Source: a virus
Taxonomy: Duplodnaviria; Caudoviricetes
Virus record (IMG/VR): IMGVR_UViG_3300026088_000014
Coordinates: 1 to 64,000 of that record
Length of the DNA: 64,000 nt
Reading direction: 5' to 3' (one strand)
The notes beneath the pieces are model-generated. The model had not been told where the DNA came from, did not search any database, and saw only the letters and a list, made by a program, of their open reading frames with translations. Within the stretch, counting starts at the first letter, position 1, and each line of letters begins with the position of its first letter. Shown here piece by piece: positions 1 to 64,000 of the stretch. The position numbers were made by a program, and so were the translations under genes.

Positions 1-29
1 GAACATGCTCATGCCATCCCTCAGGATCG

Positions 30-2807
30 TCATTCTGTGACGAGCTTTGGTTTCTTGGGTTTTCCGATTTGTCGTTTGTAGTAGGCATTGAATCTCTCCA
101 TGCTTTCCGCATTCTTCAGATTGAGCTGGCCGGCCCAGCCATTAGCACCAAACCGGATATTTGTTGCGTTCCGCATATTTCTGCCGAGCAGCGCGGCCCT
201 GCCGATCTCGTTGCCAAAATCATCCTTCGCGGTGATGTCGGCCAGCTGCCACATGGCGCGAGGATCGGGATCGTTCAAAACCTTCGTAAGATAATCTTTT
301 ACCCCCGGATCGGAGATTTTTAACCGCTCGTTACTGACTTCATGTTTGATGCTACTTCTTACAAGATTCCAGCTGGCTTGCTCGGGAATCCATCCATACT
401 TAGCCCAGCTATAGGGACCTGATGTCAATCCAGCGTTCAACTTAACATAATTGAGACCCATCTTATTGTAGGCATCGATCTGCTCACGCAGCATCTTGGG
501 AGCAAGTTCACCGCCTTGGTACTTAGGCTCCAGACTGAGCAGTCCGTGATAGGCGTATTTTTGAGACGGAATAATTGCTCGCTCGATCGAGCCAACGAAG
601 TCTCCGTTCGGGTGCATCAGTGGGCCATCGAAGTAAAGAGCCGGAGCGCCAGATCCATATGGATCGTTGCCGCGTCGAGCGGAGATACGGCTGGTATTCA
701 GGCCGCCAAAATATCTATTGGCAAACTCTTCCTGACTCGAAAAATGCTTGCCAAGAACATCGTTGAAATAGTTTGAGAACTGTTGAACGACGCCCTGATC
801 GTAATTGGATTGAAACGGACCAGCCTGGTGTAGTGGCGGCTCTTGCCGCTGTGGGGTGGCCCAGGTTATGTGCCGCTCCATGTCTCTATCTAAAGCATCG
901 AACCTTTCATGCAGGGCATTCCACAGTTTGGGGTCCTTTTCCTGATAATGATAGGCATCGGCCCCAGCCCTACTCAATTTATCGCGGATCGACAGCAGGT
1001 CGGCAGCCGATAAATGTTCGACTTCATGCGGAGAAACCAAACCAAACAATTCGTCCAACGAGCCGATAACCTTCGGCGGAATAACTCTGCCGTATTGACC
1101 CTCAAGGTGATCTGCTAGTGCGTTAAGTGGGCTGGCCCCTTGCTGCGGCGCTGTCCTGACAGGAACCCGATCACTTGGCGGGGGCTGGAGTCCCGCAATC
1201 TCCCGTTTCATATTGTTGGCAAGATCGACGTAATTCTCAGGATCGCTATATCCCCAATCCTTTGGATCATGCCCATTATTTCGCAACCAATCCTTGGCTT
1301 CTTCTAGATGGGTGATTTCGCGGAAGGCAGGACGCGCTGGATCGACATGGCCTTGTTCACCAGGTCGCGGCTGATTCCATTCTTCCATTCTATGCCGCAT
1401 GACGCCAATGCGAGTTTGCTCAGGAAGACCCTGAAGAATTTTTTCTTCTGCTTCTGGACTTGCGGTACGTCTTATTTTTTCTAATGCCCCGGCAACAAGA
1501 TCTGGCCGATCGCCATGGGTTTCAAGTAAGTGATCGACTATCGATCGCGTCCAATACTGAACAGCCTCAGGCCCTGCCTTGCTTGTGGCATCGCTTGCGA
1601 CTTTCATAAGCGGGGCAGCCGCAGCCTTCTCGACTGCCATTCCCGGCAGGACACTCAAGGCAGCCTCTCGGTACTTGCCATGCTGGATGTTCTCCTGCGC
1701 GCCAAGACCCATGCCGACGGGGGTCAGATCGGAGAGACTCATAGACTGCTCACCGAGTCCGGTCGTGCCGAGAAGACCGCGGGTAAACTGTTCTCTGGCT
1801 GGCGAGGCAGGCTTGTCACCCATAAGCCCTTGCCCGAGACGCTCGCGCCAGGTCGGATGATAAGCCTTCATCTCCGTTCCTGGCAGCGGTGGCTCTGGGT
1901 ATCCGGCCTCAAGCGCCTCTGGCGGCTCAGGCGGGGGTCTCGGTCGCGGCAATGGAACGGCATCAGGATTCCAATCCTCGCCGACTTCGCCGCCATCTTG
2001 CGCACGACGCAAAGCGAGTGGCTGCCCGCGCATATTCATAATAGAGCCAGGTTCGGTCTCCCATCCTTTGGCGTATCCAGGCTCAAATTCTTGATGGCCT
2101 TCCATAACGCGGACATTAGGGGTTTTCTTTTTCTGATAATCGCCAAGAAATTCTGGATCAAAAACAAGCCCACCTTCCTGATATTTCTTTAGCTCAAAGT
2201 AATCACAGGTATCCTGCGCCCTGATGTGCCCCTTAACTGACGTACAAGATGCCGGTGATCTGAACATCGTGCAGATCGAGCAATGCTCGCTCTTCGTCCC
2301 CAAACGGTAATGAGCCGTCGCCTTGGTTGCCTTGACCGTGCCGCCCTTCTTGAAATTGACCTCCGGCGAAACCGGTTTCTTGCCGCCACCACCATCAAGC
2401 CACTTCTTGAATGCGTTGATGCTGAGCTCGGTAACAGCGCCGACAAAATGCGGATTATACTCCCGGCCATAGAAGGCTTTATAGACGGCGACTGCCTTCT
2501 TCTTTGAATCGAATCCCACTAAACACTTGTGCTCGTCAAACTTATCCTTATGACGACGCATCTGATCGACGATGAAAACCTTGTTGCTGTCTTTGTTGGG
2601 GCCGACAAAGACATCGACTTGATCCCCATCTCCGCCTTCGGTGTGCCGAATGTAGCCGTAGTCACAGGGAAGGCGATGCGTCCAGCCTTCGCGGATTTGA
2701 CCTTTCGGGGTTTCAATCCTGATAGGAATACCCTGAAACTCCATAGACTTTACTGCGCCACCGTTGGCGTACTTGCGTGCCGCATGAAAGGCAGCAGCGA
2801 GTGACAT
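30..2807 (-). CDS. Polyvalent internal-virion/ejection-type protein: inorganic pyrophosphatase-like domain, HiPIP-like 4-Cys motif, C-terminal GNAT-like domain
   Basis: 925 aa ORF at the distal end of the late operon. N-terminal DYGYIRHTEGGDGDQVDVFVGP...FDEHKCLVGF matches the phage InPase domain. CSICTMFRSPASCTSVKGHIRAQDTC has HiPIP-like Cys spacing. LSLEPKYQGGELA...SWAKYGW resembles a GNAT acetyl-CoA motif. Motif recognition only. Confidence 0.7.
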   Translation of the reverse strand: MSLAAAFHAARKYANGGAVKSMEFQGIPIRIETPKGQIREGWTHRLPCDYGYIRHTEGGDGDQVDVFVGPNKDSNKVFIVDQMRRHKDKFDEHKCLVGFDSKKKAVAVYKAFYGREYNPHFVGAVTELSINAFKKWLDGGGGKKPVSPEVNFKKGGTVKATKATAHYRLGTKSEHCSICTMFRSPASCTSVKGHIRAQDTCDYFELKKYQEGGLVFDPEFLGDYQKKKTPNVRVMEGHQEFEPGYAKGWETEPGSIMNMRGQPLALRRAQDGGEVGEDWNPDAVPLPRPRPPPEPPEALEAGYPEPPLPGTEMKAYHPTWRERLGQGLMGDKPASPAREQFTRGLLGTTGLGEQSMSLSDLTPVGMGLGAQENIQHGKYREAALSVLPGMAVEKAAAAPLMKVASDATSKAGPEAVQYWTRSIVDHLLETHGDRPDLVAGALEKIRRTASPEAEEKILQGLPEQTRIGVMRHRMEEWNQPRPGEQGHVDPARPAFREITHLEEAKDWLRNNGHDPKDWGYSDPENYVDLANNMKREIAGLQPPPSDRVPVRTAPQQGASPLNALADHLEGQYGRVIPPKVIGSLDELFGLVSPHEVEHLSAADLLSIRDKLSRAGADAYHYQEKDPKLWNALHERFDALDRDMERHITWATPQRQEPPLHQAGPFQSNYDQGVVQQFSNYFNDVLGKHFSSQEEFANRYFGGLNTSRISARRGNDPYGSGAPALYFDGPLMHPNGDFVGSIERAIIPSQKYAYHGLLSLEPKYQGGELAPKMLREQIDAYNKMGLNYVKLNAGLTSGPYSWAKYGWIPEQASWNLVRSSIKHEVSNERLKISDPGVKDYLTKVLNDPDPRAMWQLADITAKDDFGNEIGRAALLGRNMRNATNIRFGANGWAGQLNLKNAESMERFNAYYKRQIGKPKKPKLVTE

Positions 2808-3716
2808 CTATGCCGCCCTAATCATGGTGATGCCGCCAACATATCCAGGATTAAGAACTGGAAACATGGTCCCGCTGCCGCCGGAGTCTACGGTGATTCC
2901 GGTCGTTTCCGTAGATGTGTCTTGAGTGGATACCGAATATTGATTGGTGCCGGCACCGCCAGTAACACCACCAACGCTTGTAACTTTTACGTATTGATGA
3001 TGATGGCCAGGATCATTAACCGTCAATGAGTAGTTCGGCATGTTGATTTGGCCTAAGGCAATATTGGAATTTCCGCCTCTATTGAGAAACGCATTGCCGT
3101 CGATCGCTCCACTTAAGCGACCGGTTCCCTGATTGAGCGCAAAGCGGGTCCCGCCCCTTGCGTCAGGCAACGTCGTGCCGCCAAGCGCGTTTGCCAAGTT
3201 TGGATATGTCACTGAAGAGAATGCTGTGCCGTCGCAATTCAAGTAAGGCGGGATAGTACAGGCAACTACCCAAGCCGGGACAGATGAGCCGCCATAGTCC
3301 CAATAGGTGCCTACCGGAGGTAGCCCTCTAAACCTAGCATTAACGCCATCAGTCAAAATCTCTGTCATGCTGCCGGGAGGAATACCAATGATTCTGCCCC
3401 CGGCTGCCGTTGTCTGCGCAGTTAGGCCAAAGGCGGATGAGTTGGTTGTATCATTGATAATACTATAGAAGCTGCCGACCGAAGGAAATGTAACGGCGAT
3501 GTTTGCAGTAATGGCCCCCGTAAATCTGATGAAGGCGCACTGATATTGGGCCGAGCTGAGGATTACTGGAGCGTTTGTCAAAGCAATGGTGGCGGTGCCA
3601 CCGAGCATGTTGTCCAGAAGATCCTGATCGGTGTTGATATAAGGACCCCAAGTCCCTGCCTCGGTGCCGACCGTGACCTTGATGAGACTCTTATTGGTAG
3701 TGGTTGTTATAGCCAT
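2808..3716 (-). CDS. Tail fibre with tail-collar domain
   Basis: 302 aa; YLNCDGTAFSSVTYPNLANALGGTTLPDARG is the tail-collar motif. Confidence 0.8.
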   Translation of the reverse strand: MAITTTTNKSLIKVTVGTEAGTWGPYINTDQDLLDNMLGGTATIALTNAPVILSSAQYQCAFIRFTGAITANIAVTFPSVGSFYSIINDTTNSSAFGLTAQTTAAGGRIIGIPPGSMTEILTDGVNARFRGLPPVGTYWDYGGSSVPAWVVACTIPPYLNCDGTAFSSVTYPNLANALGGTTLPDARGGTRFALNQGTGRLSGAIDGNAFLNRGGNSNIALGQINMPNYSLTVNDPGHHHQYVKVTSVGGVTGGAGTNQYSVSTQDTSTETTGITVDSGGSGTMFPVLNPGYVGGITMIRAA

Positions 3717-3725
3717 GGTTCACAC

Positions 3726-3950
3726 CTATAGAGGATAAACAGGCACTTTGTATTGTGCTCCTGAGCTCGTTGTAACTAACAGAAAGCCGCTCGCTTGCGA
3801 GGACGAAAAGGTGATAGCGCCAGCAGTCGGCGACGAGCTGGATACTATTCCTGACTGCGGAAAAACAGAGCGAAGCGTTATCGTAAGGTCCTGAATGGCG
3901 ACGACGCCATTTTGCAGGGCAGACATTATGCCATCCAAACCTATTGCCAC
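3726..3950 (-). CDS. Small hypothetical virion protein
   Basis: 74 aa, tightly coupled to its neighbours; C-terminus resembles the C-terminus of the 741-aa fibre. Confidence 0.6.
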   Translation of the reverse strand: MAIGLDGIMSALQNGVVAIQDLTITLRSVFPQSGIVSSSSPTAGAITFSSSQASGFLLVTTSSGAQYKVPVYPL

Positions 3951-5965
3951 TAACGCCTCCCGCTCAATGCATAACGGAATCGAATCTTGCCTAGCCGCCA
4001 GAACTCGGCATTGTTGCTCTGGATAAGCACAGACATCAAACGACCGCGTATGCGCGGCGTCAAAAACTCTGTCGTCGCATCGACAAGGTATGGACCGTGG
4101 ACAATCGGCGTGGCCCCAGGATAATCGGCACTATAGAAGGTTATAGTGATCTGCGCATCCGAAACCTCGGAGAACAGATTGAATCGGAAATCTGGAATGA
4201 TGTAGTCAACGAAGGCTAGGTCGTTACCTTCTGTCAGCGCCCACCAGCCGCTACGGAATGATGGGGCACCAGTTCCGGTCGTCGTCTCGCCGGTCTCATG
4301 CTGATAAAGAACGCCGCCGGAGTCTGAAGCGATGGGATTGCCGAGCACCGATACATCGATCCATGCCGTTCGTATAAGATTGCCGTAGTCCCAGCTGTTC
4401 TCGGCAATGTTGTATTTCACATAGGAATCGTTCTCGGTCACATTGATCGATGGGAAAAACCATCCAATCTCGTTGAACACGCTATTGGGAGCGCAACGAA
4501 TCTTGTGGGCGTTGGCCAGATTCAGGTTTTGAAAGATATAATCCCATACGCTGCAGGGGATGGCTTGTACGCCATTGGCAGTAATGGTGAAGAAGTTGTT
4601 GGTGCCGCACCAGAACACACTGCCGGCAAGAACGCCGGCACCGTGCTGGCCGATGAGACCGCACCCGGTGCCAGCACGGGTGAAGTTGAAGATAACCGTG
4701 CCGCCGACATATTGCATGATCCAGACATCGATGTCGGTCCAGATCAAGCCGTAATTCGGGGCCTGCATGCCGCCCTTGATGATAGATCCGGTCGGTATAT
4801 GAAAACTGCCGGCTGCGGTCTGGTTGCTCACCGTCCAGTTGGTGTAGTCGAGATTATCACTCCAACGCACAACGAGGTTGTCCTGAACGCCGGTACTCAG
4901 CACCGAGCGCCAAGCGACAAGAATCTGCTGTGGCATGGAGACAAAGATGCCACCGTTGAAGAACGGCGCTGTCGCGATGACCTGTCCGTTGGAGAAGCCG
5001 CTTTCCGGCGACCAGACGTAGATCGGCCCGTTGCTGGGGCAGGCAAGCAGGTTTTCTCCCCAATTATCCAAACTCCAGTCATCGGCGGAGATTGGATTGC
5101 CTTGCGTGGCCGGGGTCGTTCCGCCAATGCCACCGAACAATCCAGAGCCATAGGCTCCGGCACCGAATGGTGTTCCTGTTCCGGCGGGGCCGCCGGTCAC
5201 ATAGTAAAGCGCCTGCACCAGCGAGGAATTCATCGTCGCCGATGATGTGGCGCTGGCCTGTGTCGTGGCCGTGATCGTGAATTCGGTCGAATCGATAACC
5301 GAGGTGATGGTGTACGGACCCTGAATGGTCAGGCCATCCAGGGTGGTTGGGGCAATGAATTGCTGTGTCAGCCCGATAATCGACTGAAAGTTGTTGTTGG
5401 GAAGGTCGACCGTGACGATGGGGGAATTTGCCGTCGAAAAGAATACCGGCAGGATTCCGCTGGCGGCGATCGTCGTCGAGGCCGGGACGCTCGATACGAT
5501 CTGATAGGAGCCGGTGCTCAGCACCGAGAAGATCTGGTAGGCCCCATTGATGAGAAGGTTTCCAATGGCAACAGGAGTGTTAAAGTAAACCGTGTTGTAG
5601 ATCGCCGCCCCGCTTCCGGGATCGTTGACAGTTACGGCCTGCAGTCCAGACGAGATGGAAAAGCTCGGGGTGAAATTGGTGGTGAACGTCTGTGGCGTGA
5701 TGTCGTTGTTGGAGCCGGCGGTAACGACGATGAGGTTTTGTGTTGCGCCGACGCCAAGATGGTCAATGCCTTGGACATCCTGCCAAGCGTGCAGGTCACG
5801 CACCGTCGACGGGATTGCTGAGCCAAAGGAAACCCATCCGCCGTAGGTCTGGATGAGCCCGCCCTTGAAGCGGATCAGTTGCGATTCGGAAATCCCCGCT
5901 TCGTTCAGGGAGAGGGTCTTTTCGACATCCACCCCTGGCTTGAGAGTTACGGCCCCCATCGGCAT
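3950..5965 (-). CDS. Tail nozzle/tubular protein (P22 gp10 / T7 gp12-like beta-propeller)
   Basis: 671 aa; WSLDNWGENLLAC and VRWSDNLDYTNW repeats; lies just downstream of the adaptor gene. Confidence 0.75.
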   Translation of the reverse strand: MPMGAVTLKPGVDVEKTLSLNEAGISESQLIRFKGGLIQTYGGWVSFGSAIPSTVRDLHAWQDVQGIDHLGVGATQNLIVVTAGSNNDITPQTFTTNFTPSFSISSGLQAVTVNDPGSGAAIYNTVYFNTPVAIGNLLINGAYQIFSVLSTGSYQIVSSVPASTTIAASGILPVFFSTANSPIVTVDLPNNNFQSIIGLTQQFIAPTTLDGLTIQGPYTITSVIDSTEFTITATTQASATSSATMNSSLVQALYYVTGGPAGTGTPFGAGAYGSGLFGGIGGTTPATQGNPISADDWSLDNWGENLLACPSNGPIYVWSPESGFSNGQVIATAPFFNGGIFVSMPQQILVAWRSVLSTGVQDNLVVRWSDNLDYTNWTVSNQTAAGSFHIPTGSIIKGGMQAPNYGLIWTDIDVWIMQYVGGTVIFNFTRAGTGCGLIGQHGAGVLAGSVFWCGTNNFFTITANGVQAIPCSVWDYIFQNLNLANAHKIRCAPNSVFNEIGWFFPSINVTENDSYVKYNIAENSWDYGNLIRTAWIDVSVLGNPIASDSGGVLYQHETGETTTGTGAPSFRSGWWALTEGNDLAFVDYIIPDFRFNLFSEVSDAQITITFYSADYPGATPIVHGPYLVDATTEFLTPRIRGRLMSVLIQSNNAEFWRLGKIRFRYALSGRR

Positions 5966-5968
5966 GGG

Positions 5969-6679
5969 TTACATCCTCTTTTGCGCGAGAGGATTGGGCG
6001 GCTCCGAGGTGTAGTTTTCACTCTGATACTTGGCGCGCAGCTGCTCGATCGCGGCGGACCCGAACAGCTGCTTGTATTGGGCTTCCCATGCAGCACCCAT
6101 CTGCGGGTTATCGGCCTGCTGGCCGAAGTCGCGCATGTAGCCGGAGGCAAACACCATCGAGGCGGCGATAAAGAGATCCGGGCAATACTGTGTCAGGAAG
6201 GTACTGGAATTAGCTGACGATAGCGGGGTCGGCCGCTGGATGCCGATGACCTCGGCTGTATAGGGCAGATCGGGTGCAGGCCCCAAGAGTATCTCGGTAT
6301 CCGAGGCCATGGCCCAGAACTGCGGCACATCGGTTACGGTTTGGCCGGATGGATAGGAGATATCGAGAAACTCGCGGGATACTGGGGTCAATTGAACCCG
6401 CGAGCCGTTCGTGGCATTCAGACTCGACGGCGTGATGATGTTGATATTGTCTATAATAATGAATGTGCCTGTGGCGCTTGGCACGGCAAAGTTCCGGTTG
6501 CCGCTGGATACGGTTGTCGTGGAATCGGTGACTTGGACACGCAGGGGGTTCAGTTCGCGGTAGAGCCTCTGCTCCGCGTAGTCGATCATCCCCGGCAGCA
6601 TGGTCTGAAAGTCAGGCGTCGTGCTGCTGATGACCATCAGATTGGAGATTTGGGCAGTATAGGTGGTGTAGTTAATCAT
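5969..6679 (-). CDS. Head-tail adaptor protein
   Basis: 236 aa; MIDYAEQRLYREL...LGPAPD...TFLTQYCPDLFIAASM pattern typical of podovirus adaptors; gene order. Confidence 0.7.
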   Translation of the reverse strand: MINYTTYTAQISNLMVISSTTPDFQTMLPGMIDYAEQRLYRELNPLRVQVTDSTTTVSSGNRNFAVPSATGTFIIIDNINIITPSSLNATNGSRVQLTPVSREFLDISYPSGQTVTDVPQFWAMASDTEILLGPAPDLPYTAEVIGIQRPTPLSSANSSTFLTQYCPDLFIAASMVFASGYMRDFGQQADNPQMGAAWEAQYKQLFGSAAIEQLRAKYQSENYTSEPPNPLAQKRM

Positions 6680-6723
6680 CCCCCCTCATACCAGATTTAG
6701 GCCGCACACGAAACTGGACCCCA

Positions 6724-7626
6724 TTATGGCCCAGGAATGCTCGTTATGCTTCCGGCATGCTGCGCCAGAACACCGGTAATCCCGTTCCAGCAGAATTCCG
6801 GTCCTATAAGCGGAGGGCTTACCTCTAGCCAGAACTCAAACGGGGTGAGGGTGCCTTTGCCCAACTGTTGCTCAAGTGAGAAACCGAACTGATCCGGGGA
6901 CCTGTCAATGTTCGAACCAGCAATACTCACTGGCGACAGGGCTACCCAGTAGCGCGTTGCGCTATCGAACGTGGTGACATAATCGCCAGCCTGATAGCTA
7001 AAGGTTGAATTCCAAGGATCTGGCACGACGCCAATGATGGGCAGGGCGTTCCCCGTATGCATAAATCGGCCCTGTAGTGGCGTTACGTTCTCACCGCCGG
7101 CCCCGAGATCCACCGGAGCCAATCCGGCAGTAACAAAGAAATTCAGGTTTGCCGCATTGGTCAGATCAAAAAAAGTATTCGATACCCCAAGATAGCAATA
7201 GGCAAAGTCCGTATTAGTGTGAGAGTCGGCGTTAAACTCCCATTCCTCTCCCTCTGAAGCCCCGACATTTACGATCCCAGCATGTGTGGCAAACCCATTG
7301 AGGCTGGTGCCAACCAGCTTGGCGTACATTTGTCCATGAACAAAGCTGCCTTGATCTGGGAAGCCGCCGCTCGCATCGATCACCCCTGATCCATTTGCGG
7401 TATCCATAACGCTTCCGCCAAGAACGGGGCCGCCACCGCGATCCATGGCCATCTGCACGCGAGGAACGCTGGTGTCGAAGGAGATGATAAAGTGGTGAAA
7501 CCCCGGCGATGATGCGACGCCATCGACAACCCTAAATACCGGCCCCCAGCAACGGATGATGGGACCACCGGAATCATCGAGCAGCGTAACTTGTAGGGCA
7601 TAGTCGACTGTCGCCATAACAGCCAC
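6724..7626 (-). CDS. C-terminal part of an interrupted LamG/concanavalin-like virion gene
   Basis: 300 aa; FHHFIISFD and FDLTNAANLNFF...PVDLG motifs; no clear RBS; frame stays open up to the 7653 junction. Confidence 0.55.
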   Translation of the reverse strand: MAVMATVDYALQVTLLDDSGGPIIRCWGPVFRVVDGVASSPGFHHFIISFDTSVPRVQMAMDRGGGPVLGGSVMDTANGSGVIDASGGFPDQGSFVHGQMYAKLVGTSLNGFATHAGIVNVGASEGEEWEFNADSHTNTDFAYCYLGVSNTFFDLTNAANLNFFVTAGLAPVDLGAGGENVTPLQGRFMHTGNALPIIGVVPDPWNSTFSYQAGDYVTTFDSATRYWVALSPVSIAGSNIDRSPDQFGFSLEQQLGKGTLTPFEFWLEVSPPLIGPEFCWNGITGVLAQHAGSITSIPGP

Positions 7627-7646
7627 ACTAGCATAGACTGGCCGCC

Positions 7647-8387
7647 ATGGGCTATCTAACCCGAGGGGCAGGTCTATCGAATACCAGCGGACTTACGCTA
7701 TCGGTGTGGTTTTACGTTTTTCCTCAGGGCGCTCCTTCTACGCTCAGAACCTTCTTTCGCTGTGGTGCCGATATAGGCGCGGTGGATGGGCAGCCCTTTA
7801 GTGGAACCACGATTGGGTGCTTTGTTGCCGGTAGCGGAGATTTTGTTTTTCTTGATGTGCGAAACTGCCCAGAGTGTCCTGCGCAGCTCGCAGCATCCGC
7901 ATTCACGACTGGCGGCGGATCAATGACGCGCGGCGGCTGGAATCACATTGTAGCTAGTTTCCAGCGACTTGGCTTGAATTCGATAAAAGGCCAGATGTGC
8001 CTAAATGGTGTTATACGAAATCCAACAACAACTAGCGTGGCCGACATAACGGCTATTCCTTTGAATGACGGGTTCATAGGCGTCCCAGTTGACTCTGTGT
8101 TTGCACAGAATATTACCGAGTCTCCATTGCTCCCATTGGCGCAGTACCAAATGTGGATGCACCAGAACATTGCCATGACAGATCAGAACATGGCCAACTT
8201 CTTTACGATTACCAATGGTGTCGGAATGCCAAGGGACTACTTGGTTGCGGAGGTCGCGTTCGGCACGCCGGAGCTGAGCTTCATTGGTAACCCCACTCAG
8301 TTCCCACAAAATCGAGGCTCGCTGGGCAATACCTTCTCTCAGGTCGGGACAACCAACAACTTCTCCCCTCTTCCCTCCTTTGGATGA
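7647..8387 (+). CDS. LamG/concanavalin-like protein (antisense cassette gene 1)
   Basis: 246 aa; LTLSVWFY and GGWNHIVASF; paralogous to 8394-9146 (both start MGY.T and end F.PLPS.). Confidence 0.75.
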   Translation: MGYLTRGAGLSNTSGLTLSVWFYVFPQGAPSTLRTFFRCGADIGAVDGQPFSGTTIGCFVAGSGDFVFLDVRNCPECPAQLAASAFTTGGGSMTRGGWNHIVASFQRLGLNSIKGQMCLNGVIRNPTTTSVADITAIPLNDGFIGVPVDSVFAQNITESPLLPLAQYQMWMHQNIAMTDQNMANFFTITNGVGMPRDYLVAEVAFGTPELSFIGNPTQFPQNRGSLGNTFSQVGTTNNFSPLPSFG

Positions 8388-8393
8388 ATAGCC

Positions 8394-9146
8394 ATGGGTT
8401 ACATCACCGGCGGCAGCGCTTCTGTAATCCCCGACACCACTAAAGTCAGTGGATCGCTTTGGTTCGTCAACACAGCAGGATACACATTAACTGTCAGCTT
8501 ACTTGGAGCTGGAAATGCAGGGACCGGCATCCCTTGTTTCACAATCGACTATAGTCAGTTAATCCGAGCCTTACATTTTTTTTGCCAAGACGAAGTTGGT
8601 TTTCCGGCAACCAATACTTGGGCACTATTCAATACAAATACCGCGTCCATGTTCTCCAACACAGCCAGCATATGGAATCACGTCGCCTTTGCCTTTGATT
8701 GCAATCACACAAACCTTGCCGGCGATCTTAAGATAGGAAAGGTTGTCGTAAATGGCGCAAACGCCACCAACATCATATACACGCCGGGCGGCGGAGACCC
8801 CAACCAAATAATCCAGATGCGATGGTCTGATATTGCTGGCGGAGTTGGTGTCCCTGTTCATCCTCAATATATCGCACCATCCTCTATAGCTACACCTATG
8901 GCACAGGTACAAATATGGCCCGGATCATTTAATGACCCAACCAACTCATCGAACTTCAACCAGTATTTAACGATCTCTGGCGGCGTCGCCACACCAGCAC
9001 CATCGAGCATATCGCATGCAGCATTTGGTGTGCCAGCCTTTGAATTTATCGGCAATACGAGTCAGTTTCCAATCAATCGCGGCTACGGTGGCGCATTCAC
9101 TACGACTGGCACCATCAATAGTTTCTCGCCGCTGCCATCCTATTAG
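8394..9146 (+). CDS. LamG/concanavalin-like protein (antisense cassette gene 2)
   Basis: 250 aa; SGSLWF and IWNHVAFAFD; C-terminal FIGN.SQFP.NRG..G..F shared with gene 1. Confidence 0.75.
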   Translation: MGYITGGSASVIPDTTKVSGSLWFVNTAGYTLTVSLLGAGNAGTGIPCFTIDYSQLIRALHFFCQDEVGFPATNTWALFNTNTASMFSNTASIWNHVAFAFDCNHTNLAGDLKIGKVVVNGANATNIIYTPGGGDPNQIIQMRWSDIAGGVGVPVHPQYIAPSSIATPMAQVQIWPGSFNDPTNSSNFNQYLTISGGVATPAPSSISHAAFGVPAFEFIGNTSQFPINRGYGGAFTTTGTINSFSPLPSY

Positions 9147-9592
9147 GTAGCCCCAGGGGCGAATGATATGGCGGTATCCGGCAACGCGACCAACTGCACA
9201 TTGATATTTCCCATCGTGGGGTGCGCCGGATCAGTGCCGAAATACGCCGTCACGCTAAAGGGTCCGTTCTGACCAATGCGTGGCCAACCCGATGTCGTCG
9301 CCGCGCTCGATGTATATTGAACCCACAGCGAAATAACGCCACAGCGGGTTAATGGGGTGCCAAACAGGTATCCGTTTGTTGAGGGAGCCGAGCTGAGGGC
9401 TGCGGTAGTAAACTGAAGTTCTTCGTCCATCGTTGTGCCAGCAGCAAACCTGACCCCACCGCTGTAGTATTGCTTGGCCGCTGTCGCGACATACGAGCCG
9501 CCAGTATTGACCGGCACAGGAGGACGCGGCGCGTGCATTGAGCCGGTTGATGGCCCGGTAATCGGCGGCTGTGGATCAAAATTGGCGCTCAT
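9143..9592 (-). CDS. N-terminal part of the interrupted LamG-like gene (149 aa, MSANFDPQ...)
   Basis: ATG at 9592 overlaps the upstream stop (ATGA); contains GVISLWVQ; stop coincides with the cassette end. Confidence 0.6.
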   Translation of the reverse strand: MSANFDPQPPITGPSTGSMHAPRPPVPVNTGGSYVATAAKQYYSGGVRFAAGTTMDEELQFTTAALSSAPSTNGYLFGTPLTRCGVISLWVQYTSSAATTSGWPRIGQNGPFSVTAYFGTDPAHPTMGNINVQLVALPDTAISFAPGAT

Positions 9593-10383
9593 GATGTCGT
9601 CATCGTTGCTTCGTCGGCCACATTGAACTGAACCTGCGCTACCGCGATAGAGAACCCGCCACCACCCCAGAATCCAACACGATGAAACTGGAATTGTTGC
9701 CCGACATTCACCGTGCCGGTAGCGACTTCGCCAATAGCTCCAACAAAATTTCCCGATGACAGCGTGGTCCACGATCCCCAATTAACGTCGCCAAATGGCG
9801 ATCCCTGCACCACATACGATGTAGAGCCGAAGGTCGAGTCGTTCGGAGCATAGAGCGCGTAACTGGCCAGCGTGTGGGTGATAACCGGCGTGTCCAGCCC
9901 GGTAGGAAAAGTGCCGCCGGGATAGCCAGCCCAGTTGATACCGACGTAGTTGCCGTAGCTGGAATCGACTGTCGTAATCATCGCCGACATAAAGGATGGC
10001 TTGTTGGTGTTGCCATCGAAGGCGGCCGGAATGCCTGCGGCATTGCGCATGGTGCCGATTTGCGCGCTGTAGAGATTCAGCAGCGGATTCGGATTAGCGC
10101 CTAAGGCTGAAAGAGGATTGTCATTGGCAACATAGTTTTCCGGGCGGGCATTATGAATCGGCACCGGGTCAGGCGGCAATAGGATCGTGCGCTGGCCATT
10201 CTGCTGATAGGCATCAAGACAGCTGTCGCAGACCAGCATCCGCAGGTTCTGCAGCTTGGTGCCACGCCAGTCTACTGCCCACTTCAGCTTGTGGTGATTA
10301 TAGTGCATGCCGCAGCGATCGCAGACTGCCTTTGCCCGCGGATGGGTAGGACTGATCTCAACTCCTTTGCCGTGCTCTCTCAT
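9589..10383 (-). CDS. Virion-module protein with N-terminal CxxC...CxxC zinc finger
   Basis: ATG at 10383 (ATGA overlap); AVCDRCG...LVCDSCLD. Confidence 0.65.
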   Translation of the reverse strand: MREHGKGVEISPTHPRAKAVCDRCGMHYNHHKLKWAVDWRGTKLQNLRMLVCDSCLDAYQQNGQRTILLPPDPVPIHNARPENYVANDNPLSALGANPNPLLNLYSAQIGTMRNAAGIPAAFDGNTNKPSFMSAMITTVDSSYGNYVGINWAGYPGGTFPTGLDTPVITHTLASYALYAPNDSTFGSTSYVVQGSPFGDVNWGSWTTLSSGNFVGAIGEVATGTVNVGQQFQFHRVGFWGGGGFSIAVAQVQFNVADEATMTTS

Positions 10384-11078
10384 GTGTAGTAGCCAGCCAA
10401 TCCCGGCATGATGCTCATGCCCACGTTCTCGGTGTCCTGCGTCAGAGCGATCTGCATCGCCCTGCTGTAGCGGGCGAACATCTTGTCCTCCAGCTGCGGA
10501 GCGTAGGTCTCGGCCAGCTTCCAAGCCAGCCCGGCGACATAGGCTTCATAGAATCGATAGGGGATCTCTACGTTGTACCCGTTACTGACATCGGCATCCT
10601 GCGTCTGCCTCACCGAGTAGAACTTGATCGTGTATGGACCACTGCCATCAGGGACCGGATAGAAGGTGACATTCTGAGAAATCAACCGGTCATACCAATA
10701 AACCGTTGGTACGCCCTGCTGCAGCTTGTTGGAGTAGGAGGCGTACTCGGTGCGGCTGACTGGCCACAAATAGCGGTCGATTTGCGGGCTCCCCATGCTG
10801 AGGTAAAGATCGAGGATCATGACGGTCGGGGCCGGAACGGCGTAGGTCTCGACGCCCTGGCTTAGCGGCATGACCTGCAGGTCGACTTCCCACAGATTCG
10901 GCGTGTTGTTCGACCATTCCGACAGAACGAAGTTGAGCGCCATTCTGGCGTTGTACATATGCGTCGGCGTAATCTCGGTGGGCCGGACCTGAATCCGGCT
11001 GAACGCCGCCAAGACAAAATCAGCTCCCGAGGGACTGAAGTTGAAGGTCTTAGTTGTCGTTTGGTTGGTGCTGAACAT
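10380..11078 (-). CDS. Second head-tail adaptor/connector-like protein
   Basis: 232 aa; ARMALNFVLSEWSN...YPVPD...EIPYRFYEAYVAGLAWKLA. Confidence 0.7.
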   Translation of the reverse strand: MFSTNQTTTKTFNFSPSGADFVLAAFSRIQVRPTEITPTHMYNARMALNFVLSEWSNNTPNLWEVDLQVMPLSQGVETYAVPAPTVMILDLYLSMGSPQIDRYLWPVSRTEYASYSNKLQQGVPTVYWYDRLISQNVTFYPVPDGSGPYTIKFYSVRQTQDADVSNGYNVEIPYRFYEAYVAGLAWKLAETYAPQLEDKMFARYSRAMQIALTQDTENVGMSIMPGLAGYYT

Positions 11079-11241
11079 TGCCTGCCTCTGCTTTGCCGTT
11101 GGCCTGTGGACGATCCGCCAGCTGCATATTGACCTGACGTTGCAGCTCGTTGATTACCGGAGCCGCGTCACGGTAGCGATGATTGCTCAACGCCTCGGCA
11201 ATGACGGTCATCATCTGTTCGTTGATTTCAAATCTCAGCAT
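11050..11241 (-). CDS. Small helical hypothetical protein
   Basis: 63 aa ORF in the operon, with an RBS-like upstream sequence. Confidence 0.55.
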   Translation of the reverse strand: MLRFEINEQMMTVIAEALSNHRYRDAAPVINELQRQVNMQLADRPQANGKAEAGNVQHQPNDN

Positions 11242-11251
11242 CGCTATCTCC

Positions 11252-13477
11252 CTAGAAACATGGAATGTATCGCGTTGCGCCAGTGTTGTCTTCGATGGTT
11301 AACCATGTCTGCACGGTAGTATTGGAGCCAGCCGGACCAACATTGGTAAGAGCAGTAGCGACCGCACCGTTAGCGGAGAAGTTGGGCGCACCGGAGAATT
11401 TGATCTTGCTCCCGGCAATAAACCGCAGTTGCTCAACGCCGCCGGTTTTTACGATCATGTCTCGATCGGCACCGGCAGCGAGCTTCTCAGTCCCCACCAC
11501 GAATGTATCTGCGGACCAGCGCAGAACCCCTCTCTCTGAGTTGGGAGTACCGTTGTTCTCCAGAACGATATAAGGCCGCTGGCCGCTGGGGTTGACAGCG
11601 GGGAGGAATATCCAGCCGCCCCAATTCAGCTGCCACAAGTTCGGATCGGTGTTCGTGCCCAAGTTAGGCATATTGAAATTGAGAATTCCGTGTACGCTTG
11701 TCGAGGCTGGAGTAGCTCCATCTGTCCCAACAAACGGGTTGATCTGTAACCCGCCATTACCAGACTGTGGCGCAATCCATCCGGTATTGTTCCACATGAT
11801 AGTTCCGGCAGCATCGGTGATCCCGGCAAATGTTCCAGGACTCCGCATCCGAATTGCGGCAACGAGGCTGAAGTTAAGATCGAAAGCGACATTATTGGTT
11901 TCACCGATCTGGAAGCAATTATCAAAAGCTATTCCATCTGCTCCCGTCCCATGAATCGTAGCAGCGTCGCCAATACGGAATGCGGTCTGAAACATCCGCG
12001 CCCCCGTATTCTTAACCACCATGAAGTCTCGGCATGTGCTGCCGTTAGTCCAGCTGCCGAGGGAATATTGGAAACCGGTCACGTCCGGGTAGGGACAAAT
12101 CACCTGTTCAACAGAATCGCCGTTTGTCCATGGAGCTGTCGTCGTCTCGCAAATAATTTCGTTGGTAAAAGCGCCAGTAGCATCGGTAACGATGCGAAGC
12201 ACACGAACAGCAGGACGGATAATGTATGTTCCAGCACCTGGGCCTTTGCCGTGATATGAGCCGTCACCGGCAATCGTTGTGGTGTAGATACCGAGACTCG
12301 TCCCGCTGACAATACTTGAAATCTGATACCATGACCTAAGTCTGTTTACTCCGGCGTCGAATGGAAAGCTGGTATAGTCGTCGGCAGCAAGCGAAATAAC
12401 CCCGATATTCGTTGCGTTTCCCCCGACCATATTGTTGGCCCAAACCGTACCCAAACCGGTAAACCCACCGCCGGAAATCGAGGATACGGTGCCGGTCGAG
12501 TAGCTTGGCGCACTCATGTTGACGAGCACGCGGTCTTGTCCAAGTAGAGACGTGGAGCCGAGCGAGATCCTCAGCGCCGGAGTTACCGTGACGCCATTGA
12601 GATGGTTGTAAAGAAACACTCCGGTAATGCTGGTTGGAGTAAAAGAGACAACCTGCACCGCTTCCATGTTGGCGGCCCCGGAGGGGACTTGTTGCTCGAT
12701 AATGACCCAATCGCCATTAGCAACTCCAACCGTGCTGGCGACATTCACCGTCTGCAGACTCTTTGACTTGGCAATGACCTGGGTGGTGGTCGTATTGACC
12801 GTTGACTGTGCAGGCTTTGCCGTGATGCTGCCGAGGTTAAGATAGTTTTGTTGAGCAAGCTGGGAGACGACTCCCCAAGCCTGTCCTTCATCTCCATCCA
12901 CCGGGCCGCCGGCAAAGAGGACGTGGTTGTTGGCGAAGATCGATGAGTCACCCATACCGTAAGAGAGAAGAGTGTTTTGTTGTACGAACTTCTGCCCAGC
13001 GGCATTGGCCTCCATATAGTTGTTGGTGACAAAGAATGATTGCTTGGCAATGGTTTGTGCGCCCACGATGTTCTGACCGTGACGAGCATAAACAATATTC
13101 TCTAAAGCCTCGGTAGCAGAAAACTGTGGGTCGGTTTGCGAGCAGTCGGTGATGACCTGAAATAATCCTGTCCAACGGTCAGATGCATTGCCACTAAAGG
13201 TGGGATTTACTGCCTTGAGAGAGAAGCCATGGATCAAGGCCAGAGGATCAGTGCCGGGGCCGACAGACGGAATGAGCGAGGCCAGCTCATTAAGCGCGGA
13301 TTGCACGTTATTTGATGTAATTGGCGCAGCCGGGACATTGGTCACCTCGTTACCGCCAATGCTCCCGGCAATAGTATGCGCAGCATTCCAGTTGTTCGGC
13401 ACAACCTTTCCGGCTGCGATCGCAGACGACTTGCTGGTAAGGCCGGAGACAAATGGATGCGTAATCGTGTATGGCAT
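11252..13477 (-). CDS. Tail fibre/spike protein
   Basis: 741 aa, G/T/N-rich beta-type composition; N-terminal NWNAAHTIAG motif typical of fibre anchors. Confidence 0.7.
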   Translation of the reverse strand: MPYTITHPFVSGLTSKSSAIAAGKVVPNNWNAAHTIAGSIGGNEVTNVPAAPITSNNVQSALNELASLIPSVGPGTDPLALIHGFSLKAVNPTFSGNASDRWTGLFQVITDCSQTDPQFSATEALENIVYARHGQNIVGAQTIAKQSFFVTNNYMEANAAGQKFVQQNTLLSYGMGDSSIFANNHVLFAGGPVDGDEGQAWGVVSQLAQQNYLNLGSITAKPAQSTVNTTTTQVIAKSKSLQTVNVASTVGVANGDWVIIEQQVPSGAANMEAVQVVSFTPTSITGVFLYNHLNGVTVTPALRISLGSTSLLGQDRVLVNMSAPSYSTGTVSSISGGGFTGLGTVWANNMVGGNATNIGVISLAADDYTSFPFDAGVNRLRSWYQISSIVSGTSLGIYTTTIAGDGSYHGKGPGAGTYIIRPAVRVLRIVTDATGAFTNEIICETTTAPWTNGDSVEQVICPYPDVTGFQYSLGSWTNGSTCRDFMVVKNTGARMFQTAFRIGDAATIHGTGADGIAFDNCFQIGETNNVAFDLNFSLVAAIRMRSPGTFAGITDAAGTIMWNNTGWIAPQSGNGGLQINPFVGTDGATPASTSVHGILNFNMPNLGTNTDPNLWQLNWGGWIFLPAVNPSGQRPYIVLENNGTPNSERGVLRWSADTFVVGTEKLAAGADRDMIVKTGGVEQLRFIAGSKIKFSGAPNFSANGAVATALTNVGPAGSNTTVQTWLTIEDNTGATRYIPCF

Positions 13478-13549
13478 GATTGTTCCTAAGTTAAGAAGGA
13501 ATCGGTCTGAAAGGCATCGGTCTGAAAGGCTCCTGCATCTGCTGGCGGT

Positions 13550-13714
13550 TTAGGTTTGGAAAGCGTCTTCTTGGAAGGCGTCCGACTGGAACGCCCCTTC
13601 GTCCGTGACGCTGGTGACCGGACTTGCCGCCGCACTCGACGGCGAGATAACCGAGACATTTGCTCTCCTTGCATTGATGCCGCGAACCAAGGCCGGGATG
13701 TCAATCTCTGTCAC
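13550..13714 (-). CDS. Small protein ending in AFQ-x-DAFQ repeats (54 aa, GTG start)
   Basis: Read manually; GTG overlaps the upstream TGA; ends GAFQSDAFQEDAFQT. Confidence 0.5.
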   Translation of the reverse strand: MTEIDIPALVRGINARRANVSVISPSSAAASPVTSVTDEGAFQSDAFQEDAFQT

Positions 13715-14013
13715 GGATCAATTACCCGAATCACCCCAAGCTGCGAGGCAGACGACGCGCCTGCGGCTATTATCGACCATAGCACAAGACCGAGCGCAGC
13801 GTTGGTGCTCGACCAAGTACCGGTATAAAAGCTGTTATTGACGCCAAGCGTCACCGTATCTGTCTGCAATATGTTGTTGATATTGGTGTAAGACAGCGAC
13901 AGAGTGGCTCCAGAGGGAACCGTCAGATTCCCGTTCGAGTCGTAGAACTCAGCAGTAAAGAAGGCCGAGTTGCCATACTGGATGTTAACCGGCCCGAGCG
14001 CGACCTGTGTCAT
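13711..14013 (-). CDS. Hypothetical virion protein (Ig-like/BppU-like size)
   Basis: 100 aa, coupled by overlapping stop/start codons. Confidence 0.55.
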   Translation of the reverse strand: MTQVALGPVNIQYGNSAFFTAEFYDSNGNLTVPSGATLSLSYTNINNILQTDTVTLGVNNSFYTGTWSSTNAALGLVLWSIIAAGASSASQLGVIRVIDP

Positions 14014-14375
14014 ATGCTGCTGAAGCCTCCTATTGGATAGTGTGAGCCGGCAAAGACCGGAGCTACTCCAACATCAGAAATGATTGCCCCAATGTTGTTC
14101 TTGACGATATATGGCGGTCCATCACGATCAAGCGCGAATTGCAGAGCGGCAGCGTTCAGCAGAACCGGCGCTTGACCCTGTAGAGAGACAATAGCGAACC
14201 ATCCAGTCAGGAATGTATGCACGCCGCCGACATCCTGTGACGGACGCCATGCCTGCACGTTTGGCAAAACATGATCGGTGGCCCACTGGTTGCTGATCTG
14301 GAATTTCTGCGCAACAGCAAAAGCATCTGCCTTGGCGGCGGCCTCATCAGTCCATTTGAAAAAATAGTCGATCAT
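14010..14375 (-). CDS. Hypothetical protein accompanying the head-spike fibre gene
   Basis: 121 aa; ATGA overlap. Confidence 0.6.
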   Translation of the reverse strand: MIDYFFKWTDEAAAKADAFAVAQKFQISNQWATDHVLPNVQAWRPSQDVGGVHTFLTGWFAIVSLQGQAPVLLNAAALQFALDRDGPPYIVKNNIGAIISDVGVAPVFAGSHYPIGGFSSI

Positions 14376-15625
14376 GTCGTATCGCCCTGCAAAGTCGCAT
14401 CAGCCAGTTTACTGGTAAACAGCACAAGGCGCGTGATGTAAGTAAAAACAAAGTTGACTGTACCGGTTGAGCCGAGATGCAAAGTTGAGGACGGGGTTTG
14501 CGCGACTGCATCGGTCGCAACAGAGCCGCCATCGAGAACAAGACTTCGCCCCGAACCGCTCCAAGCAAGACCCAGTTTTGCGGCTACTGTATCCCTAGTA
14601 GCCGTGTTGGCTGTCGTCAGTGTTGAGGTTATCGAAGCAAGCCCGTGGTTAGTGGCATCAAACCCGAGCAGGTTAGTTCCGTTACTATCAACAATATTGG
14701 CGGCAAACCCTGCACCCTCACCGTTATCAGTCCACGCCACGATCGAACCTGTTGCAGCTGCAATATCGGTCTGCGCTGCCCCGCTTATGGTTATGACATC
14801 GGCTGCCCGAGTTGCCGATGTGCTCGTAGTTGGCACATATGAACTCGGGAAAGCGCCTAGCTCGACTTGTGCGCCCCATAAAAATATTCCGCTCACGCCA
14901 TCTCCTGCCCAAGTATGATAGGTCGACTGATCCAGAACACCAAAATTCAAAATGAACGAATTTGCCGACGCATCTATAGTTACGGAAGGTCTTACCCAAC
15001 CATTGGCCAGCACCTCAAATCTTATGGTCTCTCCGGTTGGTGCAGCACCGAAATCTCGGCGTGTCGAGGTACCGGCAACCAGATCAAAAACCCACCATGA
15101 ATCAAATGTTGTATTGTTAATAGCTATTGCTCCAAAGTTGTAACCATTCGGTTTGAAGTAGCAACTTGCTGTCCATTGCGCTGCTGTAGTCGTGCCCGAA
15201 GTAGTGCCAACCTTATGTTCGCCAGAGGCTACCGTGGTAATTATGGAATCGGCTGTTGCTGTGCCATCCGGCGCAGTTGTCGTGTTTGCAGTTACAGTGA
15301 CGTTAGAAACACTCCATTCGGTTGTATTATCAAATTCTTGGCTTCTTTTTTGTATGTTTGTCCGAGAATCTTCGGCGAGCAGTCCCAGACTTGTGAGACG
15401 CAGCGTATCGTTAGCAAATTGCGTCAGCGTTCCAGCTAATGTCTTCGCATAGCCAATAGAGGCGCGCGAACATGATAAGACATCGGTAGCAGCACTTACC
15501 CCAAAATACAGAGCAGCCTCGAACCACATATCGATATCGGCCCCAGCCAACGGGAATGCCGGCTGCTGAAAGGCCGTTGCCGTTTCCGGAATGATCCTGC
15601 GGATGAAATCAAAGCTGGCGTACAT
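14372..15625 (-). CDS. Head-spike-fibre-like protein with carbohydrate-binding module
   Basis: 417 aa; CSRASIGY...LGLLAEDSRTN...SSYVPTTSTSATRAAD motif set. Confidence 0.7.
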   Translation of the reverse strand: MYASFDFIRRIIPETATAFQQPAFPLAGADIDMWFEAALYFGVSAATDVLSCSRASIGYAKTLAGTLTQFANDTLRLTSLGLLAEDSRTNIQKRSQEFDNTTEWSVSNVTVTANTTTAPDGTATADSIITTVASGEHKVGTTSGTTTAAQWTASCYFKPNGYNFGAIAINNTTFDSWWVFDLVAGTSTRRDFGAAPTGETIRFEVLANGWVRPSVTIDASANSFILNFGVLDQSTYHTWAGDGVSGIFLWGAQVELGAFPSSYVPTTSTSATRAADVITISGAAQTDIAAATGSIVAWTDNGEGAGFAANIVDSNGTNLLGFDATNHGLASITSTLTTANTATRDTVAAKLGLAWSGSGRSLVLDGGSVATDAVAQTPSSTLHLGSTGTVNFVFTYITRLVLFTSKLADATLQGDTT

Positions 15626-15627
15626 GG

Positions 15628-16395
15628 CTATGATGACACCACATAAGGTGAGGTTGGCGGGGTGAAGTTAGCGGTCCAAGCCGCCGTGTTATTAAGGATA
15701 CGCAACTCATCGATCCAGCCATCAAAATGCGTTCCACCGTGATCCTCGTTGCCAACGGTCGGAGTTCCTGGCGATATATCCATCACCTGGGTACTGGTGT
15801 AATCCGCAACGGCTTTAGTGCCATCAACGAAGAGCCGCAGAGTCGTGCCAGCCCGCGTTACAGCGAAGTGATGCCAAACCAAGGTGTCGTTGACGGTGGG
15901 GCCAGTAATCGCCGGATCAACCGCGCCGACATCGACATAGATGATATTATCGCTGAACCAGAAGATGTTGAGTGATCCAATGTCTCTGGCCGTAATCTCT
16001 CCGGTCGAATACATGATCGATGCATGCTGTGAATTTCGCATGGCCCAGAAATCAACGGTAAAGTCGTTCTGACGCGAGGCCATATCTGCGCTGCCGTCGA
16101 GCACCATCCAGCTGAATGGCGGCCCCACATCCGGCCCAACCCGCAGCGATGAGACACCGAACTTGGCCTGCGCTTGGTCGAGAAAACAGTCAGCCCCCGA
16201 CCCGCCGTTGCTGTCGATGGCGGCCCCGTTGCGATGCTGCCCGGTAGCGTCGACAAAGACCTGCGAGCCCTGCGACCCGTCAAAGTGCATCAGCAGGGTC
16301 GGGCTCTTAGTCACATTGGGAAATGACGGAACGACCAGCTGCGTATCCGAGGCTGGGATAATCCGGGGGACAAACTTTTTCGACTCATAAAGCAT
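15628..16395 (-). CDS. LamG domain protein
   Basis: LLMHFDG, DFTVDFW, WHHFAVTRAG, FDGWIDELRI. Confidence 0.85.
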   Translation of the reverse strand: MLYESKKFVPRIIPASDTQLVVPSFPNVTKSPTLLMHFDGSQGSQVFVDATGQHRNGAAIDSNGGSGADCFLDQAQAKFGVSSLRVGPDVGPPFSWMVLDGSADMASRQNDFTVDFWAMRNSQHASIMYSTGEITARDIGSLNIFWFSDNIIYVDVGAVDPAITGPTVNDTLVWHHFAVTRAGTTLRLFVDGTKAVADYTSTQVMDISPGTPTVGNEDHGGTHFDGWIDELRILNNTAAWTANFTPPTSPYVVSS

Positions 16396-19160
16396 TATGT
16401 TTCCTCTATCGACACCGAAGCATTGTCGATGGCCGGAACCTCTTCGGTCGAGACATCCGCCTGCCGAACTGCTGGTATTTCCTTGATTGAGACAACCGTA
16501 GTCGGCACACGCGACACAGCAGGTACTTGATTATAAACAGTGATACCGAAGAATGCACTGTCACTGTTAACCTCGGTGGCCGAGATGGTGACAAATACAT
16601 CCGAAAGAACCTGTTCCTGCGAGGTCTGGAAGAACCGCTGATACCTAGCGCCAAGACCGATCTTCAGACGCACAGGCTCGTTAAGTGGCGCAAACCACGC
16701 AATGGTGCGCACCAGATTGGGGAAGACCGGCGTCTCAGGTGTGAACGCCCGCTGATACGGCGCATTAAGCCACAGCTTCTTGCGCAACGGCGTCGAGAAC
16801 GGCTGGTGCCAGGACTCAAAGCGCGAGACATCCGGCGTGAAAACCGAAGTGGTAAAGCTCTGATATTGGAAGCTGCGCGGATAGATGACGGTCGGCGATA
16901 CGCTCGACACAAAGACCGGGGTCGGAATGATCGGCGCAGCGTAAGTCTGCTGCTGGCTGGTCAGCAGTGGCCGGCGAGCACGAACCGGAATCGACCACGG
17001 CTGGTGCCAGCCGTCCTCAAAGACTGCAGCAGCAGTTGGGGTAAACGTGCTCCAACTAAATGACGGCTGGCTGGCAACGCTCGGCTTGCGCCGTGTCGGC
17101 TCCGACCACGGTTGATGCCAACGACTCTCGAAGTCCTGAATGATCTGGGTTTCAGGATTGAGCGTCAGCCCGATGAACGCCTGCTGCAGATTGGCTTTGA
17201 TGCCAATTTTCTGCCGAACAGGATCGGTCCATGGGTAAATCCACTTATCAACCGTGACTGTCTCAAAGACCGAGGTGGCTGGAGCGGTAAACGACGGCTG
17301 CTCGGAAACCGGGAAACGACGGAAGCGTACTGGCTCAGACCATGGCTGGTGCCAACGGCTCTCGATCGTTCCGGTTAATTGATCGTCACTGAGATGTGGC
17401 CAACTCAGCGCTTCCTGTAGCGATGCCCGCAGTCCGATCTTCTGTCGAACCGGCTCGGTCCATGGATAGACCCACTTATCAAGTGTGACGACTTCCGGAG
17501 TGGAGTTGTCATCAATAAAGGCCGTGACCTGTAGCGCCGTTGGGATACGCCGAGTTCTGACCGGCTCAGACCATGGGAAGTGCCAGCGGCTTTCAAAGTC
17601 TTGGCTGATCTGCGTGTCTGGATTGAGCGTCAGGCCGATAAAGGCTTGCTGCAGCCCGGTCCTGAGACCGATCTTCAACCTGACTGGATCGGTCCACGGG
17701 TAGATCCATTTATCGACAGTGACCGTCTCGAATACGGACGTTGCCGGGGCAGCCGCGGCCTGCTGCTGCGCGGTCAGTAACGGCGGCTTGATGCGAACCG
17801 GATCTGACCAAGCGAAGTGCCAGCGACTCTCGATGTCTTGGCTGATTTGCGTCTCAGGATCGAGGACCGGCGCAATGAACGCTTGCTGCAGGTAGGTCTT
17901 GAGACCAATCTTGGTCCTGACCGGATCAGTCCAAGGATAGATCCATTTATCCGAAGTAACGAACTCCGGCGTAAAGACCGGCGCGTGGTAGGCAGACTGT
18001 TCCGCTGTCGGGAAGCGACGGAAACGAACCGGCTCCGACCACGCATACGTCCACTTGTCGACGGTGACGACTTCTGGAGTAAAGAGAGTCTGCGCGACCG
18101 CCTGTTGCTCGGCGGTCGGGAATCTCTTGAACCTGACTGGTTCTGACCACGGATAGTGCCATCTGCTCTCGAACTGATCGACGATCTGCGTCTCGTCATC
18201 GAGAACTGGACCGATCGCCGCTTGCTGAAGCGCCGCACGCAGTCCGGGCTTTGCTGGCGTTGGTGTTTCAAGCCAATGGAACCAGCTATCAACATCCACG
18301 ACCTCTGTCGTAAATGGCGTCTGGATTCCGCCATCGGATGTTTCCAGCGCGCGGGCTGCCGCCGGATCGCGCTTGAGCCTGACAGGATCGACAAACGCCT
18401 TGTACCAACTGTCGATGTCGACATCGGGCTGCGGCGTATAGGCAAGGAACGGCTGTTCGCCGGTCGGCAGCTGCCGCTTGGTTCTTACCGGTTCAGACCA
18501 CGGGAAATGCCAGCGCGACTCAAACTGATCGATGATTTGCGTTTCATCATCGAGCACAGGGCCGATCGCTGCTTGCTGCAGCGACGCGCGTAATCCTGGC
18601 TTCTGCCTGACCGGCTCAGTCCACGGGTAGACCCACTTGTCGACCGTGACTGTTTCGGCAGTCGTGACAAATGGTGTGTACGCCAGAGACGGGTACTGGA
18701 ATGCCTGCTGGAATATGACCGCACTGGTCCCGTGCGGGACAGCAATTACCTGCGGCGGAGAAAAATCTATCGTGGCATCGAGAGCCAGCGTGATGAATCG
18801 CCGCGGATCGATCTTAACGCGAACCGGCTGTTCAAGCGGTCGATACCAACTATCGACATCTATTGCCGCTGGCGGGATAAACGGCGCTGAGATTAGGCCA
18901 TCGGATGTTTCCAGCGCGCGAGCACTACGTGGATCACGACTGACGCGAACTGGATCGCGCCATGCCGCAAACCACTTATCGACAGTGACGGTCTCAGGTG
19001 GAACAAAGGCTGGCTCAGTATGCGACTGATACTGGAAGCGGCCTTTGTAGGTGACCTGCGAGGAACAGGTGACGTTGATGACAGCAGTAACGACCGGAAC
19101 GGCGACAACCGCGACGAAGGCTAATTCTTGATATTGTCGCTGGTTTCTGAAGAAGGGCAC
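16395..19160 (-). CDS. Large Trp/Pro repeat protein (about 19 W-x-x-P-W-[ST]-[ED]-P-V-R-like repeats)
   Basis: 921 aa with internal repeats of about 35-40 aa; function unknown. Confidence 0.75.
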   Translation of the reverse strand: MPFFRNQRQYQELAFVAVVAVPVVTAVINVTCSSQVTYKGRFQYQSHTEPAFVPPETVTVDKWFAAWRDPVRVSRDPRSARALETSDGLISAPFIPPAAIDVDSWYRPLEQPVRVKIDPRRFITLALDATIDFSPPQVIAVPHGTSAVIFQQAFQYPSLAYTPFVTTAETVTVDKWVYPWTEPVRQKPGLRASLQQAAIGPVLDDETQIIDQFESRWHFPWSEPVRTKRQLPTGEQPFLAYTPQPDVDIDSWYKAFVDPVRLKRDPAAARALETSDGGIQTPFTTEVVDVDSWFHWLETPTPAKPGLRAALQQAAIGPVLDDETQIVDQFESRWHYPWSEPVRFKRFPTAEQQAVAQTLFTPEVVTVDKWTYAWSEPVRFRRFPTAEQSAYHAPVFTPEFVTSDKWIYPWTDPVRTKIGLKTYLQQAFIAPVLDPETQISQDIESRWHFAWSDPVRIKPPLLTAQQQAAAAPATSVFETVTVDKWIYPWTDPVRLKIGLRTGLQQAFIGLTLNPDTQISQDFESRWHFPWSEPVRTRRIPTALQVTAFIDDNSTPEVVTLDKWVYPWTEPVRQKIGLRASLQEALSWPHLSDDQLTGTIESRWHQPWSEPVRFRRFPVSEQPSFTAPATSVFETVTVDKWIYPWTDPVRQKIGIKANLQQAFIGLTLNPETQIIQDFESRWHQPWSEPTRRKPSVASQPSFSWSTFTPTAAAVFEDGWHQPWSIPVRARRPLLTSQQQTYAAPIIPTPVFVSSVSPTVIYPRSFQYQSFTTSVFTPDVSRFESWHQPFSTPLRKKLWLNAPYQRAFTPETPVFPNLVRTIAWFAPLNEPVRLKIGLGARYQRFFQTSQEQVLSDVFVTISATEVNSDSAFFGITVYNQVPAVSRVPTTVVSIKEIPAVRQADVSTEEVPAIDNASVSIEET

Positions 19161-19161
19161 G

Positions 19162-19869
19162 TCAGTACCCTAAGATTTCGGTCTTCGTAAAAAAGTCTTG
19201 AGGCTGGGTGTCCGGGAGATCTATGCTTCCGCTTACAGCGACAGCAATCGATGTAGCAAACCAAGCCCCACTGACAGAAAATCCATAGACACCAGGATCG
19301 TAGGGATTGCTGGACAGCGGTGTGCTCGACCACGACATGGCGATCGTCGTGCTGCGCGTGTCACTACCGGTCGTTGATACCGGCGTAGAAAAGGCTCCGC
19401 CGATCCCCGTCACCGTGCTGGCAGATAACGATGCCGCACAGGCAACAATAGCAAAGGCTGTCGAGGGCGCGGTTAGCTGCGGCGGGTTCGGGCTGGTGCT
19501 GGTTCCGGTTGCCGTCGCCTCAGGGGCATCAACTGCATATCTCTCTGCCCCACGCAGCACCACGTAAGCCGCAGCACATCCATCCTGAGCGTTACCGCTA
19601 TTGCTACAAACGATGGTGAGATCACCGCCTGTCGAAATCTTGGTAAACAAGCCATAATTCAGGTTGCCGCTGACGAACGTCGAGGTGATCGGGGTTATCG
19701 CCGTGCCGCCGGATGAATAGGCAACCAGCGTCTGCGCACGCGGACACGCCATCGCTACGAATACTTGATCGCCGTTGATGAGGCAGGATGTGGCTGTCGC
19801 TATATTAAGCGTGATCGACAGGCCGTTAATGGCGCTGACGGCTGAAGTATTGATAAGGGAAATAGCCAC
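19162..19869 (-). CDS. Ser/Thr/Ala-rich putative virion protein
   Basis: 235 aa, operon context. Confidence 0.6.
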   Translation of the reverse strand: MAISLINTSAVSAINGLSITLNIATATSCLINGDQVFVAMACPRAQTLVAYSSGGTAITPITSTFVSGNLNYGLFTKISTGGDLTIVCSNSGNAQDGCAAAYVVLRGAERYAVDAPEATATGTSTSPNPPQLTAPSTAFAIVACAASLSASTVTGIGGAFSTPVSTTGSDTRSTTIAMSWSSTPLSSNPYDPGVYGFSVSGAWFATSIAVAVSGSIDLPDTQPQDFFTKTEILGY

Positions 19870-19881
19870 ATCCGGCCTTCC

Positions 19882-20184
19882 TCAGAAGCCATAAGACTTC
19901 AACGCCATCTCTCGCTGTTCGGCCATCTCAAGTCTTTTCTGGAACGGAACGCACGGGCCATCGGCACAGGTCGGGCAGGTCATCTTCATGCAGTTGCGGC
20001 ACATTGAACCGAATTCACCCATGGGAGCCATCGGTTTGACATGGATGATTCGGTTACAATGACAGCAAGTGAAGGTGTCGCGCTCGATGACGCCGGCACC
20101 AACTTCCTCGCACCGGAACCTGTCGAAGTTTACCCTCACAGGATCAGGCGTAGTAATAACCGCGTAGCCGTGCGGATTCCGCAT
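19882..20184 (-). CDS. Cys-rich (zinc-finger-like) protein
   Basis: CCHC...CRNC...CPTC...C in 100 aa. Confidence 0.6.
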   Translation of the reverse strand: MRNPHGYAVITTPDPVRVNFDRFRCEEVGAGVIERDTFTCCHCNRIIHVKPMAPMGEFGSMCRNCMKMTCPTCADGPCVPFQKRLEMAEQREMALKSYGF

Positions 20185-20193
20185 TGTGAACTC

Positions 20194-20736
20194 CTACTCG
20201 GAGAACAACACGTTTCCGGTGACGGTGGTCGTCAGCGTGCCGCGGAAGCGCAGCGCCAAGCCGGAGAATGTCGTGGCCGAAGATGTGGCCGGAGACACGA
20301 TTTCCGATCCCGGAGCGGCGACCCAACGATACGAGGCGCGCTGGTTGACACCAACGTACCAAGGCTCGGCACCGACCGAGTAGCTGGCCGATGAGCCCTG
20401 CGAGGCGTTGATGGTGCAGAAGCACTGGAAGCCGGTATCCGCCGGGTCCAGGGTGAATGCACTCGACGCGCTCGACAGCGTGCCGGTCCAGGTCAGCGTC
20501 GAACCGATCGTAGTGCGGATGATCGAGTATTCGACGTAAGAGTCCGCCGGGGTGCCGTTGGTGCCGACAAGCACGTCGTACCACTTGACACGCTTGAGGC
20601 CGTTGTTGGCCGGCGGGCTGACCAGTGCGCTGCCGCTTGACGGCTGCGTCATGATCGCCGGCTGATAAGATGTCGATGCGGTCGTTTGCGCAGAACCAAA
20701 CGACAGGTTCGAGTTAGAAATTCCATAATTGGGCAT
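20194..20736 (-). CDS. Ser/Thr-rich putative virion protein
   Basis: 180 aa; 52 of 180 residues are Ser or Thr by manual count. Confidence 0.6.
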   Translation of the reverse strand: MPNYGISNSNLSFGSAQTTASTSYQPAIMTQPSSGSALVSPPANNGLKRVKWYDVLVGTNGTPADSYVEYSIIRTTIGSTLTWTGTLSSASSAFTLDPADTGFQCFCTINASQGSSASYSVGAEPWYVGVNQRASYRWVAAPGSEIVSPATSSATTFSGLALRFRGTLTTTVTGNVLFSE

Positions 20737-20745
20737 AGATGGCTC

Positions 20746-21729
20746 CTATCCCTGTTTCTCTGGGTTGCGTGCCTTCGCCAGCAACTGGTCCAGATACCAA
20801 GTGCCGCCGTTATCTTGCGTGCCGAGATGAATTTCCGTGTAGTAGACCGTATCTTCCAGCGCACCTTGCAGGTAGCGAAGGTCGGCGGTCTTCGACGCAA
20901 CCACGTTCTGTGCTTGCGCCAGTTCCTGATTACAGACGTTGATGCGGGATTGCAGCTCGGCACGACGCGCGAGCGTCTTTCTGCCGAATTGCGTAACATC
21001 AGAATATCCATACAGGCCAGGTGGCTGCATGATATCCGACTCGGGTGGTGCCCAGCATTTGATGCCGCGCTTTGCAGCTTCGACGAACAGCGCCTGCGTT
21101 CCTTGCCGCTGCACCATGTATTCGTCGTGCGAGGCCATATCGATACCATAGAGGTTAATCTCTTTGGCACCCTGCATCATGGCAAAGCCAAGCATCCAAG
21201 CGAACGATGAGGTAAAGAAGTAGGGACCGAATTCCTTTATGAGCTCGTCGCGCGGGAAGATCAGCGCATTCTTGACCTGCGACTGATCCTGCATATAGAG
21301 CGGGATCTTCAGCTCGCTAAGCCACTTCAGATATGGCTCGCCGTAGTGCTTACATTCCGGCCACAGCAGGTTGGCATGGATCTCAAACCACACGTCAGCG
21401 CGCGGCAGGTTATTCATGTTGCCGGGCGAGCAGGCCCAGATCTTCCAAGACGGGTCGTTGAACGGAGCCAGCAGACGCGATGACGGCGCAGTACCGATCA
21501 AGGCAACCTTGAGCGGAGCAGGCTCAGCCGCAGGGACAACCGGCATTTGAAACGTCGGCCCTATTCCGTACATAGGCTGCGGCAGCGCCCCGCCAAGCTC
21601 GACAAACGGATTGGCTGTCGTCGGCTCATGCGGCGCAACAATGTGTACCGGTGCATTGCCGGTATCTCCCTGCGGAGAAAGCTCCGGTTTCTTGTTCTGG
21701 TCGCCGAAGGTTGGCGTAATCAATGACAT
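20746..21729 (-). CDS. Putative Maf/GT29 (sialyl/pseudaminyl-transferase-like) glycosyltransferase
   Basis: KVALIGTAPSS resembles the L-motif (IVGNGPS); TSSFAWMLGFAMMQGAKEINLYGIDM resembles the S-motif (...G.keI.L.G.D). Confidence 0.55.
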   Translation of the reverse strand: MSLITPTFGDQNKKPELSPQGDTGNAPVHIVAPHEPTTANPFVELGGALPQPMYGIGPTFQMPVVPAAEPAPLKVALIGTAPSSRLLAPFNDPSWKIWACSPGNMNNLPRADVWFEIHANLLWPECKHYGEPYLKWLSELKIPLYMQDQSQVKNALIFPRDELIKEFGPYFFTSSFAWMLGFAMMQGAKEINLYGIDMASHDEYMVQRQGTQALFVEAAKRGIKCWAPPESDIMQPPGLYGYSDVTQFGRKTLARRAELQSRINVCNQELAQAQNVVASKTADLRYLQGALEDTVYYTEIHLGTQDNGGTWYLDQLLAKARNPEKQG

Positions 21730-21730
21730 C

Positions 21731-22117
21731 TCAACTTCCTATAATCTGCCCGGAGATCAGCGTGACAACCTGACCGACCGTGACCAGCGTACTGTTAAGT
21801 CCGTTGGCAATCGTGACGTTTGCCCCAGAAAGCGGAATTCCAACGGTCAGGCCAGAAATCATCACAGCTCCTGTCGAATCTTGTATCCTAGCTCCGTCTG
21901 CATTTCCAGTTGCGTCCGCCGATATATCTAGCGCCGGCACGGTGAACGTGAGTACGCCGGCTGCAGCGACGCCGCATGGCTTAGCAAGTGTAATGGTAGC
22001 AAGAGTGACCCCACCATTAAGGAGAAGCATAACTCCGTTACCAGGGCCTGCATCGATCGCAGTGATGACCCCATTAAGTCGGGCGGTGATGGCTGTTGTG
22101 CTGTAAACGATGGCCAC
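21731..22117 (-). CDS. Hypothetical virion protein (128 aa, GTG start at 22117)
   Basis: AIVYSTTAITARLNGVITAIDAGPG; RBS-like AGGA upstream of the GTG. Confidence 0.6.
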   Translation of the reverse strand: MAIVYSTTAITARLNGVITAIDAGPGNGVMLLLNGGVTLATITLAKPCGVAAAGVLTFTVPALDISADATGNADGARIQDSTGAVMISGLTVGIPLSGANVTIANGLNSTLVTVGQVVTLISGQIIGS

Positions 22118-22122
22118 ATTGA

Positions 22123-22845
22123 TTATCCTGTCTGCAGCACAGACACACCCAGCTGCGAGGCGTTGGAGGACGATGAAATCAACGTCACGCGCCACGCCGA
22201 GATGGGCGAGGTAAAGTTGGCTGTAGTAACCGCATCGATCGCGGTGGAGACAAAGGTCGATCCTGGGGTCTGCGAGATAAACGGGGTCGGATACCACGGC
22301 ACGATCTGTGGATTGCTGCTCGATAAGAGCTTGTTCGGACCCGGCACCGTCTGGGTGATATCCTCAAGGGTGCATTCAAAGTTGGCCGATGCAGTCCCGG
22401 TGGCGGTGAAGGTAAGCTGAACCGCCATGTCGAACGGATTGGCCCACGAATTGGTGGTGATCCACGGGGTTCCTGCCCGTGAAGACGTGCCCATATTCAT
22501 GCGCACGTTCAGCGACGAGCTGAAGGTCACCGAGGTAACTGACTGAAAATCCTGTACCGTGGTGCGAATCGAGCCAGCCGCACTTGAGCCAAGAATTCTC
22601 TCGGTGACGGCATCGCCGCTATCGCTGACCCCGGTCAGTGTGATGATAAGCGAGTCGCTGGCTGCCGCTGAAGACCAGAAGATAATCCGGCGACCGGTAT
22701 CCAGCAGCGAGGCAACCGCACCCGATGATGTGCCGATCTGTGCCGACGAGCCCGAGGTATAGAGGACGGTCTGCGACGAGAAAAAGCCCAGCATCCCGCT
22801 GGAGGATGTGGTGATCGACTTGTTGAGAAGGGTTGGTTGCGCCAT
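22123..22845 (-). CDS. Ser/Thr-rich putative virion protein
   Basis: 240 aa, about 32% Ser+Thr by manual count. Confidence 0.6.
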   Translation of the reverse strand: MAQPTLLNKSITTSSSGMLGFFSSQTVLYTSGSSAQIGTSSGAVASLLDTGRRIIFWSSAAASDSLIITLTGVSDSGDAVTERILGSSAAGSIRTTVQDFQSVTSVTFSSSLNVRMNMGTSSRAGTPWITTNSWANPFDMAVQLTFTATGTASANFECTLEDITQTVPGPNKLLSSSNPQIVPWYPTPFISQTPGSTFVSTAIDAVTTANFTSPISAWRVTLISSSSNASQLGVSVLQTG

Positions 22846-22854
22846 ATCCGCCCT

Positions 22855-23060
22855 TTAGTTGGGCCGATACTTGGCGTAGGTGATTGCCAATCGAGCCCTT
22901 TTTCCTGCTTTCCCTGGAGAATCCCTATGCTTGTGGGCGTACTCCATTGTGGACATTCCAGCTCGATGAGCCGCGGTTCGTAGCGCACCGGGTTTATGCA
23001 CAGCGTTCTGCATCCATTTCCCGGACCCGCCACCGGATGCGTAAGCGTCAGATCCTTCTA
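22855..23060 (-). CDS. -1 frame extension (KW..NAVHKPGALR family domain) of the 23058-23315 gene; internal ATG at 23013 would give 52 aa
   Basis: Frame is open from the slippery site to TAA at 22855 and encodes IEGSDAYASGGGSGKWMQNAVHKPGALR...GKAGKRARLA. Confidence 0.65.
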
Positions 23061-23067
23061 TTTTCCC
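23010..23067 (-). other. Predicted -1 ribosomal frameshift signal: G GGA AAA heptamer plus downstream H-type pseudoknot
   Basis: Heptamer directly precedes the TAG; 5-nt spacer; stems GGATCTG/CGGGTCC and GCATCC/GGATGC. Confidence 0.65.
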
Positions 23068-23315
23068 ACTGATCCGCCGCGTTTGTGGCCGATACTGGCG
23101 CTGGATAGTGGATGCTTGTCGGCACCGACTCCGCCACCGCGCGCCCGCTTGTCGAGGCGACCACCAGACTTGAAGCCGGCAACCGACCCGCCATCCTTCT
23201 TGGCCTTGCCACCACGCTTGATCCCGGCTTCTTTACCGATCTCGTCGTCGTGCGCAGCGCGCCGCTTGACTGATCCGCCGCCCGCCTTGGTCTGCACTGT
23301 ATGACGGTGTGCCAT
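23058..23315 (-). CDS. Small basic protein with repeated xxxGG motifs
   Basis: 85 aa; KAGGG, KRGG, KDGG, FKSGG, RARGG, HKRGG. Confidence 0.7.
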   Translation of the reverse strand: MAHRHTVQTKAGGGSVKRRAAHDDEIGKEAGIKRGGKAKKDGGSVAGFKSGGRLDKRARGGGVGADKHPLSSASIGHKRGGSVGK

Positions 23316-23326
23316 TTAATTCTCCT

Positions 23327-23665
23327 TTAGGCCGTGACGGACTGAAGCGCTTTGAGGGTGAATGTGATCGGCGTGGCGTTGGTCGTTGAGTTAATCCTGA
23401 CCCCGCCGAGCGGTGAGAGCACCGTCAACAGGTAGCCTGTGTCAAAAGCCGTATTCGACGAAGTGATACCGACCGCCGAGCTGATGACCGCCCATGTCAG
23501 GGTGGGGCCGCCAACGATGGTTGGGTCGTCGAGTGAGGCTTGAATGGTGAACGCGGCAACCGCCGAAGACGATGCCGTCAGCAGCAGCGTTGTATTCTTG
23601 GCTACCGGATTAAGGGCGATTCCGGCGCTGGTGCCTGCCGATGAAAGGGTTACGGATTGTGCCAT
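23327..23665 (-). CDS. Ser/Thr-rich capsid decoration-like protein
   Basis: 112 aa, two genes downstream of the capsid gene. Confidence 0.6.
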   Translation of the reverse strand: MAQSVTLSSAGTSAGIALNPVAKNTTLLLTASSSAVAAFTIQASLDDPTIVGGPTLTWAVISSAVGITSSNTAFDTGYLLTVLSPLGGVRINSTTNATPITFTLKALQSVTA

Positions 23666-23674
23666 TTGGCTCTC

Positions 23675-23830
23675 CTAGCCGTTTGTAACTTGGTAGACAC
23701 ACTGGACCTGCTGTTGTGACGCCACGCTATCATCGTAGATCTTTGGCAGTATCGTCGAGATTGGCGTGGCTGAGAACCCGCCGAGCGCAAACAGATTGAA
23801 AAGCGGTATAGGCCAAAGATCGATAATCAT
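23675..23830 (-). CDS. Small hypothetical protein (51 aa, MIIDLWPIPLF...)
   Basis: Read manually; fills the gap between the capsid gene and the next gene; GAGGG RBS. Confidence 0.45.
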   Translation of the reverse strand: MIIDLWPIPLFNLFALGGFSATPISTILPKIYDDSVASQQQVQCVYQVTNG

Positions 23831-23839
23831 GTCATGCCC

Positions 23840-24754
23840 TCACGAAAGCGGGAACGTGCCCCACACAGCGCGCCAGTCATAGTAGGACGGGACGTACCGT
23901 TGGTAGCCCTTGACCAGCAGGTTATCGGTGGTGAACTCAACGCTCATGTCCATCTCAAACGGCTTGCGATTGAACCAGATGAGACCGTCATGATTGGTGA
24001 GAATGAACCACGCAAAGGATGATGTCAGGTAGTCCCACACCAGGAATGACTCCTTGAGCGAGTCGTTCATGCCGAGGACGGCGTTGACATCGTTGGTTGC
24101 CGTGCCGGGACGCAGCTCGGAGCGCGTAAGACGCAGCGCTGTCGGCTCCTGTGCCGGCGGTACGATAAGCTTACGGCCACGCGCATGGATCTTCAGACCG
24201 GCATTGTCACGCCAAGAGGTGCGAACCGTAATGAGCGCATTGAGCAGGGTGGTCTCATTAAGGTCGACATCAGGGCTGGGCTGGTTGGCAATGGTGGAGC
24301 CGTCGATCGGGTGAGCTGTTGAGAACAACGCCACACCATCACCACCAGTTGCTGCGTTGTAGGTGGTGCCGGTATTGAAGACGTTCGCGGCATAAAGCTC
24401 TTCGGTTTCCTTGAACGACTCCATCAGGCCCATGTTCGATGGACCGAACTCGGATTTATAGAGGTTGTCGTCGATCGCCTTGCGGGTGATGGCATAGCCA
24501 AGCCCAATCTCAAGGTGTTCGGCGTTGTAGACAAAGCGCTGTCCCGAAGCGTTATCGAAACTGGTCGGCGCACCTTCCTGCTTCAACTGGGCATAGCCGA
24601 GGAACCGCATTGCGGCCCGGCGCTCCAGCGACATTGACGATTGCGTTTGTCTGAAGACCTTCGGCCACTGCCGCTCGATCATGTCGTACTTGCCGCTGAT
24701 GCCCCACAGACCGGGAAGCAGAAGATCGCGGATTTGAGCTAATGCGACAGGCAT
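23840..24754 (-). CDS. Major capsid protein (HK97 fold, Mu gpT-like family)
   Basis: 304 aa; KQEG, GYAITRKAIDDNLY, RKLIVPP, WDYLTS..AWF, DWRAVWG; downstream of the scaffold gene. Confidence 0.85.
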   Translation of the reverse strand: MPVALAQIRDLLLPGLWGISGKYDMIERQWPKVFRQTQSSMSLERRAAMRFLGYAQLKQEGAPTSFDNASGQRFVYNAEHLEIGLGYAITRKAIDDNLYKSEFGPSNMGLMESFKETEELYAANVFNTGTTYNAATGGDGVALFSTAHPIDGSTIANQPSPDVDLNETTLLNALITVRTSWRDNAGLKIHARGRKLIVPPAQEPTALRLTRSELRPGTATNDVNAVLGMNDSLKESFLVWDYLTSSFAWFILTNHDGLIWFNRKPFEMDMSVEFTTDNLLVKGYQRYVPSYYDWRAVWGTFPLS

Positions 24755-24843
24755 ATGTTAGTCTCCATTTGCCCGCTTCCCCGAAGCACGGTAGGACCCG
24801 CCCTACTCTCGTTAGATGCCAATCAGGGCCGTCAAGAATCTCC

Positions 24844-25491
24844 TTAGGTTGTCGGATAGACCAAGCCAGAAGCCTGCTGGAAGGCAAGTCCGACGAGCTG
24901 CACGACCGCGACCTGGAATCCTTCAGCGCCGGTTGAGGTGCCGTTGACGCCAGGAGGCGCGTAATTGCTGTAAAGGTCGACGACGCGAATGACCGCGTTC
25001 GAGGACAAACCGGTGGGGAAGCTGGAGGCCAGCGTCATGACGCTTTGCCCGGTCGCTTGGTTACCCAACGAAGAGTTCTGCACCGTTGCCGTATAGCCCA
25101 TGCCGATGCTGGTCGAAGTCAGAACAGCGCCAGAGGTACCTTGAACGATGTAGCGCTGCTTGTCGTCGGTGCAGACATAAGCGTTGGCCGGGGAACTAGA
25201 GCCCACGTTGCCGGGGAAGTAGCTGCTCCACACGACACGACCAACCGTTGCGCTGTAGTATTCACAGCCCAAGAACACACCGGCCATGCCGTACTCGTTG
25301 ATGATGCCGACGGCAGACGATGGGTTGGTGATGAATGCGTTGTTGGCAGAACTCCGATTTACGATGTCTCCGGTAAAATAGAGATTCGTATCGCTGGAGT
25401 TGATGAACAGCCGATCGAAACCAGCTGTGGGTGCGCCGCCTTCTGCGCGGCCAAACTGACGAAATCCAAACGGTGCGTTCGTGTTAGCCAT
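24844..25491 (-). CDS. Capsid cement/decoration protein
   Basis: 215 aa; MANTNAPFGFR...FTGD...GVFLGCEY; immediately upstream of the capsid gene. Confidence 0.7.
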   Translation of the reverse strand: MANTNAPFGFRQFGRAEGGAPTAGFDRLFINSSDTNLYFTGDIVNRSSANNAFITNPSSAVGIINEYGMAGVFLGCEYYSATVGRVVWSSYFPGNVGSSSPANAYVCTDDKQRYIVQGTSGAVLTSTSIGMGYTATVQNSSLGNQATGQSVMTLASSFPTGLSSNAVIRVVDLYSNYAPPGVNGTSTGAEGFQVAVVQLVGLAFQQASGLVYPTT

Positions 25492-25607
25492 GGCGGCTCC
25501 TATGCGACATTAGCTGCGAGCGTCGCAGCATCAGTCGGGTTGAACCGTCAAAGCGTTTGCCGGGTTAGGTTTTGGGGAGCGTCCCCGCGGTTCTATACAG
25601 AACCGGC

Positions 25608-26162
25608 CTAGTCCTTCGGAATATCAAGTCTCTCAAACGACTTGCCTATGCGATTCGTTTGTACAGCGGATGGATGCGCAGCGTCAAGTGTGACAGGCAT
25701 TCCGCCACCTTTGAGGTCGCGCTCCTTGAGGATGACGCGCTCTCTGGCTTCCTTGTATTCTCTTGCCTTGATTTTTGCGTAAAGCTCTTTCGGCATCCAG
25801 AACAGACCAATGGTGCCGTCGACCGTCAGTGGCTCGCCCTCATTCTTGTTGTCGTACTTATTGTCGAAGCGGCCATCAATGTCGCCTTTGCACACAGGTC
25901 GCCATCCAGCCTGTGTCTTGGCCTGCACGTTGGGATCATCCGCCTTGCCCATCGATGACAAGCGAACCCACTGCAGCTCAACACCCTCTGGAATGTCGTT
26001 GGAGGCGATGTAAAACCGATCGGTGATGCTGCGGCTGGTCGGATCGATCGAGTCGATATCGGCCACCATCTTGAACATCGGCCGCTTTGGCTCACGCGCA
26101 ATGGGTGAGGCAACCTTGGGTGGCCTGCCGCGCCGCTTGGGGACTTGTACTTCTTCGGTCAT
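25608..26162 (-). CDS. Conserved hypothetical head-module protein
   Basis: 184 aa; IPEGVELQWVR...GWRPV; N-terminal RRGRP AT-hook-like motif. Confidence 0.65.
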   Translation of the reverse strand: MTEEVQVPKRRGRPPKVASPIAREPKRPMFKMVADIDSIDPTSRSITDRFYIASNDIPEGVELQWVRLSSMGKADDPNVQAKTQAGWRPVCKGDIDGRFDNKYDNKNEGEPLTVDGTIGLFWMPKELYAKIKAREYKEARERVILKERDLKGGGMPVTLDAAHPSAVQTNRIGKSFERLDIPKD

Positions 26163-27196
26163 TTGCGGGTTTCTCCATAGGTGCCATCAGCCAGCGCCTG
26201 TTGATATTTGACCAGCTGCCGGGCGTATTCGGCCTCGGTGATGCCTGAGTCTTTCGCTGCTTCGCGCTGCGCTGCGGTTAATGTGACCTTACCGGTCGGA
26301 CGTTGCCCACTGGAGCTCGGTGCCTCACGGCTGACGGGTGCGCTCACTGGAGGGCTCCTTTTCGGTGGTTCGGCAGCGGGTCGACCGCCGCCGCTAAGAA
26401 ACTCAAGAACTTCCTCGACGCGCGGGAGATAAGCTGGTTCGCCCACCTTCAGCCCCTCGTTATAGGCAATCTGCGAAGCATTAACGAGATAGCCATACTT
26501 TCTGTCGTCTTCGATGTACTCGGGGTGCTGTCGAACCCACTCGGCTTCCGCTGCAGGCAAGTTTGCGGTAACCCCCTCGATCGTCCTTTTCTGCGGCTGT
26601 TCTTGTGCCTTTGGCTGCTCCGGCACAGCCTTTCTCAGCTTGTCGCGCTCGTCTCGCAACTCACGTCGCTTGGCCTGAATCTCGGCAATACCGGATTCAA
26701 ACTTCCCCATATCTGTCTGCGCCGACACAAGCCGGCCCATCGCTTCGATCTTGGCGTCCGCATCCCCACTATTCTCGGCATTGCGCAGGTCGGACATTGC
26801 CTTCTCTACCGTCGCTTTCGCGGCTGAGTGGCTGCCCTCAAGCGCCATCCGCTCGGCTTTGAGCCTGTCCCGCTGATTGCTGATGTCCTTAATCGCTTGT
26901 TCGGCCCCAAGGCGGTCGAACTTCTGCTTCCACTGAGCATCGACCTGCTCCCTTTGGCGGGCTTCGTTGCGCCTGATTTCCTCAATTTGCTTCTTGAGCG
27001 CGGCTGCCGCGTCATCGATTGTCGGCTCTTCCACAACGGGAGCTGGCGGAGATTCCTGGGGTTGTTCAAATGGCTCTGGAGTTTCGCTGACAGCCGCCTC
27101 TTTGACCGGCTTTTCCTGTTCCTCGGCAGCCGGTGTAGCGGCGTCTGAATCGAACAGCTCTTCCTTCTTGGCTGTCGGTTGGCGTAGTCGCGGCAT
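26159..27196 (-). CDS. Scaffolding protein
   Basis: 345 aa coiled coil ending VTLTAAQREAAKDSGITEAEYARQL; located between portal and capsid genes. Confidence 0.75.
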   Translation of the reverse strand: MPRLRQPTAKKEELFDSDAATPAAEEQEKPVKEAAVSETPEPFEQPQESPPAPVVEEPTIDDAAAALKKQIEEIRRNEARQREQVDAQWKQKFDRLGAEQAIKDISNQRDRLKAERMALEGSHSAAKATVEKAMSDLRNAENSGDADAKIEAMGRLVSAQTDMGKFESGIAEIQAKRRELRDERDKLRKAVPEQPKAQEQPQKRTIEGVTANLPAAEAEWVRQHPEYIEDDRKYGYLVNASQIAYNEGLKVGEPAYLPRVEEVLEFLSGGGRPAAEPPKRSPPVSAPVSREAPSSSGQRPTGKVTLTAAQREAAKDSGITEAEYARQLVKYQQALADGTYGETRK

Positions 27197-27207
27197 ATAC
27201 CCCTCCG

Positions 27208-27627
27208 CTAAAAGATTGAATTCGGGTCATCCACCTTCATCATGATGCTGGCATCCCTCAGCAACCGGCAAGGAAATCCATTAACCATGAGGCTTCTGGC
27301 GTCGACCACGTTGTAGACGGCCCACTCCCCGACCTGCACCTTGTCTGCATCGGCGAAATGGTATTCCGCGTCATCCTGAAAGGCAGCTGTGCCCCACTTG
27401 AGGACGAGGCCGACCTTGCCCTGCCAAACATCCTCTTCCTTGTTCGCATCGGGGCGAATGATGCCGCCCTTGGTCTTTTCCGGTCGCATGTAGGTGGCGA
27501 CCAGAACTCGGTTTGAAAGGACGTAGTGGCCGGACAGATCACCGACGAAATCGATGATCGCTTTCTTCGGGTCTTTCGCATTGGCAACAATGTCAATCGC
27601 CTTATGAGGTACTACAACACCCATCAC
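27208..27627 (-). CDS. groES: Phage co-chaperonin GroES-like protein
   Basis: RVLV...EKTKGGII.PD...G.V...G...VQVGEW. Confidence 0.8.
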   Translation of the reverse strand: MMGVVVPHKAIDIVANAKDPKKAIIDFVGDLSGHYVLSNRVLVATYMRPEKTKGGIIRPDANKEEDVWQGKVGLVLKWGTAAFQDDAEYHFADADKVQVGEWAVYNVVDARSLMVNGFPCRLLRDASIMMKVDDPNSIF

Positions 27628-27809
27628 TCGTATTCCTTTTCTATTTCGTCAGCAAGTGCGAGGGCATCCATGAGGCCCTTGATGAAACCGACATTTTCCC
27701 GGTAAGCCGCGTAGTCCGCACACTGACCGGAGGCGATACTGCCTGCTCGCGCCTCTATGGTCTCTTCGATCTTGGCGCGCAGCAGCGCGTGGAATCTGGT
27801 TTGCACCAT
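27624..27809 (-). CDS. Small hypothetical protein
   Basis: 61 aa; DYAAYRENVGFIKGL. Confidence 0.65.
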   Translation of the reverse strand: MVQTRFHALLRAKIEETIEARAGSIASGQCADYAAYRENVGFIKGLMDALALADEIEKEYE

Positions 27810-28336
27810 TACTTTGCGTTGTACTTCTTCGCCTTCTGCAGACGGCCCTCGCCGCTCTCAGCCCCGGCAGTCATACCGAGCTTGCCGCCTCGCGCGAAGC
27901 CCTTCACCTTGCCCCCACGCTTCATCATGCCGGGAGGTTTCGGTGGAAGCCCAGGAGGTCCGCCCGGTGGGAGTCCGGGTGGACCGCCAGCCATTGGAGG
28001 AGGTGCGGGAGGCGGAGGCATGGGACCTCCTGGAAGCGCGCCGGGAACACCGGGGGAGGATTTATCTCCCGGAGCGACATTCACGATATTGATTCGCGTG
28101 GCACCCTTATCCTTAGTTCTGCCACCGCGGGCATATTTGTCGAGACGGCCACCAGATTTCATACCGGGAGGCGGCATCTGCTCGTCGCCACCACCAGCCG
28201 CCTGCTGGGCCATCAGATCCTGAAACAGCTTCTTGTCAGCCGCGGCATCCGCATGCGGTTGACCCTTCATGACGTGGCCGACACGCTTCTTCGACGTGGC
28301 ATGAGCCTTATGCTGAGCGAATGGATGAGCCATCAC
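27809..28336 (-). CDS. Pro/Gly-rich basic protein with xxxGG motifs
   Basis: 175 aa; MKSGG, YARGG, MKRGG, FARGG. Confidence 0.7.
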   Translation of the reverse strand: MMAHPFAQHKAHATSKKRVGHVMKGQPHADAAADKKLFQDLMAQQAAGGGDEQMPPPGMKSGGRLDKYARGGRTKDKGATRINIVNVAPGDKSSPGVPGALPGGPMPPPPAPPPMAGGPPGLPPGGPPGLPPKPPGMMKRGGKVKGFARGGKLGMTAGAESGEGRLQKAKKYNAK

Positions 28337-28557
28337 TTGCTCCCTGATTTGTGCGTATCGAAGTGCGGATATGGACTGCCGACACCGCGCACCCAGCCGC
28401 TGGCATCGTTGTCATATTTAGCGCCGTGCTTGTCCTCTGGGTCCTGCGGTGGCTGCTGACTCTTGGCCGGCGTCACCCCGCTGGCGTCCGGTGTGCCATA
28501 GCGTTCTTTTGCGGTCGCGCGACCCCACTTCTCGACATTCTGTGCCGGCTTCGCCAT
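28333..28557 (-). CDS. Small hypothetical protein
   Basis: 74 aa, coupled to the portal gene. Confidence 0.6.
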   Translation of the reverse strand: MAKPAQNVEKWGRATAKERYGTPDASGVTPAKSQQPPQDPEDKHGAKYDNDASGWVRGVGSPYPHFDTHKSGSK

Positions 28558-28559
28558 GA

Positions 28560-30995
28560 CTACTTGTCCTTTGGTTTGGCTTTCAAGATAGCCTGTTTCT
28601 TCGCTTGAGCAAGTTCATTGGTGTGTTCAAGCTTTTGCCTGTGCAATTCGGCGTTCCTGTCCATCGCATCCTTGTGGCTTTCGTCGGCCCGCTGCATCTC
28701 GGCCTGGTGATGCTGTGTCTCCATGCCGACATCAATGGCCTTGAGCGCCGCGCTCGACTGCATCTTCTGCTGCGCCTGCGCCTGCTGTGACTGAATCTTC
28801 TGCTGTGTCGTCGCCTGATCGAGCTGCATCTTATGCTGTGTCTGTGCTTCGATGCGCTGCTGATCGAACTGATGGATGATATGCTCTTCGATGACCCTGA
28901 GCTTTTCCAGCTCGATCTTCATCTGCTCGATCTTCTCGCGAGACGCCCGGTCGGCAGCCTTGTCCTGAAGGATTGCCTCCTGCGACTTCGCCTTGATTTG
29001 CGCTTCAAGGAGAGCGATCTGGCTCTTGACCTGCTCGGCCTGTGCTTTTTGGCCGATGGCCACCATACGCGGATCGGGCGGTTGTGGTGCAGGAGTAGCC
29101 CGGAATAGGCCCTCCGGGTCAATATCAACAATGCGCATGATGCGCATATCAACAGCAATCGGATCATAGAGATCTGGACTCGCCTGCTGCAGAGTCTTGA
29201 TCGCCATCGCCTTGGCAATGCGATGCAGACTCGTTGGGTTATTCGGATCGGCGACCGGGACCAACTCACAGTTATTCAGTGCTTCGAGGAATTGTTCTTT
29301 CTTCCACGGGATCGTTGGCCGCTTGTTCTGTCGCCAGAAGGCTTCAGGATCTTCACGGAAGCGTTTTTTAATGAGCTGGAACTCTTCGGCTTGGGCAGCA
29401 TGGAGCCGCTTGTGGGCCGAGTCCAGAACCTTCGAATTCTGTTCGATAAGTGCAAGAGTAGTCCCAACCGGCGCATCTTGCTTGCCCTCCCCAACCTGGG
29501 TGTTGGCGGTATTGCCGAGTCGAGCGACAACTTCCTCGATATGCTGTGTGAAGGCGGTGAATGACGGCCCGACTTCCTTGTATGGCAACGGCATGATCGC
29601 CTTGCGGATATCGTCAAGCGCACCGATGTCGAATGGCTGGCTCGTGCCCGGAGCAACGCGGAATGTATTGGTATTCTGCCGCCCGGCACTCTTGGCGTGC
29701 AGCGAGCCGGGGAAGTTGGCAAACATGCCGGCATCGAGCATCAACCGCCACGCCGCGGTCAGCGCGTTCGTCGAGTTACCGAGTAGATGAATATAACCAA
29801 GGCCATAGAAACCAAGTCCACGTATAAAGGGAAATTGCACGAAAAACTGTTTTGCCAAGCACTGATCGTCATCTTCTTCCCAATTACGCCTGATATCGAG
29901 AACCTGCTTGCTGTCTTTCTCGATTGTTACACGATAGGGCAGCGGCAGCCCCTTATCCTTGAATTCATCCGGCGCAAACTGATTGAGATCGAGCTCGCAG
30001 TAAACTTCATAAATCGTATAATCTTGGTCCTCTGGCCTAGTCGGGGCCTTAACGCCAGCCAGCTCCTGCTTCTTCTTTTCGACCTCATCCGCAAACGGAT
30101 TCTGCGGCAGGCTTAGCTCGACATCACGATAGACACCGAGGATCTGCATGCGCCGCAGAATCGACCGACGCATCTTGATGCGATGCGTAACCCGCCCGCA
30201 GTTCTGGATATCGGTCGCCGCGTTGGAGATAATCAAGTCTTCGGCATCGATTGATTCCGATACTGGCCGCCGCCGCAGCGGGCAGTTGTAAACCTTCTTG
30301 AAACCGTCGCCACCGAAACCGATGTAGAACAGCATGCGATCGGTATCGGGAACGTATTCCGTCGCAATCGCCGTCAGGTAGTGATTCATGTCGCGCTCAA
30401 GCGCCTGGGCTAGTTCATCCTTGCCCTGCAGGCTATCGGCAAGATCGCGCGCTGCATTGGTCTGCTGAACCTCTTTCGGTGGGACCGTCGCATCGTTGCG
30501 CACCTTGACCGGCCCAGCGGCTGGCAAAAGCTCGGCCCTGGCCGTTGCCTGAAAGCGAACCGTTGCTTCAAGCAACGCCGGATGACGGACAACCGACATG
30601 CCCTCAAGCGGAGCAGAAGATGTCCCGGCGTCTGTGCGCGGCTTCTCCAGCCTGAGACCGAGCAGCGTGATACCCAAGGCGCGAGTATCGAGCCACTCCT
30701 TGCGCGATTGTTCATCACGATCAATACCTTCCATGATGTCCGAGGCGATGCTTGACAGCTCGCTCGCATCCATGTCGGCAGCAAGGTTGCGGCTGAAGTC
30801 AGTATCGTCCGGACCCGCATCCTCATGCTCCGGATTCAGATCGATAGTGACGGAGCCATCGGCGTTCTCGACCGTGATGACATCATCGTCGGTGATTTTG
30901 ACGTTTGTATCGCCGACCAGAGATAGCGGACGCGGAGGCGTTATTTGCCCGAATGGATCATCGGTGAGTGGCAGGCTATTGCTGCGGATAGCCAT
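28560..30995 (-). CDS. Portal protein (P22-like, long C-terminal coiled coil)
   Basis: 811 aa directly downstream of terL; DMNHYLT, FKKVY, APVGTTLALIEQ. Confidence 0.9.
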   Translation of the reverse strand: MAIRSNSLPLTDDPFGQITPPRPLSLVGDTNVKITDDDVITVENADGSVTIDLNPEHEDAGPDDTDFSRNLAADMDASELSSIASDIMEGIDRDEQSRKEWLDTRALGITLLGLRLEKPRTDAGTSSAPLEGMSVVRHPALLEATVRFQATARAELLPAAGPVKVRNDATVPPKEVQQTNAARDLADSLQGKDELAQALERDMNHYLTAIATEYVPDTDRMLFYIGFGGDGFKKVYNCPLRRRPVSESIDAEDLIISNAATDIQNCGRVTHRIKMRRSILRRMQILGVYRDVELSLPQNPFADEVEKKKQELAGVKAPTRPEDQDYTIYEVYCELDLNQFAPDEFKDKGLPLPYRVTIEKDSKQVLDIRRNWEEDDDQCLAKQFFVQFPFIRGLGFYGLGYIHLLGNSTNALTAAWRLMLDAGMFANFPGSLHAKSAGRQNTNTFRVAPGTSQPFDIGALDDIRKAIMPLPYKEVGPSFTAFTQHIEEVVARLGNTANTQVGEGKQDAPVGTTLALIEQNSKVLDSAHKRLHAAQAEEFQLIKKRFREDPEAFWRQNKRPTIPWKKEQFLEALNNCELVPVADPNNPTSLHRIAKAMAIKTLQQASPDLYDPIAVDMRIMRIVDIDPEGLFRATPAPQPPDPRMVAIGQKAQAEQVKSQIALLEAQIKAKSQEAILQDKAADRASREKIEQMKIELEKLRVIEEHIIHQFDQQRIEAQTQHKMQLDQATTQQKIQSQQAQAQQKMQSSAALKAIDVGMETQHHQAEMQRADESHKDAMDRNAELHRQKLEHTNELAQAKKQAILKAKPKDK

Positions 30996-32570
30996 TTAGA
31001 CCTGATACAATGGTGCGGTGTCCGATGGAGATCTATACATCATATCGTCCTCTCTTGCGATGGCGCTCTCTTCTCGCCTGAGTGCGAATCCGGTGTCGCG
31101 CAGATAACGAACTGCCATCGACACGCAGTCCACCAAGTCGTCATGCGCGCCGCGCGGAAACACAGACACTTGGTTAATCACCATGTCGGCCCATGAGCGA
31201 TCCGGCGCATAAACCATGTTGTCGGCGAAGATGTGCTGAATGGAGTGAACACGGGCAACCTTGTCGCCGTAGCGCTTGGGGTCGACCGTCTCAATACCGA
31301 ACTTGGACTGACCCAGGAGTCGATAGAGCTCTTGGGCGACCGACAGTCCGCTGGCCTTGCCTTCGATCAACAGCCGGTCAATGGCATAACGCGGGTGGGA
31401 CGCCGGGGCCGGGCTGACCACGCAGGTATTGATGACCTTCTGCACCAGATCGTAGAACTGCAGCCGCTCCTGCCATGCGTACATCAGCATCAGCTTGGGG
31501 TTGCCGGCCTCGTCGCGAAATACGCCCCATATGGTTAAGGCACTGGGATCGTTCTCCTTTTTCTCGGTATAGGCGGTATCCAAGGAAGCCAGGATATATT
31601 CGAAGTCGGGAAACTTGTCGGGCTTCCATTCCTGCCAATAGGCATCTTTGATGATCGCCCCACCACGCGGCGCGGGCATCTGCTGGTACTGCCCGGCCCA
31701 GGCGTAAGGACCCTTATCCCTTTCTAATTCCTGGGATATTTCCTCCGAAAAGCGCTCTTCCCATGCCAGCTCGCCATCCTCTTCCCGCCAGTCAGTCCAG
31801 GTCTTGGTCCCGTAAGTTGTGGTGCAATGGCGGGCGGAATCATACCGCATGGGTATCATAAGGTGTGTGTAGCCCATTTCTCGCGTAATAGCTGTACCGC
31901 TGACATCTTCCTCATGCGTCCGCTGCTGGATCACGACGATGGCTGACTCGGCTTGGTTGTTGAGGCGATCAGGGATAATTTCGGTGAACCACATATTGGT
32001 GGTTGCTCTGATCGTTTCGGATTCCATTTCCATAGGGTTATTGGGGTCGTCGATGATGACCCGATCGGCTCGCTCCCCGGTTCCGATGCCGGAAACCGAG
32101 GTTGCCAGCTTCCACCCGGTACAATCGTTGGCGAACTTGACCTTAGTGAATTGCTCATTGGAGATGCCGAATCTGTTGCCCCACAGCGCTCGATAGCGAT
32201 CGGAGATAACCACGTTGCGGCAACGCATATTATCACGCTCGGTCAGGTGGTTAGAGTAGGCGGCACACATATAGCGCAGCCACGGGCGGCCCTTAGGACC
32301 CCACTCCCAGGCCGGCCAGAACACATCCGTCATCAGCGACTTGGTGAACCCCGGCGGCACGTTGATGAGCAGCCGGCGAATCTGGCCATCGGTTACAGCC
32401 TGTAGGTGTTCGGCTACAGCCTCAATGGCATACCCCTTGATAAAGGGGATGGCTGGCTCGACCACCGGCCACACATATTTCGCAAAATTGAGCAAACTGT
32501 CTTCGTAAGGCTGGCGTATCTTCACCAGTTTTAGGCCGCGAGCAGCGACATCAAGCAGTTCTGCGGTCAT
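30996..32570 (-). CDS. terL: Terminase large subunit
   Basis: LLINVPPGFTKS Walker A, IIDDP Walker B, SLDTAY and FPRGAHDDLVD nuclease motifs; ATG at 32570 with AGGT RBS. Confidence 0.95.
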   Translation of the reverse strand: MTAELLDVAARGLKLVKIRQPYEDSLLNFAKYVWPVVEPAIPFIKGYAIEAVAEHLQAVTDGQIRRLLINVPPGFTKSLMTDVFWPAWEWGPKGRPWLRYMCAAYSNHLTERDNMRCRNVVISDRYRALWGNRFGISNEQFTKVKFANDCTGWKLATSVSGIGTGERADRVIIDDPNNPMEMESETIRATTNMWFTEIIPDRLNNQAESAIVVIQQRTHEEDVSGTAITREMGYTHLMIPMRYDSARHCTTTYGTKTWTDWREEDGELAWEERFSEEISQELERDKGPYAWAGQYQQMPAPRGGAIIKDAYWQEWKPDKFPDFEYILASLDTAYTEKKENDPSALTIWGVFRDEAGNPKLMLMYAWQERLQFYDLVQKVINTCVVSPAPASHPRYAIDRLLIEGKASGLSVAQELYRLLGQSKFGIETVDPKRYGDKVARVHSIQHIFADNMVYAPDRSWADMVINQVSVFPRGAHDDLVDCVSMAVRYLRDTGFALRREESAIAREDDMMYRSPSDTAPLYQV

Positions 32571-32649
32571 TAAAATACCTGTGTACAAAAGTGAAAAAAT
32601 TTCTTGGCGACGCCATCAGCACCCCTTAGGCATGGAGCGGGAGGATCAC

Positions 32650-32835
32650 ATGACGCGCGATCAACTCATCCTGCTGTCCACCAGAATATATGACGAGGGC
32701 AAAAAGCGCGAGGGCTTAGGCGGCTACAGCGCCGACGCCGACTCACTGCTGTTCCTCCACTCGGCTCTGTACAACGTCGTTCAGCACCTCATCGAGAAAG
32801 AAAAGAAGCCAAGAAAGCGCAAGAAGAAGCGATGA
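32650..32835 (+). CDS. Small hypothetical protein
   Basis: GGAGG RBS; ATGA-type coupling to the next gene. Confidence 0.55.
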   Translation: MTRDQLILLSTRIYDEGKKREGLGGYSADADSLLFLHSALYNVVQHLIEKEKKPRKRKKKR

Positions 32836-33329
32836 GCATCCTCGTAGCCCACCGAATTCTTCTCACCAAGCACACCGAGCCAAAGCACCTCAAGACCATG
32901 GTGCGCTGGCTCAATGACCCAGATGTCGTCCAATTCTCCGAACAAAGACACCACCGCCACGACGAAGAAAGCCAAGCCCACTACATTACCGACGGATGCT
33001 CAATCTTCCGCGAGATCCATACCGAGAAGCGGTTCATCGGCACCATTACTGCAGATATTGATCGCGCTAACTCAGTTGCCAATGTCGGCATCCTCATCGG
33101 CGAAAAGAAGGAATGGGGCAAAGGCTACGGCACGGAAGCGTGGAAAACCTTCTGCGACCACCTTCTCACCCATGGCATCCGCAAGATCGAGGCAGGCACC
33201 ATGGCGTGCAACTACGGAATGCTGAACATCTTCCGGCGCACTGGAATGCATCACGAAGGGCAGCGCTACAACCACTTCCTGCTCGGCAATGAACTCTTTG
33301 ACCTGCTGCAATGGGCGAGGTTCGCATGA
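32832..33329 (+). CDS. GNAT N-acetyltransferase, PseH/RimJ-like
   Basis: WLNDPDV, GILIGEKKEWGKGYGTEA; located in the sugar cluster. Confidence 0.85.
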   Translation: MSILVAHRILLTKHTEPKHLKTMVRWLNDPDVVQFSEQRHHRHDEESQAHYITDGCSIFREIHTEKRFIGTITADIDRANSVANVGILIGEKKEWGKGYGTEAWKTFCDHLLTHGIRKIEAGTMACNYGMLNIFRRTGMHHEGQRYNHFLLGNELFDLLQWARFA

Positions 33330-34123
33330 AGGTGCAGTTAGTGGGCAGCAACGAAGAAGCCATAAAGGAATTCTGGGATGGTCAGGCCAAGCAGCATGGC
33401 GCATCCGACAAGGCCACCGCACCAGACTCGGCCTACCGGCAGCTGGAGATCGACGCCATCATCCCACACATCGAGGGGCGCTGGATTTGCGATGTCGGCT
33501 GCGGCAACGGCTATTCGACCTTCAAGTTCAAGGATGCTTATCCCCACAAGGCATTCCTCGGCGTCGACTACTCACAGGCGATGGTCACGGCAGCCAATGT
33601 TGCGGCCATCGTCATACACTCGGACGTATCGTTCGTTACCTGCGACGTGCGGAAGCTGTCGCGGCTGAAAGTCGCCAAGTTCCACACCATCATCTCCGAG
33701 CGCTGCCTGATTAACCTGCAGACGTGGGAAGAACAGCAGCAGGCCATTCTGGAAATGAAGCAATGCCTGCTACCGGAGGGCAAGCTGATTCTGGTAGAAA
33801 ACTTTATCGATGGGCTGAATAACTTAAACAAATTACGCGAGCAATTTGCCTTACAGCAAATCCTTGTCCGCTGGCATAACCGCTACCTGCATTCCGCTGA
33901 ATTTCACAAATTCATTGAAAAAGAATTTTATATCAAACACCAAGAAAACATCGGCAACCTCTACTACATCATATCGCGTGTGGTTTATGCCAAACTCTGT
34001 CAACTAGATGGCACAGAACCGCAATATGGTGCCGAGATAAATCGCATCGCCGCCAAGCTGCCGCCACTCGGCGTCTACAACTATTCCCCAAACATGATGT
34101 ATGTGCTGGAGGCCAAGGGGTGA
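33326..34123 (+). CDS. Class I SAM-dependent methyltransferase
   Basis: ICDVGCGNGYS, GVDYS, ISERCLINL. Confidence 0.85.
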   Translation: MKVQLVGSNEEAIKEFWDGQAKQHGASDKATAPDSAYRQLEIDAIIPHIEGRWICDVGCGNGYSTFKFKDAYPHKAFLGVDYSQAMVTAANVAAIVIHSDVSFVTCDVRKLSRLKVAKFHTIISERCLINLQTWEEQQQAILEMKQCLLPEGKLILVENFIDGLNNLNKLREQFALQQILVRWHNRYLHSAEFHKFIEKEFYIKHQENIGNLYYIISRVVYAKLCQLDGTEPQYGAEINRIAAKLPPLGVYNYSPNMMYVLEAKG

Positions 34124-34719
34124 AACAGGTCCGCGCCTTTATGCAAAGCGAAGGGGCGGCATGGCTTGAGCGCAATGAAAGCAAGCTGCCGCCGGTCATT
34201 GATCCTGTCATTGAAGCCATCAAGTCCGCCGACATCTCCCCGCACCATACGGATGTCATAGAGGTTGGCTGCGCTAATGGCTGGCGCTTGGAACGGATGA
34301 AGCGGCTGTACAACACTCGCGGCATCGGCGTTGACCCCGCGGCCCCGCGCAACGTGCCGCATCTGTTTCAAGGCGGTGCCGATAGTTTACCGGCAGCAAC
34401 CGATGAGTACGATTTTGTCATCTACGGGTTCTGCCTCTATCTGGTCGATCGCGAAGACTTGTTCAAGGTAGCCGCCGAAGGCGATCGCGTACTGCGCAAC
34501 TTCGGTCACATCGTCATCTACGACTTCCTGCCAGATTACCCGCACAAGGTGCCGTACAAGCATCTCGACGGACTCTTCAGCTACAAGATGGATTACGCCA
34601 ACCTGTGGCTCGGCAGTCCGGCCTACAGCGTCGTGCATCGTCAGTTATGGCCGGAACAAGGGGAAGCGGTCACCATTCTGCAGAAAGACATCAACAGAGG
34701 ATGGCCGCTCGATGAGTGA
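34120..34719 (+). CDS. Class I SAM-dependent methyltransferase (sugar-cluster type)
   Basis: IEVGCANG, GFCLYLVDREDL, YKMDY. Confidence 0.8.
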   Translation: MKQVRAFMQSEGAAWLERNESKLPPVIDPVIEAIKSADISPHHTDVIEVGCANGWRLERMKRLYNTRGIGVDPAAPRNVPHLFQGGADSLPAATDEYDFVIYGFCLYLVDREDLFKVAAEGDRVLRNFGHIVIYDFLPDYPHKVPYKHLDGLFSYKMDYANLWLGSPAYSVVHRQLWPEQGEAVTILQKDINRGWPLDE

Positions 34720-34843
34720 CATGAAGGAATTGCTTAGCCTGCTTGCTCTGTCTGGGTTCATCGGAAATATCCATGCACAGTTTGGCTGGGCGTTTTTAAT
34801 GGCTGGTAGCCTAACGATGCTTTTCATTGGATATTTCAAATGA
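34712..34843 (+). CDS. Small membrane peptide (43 aa)
   Basis: Read manually; hydrophobic; overlaps both neighbours. Confidence 0.45.
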   Translation: MSDMKELLSLLALSGFIGNIHAQFGWAFLMAGSLTMLFIGYFK

Positions 34844-35685
34844 GCAAGACAATCGGCGTTATCGGCATTGGCTCTATTGGCGAAAGACATGCCACAAATC
34901 TAATTAAACTGCGCAAGGCCATCACCGTTCTTACACACGACCCAAAGAGCGGAGACGAGGAAGATAACTTAAGGCACCTCATTTATAGGAGCGATGCGAT
35001 TGTCATCGCCAGCCCAACGCCGACGCACCTCGATTACATCTTCAAGGTCTCGCACGCATCAAAGCCGATGTTCGTGGAGAAGCCGGTTGCCGACAAGTAT
35101 GACGAGATCTGCAACGCAGCAACGATGGTCGGCTACAACCTGCGCTTCCATGCCTGCGTCAAGAAGGCGAAGGAGTGGATGCAATCCGACGTGATTGGAG
35201 AACCCGTCTGGGCCAACTTCACCGTCGCCCAGTTCAACGACAAGTTAGACTACCTGCGCGATGGCGTCATCCTCAACTGGTCACATGAGATCGATCTGGC
35301 GCTCTATCTGCTTGGCGACGCATCGGTAAGAAGCTGTGTTAGCGACACACCGATGCTGGCTGACATTATCCTTATGCATGAAAATGGTTGCCATTCGGTT
35401 GTTCACCTTGACTACCTCACACGACCGGAAGTTCGGCAAACAATCATTTCTGGACTAGATGCAACAATCATTCTCGATCTAGTCAACCGACAGGCATGGC
35501 TGCGGGATGCGGATGGATCAATCTTGGATCATTTGGATGCAGACGACTCTTGGGATGAGAACTATGTGGAAGAGATGGCGGCTTTTCTGGCTCGCGTTGA
35601 TGGCCAGGAAACGATCGGCTGCACCGGGGAAGAGGGGTTAAGGGTTCTGGAATTATGTCTCAAGGCAATAAAGTTGTCGCAATAG
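34840..35685 (+). CDS. Gfo/Idh/MocA family oxidoreductase
   Basis: GVIGIGSIG, FVEKP, GYNLRFH, SHEID. Confidence 0.9.
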   Translation: MSKTIGVIGIGSIGERHATNLIKLRKAITVLTHDPKSGDEEDNLRHLIYRSDAIVIASPTPTHLDYIFKVSHASKPMFVEKPVADKYDEICNAATMVGYNLRFHACVKKAKEWMQSDVIGEPVWANFTVAQFNDKLDYLRDGVILNWSHEIDLALYLLGDASVRSCVSDTPMLADIILMHENGCHSVVHLDYLTRPEVRQTIISGLDATIILDLVNRQAWLRDADGSILDHLDADDSWDENYVEEMAAFLARVDGQETIGCTGEEGLRVLELCLKAIKLSQ

Positions 35686-37679
35686 CCCAGGCGCGCATGG
35701 GCAGTACGCGATTCCCCGGCAAGGTCATGACCGACCTTGAGGGGATTCCGGTGCTGCAATGGACGGTCAACGCGCTGTGGGACTCGCACGGGCTTGACGA
35801 TGTTGTCATCGCTACCTCGACGCTGCCGGCGGACGACATTATTGCCCACTACTGTTCAATGCACGGCATCAACTGTTTCCGCGGCAGCGAAACGGATGTG
35901 CTCGACCGCTTCTATCAGTGTGCCAAAGAATACAAGGCCGACATCATCCTGCGGCTGACCTGCGACTGCCCATTCCTTGACCCATCCGTCATCAGCGAAG
36001 TCATCAGGCTAAGGGAGATGACCAATGCAGAATATGCAACAAATACAGATCCTCCTACTTATCCTGATGGTCTGGATGTTGAGTGTTTTACTTTTGCTGC
36101 TCTTGAGTGTGCTCACAAAGAAGCAATCCGCAGCAGCGACCGCGATTGCGTTACTCGTTTTATTGTACGCAACCGGCATCGCTTTCCTGCTGCCAACCTG
36201 AGGTGTCCACTTCCGGGATTAGAGAAGGAGCGCTGGGTTCTCGACACCAAGGATGACTTTAGCTTCTGTCTGGAGATTGCCAAGCGCATTGGCACCAGCA
36301 CATCCTATCTGGAGATTCTCGATATTCTTGCTACCGAGCCGGAGCTGCGACAGCTTAATCCGGGAATCCGCAACGAGCGCTTCTATGAGGGAATATCCGA
36401 TGAGCAACTACCCACACGAACATTTACACGATCACAGCGACTATACGAGCGAGCATCCCAAACAATTCCATTTGCCGCACAAACCTTCTCCAAGTCACAC
36501 CTCGTTTTCCCACCGGGAAGAAGTCCGCTGTTTGTGTCTCACGGTGACGGGGCTTATGTTTATGACGTTGATGGCAATGATTATGTTGATCTCGTTAGCG
36601 CCCTACTTCCTGTCGTCCTGGGTTACCGCGATCCTGACGTTGACGGTGCTGTCCGCCGCCAGCTGGATAGCGGTATTTCATTCTCCTTGGCGACGGAAAT
36701 GGAAGCGCAACTTGCCGAGACACTCTGCCGGCTCATTCCGTGTGCCGAGAAAGTCAAGTTCGGAAAATCAGGAACCGATGTAACAACCGCAGCGGTGAGG
36801 CTGGCCCGTGCTTATACCGGTAGAGATCACGTCTTGGTCGGTGGTTATCATGGGTGGGCTGATTGGAGCATGTCTGTTACTGATCGCAATCTGGGAATCC
36901 CGGAAGATGTAAGAAAATTAAGTCGCCGGATTCCTGACGGCTTTTCCTCTGTCAATGATATTGGTTTGCTGCCAAGTCAGGTAGCCGCCATTATCATTGA
37001 GCCGAATGGCGACCCTGAGTATTTGCGGTGGCTGCGTGACTACTGTACGGAACGCGGCATCGTTCTAATCTTCGACGAGATAATCACCGGGTTTCGCTAC
37101 GATCTCGGTGGTGCTCAGAAACTGTTTGGTGTTACGCCAGACCTTGCGTGTTTCGGCAAGAGCATGGGGAATGGCATGCCAATCTCGGCTGTCGTTGGAC
37201 GTGCAGAGCTGATGAGTAAATGTGAGCCACCAGGTAACATTTTCTACTCGGGCACATTTTTCGGTGAGACACTGGGGATCGCTGCAGCTCTCGCAACGAT
37301 TGACAAGATGGAGCGGGACGATGTTATCGAACACCTGTGGTCGTTTGGCACGCGGCTGAGGGCTCATATCAATACTATCGTTACTCAGTTGGGGTTGCAT
37401 GATGTCGTGCGCCTCAGCGGTGAGGCTCCACTCATCAAAATAGATTTCCTCGGCGAGCACAAGGAAAAGTTACGTTCGCTGTTCATCGAGCAGATGGCGC
37501 AGAACGGCGTGCTAATCATCGGCTCCAACAATCTATCGTTCGCGCACAAGGACCCGCAGCTCAAGCGCATTGTAACAGCCTACGGGGCAACACTGATCGC
37601 GATCAGGGTGGCGATTGACAGCGGCTCCATCAGTCAGGTCGAGGCTTCAGCTGGACTGCCGATACGAGCCAGCGCATGA
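35655..37679 (+). CDS. SpsF/PseF-like cytidylyltransferase fused to a class III PLP aminotransferase
   Basis: QARMGSTRFPGKV...RGSETDVLDRF...RLTCDCP; second half FDEIITGFR, FGKSMGNG. Confidence 0.9.
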   Translation: MSQGNKVVAIAQARMGSTRFPGKVMTDLEGIPVLQWTVNALWDSHGLDDVVIATSTLPADDIIAHYCSMHGINCFRGSETDVLDRFYQCAKEYKADIILRLTCDCPFLDPSVISEVIRLREMTNAEYATNTDPPTYPDGLDVECFTFAALECAHKEAIRSSDRDCVTRFIVRNRHRFPAANLRCPLPGLEKERWVLDTKDDFSFCLEIAKRIGTSTSYLEILDILATEPELRQLNPGIRNERFYEGISDEQLPTRTFTRSQRLYERASQTIPFAAQTFSKSHLVFPPGRSPLFVSHGDGAYVYDVDGNDYVDLVSALLPVVLGYRDPDVDGAVRRQLDSGISFSLATEMEAQLAETLCRLIPCAEKVKFGKSGTDVTTAAVRLARAYTGRDHVLVGGYHGWADWSMSVTDRNLGIPEDVRKLSRRIPDGFSSVNDIGLLPSQVAAIIIEPNGDPEYLRWLRDYCTERGIVLIFDEIITGFRYDLGGAQKLFGVTPDLACFGKSMGNGMPISAVVGRAELMSKCEPPGNIFYSGTFFGETLGIAAALATIDKMERDDVIEHLWSFGTRLRAHINTIVTQLGLHDVVRLSGEAPLIKIDFLGEHKEKLRSLFIEQMAQNGVLIIGSNNLSFAHKDPQLKRIVTAYGATLIAIRVAIDSGSISQVEASAGLPIRASA

Positions 37680-38593
37680 ATATTCTTGTTACAGGCGGCA
37701 CAGGCTCGTTCGGGCAGGCTTTCGTCAAGCGTCTGCTGAACAGCATCGATGTAACAAGAATCGTCGTCTACTCGCGAGGCGAACATGCGCAAGAAGAGAT
37801 GGAGCATCGCTACCGGGATGATCGTCTCCGCTTCTTTATTGGCGACGTTCGCGACATTAGCCGTCTTGAGCTGGCACTTCATGGTATCGACACGGTTGTT
37901 CACGCCGCTGCATTAAAGATCGTGCCGATCGCTGAGTACAATCCGACCGAGTGCGTCGCGACCAACGTGCTGGGGGCGCAGAACATAGTAAAGGCAGCAC
38001 TGCATACAGGAGTGAAACGTGTTGTTGGACTCTCCACTGACAAGGCTGTTAATCCGATCAACCTCTATGGAGCCACCAAGCTGGCCGCCGAGAAGATTTT
38101 TGTCGCGGCTAATGCTCTGGCTGCGGGTCGGACTGCTTTTAGCGTGGTGCGCTATGGGAACGTTGCTGGCAGCCGTGGCTCTGTTGTTCCTCTTTTTAAG
38201 CGGTTAGCTGCGGAGGGCAAGCCGCTGCCGCTGACGCATCCAGACATGACCCGGTTCTGGATCACAATGGATCAGGCAATCGATCTGGTCATGTATGCAA
38301 TTTATCACTCGCATGCGCGCGAGATTCTCGTTCCCAAGATTCCATCGATTAAGATTACCGATCTGATTGCCGCGATGTCGAACCTGCCACCAACGCTGGT
38401 CGGCATCCGTCCCGGTGAGAAGATTCATGAAACACTGATTACCGCCGACGAGGCGAGAGTGACCGCGGATATGGTCAACTTTTACCTTATCAATGCACCG
38501 GAGAAGTACCCCAAGGTGGAGCAGGGGTTTTGTTACACCAGCGACACTAACACCGAATGGCTCACCGTAGAACAGTTGAGGGCAATGACATGA
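37676..38593 (+). CDS. pseB: UDP-N-acetylglucosamine 4,6-dehydratase (inverting)
   Basis: TGGTGSFG, HAAALK.VP.AEYNP, LSTDKAVNPINLYGATK, VRYGNV.GSRGSV, MTRFWIT, GIRPGEKIHE. Confidence 0.92.
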   Translation: MNILVTGGTGSFGQAFVKRLLNSIDVTRIVVYSRGEHAQEEMEHRYRDDRLRFFIGDVRDISRLELALHGIDTVVHAAALKIVPIAEYNPTECVATNVLGAQNIVKAALHTGVKRVVGLSTDKAVNPINLYGATKLAAEKIFVAANALAAGRTAFSVVRYGNVAGSRGSVVPLFKRLAAEGKPLPLTHPDMTRFWITMDQAIDLVMYAIYHSHAREILVPKIPSIKITDLIAAMSNLPPTLVGIRPGEKIHETLITADEARVTADMVNFYLINAPEKYPKVEQGFCYTSDTNTEWLTVEQLRAMT

Positions 38594-38787
38594 GAGGACC
38601 TGGGAGACCGCTGAAAGACTTGCCGAAGAAGACGATCATGAATCACATCATTCGGCTGCGCGGTCGCAACAACCGTCACTTTGGAGCCTTGTGGGCCGAG
38701 GGATTGAAGACCGCCAAGGGCCGCAAGGCGTGGAAGGCCATACAAGAAAACGACACACAGATAACAAAATGGATGAGCCGCATTTAG
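38590..38787 (+). CDS. Small basic hypothetical protein
   Basis: 65 aa between pseB and pseC; ATGA overlap. Confidence 0.5.
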   Translation: MRGPGRPLKDLPKKTIMNHIIRLRGRNNRHFGALWAEGLKTAKGRKAWKAIQENDTQITKWMSRI

Positions 38788-38792
38788 AGCGC

Positions 38793-39881
38793 ATGCCGCG
38801 CTTCTCGACGATCGCCTTTGCCGAGAAGGTTGCCGTATCCGACACGCTGCGCCGGCCGCTCAGCGGCTATCTCGGCGGCGTTGACAAGTCGGAGGGCTAT
38901 TACGTCAACCGACTTATCGACAAGTGGTGCGAGGAATTCCGCTGCAAATATGCGATCCCCTGCAACTCTGCTACAAGCGGACTGCTCGCCGCGTGCATGG
39001 CGATCGGCATCAAGCCGGGAGATACGGTATGGGTCTCCGCGATGGGTATGTCTGCTACGGCTGCCTGTGCGAAGGTGTTAGGAGCACATATTGTATTCAT
39101 CGATGTCGAGACGATCAGGTTCTCGATGAATATGAATATGATGCCGAGGGATGTGCCAAGATGCGTTATTATCACCAGCTTGTTTGGCCATCCTGCCTAC
39201 CTTTCGAGCATTCGGTCCTGGTGCGACTCCAATGACGTATGGATGATCGAAGATGCCGCACAAGCACCATTCGCCATGGAGGCGGGCAAATACGCGGGCA
39301 CCATCGGACACATCGGCGTCTTCTCATTCAACGTCCACAAGCACATCCAGGCCGGGGAGGGTGGGATCTGTGTTACCGACGATCATGCACTCGCAGAGAA
39401 GCTGGCTGGTGCTATTAACCACGGTGAGCTTGCTCATCGCAGCGCTGGCCTTAATCTTCGGATGACCGAGCCGACCGCGGCGATTGCCTGTGCCCAGCTC
39501 GCCCGCGCGTCGCATATCATCGAGAGCCGCCGGCACATTGCCTATGAACTGACCGAGATGGTTGCCGGCATCCCATGGATCACGGCGCAGACCGATGATG
39601 TCGACTGCAAGCACGTCTATTATCGCTGGGTAGCGCGGGTCGATCCCGTCAAGCGGCACAGCTTCGTCGGCAACCTGAACGCGCGCGGATTCCCCATGGT
39701 GTCGGGCTACTCACCGACACTCAACCGCATCTTCAATGGCTACACCTTTGAATGTCATGTGGCACAGGACATGGAGGATCGCGAGCTTATCAGCTTCGGT
39801 GTCTGCGAGTGGGAGCCGAAGACCCGGCACTTCAACCAGATGCGCGAGATCATCAAGCGAGTCGCGGAGGGGCTGACATGA
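38793..39881 (+). CDS. DegT/DnrJ/EryC1/StrS aminotransferase (PseC-like)
   Basis: NSATSGL, IEDAAQA, FSFNVHKHIQAGEGG, NLRMTE; start may lie at 38769. Confidence 0.88.
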   Translation: MPRFSTIAFAEKVAVSDTLRRPLSGYLGGVDKSEGYYVNRLIDKWCEEFRCKYAIPCNSATSGLLAACMAIGIKPGDTVWVSAMGMSATAACAKVLGAHIVFIDVETIRFSMNMNMMPRDVPRCVIITSLFGHPAYLSSIRSWCDSNDVWMIEDAAQAPFAMEAGKYAGTIGHIGVFSFNVHKHIQAGEGGICVTDDHALAEKLAGAINHGELAHRSAGLNLRMTEPTAAIACAQLARASHIIESRRHIAYELTEMVAGIPWITAQTDDVDCKHVYYRWVARVDPVKRHSFVGNLNARGFPMVSGYSPTLNRIFNGYTFECHVAQDMEDRELISFGVCEWEPKTRHFNQMREIIKRVAEGLT

Positions 39882-40879
39882 AGATCGCCAACCGACGCAT
39901 CGGGCTGATCGAGCCGCCCTTTGTGGTGGCGGAAATTTCCGGCAATCACTCGGGCTCGCTGGAGTTTGCCAAGCGGCTGGTCAAGGCAGCAAAGCGGGCC
40001 GGCGCGCATGCAGTAAAGACGCAGTGCTATGAGCCCGACACCATCACGCTGAACATCAGCAAGCCTGACTTCATCGTGCAGGACGGCCTCTGGCGCGGGC
40101 GCACGCTGTACGAGCTCTACCAGAAGGCGCACACCCCCTTTGCCTGGCACAAGGATCTGTTCCATGTCGCCCACCATGAGGACATTGCGATCTTTTCTTC
40201 TGTGTTCGACTTCAGTTCGGTCGATTTCCTGGAGAAGCTGGGTTGCCCAGCCTACAAGATTGCTTCCTTTGAGATCGTCGACCTGCCGCTCATCGAGCAC
40301 GCCGCATCGACCGGCAAGCCGCTCATCATCTCGACCGGCGGGGCAACCGATGCGGAAATCCTAGAGGCCAACGAGGCAGCCGGCGGCAAGGCGGCCTTCC
40401 TGCATTGTCCGGTGGGCTACCCGGGAAACGAGAAGACGGCTGACCTGCGCCGCATCAGCATGATTAGCGCGATGTTCGGCTTCGAGAACCCGGTGGGCAT
40501 TTCCGATCATACCAGGGGGGATATCGTGCCGGTGGCAGCGACGGCCATAGGGGCGACCATCATCGAGAAGCATCTCAAGCTCGACGCCAACAGCAAGTCG
40601 GAGGATGCGGCCTTCTCCCTGGTGCCTGGCGAGTTCGCGCACATGGTCAAGGCGGTAGAGCTGACCTATCAGGCGCTGCAGAGTCAGCCGCACTCGACGG
40701 CCAACCGGCAGTTCCAGCGTTCACTATATGCGGTGGCTGACATCAAGAAGGGTGAGACCTATAGCCTTGAGAACATCCGTTCGATCCGTCCCGGCTATGG
40801 TCTGCCGCCGAAGATGCTGGAGGATCTGCTCGGGCGCAAGGCGACACGCGACTGGCGCAAGGGCGACCCGCTGTCATGA
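39878..40879 (+). CDS. pseI: Pseudaminic acid synthase (NeuB family with C-terminal AFP-like domain)
   Basis: AEISGNHSG, YKIASFEIVD, GISDHT, IIEKH, RSLY...RSIRPGYGL. Confidence 0.88.
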   Translation: MKIANRRIGLIEPPFVVAEISGNHSGSLEFAKRLVKAAKRAGAHAVKTQCYEPDTITLNISKPDFIVQDGLWRGRTLYELYQKAHTPFAWHKDLFHVAHHEDIAIFSSVFDFSSVDFLEKLGCPAYKIASFEIVDLPLIEHAASTGKPLIISTGGATDAEILEANEAAGGKAAFLHCPVGYPGNEKTADLRRISMISAMFGFENPVGISDHTRGDIVPVAATAIGATIIEKHLKLDANSKSEDAAFSLVPGEFAHMVKAVELTYQALQSQPHSTANRQFQRSLYAVADIKKGETYSLENIRSIRPGYGLPPKMLEDLLGRKATRDWRKGDPLS

Positions 40880-41193
40880 CCGACCAGCAGATCATCATTC
40901 CCAAGCCGGAGCAGGAGGTTCGTCCTAGCTGGCGCGAGGAGTGGTTCAAGAAGATGGAGGATACCTGGAATCCTCCCTTCGAGATTCCCAATATCGAGTT
41001 TCATTATTACAAGGAAGACTTCATCAACCGGCACCTGAGCGTGCGGGCGGCACGCGACTGGAGGAACCATCCGTTCTGGTTCTACGTCTGCGTGCTGTTC
41101 TTATTGGGACAAATGGCGGCGCTGGGACTTGGGGTCTCATTCAGGATACTCAAGCCGTTCATCCCGGCGCTTGATTTGCCGAATCTGAGCTAA
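40876..41193 (+). CDS. Hypothetical membrane protein
   Basis: 105 aa with a C-terminal hydrophobic segment. Confidence 0.5.
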   Translation: MTDQQIIIPKPEQEVRPSWREEWFKKMEDTWNPPFEIPNIEFHYYKEDFINRHLSVRAARDWRNHPFWFYVCVLFLLGQMAALGLGVSFRILKPFIPALDLPNLS

Positions 41194-41295
41194 GTGAAAG
41201 CTGCGCCGCCAGTCCAGGATCACTCACAGGACCACTGTCATCCGCTGTGCGGTTGATGACAGCAAAGGAGTCGACGCAGCTTCCGTTGCCTCAAA

Positions 41296-41604
41296 TCAGG
41301 TATTGGCTGCGACCGCAGCTGCCAGCTTGGCTTTCTGCGCATCGAGTGCATCGGACAGCGCCTGCAGCTTGGCCGGGTCGCCGGAGGCGATGGCGGCATC
41401 GAGCCTTGCTTTGATGTCGGTGAGCAGCGCGATCACGCTGTCTTCAACGGTACCAAGGTCAGTTACCTTGGCAACGATATCATCGAGGATTGGCATGATT
41501 TTATTCTCCAGTTGAGTGATGTGTTTATCCAGTTCAATCGCCCAGGATGGTGCGTTCCACCATGGGTTATAGTACCAGCCTGTCAGTTTTTGTCTGAGAT
41601 TCAT
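41296..41604 (-). CDS. Ala-rich helical phage protein (...DAAIASGDPAKLQALS...AAAVAANT)
   Basis: Recognisable small phage protein pattern; start uncertain. Confidence 0.6.
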   Translation of the reverse strand: MNLRQKLTGWYYNPWWNAPSWAIELDKHITQLENKIMPILDDIVAKVTDLGTVEDSVIALLTDIKARLDAAIASGDPAKLQALSDALDAQKAKLAAAVAANT

Positions 41605-41608
41605 CCCG

Positions 41609-42190
41609 CTACAGATGCCCACGATGTGTCCGGCTTACAAGCTTTCTTTGGTATCGCTTGGTCGATAGATTGCCGTTGTCCAGATGAAAGTGGACTGGAC
41701 CATTAGCACGCACACCATGACCGGCGAATGACTGTCCGCCCATGGTGTAGCCGATGTAGTTGATATTGCCGATGGGCGGAGTCGGATAGCCGCCGCCGAC
41801 ACCAGTCCATTCAGACGATATGACGCAACTGACTGTGTGCGTTCCTGGGGTGAGATCGGTACGCGATGTCGGGCACCACCAGCGGGTGGTGCCGGAGGGA
41901 TCGGAGGCGACGAACAGGCGCAAGGTGGCGGGCGGAGAGTCGGCAGACTCGACGGGATACAATGTGCCGGAGCCGCTGATGGTAAAGGTCAGGCTGATGG
42001 TCTGCCCGACCTGGGCGCGCTGCTGCTTGACGCAATAGTGCAGCTCACCGAAGTTGAAGTCGTCGCAGGGGCCGATGCCGACCGAGTAGAGCGCGGTCCA
42101 GCCCGGAGCCGATACGATCGGTGGGCTGCCGCCGCCGGAGGAACAGGCGGACAGCAAGAGGGTGGCGAGGATGAGATGGGTTTTAGCCAT
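41609..42190 (-). CDS. Predicted lipoprotein
   Basis: MAKTHLILATLLLSAC lipobox at the ATG 42190 start. Confidence 0.6.
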   Translation of the reverse strand: MAKTHLILATLLLSACSSGGGSPPIVSAPGWTALYSVGIGPCDDFNFGELHYCVKQQRAQVGQTISLTFTISGSGTLYPVESADSPPATLRLFVASDPSGTTRWWCPTSRTDLTPGTHTVSCVISSEWTGVGGGYPTPPIGNINYIGYTMGGQSFAGHGVRANGPVHFHLDNGNLSTKRYQRKLVSRTHRGHL

Positions 42191-42359
42191 CGCGGCCCAG
42201 TTCTTTCGCAAGCTCGCGCGATGTCTGCAGGTCGACGGCAAACTCGGCGGCCTCTCTCGCCTCATCTTCGGTGGCAAAGTCCATGAGCTGCACCGCGGCC
42301 ACCGGGTCAGCCGAGCGATAGAGCGCCTTCCTGATCGCCTCACTCAGCTTGACGATCAT
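42183..42359 (-). CDS. Small hypothetical protein
   Basis: MIVKLSEAIRK...; overlaps both neighbours. Confidence 0.5.
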   Translation of the reverse strand: MIVKLSEAIRKALYRSADPVAAVQLMDFATEDEAREAAEFAVDLQTSRELAKELGRDG

Positions 42360-42514
42360 GGCTTGGGCCCCTCCTGGGTATCGCGCAGCTTCTCGATCAG
42401 CACCTGCAGCGCCCACTCGATGTTCATCAGCCGGTTCTGCGTCTCCATCTTGGGATGGTCGACCCCGGTGACGCGGCGGCTGTTGAACTCGACCAGCAGT
42501 TCCTGAAAGGTCAT
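42356..42514 (-). CDS. Small hypothetical protein
   Basis: MTFQELLVEFN...; ATGA coupling. Confidence 0.5.
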   Translation of the reverse strand: MTFQELLVEFNSRRVTGVDHPKMETQNRLMNIEWALQVLIEKLRDTQEGPKP

Positions 42515-42603
42515 GTCATTTCCCCATGCTGATGTTGGACAAAAGCCAGCCGATGGCAAAGGCGATGAGAAAGGCGAGAGCGTACTCCTGAACCGTCGAC
42601 AGC

Positions 42604-42849
42604 TCACGCACCGTGCAGGCGGCCCCAGATCAGCACCTGCTCGGGCTTCTTGGCTGCCTTGATCGGCTTAGGCTCTTCCGTCTTTGGCTCCGTCTTGGCG
42701 AGATTCTTCAGCGCTGGCTCATAGACCTTCACGGCCTCATCCATGGCCTGCTCAGATGTGGGCTCAACCTGTTTCTTCTGCGTCACGGCCGTCTTCCTCT
42801 TCGGTTTGTGGACCTTGGCTACCTTGGCTCTTTTCTTCGTCTTTGTCAT
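42604..42849 (-). CDS. Lys-rich hypothetical protein
   Basis: 81 aa. Confidence 0.55.
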   Translation of the reverse strand: MTKTKKRAKVAKVHKPKRKTAVTQKKQVEPTSEQAMDEAVKVYEPALKNLAKTEPKTEEPKPIKAAKKPEQVLIWGRLHGA

Positions 42850-43103
42850 TGCAGTCGCTCCTGCTTTACATCCTCCCGTATAGCTAAGCCGCGGTTAATG
42901 AGAATGGTTTCAATAGCAGTCAGCCGATCCTGCATCCTCCCCACGATCTCGACCGTCAACAGCAGATTCTTGGAAATCTCAGTGACCCGATCCGTCAGCA
43001 GCGCAAGCTGCCTGACCTGCCTCTCATGCAGCTCCATCTCCCCGCTGCCGGGTAGCCAGTCGCGCCAGCTCATTTGCCAGTCTCCCTCCGCCGCCTCCGC
43101 CAC
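42846..43103 (-). CDS. Coiled-coil hypothetical protein
   Basis: 85 aa; start may be 43073. Confidence 0.5.
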   Translation of the reverse strand: MAEAAEGDWQMSWRDWLPGSGEMELHERQVRQLALLTDRVTEISKNLLLTVEIVGRMQDRLTAIETILINRGLAIREDVKQERLQ

Positions 43104-43303
43104 GTCTTCATATACTCCCGCATGTAGGCACGATGCGATGCCCAGCCCTCGTCACCCTTGCGGACCTTGCCCTCAACAAGAGGCTTGGGCGGTTCCGAGT
43201 ACTCTTTTAGTCCAAGGATGAAGTCGCAGATCCCCACAACGTCAGGCATGCGAGTCTGCCGCCGAATGGATGATGCCAGCCTCTTGGCTTCCTGAAGTGT
43301 CAT
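43070..43303 (-). CDS. Hypothetical protein, first gene of the leftward late transcript
   Basis: 77 aa ending YMREYMKTWRRRR. Confidence 0.55.
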   Translation of the reverse strand: MTLQEAKRLASSIRRQTRMPDVVGICDFILGLKEYSEPPKPLVEGKVRKGDEGWASHRAYMREYMKTWRRRRRETGK

Positions 43304-43323
43304 GAACGTAAACTAACACATGC

Positions 43324-43351
43324 AGTGTTAACTAACAAGTGTTAACTAACA
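43324..43351. repeat. Perfect 14-bp tandem repeat AGTGTTAACTAACA x2
   Basis: Read directly; partial third copy AACTAACA at about 43311. Confidence 0.9.
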
Positions 43352-43471
43352 GACCCCCCTACTTTTTATAGAAATTTTTGAGACATAGGCCTGGGTGGAG
43401 GAAGATAAATAATCGAAGGACCCTTTCTATTAGGGCCCTCTACCCTCCTTGTACCGGACCCAGTTATGGCT

Positions 43472-43505
43472 TTGGGGACTAGATGCCCTAAGCATCTAGC
43501 CCCAA
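43472..43505. other. Inverted repeat/hairpin TTGGGG(A)CTAGATGC-cctaa-GCATCTAGCCCCAA
   Basis: 14-bp stem with one bulge in the divergent intergenic region. Confidence 0.8.
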
Positions 43506-43755
43506 TAGACCAGTCCTAATGCCTTGTCTTTACAGCGTTGCTGTAAGGGAACAGCTGACTGGCGTGATGGAAGGCGTGAGTCAGATAACCCAACCAAATC
43601 CCCTTGGATTTAACTGAGCTTGGATAATCCCAATGAAATGGGAAGAGGGGAGAGTAAGAGAGGGAAGATAGGTCAATCCTTCCTTTCTCGCTCTCTTGCT
43701 TCGCTTTGTAAGAGCTCGAAATGGTTTCCGGCTCGACAAACAGCGGAGTTCGACG

Positions 43756-44076
43756 ATGCGAGTTTCCGAATGGAAGGCCAAAGCGAAGGTTGCGAAGCAA
43801 CGGAATCCCAAGTCTTTAGCGACGTTTCGGCCGAAGTCACCGAAGGTGACGACCCCGATGATTCGTCCAGTCAATAGACTGGATGATGATGGCAGCACGA
43901 TGTTGTTTGCACTGGATACAGTGCAACAACTGAGGCTTTGGGCGGCAGCCAATAGGCTGCTCGGCAAGTCCGGCTACTTCGTTCACGGCAAAGCCGTGGA
44001 GAAAGACGAATGTCTGGCAGAGCCAGACATGCTGACAGCCTTTGGCCTTCGGCCAATCTGGCATGGCCGGGTGTAA
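43756..44076 (+). CDS. Early hypothetical protein
   Basis: ATG with GGAG RBS; 106 aa. Confidence 0.55.
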   Translation: MRVSEWKAKAKVAKQRNPKSLATFRPKSPKVTTPMIRPVNRLDDDGSTMLFALDTVQQLRLWAAANRLLGKSGYFVHGKAVEKDECLAEPDMLTAFGLRPIWHGRV

Positions 44077-44099
44077 TCCGGTCAAGTTCCCCAACCACT

Positions 44100-44146
44100 A
44101 CTCTCTCGTCTCCACCCCTCACGAAGTGAGGGTGGAGACAGAGAGT
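44100..44146. promoter_or_regulatory. Long hairpin with CCCTCAC-GAA-GTGAGGG core (copy 1)
   Basis: About 21-bp stem; core at 44116-44132. Confidence 0.75.
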
Positions 44147-44182
44147 AAACCACCGAACCACCAACCTGAAAGGAATAGGATC

Positions 44183-44602
44183 ATGACCAAGCAAGCTTGG
44201 AATCAACAGCAAATCGCTCAGGCCTTCAAGATGCTTCAGCATCTTGCCCAGCAGGCTGAGGCTTCGCCTCAGACCTTCGGCAACATCTCGGCCTCCTTGG
44301 CCAAGAAGGATCAACAGATCCTTCGTGGCTTCAAACGGCTCGGCATCAAGGATGTCGTGTTGATGGATCGGTCTGATAAGACCCGATCCTTCAACGTCAA
44401 GCCTTTCAAGGCTTGGGTCGCCGAGGGTCGTGTTGTCCGGAAGGGACAACACGGAGTCAAAGGGCTGTTTCACGTCTCTCAGACCGATCCTCTGGATCAG
44501 GCTGAGAAGCCAGTGGCTCAGCCAAAGGCTGAGAAGCCGAGTGTCGTCAAGTCCTTTGCGGACTTGGCGAAGCTCGTCACCAACGACAACCAGCCGGCCT
44601 AA
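44183..44602 (+). CDS. ArdC-N-like ssDNA-binding/antirestriction protein (paralog 1)
   Basis: FKAWVAEGRVVRKGQHG...LFHVSQT. Confidence 0.6.
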   Translation: MTKQAWNQQQIAQAFKMLQHLAQQAEASPQTFGNISASLAKKDQQILRGFKRLGIKDVVLMDRSDKTRSFNVKPFKAWVAEGRVVRKGQHGVKGLFHVSQTDPLDQAEKPVAQPKAEKPSVVKSFADLAKLVTNDNQPA

Positions 44603-44674
44603 TAAGGCCGACTCTTGCAGGGAGAGGCTTTGCCTCTCCCTGTTCCCTTTAATCCCAAACGATGGAGAACACCG

Positions 44675-44866
44675 ATGAAATCGGTGAAAACTCGGGTTTA
44701 TCTCGAAGATGAAGCGCCGCGGCTTGGCTGCGGCTGGCGAACCCTGCTGATTAAAGTCGGCAGGAAATGGGTACATTTCCTCGATCCCTATAATGGCAAC
44801 CGGGCCAAGCTCAGGATAAGCAAGGCCGAGCCGATTATCCGCTCGCTCTCTCCCCTCACGAAGTGA
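44675..44866 (+). CDS. Small early protein
   Basis: 63 aa with GGAG RBS; stop codon lies inside hairpin copy 2. Confidence 0.6.
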   Translation: MKSVKTRVYLEDEAPRLGCGWRTLLIKVGRKWVHFLDPYNGNRAKLRISKAEPIIRSLSPLTK

Positions 44867-44881
44867 GGGAGAGAGCAGAGC
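44841..44881. promoter_or_regulatory. Long hairpin with CCCTCAC-GAA-GTGAGGG core (copy 2)
   Basis: Core at 44853-44869. Confidence 0.75.
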
Positions 44882-44986
44882 GCCGCTAAACCCCGCCGCT
44901 CAAATACCGCCATTTCAGTGATAATTGCCGTGCGCTTTTAGGTTATTGCCTGACGCTATCTTTAACACAAACCGTGGAGAAATGCC

Positions 44987-45148
44987 ATGATTGTCAAGTC
45001 GTTTACCGCTGCCATGATCGACTATTTCGGCAAGAAGCCGGGACAGTCGAACACCGAGTTTATTCTGGAAATGAAGAAACTCGATGCGGCCTGCCGGGCC
45101 TATTTCACCAAGCTGCTGGAAGCCGAAGGCTTCCAGATCACCAACTAA
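44987..45148 (+). CDS. Small early protein (53 aa, MIVKSFTAAMIDYFGKK...)
   Basis: Read manually; GGAG RBS. Confidence 0.55.
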   Translation: MIVKSFTAAMIDYFGKKPGQSNTEFILEMKKLDAACRAYFTKLLEAEGFQITN

Positions 45149-45153
45149 TACCA

Positions 45154-45182
45154 ATGGGGAGCGAAAGCTCCCCATTTTCATT
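45154..45182 (+). terminator. Probable intrinsic terminator ATGGGGAGC-GAAA-GCTCCCCAT plus T-rich tail
   Basis: 9-bp stem with a GAAA loop followed by TTTCATTT. Confidence 0.6.
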
Positions 45183-45339
45183 TAACCGGGGGAATCATCA
45201 TGCCAGTAATTAACATTATCGTCCTGACGTTATCTTTAATGTGCGCCGTCAATGGCATTGTCCTGGCCATTATGGCAATGGGACTGCCGCAATAAATCCG
45301 ACGAAAAGCGTTAATATCAGATTAGCAACGGAGCAAGTC

Positions 45340-45501
45340 ATGGCACGGCACAAGAACAAAGGCGGACGAAAACCAAGGTCCGGATCGAAGCGTCAATTAA
45401 AGTTGCATCTGGACGGAATGCGAAAAGCCGACGACGCGCGGGCAGTAATAAAAGGGGCCATGACACACGCTGAATTTGAGGCAATCCACGGCAAGCATTA
45501 A
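45340..45501 (+). CDS. Small basic early protein
   Basis: MARHKNKGGRKPRS...; GGAG RBS. Confidence 0.5.
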   Translation: MARHKNKGGRKPRSGSKRQLKLHLDGMRKADDARAVIKGAMTHAEFEAIHGKH

Positions 45502-45523
45502 TCCCTAATTAGGAACGGAACCC

Positions 45524-45733
45524 ATGCTAACAAATATAGACTGGTGTGAGCGCTACATAAGCCGCATTAAAAACAATGGCAAAAAAGCTTATGCACGCGC
45601 CTATCTAAATTTTAAGTCTAATCATGCCGATATGCCAAACCATCATTCTTTCGGTATTGGCGGCATGGCAGCACAGGCGGTGCGCCAGAATATCGACCAC
45701 GCCACGCTGACCGTAATCACATCCCGTCGTTAA
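45524..45733 (+). CDS. Small early protein
   Basis: 69 aa with AGGA RBS. Confidence 0.55.
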   Translation: MLTNIDWCERYISRIKNNGKKAYARAYLNFKSNHADMPNHHSFGIGGMAAQAVRQNIDHATLTVITSRR

Positions 45734-45810
45734 CACTCAGACTGGTTATCCCATAAGGGACTTGACGGGGCGCAAATGCCCTTAACCAACACATCCAACG
45801 GAGCATCGCC

Positions 45811-46038
45811 ATGACACAGACCGAGGCTAATCACCTCAAAAATGGTTACTATAAGCTGCGAAGTGAGTCCTCTGTCCTTAAGGATGGAGGTAGACGCTTT
45901 GAAGGTACGCGCTGGCTTATACGAGAAAGCTGTATTGAGCGTTACGCCGATAGCTGGGTCTTGCGAGTTTATAATATCGAAGGCAACGTAGAAGCCTGCC
46001 TGATCTCCCCTAATGGAACGCAGCGCAATTACTGCTAA
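45811..46038 (+). CDS. Small early protein
   Basis: 75 aa with GGAG RBS. Confidence 0.55.
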   Translation: MTQTEANHLKNGYYKLRSESSVLKDGGRRFEGTRWLIRESCIERYADSWVLRVYNIEGNVEACLISPNGTQRNYC

Positions 46039-46607
46039 TTCACCGCATCACTGGCGGCTTTTTGAATCAAGAGGCCGTCAGCATCAGGCTCTGGGACCTC
46101 TTGTAGTGGCTCCACATTCGCCGGCTGCCAGTCGGTGATCCCGAAGTGCCTTGCTAGCTCCAAAGCTGCTGTACGACCTTTTCTGGCCGCTACAGCGTTG
46201 AGGATTTCGTTGGCATCCTCCATTTGCGCCACATCGGTTGTATCGCTGATGTCAACACGATCGCGCAGGAGTCCAACCAGTTTAGCCTGAGCGGTCGCCG
46301 CATTGGTTAGATCGTTCGGCTTGGCTTGTGCCCGAGCCATCGTGATCGCTTCCTCGTAATTGCTGAGGATCTTATCCTCGGTGATGTCAGCGCGCTTTGC
46401 CATGCGATCCCTCAATTCCTCGATGCGCCGCCTAACCTCAGGCCGTCGTTTGATGTCCCAACCGATAACCTTAAAGCTTTGCGGCAGTATCTCTGCCTTC
46501 TTGGGATAGAACTCCCACACCTTGACATAAGCTTCCTTGGAGTTGCCGCCATTGCGAACATACTCGCGCGCAAAAAGCTCATGGCTTAATCGTTTCAATC
46601 GGGCCAT
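46035..46607 (-). CDS. terS: Terminase small subunit
   Basis: HELFAREYVRNGGNSKEAY...PEVRRRIEEL...ITEDKIL...AATAQAKLVGL HTH pattern; ATG at 46607. Confidence 0.8.
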   Translation of the reverse strand: MARLKRLSHELFAREYVRNGGNSKEAYVKVWEFYPKKAEILPQSFKVIGWDIKRRPEVRRRIEELRDRMAKRADITEDKILSNYEEAITMARAQAKPNDLTNAATAQAKLVGLLRDRVDISDTTDVAQMEDANEILNAVAARKGRTAALELARHFGITDWQPANVEPLQEVPEPDADGLLIQKAASDAVN

Positions 46608-46645
46608 GACGCATGGATATACCATTACCGCTAAGGCACCGCAAA

Positions 46646-46691
46646 CTCTCTCTTTTCTCTCTCGCTTCGCTTCGAGAGAGAGAAAAGAGAG
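46646..46691. promoter_or_regulatory. Long CT/GA hairpin with CTTCGCTTCG apex
   Basis: CTCTCTCTTTTCTCTCTCG...CGAGAGAGAGAAAAGAGAG. Confidence 0.7.
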
Positions 46692-46704
46692 AAAGGAGGC
46701 CCCG

Positions 46705-46878
46705 ATGAATTGGATCGTCATGTCCTATGAACTCACCAGCGATAATACGATCGCCAATGTTGCACAAATGGTGTTTGGACCATTTCAAACAATTCAGTCC
46801 GCCGAAGAATATGCCGATGAATTTGGCGGAGCATGGGAAGGCTACAGCGTAATCGAATTGCAAAAACCTAAGTTCTAA
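46705..46878 (+). CDS. Small early protein
   Basis: 57 aa with AAGGAGG RBS. Confidence 0.6.
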   Translation: MNWIVMSYELTSDNTIANVAQMVFGPFQTIQSAEEYADEFGGAWEGYSVIELQKPKF

Positions 46879-46892
46879 GCACCCCGCAAAAC

Positions 46893-46939
46893 TCCTCTTC
46901 TCCGCTGCCCCTCACGAAGTGAGGGCAGCGGGAAGAGGA
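46893..46939. promoter_or_regulatory. Long hairpin with CCCTCAC-GAA-GTGAGGG core (copy 3)
   Basis: Core at 46909-46925. Confidence 0.75.
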
Positions 46940-46972
46940 ACGCCGCCCCGCCACCAAACAAAGGAGATCGTT

Positions 46973-47332
46973 ATGGATGATGCAAAACTCATGGCTCTCT
47001 TAACGCAGCTACTTGAGGGCCAAAACAAAGCGCCACGCAAAGGCAAGGGCAAAGGCAAGAAAGGCAAGCGTGTTGCCTCAACGCCGGAGCTCAAGGCCGA
47101 GCGAATGGCTGCCAATGATGCCGAGTGCATCAAGGTGTTCACCGCCGCTGGCTATCAGGACGTTCAGCCTCGCATCAACGTTCTGACCTACGGTCGCATC
47201 AAGCCGGACGGCACCATTACCGGCTGGCTCAGCAAAGGCCGCAAGGTCAAAGCCGGTGAGCATGGTCATCGGGTTGGAGTGTTCAACCTGTTCCACATTG
47301 ACCAAACCGCAGAGCTGGAGGCTGTCCAGTAA
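46973..47332 (+). CDS. ArdC-N-like protein (paralog 2)
   Basis: GWLSKGRKVKAGEHG...LFHIDQT; AAGGAG RBS. Confidence 0.6.
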   Translation: MDDAKLMALLTQLLEGQNKAPRKGKGKGKKGKRVASTPELKAERMAANDAECIKVFTAAGYQDVQPRINVLTYGRIKPDGTITGWLSKGRKVKAGEHGHRVGVFNLFHIDQTAELEAVQ

Positions 47333-47344
47333 GCGGCCGCCAGC

Positions 47345-47387
47345 CTGTCTCTCCCCCCTCTCCGCTCTGCGGAGGGGGGAGAGACAG
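47345..47387. promoter_or_regulatory. Long CT/GA hairpin
   Basis: CTGTCTCTCCCCCC..TCCGC-TCT-GCGGAGGGGGGAGAGACAG. Confidence 0.65.
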
Positions 47388-47522
47388 AAGATAAATGCCC
47401 CTCCGAATTGTCGGAAGCCTGTCCCGGTTTCTGGCCTGATGCGGCGCTACCCCTCCCCGTCCCCCGACAAGCTGGTGAGTGCCGTATTGGAGCAGAAATC
47501 TTATTCAACATAGGAGGACGCT

Positions 47523-47843
47523 ATGTTTGAACAATTTTACGCACTAAGTATCCGACACGACAGAGAGCTAGGAGTCAGTTGGAGCATTAGCCCACACGCT
47601 GAGAATGAATTCATGTTTCACTCTTTTTACCGTCGCGGATCTCGCAAAGGAAATGGAGCCGCTGCCCTTAATGAGGTCTGCAATCTTGCTGACCGGAATA
47701 ACGTAACATTGCGTCTGTGGACCATATATCCCCAGTTGCATTCATATTATGAGCGGTTTGGTTTTATCCGCGCTGCTGAGAATCCAACTAGCTCGGTTGA
47801 TTTTGTACGCCAGCCTCAACTGATGCAAGCACAAGCAGCTTAA
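47523..47843 (+). CDS. GNAT-like acetyltransferase
   Basis: SRKGNGAAAL...LHSYYERFGF. Confidence 0.6.
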   Translation: MFEQFYALSIRHDRELGVSWSISPHAENEFMFHSFYRRGSRKGNGAAALNEVCNLADRNNVTLRLWTIYPQLHSYYERFGFIRAAENPTSSVDFVRQPQLMQAQAA

Positions 47844-47852
47844 TCACCTCAA

Positions 47853-47930
47853 CTTCCCATCGTCTAGCGGCCCAGGACGCTTGCCCTCTCGGGCAGGAAA
47901 CGTGTGGTTCAAATCCCGCTGGGAAGGCCA
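47853..47930 (+). tRNA. Degenerate tRNA-Glu(CTC)-like gene
   Basis: Acceptor stem CTTCCCA/TGGGAAG plus GCCA; Glu-type D arm GTCTAGCGGCCCAGGAC; GGTTCAAATCC T loop; 6-nt anticodon loop and bulged T stem. Confidence 0.6.
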
Positions 47931-47962
47931 ATCCAACCTGAAAATCCACGAAAGGGACGCCG

Positions 47963-48799
47963 ATGAATTTTCAGATCATGCAGCATGCTGGTGGACGTAA
48001 CTTTGTCCCCGCTGTTGACGCAAAGGGACATCCCCTCGTCTTTGACGACGCCAAACAGGCCGCCGATGCAGCGGCTCAGTTGTCTTTGCTCAAAGGCATC
48101 AAATTCCAGCCACGCCCCGTTAAAAGCAAGAACGATTGGCGTGACCGGGAGCGTAACCGATTCAAGGCCGGCGATTACAAGCATGTGCTTTGGATCAACG
48201 AGCCGTGGTGGAAGGAAATTCCCGATCACTTCGCTCATGTCGGCATCAAGGACAAAACGCGAATTGCTTTCACTCCCGATGCCGACAAGGGCCAAGCCGA
48301 CAAGCAGACGGCGATGTTGCCGGGAAAGTATCTGCAGAAATTCTTTGCCGACGTTCTGACGCCAAACCAAATCCGTGATTATGCCATGCAACACAACAAT
48401 GAATTCGAGAAAACCGAGCTCAAATATGCTCGCACCGTCGAGGAAATCGAGCACATCTACAAAGTGGGACCAACCGGATCGTGCTTTGCCAAGACCACCA
48501 AAGCCAACCTCTATGGCTCGGGTGATTTTGCCGTCGCTTATCTTGAGGACGAAAAGGGCAAGGTCACGGCACGAACGCTGTGTGTGCCGGAACGCAAAGT
48601 CTATGTGCGCCCTTACGGCGACTATTATCGCTTGCAAGATGCGATGAATAAAGCCGGTTATCGCTGCTCCACATCAAGTCACGATTATGCCGGGCTGCGT
48701 CTGCTGAAAAAGTGGATGTGGGTCGGCTATTACACCGATTGGTATCCCGGAGATTGGGATGACGATCCTGACAACAAGGAATTTCTTATCGTTACATAG
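47963..48799 (+). CDS. Hypothetical protein (paralog of the next gene's N-terminal half)
   Basis: IAFTPD...KQT...PGKYL...ELKYA.T.EEI..IY..GP shared with 48811-50427. Confidence 0.7.
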   Translation: MNFQIMQHAGGRNFVPAVDAKGHPLVFDDAKQAADAAAQLSLLKGIKFQPRPVKSKNDWRDRERNRFKAGDYKHVLWINEPWWKEIPDHFAHVGIKDKTRIAFTPDADKGQADKQTAMLPGKYLQKFFADVLTPNQIRDYAMQHNNEFEKTELKYARTVEEIEHIYKVGPTGSCFAKTTKANLYGSGDFAVAYLEDEKGKVTARTLCVPERKVYVRPYGDYYRLQDAMNKAGYRCSTSSHDYAGLRLLKKWMWVGYYTDWYPGDWDDDPDNKEFLIVT

Positions 48800-48810
48800 G
48801 GACAACGATT

Positions 48811-50427
48811 ATGCCGACAATCTATCAAATCCTTAGAATGGATGTCGCCGGCACTCCGCCAGTAATGGAGCTTGGTGGTGCGCCAAGACTGTTTACCGAC
48901 CCGCAATTGGCTGCGGCTTTTGCCAAAGCTATGGCGCGCATGATAGGCGAAAAGTTGTGCGTCAAGCCGGTGGTCAACGATGAATGGCGCAACCGTGAGC
49001 ACACGCGAGTCATTAACGGCGAATACCGGCAACTGCCGTGGCATGCCGCGGCGTGGTGGGCTGCGGCCTATCCGATCTGGAAGGATCACTTTCCGCATGC
49101 CGCCTTGGAGAAACCGGGCTGGATTGCCTACACCAAGAGCCCTGAGGATGGCGCAAGGGACAAGCAATCCCTGCTGCGTCCTGGCGCTTACCTGAGCAAA
49201 TACTTCGAGCGCCACTTGGACAATTACGGCATCAGCAATCGAAAGTGTGTCGAGGATTTCATGCGCATGTATGGTCCGATCGACATAAAGTTTGCCACCA
49301 CCGAAGAGGAAATTTCCAAGGTTTATGATCGTGGGCCAAACACCTGCCTTGTCGGCAAGGATTGGCGCGATGACTTTCACCCGGCACGAATCTATGCCGC
49401 TGGCGATTTGTCGGTTGCCTATATGGGCGACCTCAATGTCAAGGTGTCGGCACGAACCTTGGTGTGGCAGGACAAGAAAATCCACAGTCGAGTCTATGGC
49501 GACATTGCCCGTTTGACGACGGGCTTGCAACGGCTTGGCTACATGTGGGGCGCACCGATTGGTGCCAAGCTAAAGCGCATCCAGCTGAGGCCCGCCGAAT
49601 ACAAGAATGGCCGGATACCGCAAGGCTGCTTTGTCGCGCCTTATATCGACAAAAAGAATCAGCAAGGCGGCGGCCACCTGGCCGTTGTCGACAAGGGCGA
49701 TCATCTTGAGATCGTCATGGACAATACTCCCGGCTCGCATCATTGCTCTTCCGCCGATGGGGTTAGCGGTAACTACGTCCCGCGCGAGGATGAATTTCCT
49801 CAGTATTTCTGTGAGAGGTGCGCAAAGAAAGGCCGCGAGGTTAATCCGGTTTTTGTCGTAGGCCCCGATAACGAAGATGGCGACGACGGCCAAACCGAGC
49901 AATGGTGTAGGCCCTGCCTCCATGCCCATGCATGGCACTGCAATTACAGCGGCAACAACTACACGGATGAGATCAATAGGGAGCTGGTCAGCGGCGAATA
50001 TTGGCACCCATATTATGCCGAAATGTATGCGGTGCGCTGTGAAGGCTCCCACAAGCTCTTCAACCAGCGGGATGTGAGACAAGTTCACTTCCACGATGGC
50101 AAAGCACAAACGCTGTCACTCGAATATATCGAGCAAAAAATTGGTCGGATCTTTCTATCCGACATGACAAACCGTTACTGGTCACTGGCGCAGAAAGCAT
50201 ACGTCTATTCCGGCGGTAGCTACTGCTCAGCCGCCAAAGCCGAGCTGAAGCATCACGCCTTTGAGTGTAACGGCTGTGACAGGAATTGGCTGCTGCAACT
50301 GCGCTATCAGGTCAAGGACGACAACCTTCTCTGTCCTGACTGCTACAAGCAATTCAGACTCACAAAAGATTTGAAACTTACCGACAGAGCCCGCCAGCGG
50401 GCTCTTCCCTTAATTGCCGCCGAATAA
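48811..50427 (+). CDS. Hypothetical protein with C-terminal Cys-rich zinc-ribbon repeats
   Basis: 538 aa; IAYTKS...PGAYL...; several CxxC pairs. Confidence 0.7.
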   Translation: MPTIYQILRMDVAGTPPVMELGGAPRLFTDPQLAAAFAKAMARMIGEKLCVKPVVNDEWRNREHTRVINGEYRQLPWHAAAWWAAAYPIWKDHFPHAALEKPGWIAYTKSPEDGARDKQSLLRPGAYLSKYFERHLDNYGISNRKCVEDFMRMYGPIDIKFATTEEEISKVYDRGPNTCLVGKDWRDDFHPARIYAAGDLSVAYMGDLNVKVSARTLVWQDKKIHSRVYGDIARLTTGLQRLGYMWGAPIGAKLKRIQLRPAEYKNGRIPQGCFVAPYIDKKNQQGGGHLAVVDKGDHLEIVMDNTPGSHHCSSADGVSGNYVPREDEFPQYFCERCAKKGREVNPVFVVGPDNEDGDDGQTEQWCRPCLHAHAWHCNYSGNNYTDEINRELVSGEYWHPYYAEMYAVRCEGSHKLFNQRDVRQVHFHDGKAQTLSLEYIEQKIGRIFLSDMTNRYWSLAQKAYVYSGGSYCSAAKAELKHHAFECNGCDRNWLLQLRYQVKDDNLLCPDCYKQFRLTKDLKLTDRARQRALPLIAAE

Positions 50428-50452
50428 TTCACTCAACACAAGGAAGATCGTT

Positions 50453-51793
50453 ATGACTTCGCTCAACAACGAGACGAAGCCTGCTGATGATACAAAGCAG
50501 GAAGAGTCCCAGGCGATTATTGTTGCTCCAGAACCGCCGCCACAGATGCCAAAGCTCAAAGCCGATGCCAAGCTTTGGAATGAGGTTTCCGTGCTGGCCG
50601 ACATGCTCTCGTATTGCCGGCCGCATAACTCGAAAACCGAACGCGGTTTCATCGGCAAGTATCTCACGCCGGTTGGCGTCAAGTTCGACAAGAAAGGCAA
50701 CGCTCACAAGATCATTGGCGATGCCCCGGTTATCTGGTCAAGCCACACCGACACCGTTCACGACAAGAAAGGCATGCACAAAGTCGTCTATTGGGTCGAC
50801 AAGGACGGCGATACTTATCTTGGCACCGACACCGGCTCCTGCCTTGGTGCCGACGATACCGCCGGCATCTGGATCATGCTGAACATGATTAAGGCGAAGA
50901 TACCCGGACATTACATCTTTCACCGCGGCGAAGAGTGTGGCGGCGTTGGTTCACGCTGGATCGCCCAAGAAACCAAAGAACTGTTAAAGAGCATGCGATT
51001 TGCCATTGCTTTCGATCGCAGGGATCTCAAGTCGATCATCACCCATCAAGGCAGCAAGAAATGTTGCTCCGATGAGTTCGCCAAGGCTTTGGCCGAGCAG
51101 ATCGGCATGGGCCATGAATGTGATGCAACCGGTGCTTGGACAGACACCGCAGCATATACCGACAACATTGCAGAATGCACCAACATCTCGGTTGGTTACT
51201 TCAACGCCCACAGCAAAATGGAGAAACTCAATATCGATTATCTGTTCAAGCTGCGTGATGCGATGTGCAAGATCGACGTAACCAAGTTCGTCGCAGTCCG
51301 CAAGCCGGGAGACAACAGCTATCGTTACTCTGGCCGCACCGTTTGGCACAGCTATGGCTATGACGGATGGACGGATGACTTCGGAGTCGGCGGCGGATAT
51401 GCTTGGCCCAAAGAAAGCAACCGGCCAGAGGGCGGCTTTACGTCTGCCGAACTCGACCGCAAGTATGGTTACAATTCCTGGTATCAATGGTTCAACTACC
51501 ACGGCGTGAGTGGATACTGGGTGCCGATCAAGGGCGTCGTAGCCCCTAATCCTGACAAGTGGCGCAAGAAGCGAGACCGCAAGCGAGACCAAGGCGTCGT
51601 CAAGGGTTGGGTGCAAAAGCAGGCTGAGATGTTTGCTGGCGCAGCCGAGCTGCGTGAGATGCGAATGTTGATCGCAGACAATAACGGCATCATTGCCGAC
51701 CTGCTCGACTCGCAAGGCTACGGACCACTTGAGTTGAGAGAATACATCCGTGGCTGCGGCGGAACAATCTACGACGACATTCCCGGTTACTGA
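50453..51793 (+). CDS. M20/M28 family zinc peptidase-like protein
   Basis: SHTDTVH, LGADD, RGEECG, FDRR, NISVGYFNAH. Confidence 0.8.
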   Translation: MTSLNNETKPADDTKQEESQAIIVAPEPPPQMPKLKADAKLWNEVSVLADMLSYCRPHNSKTERGFIGKYLTPVGVKFDKKGNAHKIIGDAPVIWSSHTDTVHDKKGMHKVVYWVDKDGDTYLGTDTGSCLGADDTAGIWIMLNMIKAKIPGHYIFHRGEECGGVGSRWIAQETKELLKSMRFAIAFDRRDLKSIITHQGSKKCCSDEFAKALAEQIGMGHECDATGAWTDTAAYTDNIAECTNISVGYFNAHSKMEKLNIDYLFKLRDAMCKIDVTKFVAVRKPGDNSYRYSGRTVWHSYGYDGWTDDFGVGGGYAWPKESNRPEGGFTSAELDRKYGYNSWYQWFNYHGVSGYWVPIKGVVAPNPDKWRKKRDRKRDQGVVKGWVQKQAEMFAGAAELREMRMLIADNNGIIADLLDSQGYGPLELREYIRGCGGTIYDDIPGY

Positions 51794-51882
51794 TGCTTTC
51801 CGACCTTGGGGCTGGCGCGTTGCCGGCCCTAATACGGAACGCATTACCGCGTTTCTACCCTTGAAAGGTGGTGAGAAGCACA

Positions 51883-52248
51883 ATGAAGGGACTCGATAAG
51901 CTTGCCAAGGCCGCTGAGGATTTTTCGAACGCACTTCGCAATCTCAATGTTGACGGCAACGCCGGGGACGGCGAGTACGCCGATCACGACGTGGATGTGT
52001 TTGCAGATGACGATGACGACAACGATAATGTTGTCGCCATTGCTCAAGCGGCCAACCGACGGCGTGACGGCATCGACGACGCCACAGAGATCACCATGAA
52101 AAGTGGTGACTTGCGGAAGGTGATTGATTCCTACCGCAAGTTCACTCGTTACGCTCGCGAAGGACGTATTCCCACGTCGGATGAGCGTTGCAAGTGGCAC
52201 GAAAGCGTTCGCGCCGTGAAGCATCTGATTCGCCAGCCGAATCGCTAA
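51883..52248 (+). CDS. Hypothetical protein with an acidic tract
   Basis: 121 aa. Confidence 0.55.
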   Translation: MKGLDKLAKAAEDFSNALRNLNVDGNAGDGEYADHDVDVFADDDDDNDNVVAIAQAANRRRDGIDDATEITMKSGDLRKVIDSYRKFTRYAREGRIPTSDERCKWHESVRAVKHLIRQPNR

Positions 52249-52269
52249 TACCAGTTTTACAAATAATAC

Positions 52270-52302
52270 CCCTCGGCGTCCATCAGCGCCGAGGGGAGTA
52301 TT
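52270..52302 (+). terminator. Stem-loop CCCCTCGGCG...CGCCGAGGGG
   Basis: 10-bp stem between genes; no clear T tail, so it may be a processing site instead. Confidence 0.4.
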
Positions 52303-52327
52303 GCGTTTAGCTGAAAGGAGAGACTCT

Positions 52328-52762
52328 ATGGGCAGAACGCTCAAAATCAATGGCCTGAAGGTCACTGATGCTACCAAGTCGATCATCCTGCACGTCACTC
52401 AGCGGGACATCGCAAATGCCAAGAAGAAGGACCAAGCCGAATGTGCTGCCGCTGTGGCATGCCGTCGGCAACTCGGTGCGAGTGAGGTCCGCGTCCACTT
52501 GGGACGAACCTATGTTCGTTTCAATGGAGAGTGGAAGCGGTATATCACCTCTTACGCATTGCGTGACGAGCTCATTGCCTTCGATCGCGGCGGTGAATTC
52601 ATGGCGGGGGACTACACCCTCGTCAAGATGCAACCATCCCGGCAATGGGAAAGAAAGTATCGCAAGAACCTGAAAAACAGGCGCGTTAGAAAGCAGCTGA
52701 TTACGCGGCAACCGCGGCGGCACGTTGCCGCCAACGTGCGGCCAGTCGGCATTTATGCGTAA
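52328..52762 (+). CDS. Hypothetical protein
   Basis: 144 aa with GGAG RBS. Confidence 0.65.
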   Translation: MGRTLKINGLKVTDATKSIILHVTQRDIANAKKKDQAECAAAVACRRQLGASEVRVHLGRTYVRFNGEWKRYITSYALRDELIAFDRGGEFMAGDYTLVKMQPSRQWERKYRKNLKNRRVRKQLITRQPRRHVAANVRPVGIYA

Positions 52763-52804
52763 TACTATTGCGGCACGCTAATGTGCCGCGTTTGTTAATT
52801 TATA

Positions 52805-52881
52805 GAGCAGGTGTCCAGAATGGTTACGGATGTGTACTGCAAATCCGCAATATGTGGGTTCGACTCCCATCCTGCTCTCCA
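52805..52881 (+). tRNA. tRNA-Cys(GCA)
   Basis: Acceptor stem GAGCAGG/CCTGCTC, U73 discriminator, encoded CCA; loop CT-GCA-AA; GGTTCGACTCC; one mismatch in the anticodon stem. Confidence 0.85.
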
Positions 52882-52894
52882 TGGAGGATGACGA

Positions 52895-53095
52895 ATGACA
52901 GAATGTCACCGATGCGGAAAGAAAACCCACTGCACAATCATGTCTAAGTTTAATTTAGATATAATCTGCATGGATTGTAAACAGAAAGAGCGCAACCACC
53001 CTGATTACGACAGAGCCGATAAAGCCGAGTGTGATGCCGTCAGAAGTGGCAACTATAATTTTCCAGGTATCGGCAAACCGGGAGACCTCTCATGA
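52895..53095 (+). CDS. Small Cys-rich protein
   Basis: CHRC...CMDC; GGAGG RBS. Confidence 0.65.
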   Translation: MTECHRCGKKTHCTIMSKFNLDIICMDCKQKERNHPDYDRADKAECDAVRSGNYNFPGIGKPGDLS

Positions 53096-53559
53096 CATTA
53101 GAAGAAATCTTTAACCACGGAGTGAAAGCCGCAACGATGCTTTTCCATAAGCAAGGCACGGTCATGCCGATGTGGATCGCCGAGACAGCCGAAGGCGACA
53201 TCCTTCCAACCATAGCCAAGATGGAAACTACGGAGCAGAAGGATTCCGTAGCGAAGGAGCTCAAGAAGTTTTTCAAGGAACAGAATGTCGTTCGTTATGT
53301 CTCGATACTGGAAGCGTGGTCCATAGAACCCAAAGGGAATGGTGGCGTTCCGCCAAGCCTGCAGCTTGGTGCCTCTCTTGCCAGTCACCCCGATCGGCGC
53401 GAGATCATTGCGATTCAAGCCGAGGAAGTAAACAAACATGAACTGTGCGGAGTGCTGTATATCCTGCGTCCAGAATATGGCGAAGCGACGCTCTCGCCGC
53501 TCAAGAGAAGTCCTCATGACGCTCTGGCTGAGGGTCGATTTGTTGGTTTATTGTCATAA
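53092..53559 (+). CDS. Hypothetical protein
   Basis: 155 aa; ATGA overlap. Confidence 0.65.
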   Translation: MTLEEIFNHGVKAATMLFHKQGTVMPMWIAETAEGDILPTIAKMETTEQKDSVAKELKKFFKEQNVVRYVSILEAWSIEPKGNGGVPPSLQLGASLASHPDRREIIAIQAEEVNKHELCGVLYILRPEYGEATLSPLKRSPHDALAEGRFVGLLS

Positions 53560-54103
53560 TTGTTTCCGGCAGTAGTTTCATTCCAGAAATCTTCCTGCCA
53601 GCTTCAGCCGCACTTTCGAGTGCGGCTTTTTTTTCGTCCTCGGTCAAAGCCTTTGGCCTTTGCCTTGATAATTGTTGAGCCTTTGGATCAGTGCGATCCA
53701 GCCACGCCTTAGCCTTGGCCCTTAGGCTTTCCGACGGCTCCAGTTTTAACCAAGCGTCGGTATCCTCAATTTGCTTGGCAACCCTAGCGTCATGCTCAAT
53801 CCTAGCAGCTATCCTGTCATTACAGTTGCTAAACCACTTTTCAATCTCGCCAACGCTAGGCAACCATTTAGGCGTATCATACGAGATTCCACTTAGAGAT
53901 ACCGCTTTACGAACTAAATCTGGTGGATGCTGCATAAATATGCCCATGATGAGGGCGGTATAGCCTTGCTCGTCAGATGGGGTCGAGTTTGGGTATGACG
54001 CGAGCAACATCCTCGCGAACCTCTCCGCTTCCAAGCGACTGCAGAAAATCGCTGTATCTCTCTTTGTGAGATTTTTCTCTTCCATATCCTGATCCATTGC
54101 CAT
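53501..54103 (-). CDS. Putative helicase-loader-like replication protein
   Basis: Follows the initiator gene; KWLPSVGEI motif typical of such partners. Confidence 0.5.
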   Translation of the reverse strand: MAMDQDMEEKNLTKRDTAIFCSRLEAERFARMLLASYPNSTPSDEQGYTALIMGIFMQHPPDLVRKAVSLSGISYDTPKWLPSVGEIEKWFSNCNDRIAARIEHDARVAKQIEDTDAWLKLEPSESLRAKAKAWLDRTDPKAQQLSRQRPKALTEDEKKAALESAAEAGRKISGMKLLPETIMTINQQIDPQPERHEDFS

Positions 54104-54803
54104 TTCCTTTCCAGTCTTTTTCGTTTCGACACCATTTACGCCAAGTTCGACTCCAATCCAGTTTCAGGCCGTCCTTACCCGGCTTTGCAATCCAGTAATC
54201 CTTGAAATCCTCCATGGCCGCCGCGGCGCGGCTTTCACCCAGCAGGCCAACCGAGTACAGACTATCCTCATTACTGGGAATCCAGTCAGATGGAAGTCTC
54301 GTCCCCCTGCTTCCATCGGAAGTCCGCTTTTTTGTTTCACGTGGAACAAGTGGTAGCTGAGCCGAAGGCGAAGCTGCCTCTTTCTTACTTACTTCTTCTT
54401 CTTTGTAATTGTGGTTGTGGTTAGCATTGCGGTCGCACCATCTCCGCATAGCCGCCCGCTGTGCGGACGCAATGCGGTCGCATGACCTAAGTAGCTCAGA
54501 TTCCACTCTCTTGTGGTATAAATACCCCTCTCTTTCTTCAAAGAAATCAAGTAATATTTTTGAATGATATCGCCATGAATTTCCGTGTAGACCTGTGACC
54601 TGTCTGAGAAACTTGGCGTCGTTAGGAAGGGGGCCACCGCGAGCCCAATAGGCCGAAATCAGCAGCAGATAGGCCCCATGCTGCAGCGTGTTGAGGTGCC
54701 TAGTGTCTCCGAGATAGTCATGCCAGTATATTGGCATCCACAATGGGCGATTGCGTCGGTGTTGCAACGATTCGGTGGGAATGTTATTTATATTGTCAGT
54801 CAT
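53973..54803 (-). CDS. DUF1376/YdaU-family replication initiator
   Basis: WMPIYWHDYLGDTRHL...HGAYLLLI..YW..GGPLP; C-terminal DWSRTWRKW. Confidence 0.85.
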   Translation of the reverse strand: MTDNINNIPTESLQHRRNRPLWMPIYWHDYLGDTRHLNTLQHGAYLLLISAYWARGGPLPNDAKFLRQVTGLHGNSWRYHSKILLDFFEEREGYLYHKRVESELLRSCDRIASAQRAAMRRWCDRNANHNHNYKEEEVSKKEAASPSAQLPLVPRETKKRTSDGSRGTRLPSDWIPSNEDSLYSVGLLGESRAAAAMEDFKDYWIAKPGKDGLKLDWSRTWRKWCRNEKDWKGNGNGSGYGREKSHKERYSDFLQSLGSGEVREDVARVIPKLDPI

Positions 54804-54907
54804 GGCTGACTTTCCCTTTCATCAGTTATGGCGAGTCGCCGGCTGGTAACCGACGCGATCTTAGGAAAGGCTCCGGACTCGTCTGCCGGAGCCTTTTTCT
54901 ATGTCAA

Positions 54908-55267
54908 TCAGGTTACAAAGGAACTGATGGTCAGTCGAGCCCCAAGCGGTGCCGCATCTTTCCCGCCATAAGACACAACTAATAGACGGCAGAGGCAATC
55001 ATCCTCTACTAATCCGACTCGTTGCGCCAAATCGAGCAAAACTTTCACGCGGTTGTCCACATCAATTTTTCGCTTGTTGGGTGGGTTGAGGACAATGGTG
55101 GCACTAAACTCTCCCCTAACCTGCTGATGCTTTCCGAGCTTGGCCAGCCAGCCGGCTTGGTCGATCCAGCGGACGTATTTGGGGTCGCGATAGACCACCT
55201 TGCCTTTCGATCGCCAGATGCGATTAAGCGACGGGGGCCACGGTAGATCCACAATGATCTGGCTCAT
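54908..55267 (-). CDS. rusA: RusA-family Holliday junction resolvase
   Basis: LPWPPSLN, DVDN..K.LLD, G.VEDD. Confidence 0.85.
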   Translation of the reverse strand: MSQIIVDLPWPPSLNRIWRSKGKVVYRDPKYVRWIDQAGWLAKLGKHQQVRGEFSATIVLNPPNKRKIDVDNRVKVLLDLAQRVGLVEDDCLCRLLVVSYGGKDAAPLGARLTISSFVT

Positions 55268-55754
55268 GGGGGCACAATAGGCGGCTTTCCAACTCGCGTA
55301 TATCGGCGACGATCTCTTGGTTGATCAGCACAAGTTCTTCGATTTTCCAGATTGCGTTCAGGACCGCTGTGTGGTCGCGGTTAAAGCGCATGCCGATGGC
55401 CGGGTAACTGAGCCTTGGGTTAGTATGCTTCCTGGCGAGATACATGGCCACGTGACGAGCCATCGTGATTCGTGCGGTCCTTTCCCGACTCATCATGTCC
55501 TCAATCAGAACCCCATAGTAATTGGATACCTCGTGGGTAATGTTTGAAAACGCTACACGTCCGTCGGGTCGATTGGGGATTTTGACGATTTCACGAATAA
55601 ATACCCGGATGATGGGGTGTTCTAGTACCTCATCCTCTACTGGTATTTGTTTAGGGTGAAGGTCGATTCCTTTGTCGGCCACAGCATTGGCTGGATACAT
55701 CAATCGTTGCCGGACTTCCTTGGCGTGCTGAATCATATCGGTGGCTAGCGTCAT
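55224..55754 (-). CDS. DnaA C-terminal (domain IV-like) HTH protein
   Basis: ARHVAMYLAR...SYPAIG..FNRDHTAVL.A..KI. Confidence 0.85.
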   Translation of the reverse strand: MTLATDMIQHAKEVRQRLMYPANAVADKGIDLHPKQIPVEDEVLEHPIIRVFIREIVKIPNRPDGRVAFSNITHEVSNYYGVLIEDMMSRERTARITMARHVAMYLARKHTNPRLSYPAIGMRFNRDHTAVLNAIWKIEELVLINQEIVADIRELESRLLCPHEPDHCGSTVAPVA

Positions 55755-55756
55755 GA

Positions 55757-56197
55757 CTACCTCCGGTGTGGGATGCAGTAGAGTTGCTTGTGACCCTCGC
55801 ACCACGGTTTGTTCTCTTCCGTGGGTGCCGCGCACATGACCGCCAAGCCCTTCGGGTCGCCGCTGAGGTCGATAACAGCCCGGCACCTGTCATGTCCTAC
55901 CTCAAGGATGGATAGGCCCTTCCCGAGCCACGGCTGGGGCTCTACGGCCATGATTGGTTGCGTGGCTAATTGAGAAGGCGGCGGCGTAAAACGCAGACTT
56001 TGTGGATGTGCCGGTTTACGGCGTTGCCCTGGCGGCAACAGGCGCGCCTTTAGTTCGAGGCGATGCACCTTGCCTAAGACAGAGCAGCGGCTTTTCTTCA
56101 AAACTGCAGAAATCTGTGAACCAGAGCGTCCGTCGCGCCACATTTCTCGCAGCGTTGCGATTTCATCGTCAGTCCAATTTGTCTTTGCCATGTCCAT
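55757..56197 (-). CDS. gcrA: GcrA cell-cycle regulator homolog
   Basis: WTDDEIATLREMW..G.S.SQI...SRCSVLGKVHRL; C-terminal CR...C...WC..H zinc motif. Confidence 0.85.
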   Translation of the reverse strand: MDMAKTNWTDDEIATLREMWRDGRSGSQISAVLKKSRCSVLGKVHRLELKARLLPPGQRRKPAHPQSLRFTPPPSQLATQPIMAVEPQPWLGKGLSILEVGHDRCRAVIDLSGDPKGLAVMCAAPTEENKPWCEGHKQLYCIPHRR

Positions 56198-56378
56198 CCA
56201 CCCAGTCAGCAATGCTGACCCTGTTCTTGGTTGCTTTGGATATTTTCAGAATCCACTCGGCTCTTGGTTTGCGTCCATTGATCCGCCACTTGCAGACCGC
56301 CGAGTAGGATGCGCCGATTTGTGTCGCGAATTCTTGTGACGTTATTTCCTTATCGATCAAGTATTTGTCGAATTTCAT
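56169..56378 (-). CDS. Cro-like HTH regulator
   Basis: 69 aa; SQEFATQIGASYSAVCKWRINGRKP...VSIADW. Confidence 0.8.
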   Translation of the reverse strand: MKFDKYLIDKEITSQEFATQIGASYSAVCKWRINGRKPRAEWILKISKATKNRVSIADWVDGHGKDKLD

Positions 56379-56465
56379 AAAAATCTCCAGAAATTCCTTG
56401 ACGGAGTTTCACGGTCGTACTATCACGATCGTCGGGAGATTACAACACGAAAGAATTCGCAGGCT

Positions 56466-56507
56466 TTCTTTTTTCTCTCTCACCTCCGGTGAGAGAGAGA
56501 AAAAAGA
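56466..56507. promoter_or_regulatory. CT/GA hairpin in the leader of the RAMP-like operon
   Basis: TTCTTTTTTCTCTCTCACC-TCC-GGTGAGAGAGAGAAAAAAGAA; shares the CTCAC/GTGAG core with the early hairpins. Confidence 0.7.
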
Positions 56508-56548
56508 ACCCCGGCGATCCCGCTGGCGCTCTCTACAAGGAGATTACG

Positions 56549-57211
56549 ATGCTTGATAAAGTAAAACCGAGGGCCACGTCGGTCATTCCGACAACGAGAG
56601 TTACGATTACCCCTCCGAAACTAGGAAGAGCCAAGGTTAGAATCGTCGGCACCGCTCCATATATTCAAAATCGTTTTAGTTCTGACAACCGCGACAAGAT
56701 GCTTGCGGCTCAAAAGGAGGGATCGGGAGCAAAAAGAACTCGCAAGGCAAAGGCCCCCAAAGACTTCGAGAAGATTTTTAAGGCTTCAATGCACATTTCC
56801 CAAAAAGGCTGGATTGGTATTCCGGCCACTGCATTGCGGAACGCAATGATCGATGCTTGTCGGCTGACCGAAATGGACATGGTGCGGGCAAAGATGTGCA
56901 TCAAAATCATTCCTCAAGGATTGGATACCGAAAACCTAGAGGGACTTGTTGAAATCAAAGGCACGCCAAGAATGCACATTGAGCGTGTAAAAGTTGGCAT
57001 CGCGTCAACAGATTTAGCGTCGCGAGCGATGTTCGAGAAGTGGGAATCGACGTTCGAGATCGAGTGGGACGATGATGTGTTCAAGGCTCAGGATATCGTT
57101 AACCTTCTTGCCAGAGCCGGATGGCAAGTTGGCATAGGCGCTGGTCGCCCCCTCTCAAAGATGAGCGGCGGCACTGGTAAAGGCACATTTGAAGTCGATA
57201 TGAAAGGATAA
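56549..57211 (+). CDS. RAMP/Cas7-like protein (Vipr-like)
   Basis: 220 aa; RIVGTAPY first strand, GIPATALRNAM (cf. RAMP IPGSSLKG.L), C-terminal Gly-rich loop VGIGAGRP...GGTGKGTFEV. Confidence 0.7.
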   Translation: MLDKVKPRATSVIPTTRVTITPPKLGRAKVRIVGTAPYIQNRFSSDNRDKMLAAQKEGSGAKRTRKAKAPKDFEKIFKASMHISQKGWIGIPATALRNAMIDACRLTEMDMVRAKMCIKIIPQGLDTENLEGLVEIKGTPRMHIERVKVGIASTDLASRAMFEKWESTFEIEWDDDVFKAQDIVNLLARAGWQVGIGAGRPLSKMSGGTGKGTFEVDMKG

Positions 57212-57216
57212 GACAA

Positions 57217-57672
57217 ATGAGCATTCAAGACGAACTCCTTCTCATCAAAGGCGACAGCGAACTCCTTACCGGAGAAGAGGTTGTAAAGTGGGCACGCGCT
57301 CATCCAGACTCAGAACTCTATAACGACCCCATCTTCTGTGGCTGGGATGAAAAGAAATCGGCCTATGAACACTGGCTATGGGGCGCAAGACGTTTGATTG
57401 CGCTGCATGTCGTCTACGAGGATGGTGAGCGAAAATTTGTCTCACTGTCTGTTGACAGGGCCAGAGATGGCGGCGGCTACCGGGATATGGACGAGGTGCT
57501 CCGCAGCAAGGCCCTGCATGAAGTCATGTTGGCCGATGCGTTGCGCGAACTTGAGAGGATGGAAGCAAAGTACAATAGACTTCTACAGCTCAAGCCAGTT
57601 TGGCGGGCAGCCGCCAGAGTACGTGGAGCGCAACGGAAGGGGAAAGGAGGGGGTGCAGGAAAGGCAGCTTAG
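57217..57672 (+). CDS. Partner protein of the RAMP-like gene
   Basis: 151 aa; LLTGEEVVKWAR.HP.S.L...W......A.....ARRLI; sits between the RAMP-like gene and the array. Confidence 0.7.
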   Translation: MSIQDELLLIKGDSELLTGEEVVKWARAHPDSELYNDPIFCGWDEKKSAYEHWLWGARRLIALHVVYEDGERKFVSLSVDRARDGGGYRDMDEVLRSKALHEVMLADALRELERMEAKYNRLLQLKPVWRAAARVRGAQRKGKGGGAGKAA

Positions 57673-57911
57673 CAGGCCCAGCTCAGCACAGCTTAGCCGA
57701 GTCAAGCCCGGCACAACCCAGCGCAGCATAGCAAAGCAGGCCAAGCGGTGCAGAGCGAAGTGTAGCTTGGAGAAGCCGAGTGTGGCATGGCAAAGCAGGC
57801 GCGGCCCAGCGAAGCTTAGCTTAGTCAAGACCGGCCCAGTATTGCCCAGCAAAGCAGGCAAAGCAAAGCCAAGTGTAGCGGGGCGAAGCATAGAAAAGTG
57901 AAGCACAGCGA
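57667..57911 (+). ncRNA. RGY-NN pentamer array, four units of 11-12 pentamers separated by GCAAAGCAGGC; candidate guide RNA array
   Basis: 45 pentamers parsed: AGC 22, GGC 10, AGT 7, other 6; delimiter at 57731, 57790 and 57849, with a variant at 57667. Confidence 0.8.
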
Positions 57912-57923
57912 GAAATAAAGACA

Positions 57924-58655
57924 ATGAGTGAAGTTGGTCATAACCTTCCGCCAAGCATGACAACTACAGCCGGAGAGATCATGCGCGATCTCTCTGGCTG
58001 GCTTTCTGAGCATCCTGTCATTCAGGATGAAACCGAAGCTAAAGAAGCAAAGATTTTTATTGATAGAGCAAGATTGGGATTAAAGGATTTAGAGGATGAA
58101 CGGGTAAATCTAGTTAAACCGCTTAATCAGCAATTGGAGCAAATCAATGAGCATTACCGACAACCACGAGACACTCTCAGAAAAGTCCTCGATGAGCTCG
58201 AACGTCGAGTTACCGGATTTCTCACAGCTGAAGAGGCGAGACATAGACAGGATATTGCAGAAGCTAAGCGAGTTGCGGAGGCTGCTGAAGTCGCTGCGCG
58301 GGAAGCTGAGCGGCAAGAGTTGGCTGTCTTTGAACAAGCTAAGGCTGGAGAGCTTGGACTTGACGTTGCAGCTGTTACACTGGAAGCGAATGCAAAGTTT
58401 GAAACGTGGAAAAAAGCCAAGCGCGCGGAAATCCGCGAGGAAAGGGAAAAGGTAACACTTCCCAAAGGACTCACCCGCCCCAAGCGGATGCGAGATTATG
58501 AGACGCTTGTTGTCACAGACGTTGTTGCGGCAGTGCAGGTGATGAAGGATAGTGACCGCATCATCGAGGCCGTGCGAAAATCCGCACGGTCATACCAGAA
58601 AGTCTACGGTCATTATCCGCCGGGAATTGAAGTCAAGATAGAGCGGAAGTTATAA
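57924..58655 (+). CDS. Coiled-coil phage protein (Gam/Gp157-like)
   Basis: 243 aa; GHNLPP, EDER..LVKP. Confidence 0.6.
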   Translation: MSEVGHNLPPSMTTTAGEIMRDLSGWLSEHPVIQDETEAKEAKIFIDRARLGLKDLEDERVNLVKPLNQQLEQINEHYRQPRDTLRKVLDELERRVTGFLTAEEARHRQDIAEAKRVAEAAEVAAREAERQELAVFEQAKAGELGLDVAAVTLEANAKFETWKKAKRAEIREEREKVTLPKGLTRPKRMRDYETLVVTDVVAAVQVMKDSDRIIEAVRKSARSYQKVYGHYPPGIEVKIERKL

Positions 58656-58746
58656 TCGTTAACCGCGAGTAAATGTCGATGCAGGACATCATAATTTGGG
58701 CAGTATCAATGATTGCTGTGATTGCTCTTATAGGGGCGCTAGGTCC

Positions 58747-58893
58747 ATGAGAGACGAGTTGCTCGCCATTGCGATTTGCGTCTGCTGCTTCGCCATCATA
58801 CTCACGGCTTGCAGCAGCAATCCGGTGGACGATCCAAATATCGTTGACTGCGGCAACGGATACTATGCACGAACAAAGGCACAATGCCGATGA
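58747..58893 (+). CDS. Small lipoprotein
   Basis: AIILTAC lipobox. Confidence 0.5.
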   Translation: MRDELLAIAICVCCFAIILTACSSNPVDDPNIVDCGNGYYARTKAQCR

Positions 58894-59144
58894 CAATAGA
58901 CCAGATTATCAGAGCGGCCCTCCCGGGAGCCGACGATGCCACCGTTGAGCATGTTCTGTGGGGGCGAACCCATTTTCCTTTCGGTCCCATGACGCCGCAA
59001 TATTTATTCAAAAAGGCTGACGGGTTTAGGAGAGCCGAGAAAAACGGCCGCCGTCTCTGTGACTTTTGCCACCGGCTGGCGGTTGACGGATGGAATTGTC
59101 GGCAATGCAAAGATGCCCTGAGGGCGGTGATAACCACGGGTTAA
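58884..59144 (+). CDS. Small Cys-containing protein
   Basis: CDFC...CRQC. Confidence 0.55.
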   Translation: MPMTIDQIIRAALPGADDATVEHVLWGRTHFPFGPMTPQYLFKKADGFRRAEKNGRRLCDFCHRLAVDGWNCRQCKDALRAVITTG

Positions 59145-59151
59145 GAACGCG

Positions 59152-59415
59152 ATGGTCGATCAAGTAGCGAGGGCATTATGCGAGGCCGCTGGTCGTTCAA
59201 TATATCACGATCCAGATACGCAGCTTTTGGCTTGCTCTTGTTGCGACAAACTGCCGAACGGTACAAGGCGTTGCATCTATTGGGAGACGTTTAGGGGCGA
59301 AGCACGGGCGGCGAATGCCGTTAAAGACAAAACGCTGAGAGAAATCGCGTATCACTCTATCTTGCGTCACCTTTATGAGCTTCCGCGTAAACGTCGCCCT
59401 AAAAGGACTAGATAA
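59152..59415 (+). CDS. Small protein, first of the micro-ORF array
   Basis: Ends in the GGACTAGATAATG junction. Confidence 0.55.
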   Translation: MVDQVARALCEAAGRSIYHDPDTQLLACSCCDKLPNGTRRCIYWETFRGEARAANAVKDKTLREIAYHSILRHLYELPRKRRPKRTR

Positions 59416-59585
59416 TGCCGCGAGCAAAGAACGCAGACGTATTCGACGTGTGGGGCAAGCCGCCCCCGTTGCTTCGCACTCTGACGGAAAGGCAAGAGCG
59501 GGCACTGAGGCGATACGTCGATAAAGTGGTCCGCATCGCATACGATTGCGGAGTCGCGGCAGTAACGCCCGAGAAGAAGGACTAG
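59415..59585 (+). CDS. Micro-ORF (56 aa, ends TPEKKD)
   Basis: Read manually between junction repeats. Confidence 0.6.
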   Translation: MPRAKNADVFDVWGKPPPLLRTLTERQERALRRYVDKVVRIAYDCGVAAVTPEKKD

Positions 59586-59588
59586 ATA

Positions 59589-59840
59589 ATGCCGCCAGTC
59601 CCACCGATGACACTGCGAGAAATGCTTGAGCACATCGAGTCCTGTCCAGATGGCTGCGGAGTATGTCGTGAACTGGCGCGTCGGGCTCTCTCTCTCTTGG
59701 ATGGCGACAAATACGAAACCGAGATTGAGCGGCTGCAAAAACTAATTAGTGACGTGGCGGTGCATGTCCGCCCCGGCGATTTGCCCCCTGCGCTTTTCTA
59801 CCGGCTGACTGCCCAAGCCATAACGCCCGAGAAGGACTAG
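59589..59840 (+). CDS. Micro-ORF (83 aa, ends TPEKD)
   Basis: Between junction repeats. Confidence 0.65.
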   Translation: MPPVPPMTLREMLEHIESCPDGCGVCRELARRALSLLDGDKYETEIERLQKLISDVAVHVRPGDLPPALFYRLTAQAITPEKD

Positions 59841-59923
59841 ATAATGCCGCTAACACAATCTGAGATGTTTTTCATGATTATTCTTCTTGCAATAGGCGCA
59901 TGGAATATTGCCGTGAGGCTTCC

Positions 59924-60145
59924 ATGACTGAACTAATGCCGGAACCAACACCAGAACAAATCGATGCGGCGGCTCGGGCAATCTTTGAGCACATGACCGA
60001 CATCAACGGAGACGAGAAAGCCGCTGCGGCGCTAACGCCCGAGAAGAAGCTACAAACAACTCAGGAACCGACACAAGAGCAGATCGAGGCGGCGGCTCGG
60101 GCGCTGAAAGCATTGGCGGCGCTAACGCCCGAGAAGAAGGACTAG
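59924..60145 (+). CDS. Micro-ORF with two EQI.AAARA...AALTPEKK modules
   Basis: Internal duplication visible at the DNA level. Confidence 0.6.
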   Translation: MTELMPEPTPEQIDAAARAIFEHMTDINGDEKAAAALTPEKKLQTTQEPTQEQIEAAARALKALAALTPEKKD

Positions 60146-60148
60146 ATA

Positions 60149-60238
60149 ATGATCGAAGTGCCAACATGGCTGTTTGTCTTGATGTGCGTTCTGCTGTTCG
60201 TAAATTCAGCAATCGTTCTGATGCGCTATAGGGACTAA
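60149..60238 (+). CDS. Micro-ORF, 29-aa hydrophobic peptide
   Basis: Read manually between junction repeats. Confidence 0.5.
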   Translation: MIEVPTWLFVLMCVLLFVNSAIVLMRYRD

Positions 60239-60241
60239 ATA

Positions 60242-60355
60242 ATGCCGGGGCGAATTTGGTGTTTCCTATTTCACTGGCGCGGAAGAACCTATGCCGATGG
60301 ATGGATTTGTCGTCGGTGCGGTCGAATGTGGCTTAGGCCAGAGAGGACTAGATAA
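60242..60355 (+). CDS. Micro-ORF, 37 aa with C..H...CxxC
   Basis: Read manually between junction repeats. Confidence 0.5.
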   Translation: MPGRIWCFLFHWRGRTYADGWICRRCGRMWLRPERTR

Positions 60356-60738
60356 TGCCGGAACCAACACGAGAGCAGATCAGGGCGGCGGCCAAGGCTA
60401 TGGCGGCGCGGCGCGGCATTGAGTTGGACAAGATACCGCTTGCATGCCTCGTTGACTGGCTTGAATCGGCGGAGGACGCCCTCACCGCCGCTGCGGCAGT
60501 ATCGCCCGAGACAACGCAAGAGCAGATAGAGGCGGCGGCTAGAGCAATATGGCAAACACTCTTTCCGCACCTTCCTTATCAAACCGGATGTAGCGCCGCC
60601 GCCCAAGCCGCACTCAAGGCCGCTGCGGCGCTAACGCCCGAGAAGGACACCGCCCCCGGTCACACTGATCTGATGGTGTCGCCCGAGAGCATAGAAGAAT
60701 ATTTCGCGGCGTTGCCGCCCGAGCAGGAACGCAAATGA
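60355..60738 (+). CDS. Micro-ORF with EQI.AAA modules
   Basis: 127 aa. Confidence 0.6.
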   Translation: MPEPTREQIRAAAKAMAARRGIELDKIPLACLVDWLESAEDALTAAAAVSPETTQEQIEAAARAIWQTLFPHLPYQTGCSAAAQAALKAAAALTPEKDTAPGHTDLMVSPESIEEYFAALPPEQERK

Positions 60739-60992
60739 CGAAGAAACCTGAAAAACATTTTCTTATGTACGGGCGCCTCATTGGCGAGAATGACGCTTGG
60801 GTTAGTTGCGCCTGTGGTTGGGAGGAATCGGCTTCAGTCAGAGACATAAAAATGGTTGGAGAACTTCACCTAAATCAAGCGGCGTTTGCACCCGAGAAAC
60901 GCCGGGACGAAATAGGGTACGTGCCAAAAGACGATCCGAGGCTAAACACAATAATTGGACCGCGTTCGCTCGATAAACGCCGGGAGGAATGA
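60735..60992 (+). CDS. Small hypothetical protein
   Basis: 85 aa; ATGA overlap. Confidence 0.5.
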   Translation: MTKKPEKHFLMYGRLIGENDAWVSCACGWEESASVRDIKMVGELHLNQAAFAPEKRRDEIGYVPKDDPRLNTIIGPRSLDKRREE

Positions 60993-61188
60993 GATGGAAT
61001 GGTTGCTAATTCTCTGGCCAATCATCGGATGGGTAAGCGGCTATTGCTCAACTCCAAAATGGATGTTTCAAGCCGACCCAAATGGATATCTTGTCTTGTT
61101 CTTCTGCGGGGGAGTTGCCGGACCATTTGGGCTGCTTTGGTTTCTGCCCGACGATAATGATTGAACACACGCCCGATAAACGCCGGGA

Positions 61189-61386
61189 ATGACGGAGTGC
61201 GAGCAACAACATGACTGGCGAAAAACCGGAGAAGTACGAAAGTACATCAATGATGATGGGCGACTTTTCCGGCATGGCAACAAGCCGGTGGCAATTCTTA
61301 GATGCGCCAGATGCAGCCAATCGGGGTTTCGTCACTTGGATGGTGTCGTGGTTTACACCTGGGCGAAACTTAAACAACGGCGTTAA
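61189..61386 (+). CDS. Small Cys-containing protein
   Basis: C...H.W...CARC. Confidence 0.5.
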   Translation: MTECEQQHDWRKTGEVRKYINDDGRLFRHGNKPVAILRCARCSQSGFRHLDGVVVYTWAKLKQRR

Positions 61387-61414
61387 TGATTGATTAACAC
61401 TGAAAGGAAGAAAC

Positions 61415-61894
61415 ATGCCAGTCGCTACAGTTACAGTTGCCGGTAAGGCAGCCCCGGAGTTGGGAAAGAAGCGCGGGAGAATCAAAGGTATTGATGGAAT
61501 GCTTTTCCAAGCTGATCCCTCCCTTCTCGACGCAATCTCGGTAGGTGCTACATATCAGATCACCTACAAGGATGATGAGTTTAATGGAAATAAGTTTCGT
61601 GTCGTTGAAGGTGCGATGCCGGCAACTCCAGGAATGGCAATGCAGCCAGCAGCGCAAGCACCTCAAGCCGGCAGACCAATGTCGTCTCAGCAATCAATGC
61701 CAACGACCAAGGATGAGGACATCGCGACACTGGCGATCGCTAAAGAGCAGCTGAACAAGATCAATCCCGGCGATATAGAGATGGGATTTCACGTTCTCAA
61801 GTCCTCAGCAATGATGTGGCGCAAGTTCAAAAGCTGGCAGAAGCTAGGACCGCAGACGGTCAAAGAGGATATGGAAGATGACATCCCTTACTAA
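61415..61894 (+). CDS. Putative ssDNA-binding protein
   Basis: N-terminal beta-rich domain, Q/P linker and acidic C-terminal tip EDMEDDIPY. Confidence 0.55.
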   Translation: MPVATVTVAGKAAPELGKKRGRIKGIDGMLFQADPSLLDAISVGATYQITYKDDEFNGNKFRVVEGAMPATPGMAMQPAAQAPQAGRPMSSQQSMPTTKDEDIATLAIAKEQLNKINPGDIEMGFHVLKSSAMMWRKFKSWQKLGPQTVKEDMEDDIPY

Positions 61895-62204
61895 TGATCG
61901 CCCCCTCAGTGAGATCTACAAAGAGGCCGGAGATGATTGGGTTGAGAAGGATGCCATTGCCAGGTTAAGAGAAGAAACCAAGTCACTGCGCTTTGCCCAA
62001 CGCTGTCAAACCTTGGGTGACATTCCGGTTAACCGCGCTGAACAGACAATAAAAGGAAGCACGGATTGGTATGAAGAAGTTATTCAAGACGTTGGAGCGA
62101 GAACGGCAGCCAATAAAGCCAAAGTCTACATGGAATCAGTGAAGATGCGGCACAGCGAGCATATGAACGACGAGGCCAACCACCGAGCGGAGTCAAGATT
62201 ATGA
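61878..62204 (+). CDS. Conserved hypothetical phage protein
   Basis: 108 aa helical; SEIYKEAGDDWV...EETKS. Confidence 0.65.
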   Translation: MTSLTNDRPLSEIYKEAGDDWVEKDAIARLREETKSLRFAQRCQTLGDIPVNRAEQTIKGSTDWYEEVIQDVGARTAANKAKVYMESVKMRHSEHMNDEANHRAESRL

Positions 62205-62246
62205 CCAGACCCAAGCGGGTAGTGCCCGCAACCATGGAGTGGTCAT

Positions 62247-62516
62247 ATGAGAAATCGTGCGTTTCGACGCCATCAAGCCTATCGGCATATGTGGCGCAGG
62301 CTAAAGGAAGATAGAAACCAGCATTACAATGATTTGAGCTGCCCTTGTTGGACCGATGGAAAGGCAATGGCTCGTTTTAAGGAGCAGCCCACCGTTTGTT
62401 CTGGACCATGCTGTGGCAAGCCGCGGCGTTGGTACAAAGGCCAAGAGCGCTTTACCACGCAAGAGCGGAGGCTGAAAAATGTCCCGATCGGTCCCCGAAT
62501 GGATTGGAGCGAGTGA
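62247..62516 (+). CDS. Small Cys-containing protein
   Basis: CSGPCCGKPRRW motif. Confidence 0.55.
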   Translation: MRNRAFRRHQAYRHMWRRLKEDRNQHYNDLSCPCWTDGKAMARFKEQPTVCSGPCCGKPRRWYKGQERFTTQERRLKNVPIGPRMDWSE

Positions 62517-62847
62517 TGACACACCGATACCTCCTAGAGTGCGGTTACGGATTTTTGACCGATATAAAGGAAGGTGCAATCATTGTGGCCTGTCTATTTG
62601 TGGCCGTCTACTTCCTGCTTTCGATCACATCGTCTCTCTCATTAACGGAGGACAGAACCGCGAACAAAACATCCAGCTGTTATGCTCCGCGTGTCATCGA
62701 CCCAAAACAGCCGCCGATGTTCATACCAAATCTGTCACCTACACCAAGAGAGCAAGGCGTCTGAAGCTGAAGAATAGAAAGCCGATGCTTGGCAGCAAGG
62801 ATAGCGGCTGGAAGAAAACATTTAACCACGGATGGGTGAAACGATGA
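62479..62847 (+). CDS. HNH endonuclease
   Basis: CNHC...FDHIVSLINGG...NIQLLCSACH..KT. Confidence 0.9.
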   Translation: MSRSVPEWIGASDDTPIPPRVRLRIFDRYKGRCNHCGLSICGRLLPAFDHIVSLINGGQNREQNIQLLCSACHRPKTAADVHTKSVTYTKRARRLKLKNRKPMLGSKDSGWKKTFNHGWVKR

Positions 62848-62912
62848 ACCTACGCATTAGCATAATGGCGGTGCTCGTCATCGGCTTCATCTTGATTTTG
62901 GGGGTTTAAGCC

Positions 62913-63095
62913 ATGACACCGACCGTTTGGGTATTATTGCTGTGGGTGCAAGGCATGGCAAGACAGGAAATCACCGTGTCCAACATTTCAACAGAAGCCG
63001 AGTGCCATCGCCTTGCGGCTGAAATCCAGCGGTTGACAAGGGGCAGCGCACTTTATCACTGCATTTCCTACCAAACATTGAAGGATAAGCCATGA
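62913..63095 (+). CDS. Small hypothetical protein
   Basis: 60 aa; hydrophobic N-terminus and two Cys. Confidence 0.5.
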   Translation: MTPTVWVLLLWVQGMARQEITVSNISTEAECHRLAAEIQRLTRGSALYHCISYQTLKDKP

Positions 63096-63349
63096 CATTC
63101 CACAAACCGTACCACTTAAGACATCGGACCAATATACCATCTTATACCTCTCCGATTGCTACCGTGGCTATCGTGCTGGTGGTTGCTTGCGCTCTCATCG
63201 CGGCCTCGGCATTAGGCGCGGTGGTTGCGTTCGCGTTCAGGTGGTGATTTAGTTTGTTAACCGTAAAATCAAGAGGGAGGAAACAGCCACTATCCCCACC
63301 GCTCAACTGAGCGTGCAAGCCTTACCCAGCCCATTCCCAGGAGCAAGTA

Positions 63350-63862
63350 ATGCCGAACATTCTCCGTCTCGCGGCAGCCGTAGTGGCTGTCCTCCTCTTC
63401 ACAGACTCGTCTGCATCAGCACGACATCACCGACAGCAATATAACTACCAACAGCCCCAATCAGTTCAGCCAGATTACCAGCGGCGGCACCGTCGAAATT
63501 ATTACCAAGAACACTATTATACGAATAAGCATTACGCGCAGGTTGTCGGTCATCCCTCCGGCTGTCCGGGCCGTTCATTCTGCGGATGTGGTGTCAGCAA
63601 GATGGTATTTGGCCGCCCGGTGCGTGAGCTCTATCTGGCAAGAAACTGGTACAAATTCCCGCGCGCTCATGCGGCGGCTGGCATGGTCGCCGTGCGCAGG
63701 CATCATGTCATGTATATTCAAAGCGTGGACGCTAACGGCAACGCCACCGTCTACGATCCGAACAGCGGCGGGCATCAGACGCGCATTCATACGCGCAGCC
63801 TTGCCGGTTTCACTGTGGTCAATCCGCGCACAGTATTGTCGATGATGCCGACGAGTCTCTAG
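63350..63862 (+). CDS. Secreted CHAP/NlpC-P60-like protein (possible cell-wall hydrolase)
   Basis: Signal-peptide-like N-terminus; FCGC ... RHHV ... DPNSG Cys-His pattern. Confidence 0.5.
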   Translation: MPNILRLAAAVVAVLLFTDSSASARHHRQQYNYQQPQSVQPDYQRRHRRNYYQEHYYTNKHYAQVVGHPSGCPGRSFCGCGVSKMVFGRPVRELYLARNWYKFPRAHAAAGMVAVRRHHVMYIQSVDANGNATVYDPNSGGHQTRIHTRSLAGFTVVNPRTVLSMMPTSL

Positions 63863-64000
63863 CTTGCCGGATTTTTTTATCTTTTCTCGGGAGCCATGAT
63901 GTTGGGTAGGCTAAAACTAGAGAACGACTTTGTGCCGCCGCCCAACAGCGCCGCTGCTGCCAAGAGCAGAAGACAGATAATGGCGATGACGGTGATGATG

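Follow-up and report, generated by a model that had tools for sequence, protein, structure and literature searches.

A putative pseudaminic-acid transferase of predicted sialyltransferase/Maf-type fold encoded among the virion genes of an uncultured phage

Maf enzymes O-glycosylate serine and threonine residues of flagellin with nonulosonic acids (PMC3426422; bioRxiv 10.1101/2020.06.03.131540). Among phages, the capsid and tail-tube subunits of mycobacteriophages are glycosylated, the glycans acting as a shield, according to the account of Freeman et al. (2023, Cell Host Microbe) given in PMC12619734, which also places the phage glycosyltransferase genes beside the capsid genes, an arrangement that the putative transferase gene of the phage described here shares.

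The gene that concerns us (20746-21729, minus strand) lies in a window of 64,000 nucleotides, between the major capsid gene (23840-24754) and SU10-type adaptor genes. The source phage is uncultured and has a genome of 77 kb. Both motifs picked out in the preliminary description are present in the 327-residue translation, VALIGTAPS at residues 75-83 and SSFAWMLGFAMMQGAKEINLYGID at residues 174-197; their likeness to the GT29 sialylmotifs L and S is one seen by eye, and hmmscan returned no HMM match for it. An AF2 model of the protein, with a core pLDDT of about 85-96, consists of a low-confidence or disordered N-terminal tail (residues 1-70), a Rossmann-like core (70-240) and a long C-terminal helix (249-302). 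Residues G79, P89, E116, H118, A183, G195, E203, Q207, Y240 and G289 are invariant in distant homologues, and three motifs resembling those of a nucleotide site are conserved: GxxPS past strand 1, TS ahead of a helix, and GxD past the next strand.

Comparison of the model with solved structures gave Z scores of about 10 for CstII (1ro7_B; Z 10.4, 148 residues, 3.2 Å, 21% identity), for the central domain of Maf (5mu5; Z 10.3, 152 residues, 3.0 Å, model residues 69-235) and for Cst-I (2p56; Z 10.1), the CstII and Cst-I superpositions aligning 146-154 residues at 16-22% identity. Foldseek likewise pairs the model with CstII (probability 1.0, E 2.9e-5), an enzyme whose fold is a GT-A variant with a CMP-binding core. 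GT29 enzymes score Z 6.1-7.0 (2wnf, 5bo8, 6apj, 4js1), and unrelated folds begin at a Z of about 5.4. Proteins that share the fold and are not transferases also score highly, namely the MptE pyrophosphokinase (Z 9.6-10.0), thiamin pyrophosphokinase (up to 9.8) and SteA (8.4), while structure-based identity to the phage enzyme is 20-22% for CstII as against 11-13% for MptE and thiamin pyrophosphokinase. Our conclusion from this set of comparisons is that the product of 20746-21729 is predicted to adopt a sialyltransferase-type fold of the GT42/Maf/GT29 kind, as had been proposed for it.

At the level of sequence, the product has no match in Pfam, PHROGs, NCBIfam or the PDB. The Maf/MptE-like family PF01973 gave nothing for the enzyme at E up to 0.1 by hmmscan, nor did it yield a match when all six frames of the complete phage genome were searched with a limit of E 10; hmmscan of Pfam-A gave no match to PF06002 (GT42), a genome search for which was blank too but carries no weight, its controls having been equally blank, and among NCBIfam families neither the PseG equivalog TIGR03590 nor any other matched. 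When 143 family members were aligned with 14 bacterial Maf domains using hhalign, the probability was only 22% (E 9e-4), with a helix-strand-GxD motif in register as the sole confidently aligned part. The nearest Pfam-labelled Atlas cluster is MptE-like, a label carried by 16% of its members (score 0.80), and we treat it as a lead only. Thus the earlier term "Maf/sialyltransferase-like" is apt for the fold, but does not extend to sequence membership in Maf, GT42 or the other curated families.

The nonulosonic-acid cluster that had been ascribed to this phage is real. A pseudaminic-acid-type donor operon, recognised with Pfam and NCBIfam, occupies 32832-40879 on the plus strand and encodes a GNAT protein, two methyltransferases and a GFO oxidoreductase (all by Pfam), a cytidylyltransferase fused to a class III aminotransferase (35655-37679, Pfam) and a PseC-like protein (38691-39881, Pfam), together with PseB (37676-38593) and PseI (39752-40879), which score 426.8 and 394.9 bits against NCBIfam equivalog cut-offs of 407.75 and 340.25, respectively. 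The PseG model (TIGR03590) found nothing at E up to 1 in the whole genome of the source phage, nor did it find anything in 19 enzyme-bearing phage genomes, 16 of them complete (0/20 in all).

The enzyme family comprises 4,044 clusters at 50% identity and is essentially virus-only, with eight matches among 185,579 species genomes, each of them on a MAG contig 2-39 kb long. NeuB/PseI is present in 22 of the 25 complete phage genomes that bear the enzyme gene (14/15, 2/3 and 6/7 in three sets), and the CMP-transferase gene follows the same pattern; conversely, of 25 contigs that bear NeuB and measure 40 kb or more, 18 carry the enzyme, as do 11 of 14 complete NeuB-bearing phage genomes. When the source phage was compared with five divergent lineages, only five proteins proved common to at least two of them: the enzyme (5/5), PseI (5/5), PseB (4/5), the cytidylyltransferase fusion (2/5) and a DUF1376 protein (2/5). 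Within the clade of the source phage the enzyme gene belongs to the virion operon and is separated by ∼11 kb from the sugar operon, which occupies the opposite strand; in unrelated podovirus lineages the two are 2-7 kb apart. A lineage with a T7-type portal has the order Pse operon, three small ORFs, enzyme, TerL, portal, capsid, and in other lineages and a Microcystis phage the enzyme gene immediately precedes those for terminase, portal and capsid. In several genomes there are 2-4 paralogues, as expected of transferases differing in specificity. The complete outgroup genome MW202675.1, whose capsid protein is 63% identical, has neither the enzyme nor NeuB nor the CMP-transferase. The co-occurrence of gene and sugar pathway that was anticipated in the preliminary description is therefore seen in both directions across unrelated lineages, but not without exception, since three complete phages (G019, G041 and the Microcystis phage PP496355.1) encode a member of the family and no PseB, DegT-type aminotransferase, NeuB or cytidylyltransferase. 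These three go part of the way towards the sugar-independent occurrence that the preliminary description had counted against its own reading. Given the fold, this two-way link and the source phage's own PseB and PseI, we consider that the product of 20746-21729 probably has nonulosonic-acid transferase activity.

The neighbours of the enzyme gene, all on the minus strand, bear on the question of its acceptor. Directly upstream is the gene of a 129-residue virion structural protein (21731-22120; phrog_3758 'virion structural protein', E 1.3e-7; 59 related ORFs), and directly downstream that of a 180-residue jelly-roll protein (20194-20736) with 28.9% Ser+Thr (52/180), a candidate both for capsid cement or decoration and for an acceptor. 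The AF2 model of the latter is all-beta (pTM 0.76), its nearest folds being a Bacillus Ena subunit (Z 8.7) and the cement protein of phage KHP40 (Z 8.1, inside the background range); there are 61 related ORFs, and the gene also adjoins the enzyme gene in 85-kb phages (L134 and L136). Beyond it, 19882-20184 encodes a 100-residue Cys-rich, zinc-ribbon-like protein that is conserved with the enzyme (its related ORFs number 60 and reach 77% identity; next to the enzyme also in L136 and L142) and has no match in Pfam or PHROG. One might speculate that it is an assembly or specificity factor. The major capsid protein is recognised as Mu gpT (Pfam) and phrog_371, and has matches among proteins annotated as capsid in cultured as well as metagenomic phages, with 63% identity to one annotated major capsid protein. 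Directly after its gene comes that of a 112-residue protein (23327-23665; 30.4% Ser+Thr), a candidate head decoration protein and acceptor, whose 56 relatives have 27-35% Ser+Thr and often occur as tandem duplicates, with two copies at several loci. The Atlas neighbours of this protein are viral, and include a XepA-like cluster that is a lead only.

The highest Ser+Thr content (32.5%, 78/240) is that of the 240-residue product of 22123-22845, another candidate acceptor, which is present in some relatives only (11 related ORFs) and matches no Pfam or PHROG family and no cultured phage. A poorly conserved 235-residue protein (19162-19869; one related ORF only) has 26.8%, and the 215-residue product of 24844-25491, upstream of the capsid gene and conserved even in the enzyme-less outgroup, has 20.5%; by comparison, the minus-strand ORFs of the virion module together have 15.4%, and the plus-strand enzyme genes 9.9%. 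Thus the Ser/Thr-rich neighbours described earlier are there, at 26.8-32.5% in four ORFs, with 24844-25491 only moderately rich, but their designation as head proteins is putative. The use of that richness as a pointer to acceptors fared less well: the small post-capsid proteins of MW202675.1, which has neither enzyme nor sugar genes, contain 24-31% Ser+Thr, and because the enrichment is therefore not specific to enzyme-bearing phages, it is weak evidence that the neighbours are acceptors.

Reading the gene solely as a transferase, as the preliminary description did, passes over another explanation. Canonical PseG is missing from all 20 genomes, which suits a role in the pathway just as well as transfer: the enzyme could stand in for it as a non-orthologous replacement, hydrolysing the UDP-linked diacetamido-altrose intermediate for PseI, with the real transferase being host-encoded or unrecognised. 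PseB, PseC-like, PseI and PseF proteins are present, the enzyme is as universal as PseI among the five divergent lineages, and no other common unknown gene is left for the PseG step. Yet a pathway hydrolase on its own would be pointless in the three complete phages that have a family member and no sugar genes, and the paralogues, the location of the source clade's gene away from the sugar operon, and the structure-based identity to CMP-sugar transferases as the nearest solved structures all argue against such a role, making us think it quite unlikely. Known PseG, moreover, has a different fold, GT-B. It is also conceivable that the protein acts on no sugar at all and is a nucleotide-dependent pyrophosphokinase or regulator of the MptE, thiamin pyrophosphokinase or SteA type, sharing with the transferases only a Rossmann-like fold. 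The scores of the MptE HPPK, the Bacillus subtilis thiamin pyrophosphokinase and SteA, essentially tied with those of the transferases, and the MptE-like Atlas cluster would fit, but a kinase role leaves the two-way association with NeuB and cytidylyltransferase unexplained, identity is highest to CstII, and no pterin or thiamin genes were seen within the window. We regard this explanation as highly improbable.

A further possibility is that the enzyme is indeed a nonulosonic-acid transferase, but one that acts on a host structure (lipooligosaccharide, a capsule precursor, flagellin, pilin or S-layer) rather than on the virion, remodelling the surface of the infected cell so as, for example, to block superinfection or to keep progeny off debris. 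In its favour, CstII and Cst-I, the nearest folds, sialylate lipooligosaccharide and Maf modifies flagellin, and the Ser/Thr-rich virion proteins are not peculiar to enzyme-bearing phages. The copies that stand without sugar genes imply that host-made donors are used, and so that the hosts probably display such sugars. Against this, the gene lies between capsid and adaptor genes in the source phage and, elsewhere, immediately ahead of the genes for terminase, portal and capsid, its conserved neighbours are small jelly-roll proteins of virion type, and a family so nearly absent from bacterial genomes and prophages (8/185,579) is ill-suited to lysogenic conversion. On balance we find a host acceptor rather unlikely, and if the enzyme is a transferase, there is a slightly better than even chance that its acceptors are virion proteins of the same late operon, the small jelly-roll or decoration-like products of 23327-23665, 22123-22845 and 20194-20736 being among the candidates.

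We therefore favour, with a probability of roughly 0.45, the reading of the 20746-21729 product as a minimal, virus-specific transferase that moves a CMP-pseudaminic-acid derivative made by the phage's own operon onto virion proteins late in infection. The operon at 32832-40879 would supply the CMP-activated derivative as donor, and the enzyme would transfer the sugar to serine or threonine residues of late-operon proteins in the cytoplasm during assembly, in parallel with the action of Maf on flagellin. The finished particles would then bear a coat of a bacterial sialic-acid-like sugar, which may serve masking, mimicry, adsorption or stability. If this is true, many uncultured soil and water phages build such a coat with a donor pathway of their own, using a transferase family previously unrecognised, and the coat would have effects on adsorption, on mimicry of the host surface, and on how host defences or grazers recognise the particles; glycoengineering, too, would gain a compact soluble nonulosonate transferase with a core of about 230 residues. 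Should the enzyme replace PseG instead, it would provide an established step of the pathway with a new enzyme. The family represents an annotation gap in either case, having thousands of sequence clusters and no Pfam, PHROG or NCBIfam model.

How, then, does the phage enzyme compare with the systems already described? The MptE-type 6-hydroxymethylpterin pyrophosphokinase (8sd5) belongs to the same fold superfamily, but its structure-based identity is 11-12%, and the phage enzyme has a sugar-gene association and no pterin-pathway context. Across the whole catalytic core the best structural match is to the Campylobacter jejuni GT42 enzymes CstII and Cst-I, with which the phage protein has in common a glycine-rich loop past strand 1, the helix-strand-GxD element, and a cytoplasmic setting tied to a CMP-nonulosonate pathway. 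It differs from them in giving no sequence-profile match, in its long C-terminal helix and disordered N-terminal tail, and in its acceptor, which is probably protein and not lipooligosaccharide. What follows the GxD strand is presumably a good deal shorter than in CstII, so that the CstII lid and His188 would have no obvious counterpart. With Maf the phage enzyme shares a superposable central domain, genomic coupling to Pse/Leg biosynthesis genes and, as proposed, the same chemistry, in which a structural protein has a nonulosonate O-linked to its Ser/Thr residues within the cytoplasm. It has 327 residues, compared with 275-1268 in the open frames that surround the bacterial Maf domains sampled, and it is without both the flanking TPR or helical acceptor-binding domains of Maf and a GlfM-like partner (bioRxiv 10.1101/2023.12.03.569772); its family, unlike bacterial Maf, is virus-only. 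Unlike the mycobacteriophage system, the source phage has genes for the entire donor pathway as well, and virion modification is here a proposal from its genes. The mycobacteriophage enzymes reportedly have a different fold and use sugars other than nonulosonic acids. It is thus our tentative suggestion, somewhat doubtful in its full breadth, that an uncurated, virus-only family of more than 4,000 clusters consists of minimal pseudaminyl/nonulosonyl transferases that enable a wide range of environmental phages to cover their own capsid decoration proteins in a self-made bacterial sialic-acid-like sugar, a self-contained system whose chemistry would be unlike that of the sole known phage precedent.

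The gene at 20746-21729 (minus strand) encodes a 327-aa protein, referred to here as the enzyme, and both motifs noted in the preliminary description are present in its translated open reading frame. In an AlphaFold2 model based on 30 homologues, confidence is high for the core (residues 70-240) and low for the first 70 residues; residues 249-302 form a long helix. In a search of 48,161 PDB chains, independent of Foldseek, the first rank went to Maf of Magnetospirillum (Z 10.3 over 152 residues, 3.0 Å) and the second to Cst-I (Z 10.1), with the pyrophosphokinase MptE (Z 9.6), SteA (Z 8.4), thiamin pyrophosphokinases and GT29 sialyltransferases (Z 6-7) ranking lower. Foldseek placed CstII at the top (E 2.9e-5, probability 1.0), and re-alignment to CstII gave Z 10.4; at 20-22%, its identity to the enzyme exceeds that of every other match. 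Unrelated Rossmann proteins begin at Z ~5.4. The predicted sialyltransferase/Maf fold is thus borne out, although the same fold is also common to non-transferases (MptE, SteA and the thiamin pyrophosphokinases).

Membership of the Maf or GT42 families does not hold up at the level of sequence. Neither the single sequence nor a 30-sequence profile matched any curated family or solved structure in Pfam, PHROGs, NCBIfam or the PDB sequences, where the top matches were at chance level (E 0.26-0.44). Six-frame searches of the phage genome, with E allowed up to 10, gave no match to PF01973 and none to PF06002, the controls for the latter being silent too and that search therefore uninformative. Comparing the enzyme family by hhalign with 14 genuine Maf domains from bacterial genomes, we obtained probabilities of 13-22%, with only a helix-strand-GxD element confidently aligned, which is insufficient to claim homology to Maf.

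The family to which the enzyme does belong is viral. A word-indexed search returned 831 proteins, most of them more than 50% identical, and when 1.84 billion cluster representatives were searched with a profile, 4,044 family matches were obtained; the IMG/VR loci number roughly 480. None of ten diverse members sampled had a Pfam or PHROG match to the enzyme domain. Atlas neighbours are 100% viral, and a scan of one genome per species across 185,579 prokaryote species yielded eight matches, each of them on a MAG contig 2-39 kb long. Among cultured phages the only homologue is that of Microcystis phage Mvi-Yong1342-1, whose label of 'type 11 methyltransferase' is supported neither by the fold nor by any HMM and is rejected here. 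Homologues that are 31-47% identical share G79, E116, H118, G195, E203 and Q207, among other residues, without exception, and P82, S84, S174 and D197 almost without exception. Residues 1-70 form an extension confined to the window's own clade, with a conserved LTPTFND near the start and HEP at about residue 35. Most distant family members begin at the catalytic core, without this extension, which may serve as a tail for targeting or docking. The metagenomic homologue P0256 (504 aa) is a fusion: its enzyme domain occupies residues 274-499, and the N-terminal part matches PhyH-type dioxygenases weakly (E 0.0014, short of the cut-off).

The virus record is 77,038 bp long, and the window covers 64 kb of it. 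The virion and packaging module (30 to 32588, minus strand) contains, all on that strand, an SU10-type portal (28560-30995), two SU10-type adaptor genes (5969-6679 and 10380-11078), the major capsid gene (23840-24754) and, in the head module, a GroES/Cpn10-like gene (27208-27627) that is conserved, under the annotation co-chaperonin GroES, in the outgroup phage MW202675.1. The same strand encodes a 921-aa virion-module protein (16395-19160) with many degenerate repeats and recurring WHxPWSEPVR and VTVDKW-type motifs, for which no Pfam match was found, and, at the end of the tail module, a 925-aa protein (30-2807) with an N-terminal inorganic pyrophosphatase domain (InPase, PF18823; E 6e-35). 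On the plus strand, the nonulosonic-acid operon (32832-40879) encodes a GNAT protein, two methyltransferases, a GFO-type oxidoreductase, a cytidylyltransferase-class III aminotransferase fusion, PseB, a PseC-like aminotransferase and PseI. Both PseB (426.8 bits against a cut-off of 407.75) and PseI (394.9 against 340.25) exceed their NCBIfam equivalog thresholds, which identifies the sugar as one of the pseudaminic-acid type.

It is the genomic association with such sugar genes that provides the strongest functional evidence on the enzyme. NeuB occurs in 14/15, 2/3 and 6/7 enzyme-bearing phage contigs at least 90% complete, and the distribution of the cytidylyltransferase in such contigs follows that of NeuB. 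For the converse test, viral contigs of 40 kb or more with NeuB were selected irrespective of the enzyme; it was present in 18 of the 25, and in 11 of the 14 complete ones. Several NeuB-bearing contigs carry 2-4 paralogues (G309, G310, G312, G313 and G316 each have 2-4 family matches). In-frame TAG or TAA stops interrupt some family matches, on the viral contigs G298, G308, G309 and G316; these may be pseudogenes, split genes or cases of stop-codon recoding. The enzyme-bearing phages are not a single clade. Their genomes range from 44 to 94 kb and, when the phage is compared with five divergent lineages, the only proteins shared with at least two of them are the enzyme, PseI, PseB, the cytidylyltransferase fusion protein and a replication-associated DUF1376 protein. 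A 52.8-kb lineage with a T7-type portal has the order Pse operon (including WbuX, a HisF-like gene and a Pse-associated methylase), three small ORFs, enzyme, TerL, portal and capsid, and in the fragments L144, L149 and L150 the enzyme and NeuB are 2-5 kb apart. In another related locus (L131:6724-7320), a homologue of the sugar-operon methyltransferase at 34120-34719 adjoins the enzyme inside the virion module. The outgroup MW202675.1, a complete 61-kb genome whose capsid protein is 63% identical to that of the phage, lacks the enzyme, NeuB and the cytidylyltransferase. The capsid relatives within the clade are all close kin, and the long contigs among them are the enzyme-bearing contigs themselves.

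One outcome that the preliminary description named as counting against its reading, occurrence of the gene independently of sugar clusters, was seen in part: G019, G041 and Microcystis phage PP496355.1, all complete genomes, encode a family member and no PseB, DegT-type aminotransferase, NeuB or cytidylyltransferase. In two of these three the gene again adjoins packaging or adaptor genes, and a transferase acting on a host-made donor would look like this. A fourth genome, G004, is not such a case. It is missing NeuB yet retains the enzyme and the rest of the operon, and three HNH endonuclease genes and a serine resolvase occupy the NeuB/PseI position (L084:3028-10812; contig ~63000-70800), so we regard the absence as secondary loss; it looks like replacement of one pathway gene by a mobile element.

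Neither this phage nor any of the 19 enzyme-bearing genomes tested has a canonical PseG, and the enzyme could therefore be a replacement for that hydrolase rather than a transferase. We consider this unlikely, given that the enzyme occurs in genomes without sugar genes and in multiple copies in others, that in this clade its gene and the sugar operon lie apart, and that its closest resemblance is to CMP-sugar transferases. The enzyme is probably a nonulosonate transferase.

As to its acceptor, the Ser+Thr contents attributed to the neighbouring proteins were correct on recount: 28.9% (20194-20736), 32.5% (22123-22845), 26.8% (19162-19869), 30.4% (23327-23665) and 20.5% (24844-25491), against 15.4% for virion-module ORFs and 9.9% for plus-strand enzyme genes. 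As an argument for acceptors this composition is weak, because in MW202675.1, with neither enzyme nor sugar genes, Ser+Thr makes up 24-27% of the proteins encoded after the capsid gene and 31% of a further small virion protein. Conserved neighbours in the clade are the 112-aa protein encoded after the capsid gene (23327-23665), often duplicated, the 129-aa virion protein (21731-22120), the 180-aa protein (20194-20736) and a Cys-rich 100-aa protein (19882-20184); the 240-aa (22123-22845) and 235-aa (19162-19869) proteins are variable. Tandem duplication of the 112-aa gene is seen in several relatives (L034:8396-9071, L042:8249-8956, L021:2628-3610 and others). Less closely related phages, of 85 kb, likewise have the 180-aa and Cys-rich genes beside the enzyme. 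The 180-aa protein is modelled as a jelly-roll. Among the solved structures closest to it are a phage cement protein and a tailed-virus turret protein, with scores (Z 7.7-8.7) that do not rise above background, and searches of cultured phages with the 240-aa and 180-aa proteins found no informative match and no annotated homologues. A host surface structure is a possible acceptor, but on gene position and co-expression, rather than composition, virion proteins are the most plausible ones.

Our conclusion is that the enzyme is real, conserved and virus-specific, with a predicted sialyltransferase/Maf fold, and that it is functionally tied to phage pseudaminic-acid operons; the proposed glycosylation of the virion is plausible. 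In full-text searches of the literature we came across neither a phage-encoded Maf- or Cst-like enzyme nor nonulosonate-modified virions. Precedents are provided by Maf-type flagellin glycosylation (PMC3426422; bioRxiv 10.1101/2020.06.03.131540; bioRxiv 10.1101/2023.12.03.569772) and by the mycobacteriophage virion glycosylation cited in PMC12619734.

Follow-up and report, generated by a model that had tools for sequence, protein, structure and literature searches.

An AGC-dominant VIPR locus with a contiguous, tail-less guide array in a phage of about 77 kb

Main finding

The phage locus described here is very probably a VIPR (Viral Interference Programmable Repeat) system, in which a Cas7-like RAMP protein and the guides of an adjoining array would form a ribonucleoprotein that silences double-stranded DNA by a 1-nt-skip rule. 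It belongs to a phage of about 77 kb and lies in the window that we analysed (the first 64 kb, or 64,000 nucleotides, of the 77,038-bp virus record IMGVR_UViG_3300026088_000014). Carrying this reading are the homology and fold of Vipr, the grammar of the array, the linkage of gene and array throughout the family, triplets that are conserved beside dinucleotides that are random, the turnover of guides unit by unit, and one target within the clade. The original prediction had described such an architecture, and it does exist, as told in the texts of two preprints (bioRxiv 10.64898/2026.04.26.720920 and.720927); its assignment of the locus to VIPR is supported. In the text of the former (bioRxiv 10.64898/2026.04.26.720920), VIPR is a CRISPR-related, RNA-guided silencer of DNA, first described in 2026, with 667 published systems of seven types.

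Genomic context and control region

The virus record is linear and was rated 100% complete by CheckV. No tyrosine integrase (PF00589) was found in the phage, and lysogeny by that route is therefore not supported. The GC content of the window is 54.7%, and a megablast search with 20 kb against GenBank phages gave no match. GcrA is known only from Alphaproteobacteria and phages that infect them, and the GcrA gene in the leftward early operon (Table 1) thus suggests an alphaproteobacterial host. As listed, the GcrA and DnaA-domain open reading frames of this operon overlap by about 130 nt. Because the operon runs on the opposite strand, the early region is divergent, with the vipr locus first in its rightward arm. 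Here, the onset of the array comes 3 bases past the stop of the accessory gene, and the exonuclease-like gene that follows the array keeps its position in two close relatives (L055 and L056). Neither a CRISPR repeat-spacer array nor partner cas genes (Cas5, large subunit, Cas6) were found in the vipr neighbourhood, and the 5-nt array is the only repeat, other periodic arrays being absent from the 77 kb. The locus, found in a virus record, is minimal and, within the neighbourhood covered by the cas check, non-CRISPR, with vipr and one accessory gene.

Table 1. Features of the vipr locus and its surroundings (positions in the window)
Feature	Position	Strand	Remarks
Leftward early operon	53973-56378	-	HTH regulator, GcrA, DnaA C-terminal-domain protein, RusA, DUF1376 replication protein
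HTH regulator	56169-56378	-	Left of vipr
Possible vipr-operon promoter	56398-56426	+	TTGACG, 17 nt, TATCAC; by eye; identical in 93% relative L056
Inverted repeat	56465-56507		Perfect, 19 bp; CT-rich arm, 4-nt loop, GA-rich arm
vipr	56549-57211	+	220-aa Cas7-like RAMP protein (Vipr homologue); good ribosome-binding site
Accessory (vap-like) gene	57217-57672	+	151 aa; begins 5 nt past vipr stop
Guide unit U1	57675-57739	+	13 pentamers; NN = CC TC AC TT CG CA CC AC CC GC AT, then constant AA AG
Guide unit U2	57739-57798	+	12 pentamers; NN = CA GG AG GA GT TT GA CG GT AT, then AA AG
Guide unit U3	57798-57857	+	12 pentamers; NN = GC CC GA TT TT CA CC CC AT CC, then AA AG
Guide unit U4	57857-57911	+	11 pentamers; NN = AA AA CA GT GG GA AT AA GA AC GA; without terminal AGCAAAGCAG
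Gene directly 3' of array	57924-58655		ATG at 57924; weak PHROG match to 'exonuclease' family (E 1.3e-10)

By scan, neither a sigma-70-type promoter nor a terminator was found, and since this consensus scan gave no sigma-70 site, the promoter picked out by eye is a weak candidate for that of the vipr operon. Between it and the vipr start lies the inverted repeat, and a palindrome of the same style and of different sequence occupies the corresponding place in an 85% relative (L066). The repeat may serve to control the vipr operon, either as an operator or as a hairpin in the RNA; an Rfam search with it returned only chance-level miRNA matches.

Vipr protein and accessory gene

Both of the RAMP hallmarks that the original prediction had pointed out, IPATALRNAM and GIGAGRP...GGTGKGTFEV, are present in the vipr translation. 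Pfam contained no match for Vipr, and PHROGs only a family of unknown function; a profile built from 32 relatives matched exactly one solved protein, namely the 'SUSP1 Vipr protein' (PDB ID: 36pp_D; hmmsearch E 1.1e-6). Moreover, the hhalign comparison with SUSP1 Vipr (YP_009199429.1, from NC_028808.2) gave a probability of 94.5% with E 7.8e-8 over 172 columns, and spanned residues 29-220 against SUSP1 residues 5-192, which is nearly full length. The best structural matches are backbone subunits of the Cas7 family, with Csm3 and Cas7-11 as the nearest solved folds, and so the RAMP/Cas7 fold, too, has been borne out. In both sequence and structure, then, the protein is a homologue of SUSP1 Vipr with a fold of the Cas7 type. 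Its family comprises 3,978 clusters (at 50% identity) at E 0.001 or better.

According to the texts of the preprints (bioRxiv 10.64898/2026.04.26.720920 and.720927), R138 of SUSP1 Vipr is the thumb arginine that holds the second G (G2). In our alignment this residue coincides with the invariant R159, and the middle G is the most conserved position of the array. The G-contacting residues D177 and W178 of SUSP1 are not kept, their places being taken by A198 and G199. The G-loop residue aligned to D177 is an alanine in the AGC clade and a glutamate in most GGC loci. A rule by which this single residue sets A versus G at the first triplet position was rejected as stated, there being four alanine loci with GGC arrays and two glutamate loci with CGC arrays.

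Forty homologues of the accessory gene were collected, and of 76 related loci, 39, some of the GGC clade among them, have a tblastn homologue of it adjoining vipr. The AF2 model of the accessory protein (pLDDT 90) displays a weak winged-helix-like N-terminal domain and a helical hairpin. The resemblance of this model to the DNA-binding vap proteins, as these are presented in the text of the preprint (bioRxiv 10.64898/2026.04.26.720920), is not conclusive. The accessory family and SUSP1 vap1 are unrelated (hhalign probability 0.2%).

Structure of the guide array

In line with the original prediction, the stretch from 57675 to 57911 parses into pentamers without phase errors, allowing for a 1-nt overlap at each AGCAG/GC junction. 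No other stretch of the 77,038-bp record shows a 5-nt period; lag-5 identity here is 0.543 against 0.275 +/- 0.033 in 2000 dinucleotide shuffles (z 8.2), and lag-59 identity is 0.567 (z 8.1). While the parse itself is the same as before, the earlier count of 45 pentamers had booked AGCA as a 4-nt remainder, and keeping the boundary pentamers gives 48 (AGC 25, GGC 10, AGT 7, TGC 2, AGA 2, AAC 1, and GGA 1). The triplet is RGY in 42 of these, with six departures, and has G in the middle in 47. Likewise, the phase break reported at AGCA-GGC is a real junction, though we recast it as an overlap of 1 nt, as in staggered arrays already published: the four units (13, 12, 12, and 11 pentamers) are such that neighbours have one G in common at AGCAG/GC, and the unit spacings of 64 and 59 nt are of the form 5k-1. 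The 11-mer GCAAAGCAGGC stands exactly where it had been placed, at 57731, 57790, and 57849, with no further copy in the 64 kb (0.04 expected).

The variable dinucleotides of successive units are identical at 4 of 20 and 3 of 20 positions, which is the chance level. Only AGCAA AGCAG is constant in the units, which are without 3' tail, hairpin, ribozyme, or spacer. In fact, no secondary structure is predicted for the array (fold z -0.05), and an Rfam search found no hammerhead and no other family. The last unit, U4, extends into the ribosome-binding region of the gene that follows.

Related loci

To see how gene and array keep company elsewhere, we gathered 54 distant loci from species-representative genomes of many phyla (34-47% identity), and 49 of them have period-5 arrays beside vipr. 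These are GGC-dominant in nearly all cases, with higher-order lags of 44, 49, 54, 59, 64, and 69 nt, all of the form 5k-1, and the units of the GGC clade likewise end in xGCAG/GC. Among metagenomes and IMG/VR, all relatives at 65% identity or above carry AGC-dominant arrays, and the AGC triplet is therefore a property of the clade rather than a sign of decay. The description of the locus as an AGC-dominant four-guide variant with an accessory gene stands as regards the dominant triplet, the four units, and the accessory gene, though AGC marks the whole clade and not this copy alone.

For the internal pentamers of 54 unique, in-phase units from 14 loci, the information content is 0.59 bits at position 1 (A 66%, T 16%, G 14%), 1.37 bits at position 2 (G 89%), and 0.99 bits at position 3 (C 77%, T 15%), against 0.01 bits at each of positions 4 and 5, where no base prevails. 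Within the clade, then, the triplet is conserved and the dinucleotide is random, which agrees with the earlier expectation that the dinucleotides would vary more among relatives than the triplets. Units of the clade hold 8-17 pentamers, and the boundary spacings equal 4 mod 5 in 71 of 92 cases. As the units were defined by the GCAGGC motif, this definition accounts in part for the constancy of GGC at their start and of AGCAG at their end, but not for the regular 5k-1 spacing.

Comparisons with the closest relatives reveal how the guides change. The array of L055 (97% Vipr identity) is the same as that of the window. In L056 (93% Vipr identity), with near-identical flanks, U1 is replaced by two unrelated units whose junctions fall in the constant boundary, and units 2-4 are identical, U3 wholly so, apart from one G/T change in U2. 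Judged from these sequences, with U1 replaced and U2-U4 retained, guides are exchanged as whole cassettes. The single change lies at window position 57785 (U2 pentamer 10, GGCAT against TGCAT in L056), at the first triplet base, and fits the low constraint there. At 85% identity (L065-67), only the boundary is in common with the window's array. A third scaffold triplet within the Vipr family, CGC, dominates the arrays of two IMG/VR loci whose Vipr is 44% identical (L074:1939-2326 and L075:2139-2526), and which place the array upstream of the accessory gene and vipr.

Guide targets

To test the skip rule, 317 guides called across all the loci were compared, at skips of 0-3, with 0.7 Mb of related DNA in which the arrays had been masked. 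Skip 1 alone was in excess, with 7 matches against 2.5 for shuffled guides, and six of the seven came from one guide (L064:195, at L064:195-259); skips 0, 2, and 3 gave only self-matches in unmasked arrays or matches at chance level. At skip 1, this guide matches the antisense strand of the vipr site that encodes the G-loop (GIGAGRPLSKM), scoring 21/22 in L063 (L063:170-201) and 20/22 in the vipr of five other clade members. The skipped bases all fall on third (wobble) positions of codons, so that the guide spells codon positions 1 and 2. Against its own vipr and that of the window (57131-57163) the score is 18/22, and the mismatches there are mostly in six-fold Arg, Leu, and Ser codons. By our own estimate, the chance of one 21/22 match corresponds to E about 2e-3 (317 guides, 1.4 million positions). 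One natural target in the clade thus fits the 1-nt-skip rule; this target, of a single guide and antisense to the mRNA, is compatible with DNA or RNA targeting.

The search for gapped target patterns proposed at the outset was rewarded in this guide of a relative (21/22 at skip 1), but not in the window's own guides, for which we have no convincing target in IMG/VR, in five related phages, or, for U1, in 401 alphaproteobacterial genomes. At skips 0-3, the guides have no self-target anywhere in the 77 kb of the phage. An exact search of IMG/VR with the full-length NNx patterns for U1 and U2 gave 0 matches. When seeds of 8 dinucleotides from U1-U4 were searched there and then extended, the best matches overall reached 19/20 and 20/22, with E between about 0.2 and 2, and U2 gave nothing. 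We take as chance the 20/22 match of U1 (E about 0.4), the 19/20 match of U3 in three homologous contigs (44% GC against 54.7% here; E about 0.2-0.7), and the 20/22 match of U4 in contigs of 28% GC (E above 1). The three U3 contigs (L095, L103, and L106, from IMG/VR) have the match in frame in an open reading frame of about 1000 aa (...YEPDFLQPPIPDTD...). In the five related phage genomes U3 had no match at up to 3 mismatches, and their full sequences add nothing for the window's guides. For U1, the 401 alphaproteobacterial genomes gave 0 matches at up to 2 mismatches, and there was one 3-mismatch match in four genomes. The guide of a Bradyrhizobium prophage had one match in 121 Bradyrhizobium genomes, equal to the reversed control.

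Proposed mechanism and alternative explanations

Most likely, vipr, the accessory gene, and the array would be co-transcribed rightward from the divergent early control region. Protomers of Vipr would bind the transcript, one per pentamer, each holding an (A/G/T)-G-(C/T) triplet and leaving the variable dinucleotide exposed. One guide of 10-11 informative dinucleotides would come from each of the four units, and its end would be set by the constant ...AGCAA AGCAG pentamers together with the 1-nt register slip at AGCAG/GC. On double-stranded DNA the resulting filament would, by the published rule, pair with two bases and skip the third, and the genes that it would silence are those of rival phages or of other mobile elements, among which rival VIPR systems may be counted. 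What we infer in this account is the transcription and processing of the array, the formation of the ribonucleoprotein, DNA and not RNA as the target, the silencing, and the phage's own targets.

An improbable alternative keeps the VIPR-type ribonucleoprotein, but has this clade act on RNA transcripts or pair by a rule other than the 1-nt skip. Consistent with it, the one natural target that we found complements the sense strand, and hence the vipr mRNA, the solved folds nearest to Vipr (Csm3 and Cas7-11) act on RNA, and two of the G-loop contact residues differ from those of SUSP1. However, the significant match occurs at skip 1 alone, those at skips 0, 2, and 3 being self or chance, and a strand bias cannot be shown by one target; moreover, the characterised systems, as the preprint texts have it, bind double-stranded DNA and have targets on both strands. 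Very improbable in our estimation is a reading in which the repeats serve at the level of DNA, for instance as iterons bound by a protein or in packaging or replication, or are a relic in decay, and do not make up functional guides. The missing promoter, terminator, and processing signals in our searches would suit such a reading, as would the 6 of 48 pentamers that depart from RGY and the want of a proper end in U4. Yet dozens of unrelated genomes have this grammar next to this RAMP gene, with the triplets kept and the dinucleotides random, and between phages that are 93% identical the array turns over by cassettes, the remaining units being identical. The homologous SUSP1 arrays, besides, are given in the preprint texts as expressed and Vipr-bound. 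The least credible alternative, to which we attach next to no probability, has the repeat encode a low-complexity peptide, as from the 167-aa +2 open reading frame at 57398-57901. Mechanical open reading frames do cross the array on both strands, although that one overlaps the accessory gene out of frame. As for periodicity, neither the 5 nt of the pentamer nor the 59 or 64 nt of the unit is a multiple of 3, and the 0.01 bit at positions 4 and 5 also speaks against a peptide. Since relatives differ in unit length by 5k-1 nt, no conserved reading frame passes through the array, and the original prediction is upheld in treating it as something other than coding sequence.

Within the VIPR reading, which we prefer, a further idea can be put forward only tentatively, as we think it somewhat doubtful: that the AGC clade is a functionally orthogonal VIPR lineage with an A-preferring (A/T/G)-G-Y scaffold, self-delimiting guides, and guides aimed at each other's vipr. 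If so, the GGC start, the AGCAA AGCAG end, and the minus-1 slip would replace tails, ribozymes, and hairpins as separators of guides. Since the skipped bases fall on wobble positions, escape from vipr-directed guides would then be open only via six-fold Arg, Leu, and Ser codons.

Comparison with known systems

Of the published variants, the closest in kind are the 'staggered' arrays of vrRNAs, in which, by the legend of fig. S18 (bioRxiv 10.64898/2026.04.26.720920), each vrRNA ends on the base with which the following one begins. The text of that preprint adds that staggered arrays were not confirmed by RNA sequencing, and its methods on type classification give YNNNG as an alternative repeat type (bioRxiv 10.64898/2026.04.26.720920). 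As far as this text and legend describe them, staggered NGY-type systems are like ours in the phage-encoded Vipr RAMP protein with an accessory gene, the contiguous array, the 1-nt overlap, and the degenerate first base of the triplet, by which a unit reads Y-NN-N-G. Compared on that text and legend, our AGC-dominant locus fits, from its sequence, the staggered, YNNNG-type variants of the preprint.

The type II system of SUSP1, an Escherichia phage, consists in the preprint texts of Vipr (YP_009199429.1, PDB ID: 36pp), vap1, and four vrRNAs (bioRxiv 10.64898/2026.04.26.720920 and.720927). Shared with our locus are the homologous phage-encoded Vipr, the order of vipr, accessory gene, and guides, the four guides of about 12 pentamers, and, as far as those texts go, the lack of self-targeting. 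As a control, our period-5 detector recovered the SUSP1 vrRNA regions as GGT-NN runs, spaced apart and with a tail of about 40 nt after each. In contrast to the SUSP1 guides, which are GGY-NN, each with a pseudoknot tail of about 40 nt and with spacers in between, those of the window are mostly AGC and are free of tail, spacer, and predicted structure; moreover, the window's accessory gene is unrelated to vap1, and alanine and glycine replace D177 and W178 in the G-loop. The type II features, namely a structured 3' tail of about 40 nt and vap1, are thus absent from the locus.

Non-canonical VIPR arrays obtained with a genomic language model include GAC/NN, CAC/NN, WGT/NN, and TGH/NN (bioRxiv 10.64898/2026.10.21.760802). 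From what is told of them in that text, they resemble ours in the five-base units, the fixed triplet other than GGY, and the adjoining Vipr-like fold, though AGC/NN is not among the motifs named there, and their 10 repeats compare with 8-17 pentamers in our clade. More distantly, the Cas7 subunits of class 1 CRISPR systems (Csm3, Cmr4, and type VII Cas7) have the RRM core, thumb, and glycine-rich loop that are also seen in Vipr, and they polymerise on RNA at a fixed step, as by analogy would be expected here too. However, their step is 6 nt against 5 here, sequence identity is about 10-13%, and they come with a CRISPR array and other cas genes, none of which adjoins the window's vipr.

Bench work on VIPR is known only for the GGY-type, tailed systems of type II. 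The present locus offers a compact and complete natural example of two less-studied features, the AGC scaffold and the tail-less staggered array. Its mostly-AGC triplet should help to show how the fixed bases are read by Vipr, and to make guides without cross-talk to GGY systems, and its array provides a case for how single guides are cut or delimited. The clade, for its part, supplies sequence-level evidence, outside the model systems, for the 1-nt-skip code and for phage guides aimed at a rival vipr. Set beside these known systems, the locus is a genuine VIPR system, and the picture of what VIPR is stays unchanged.
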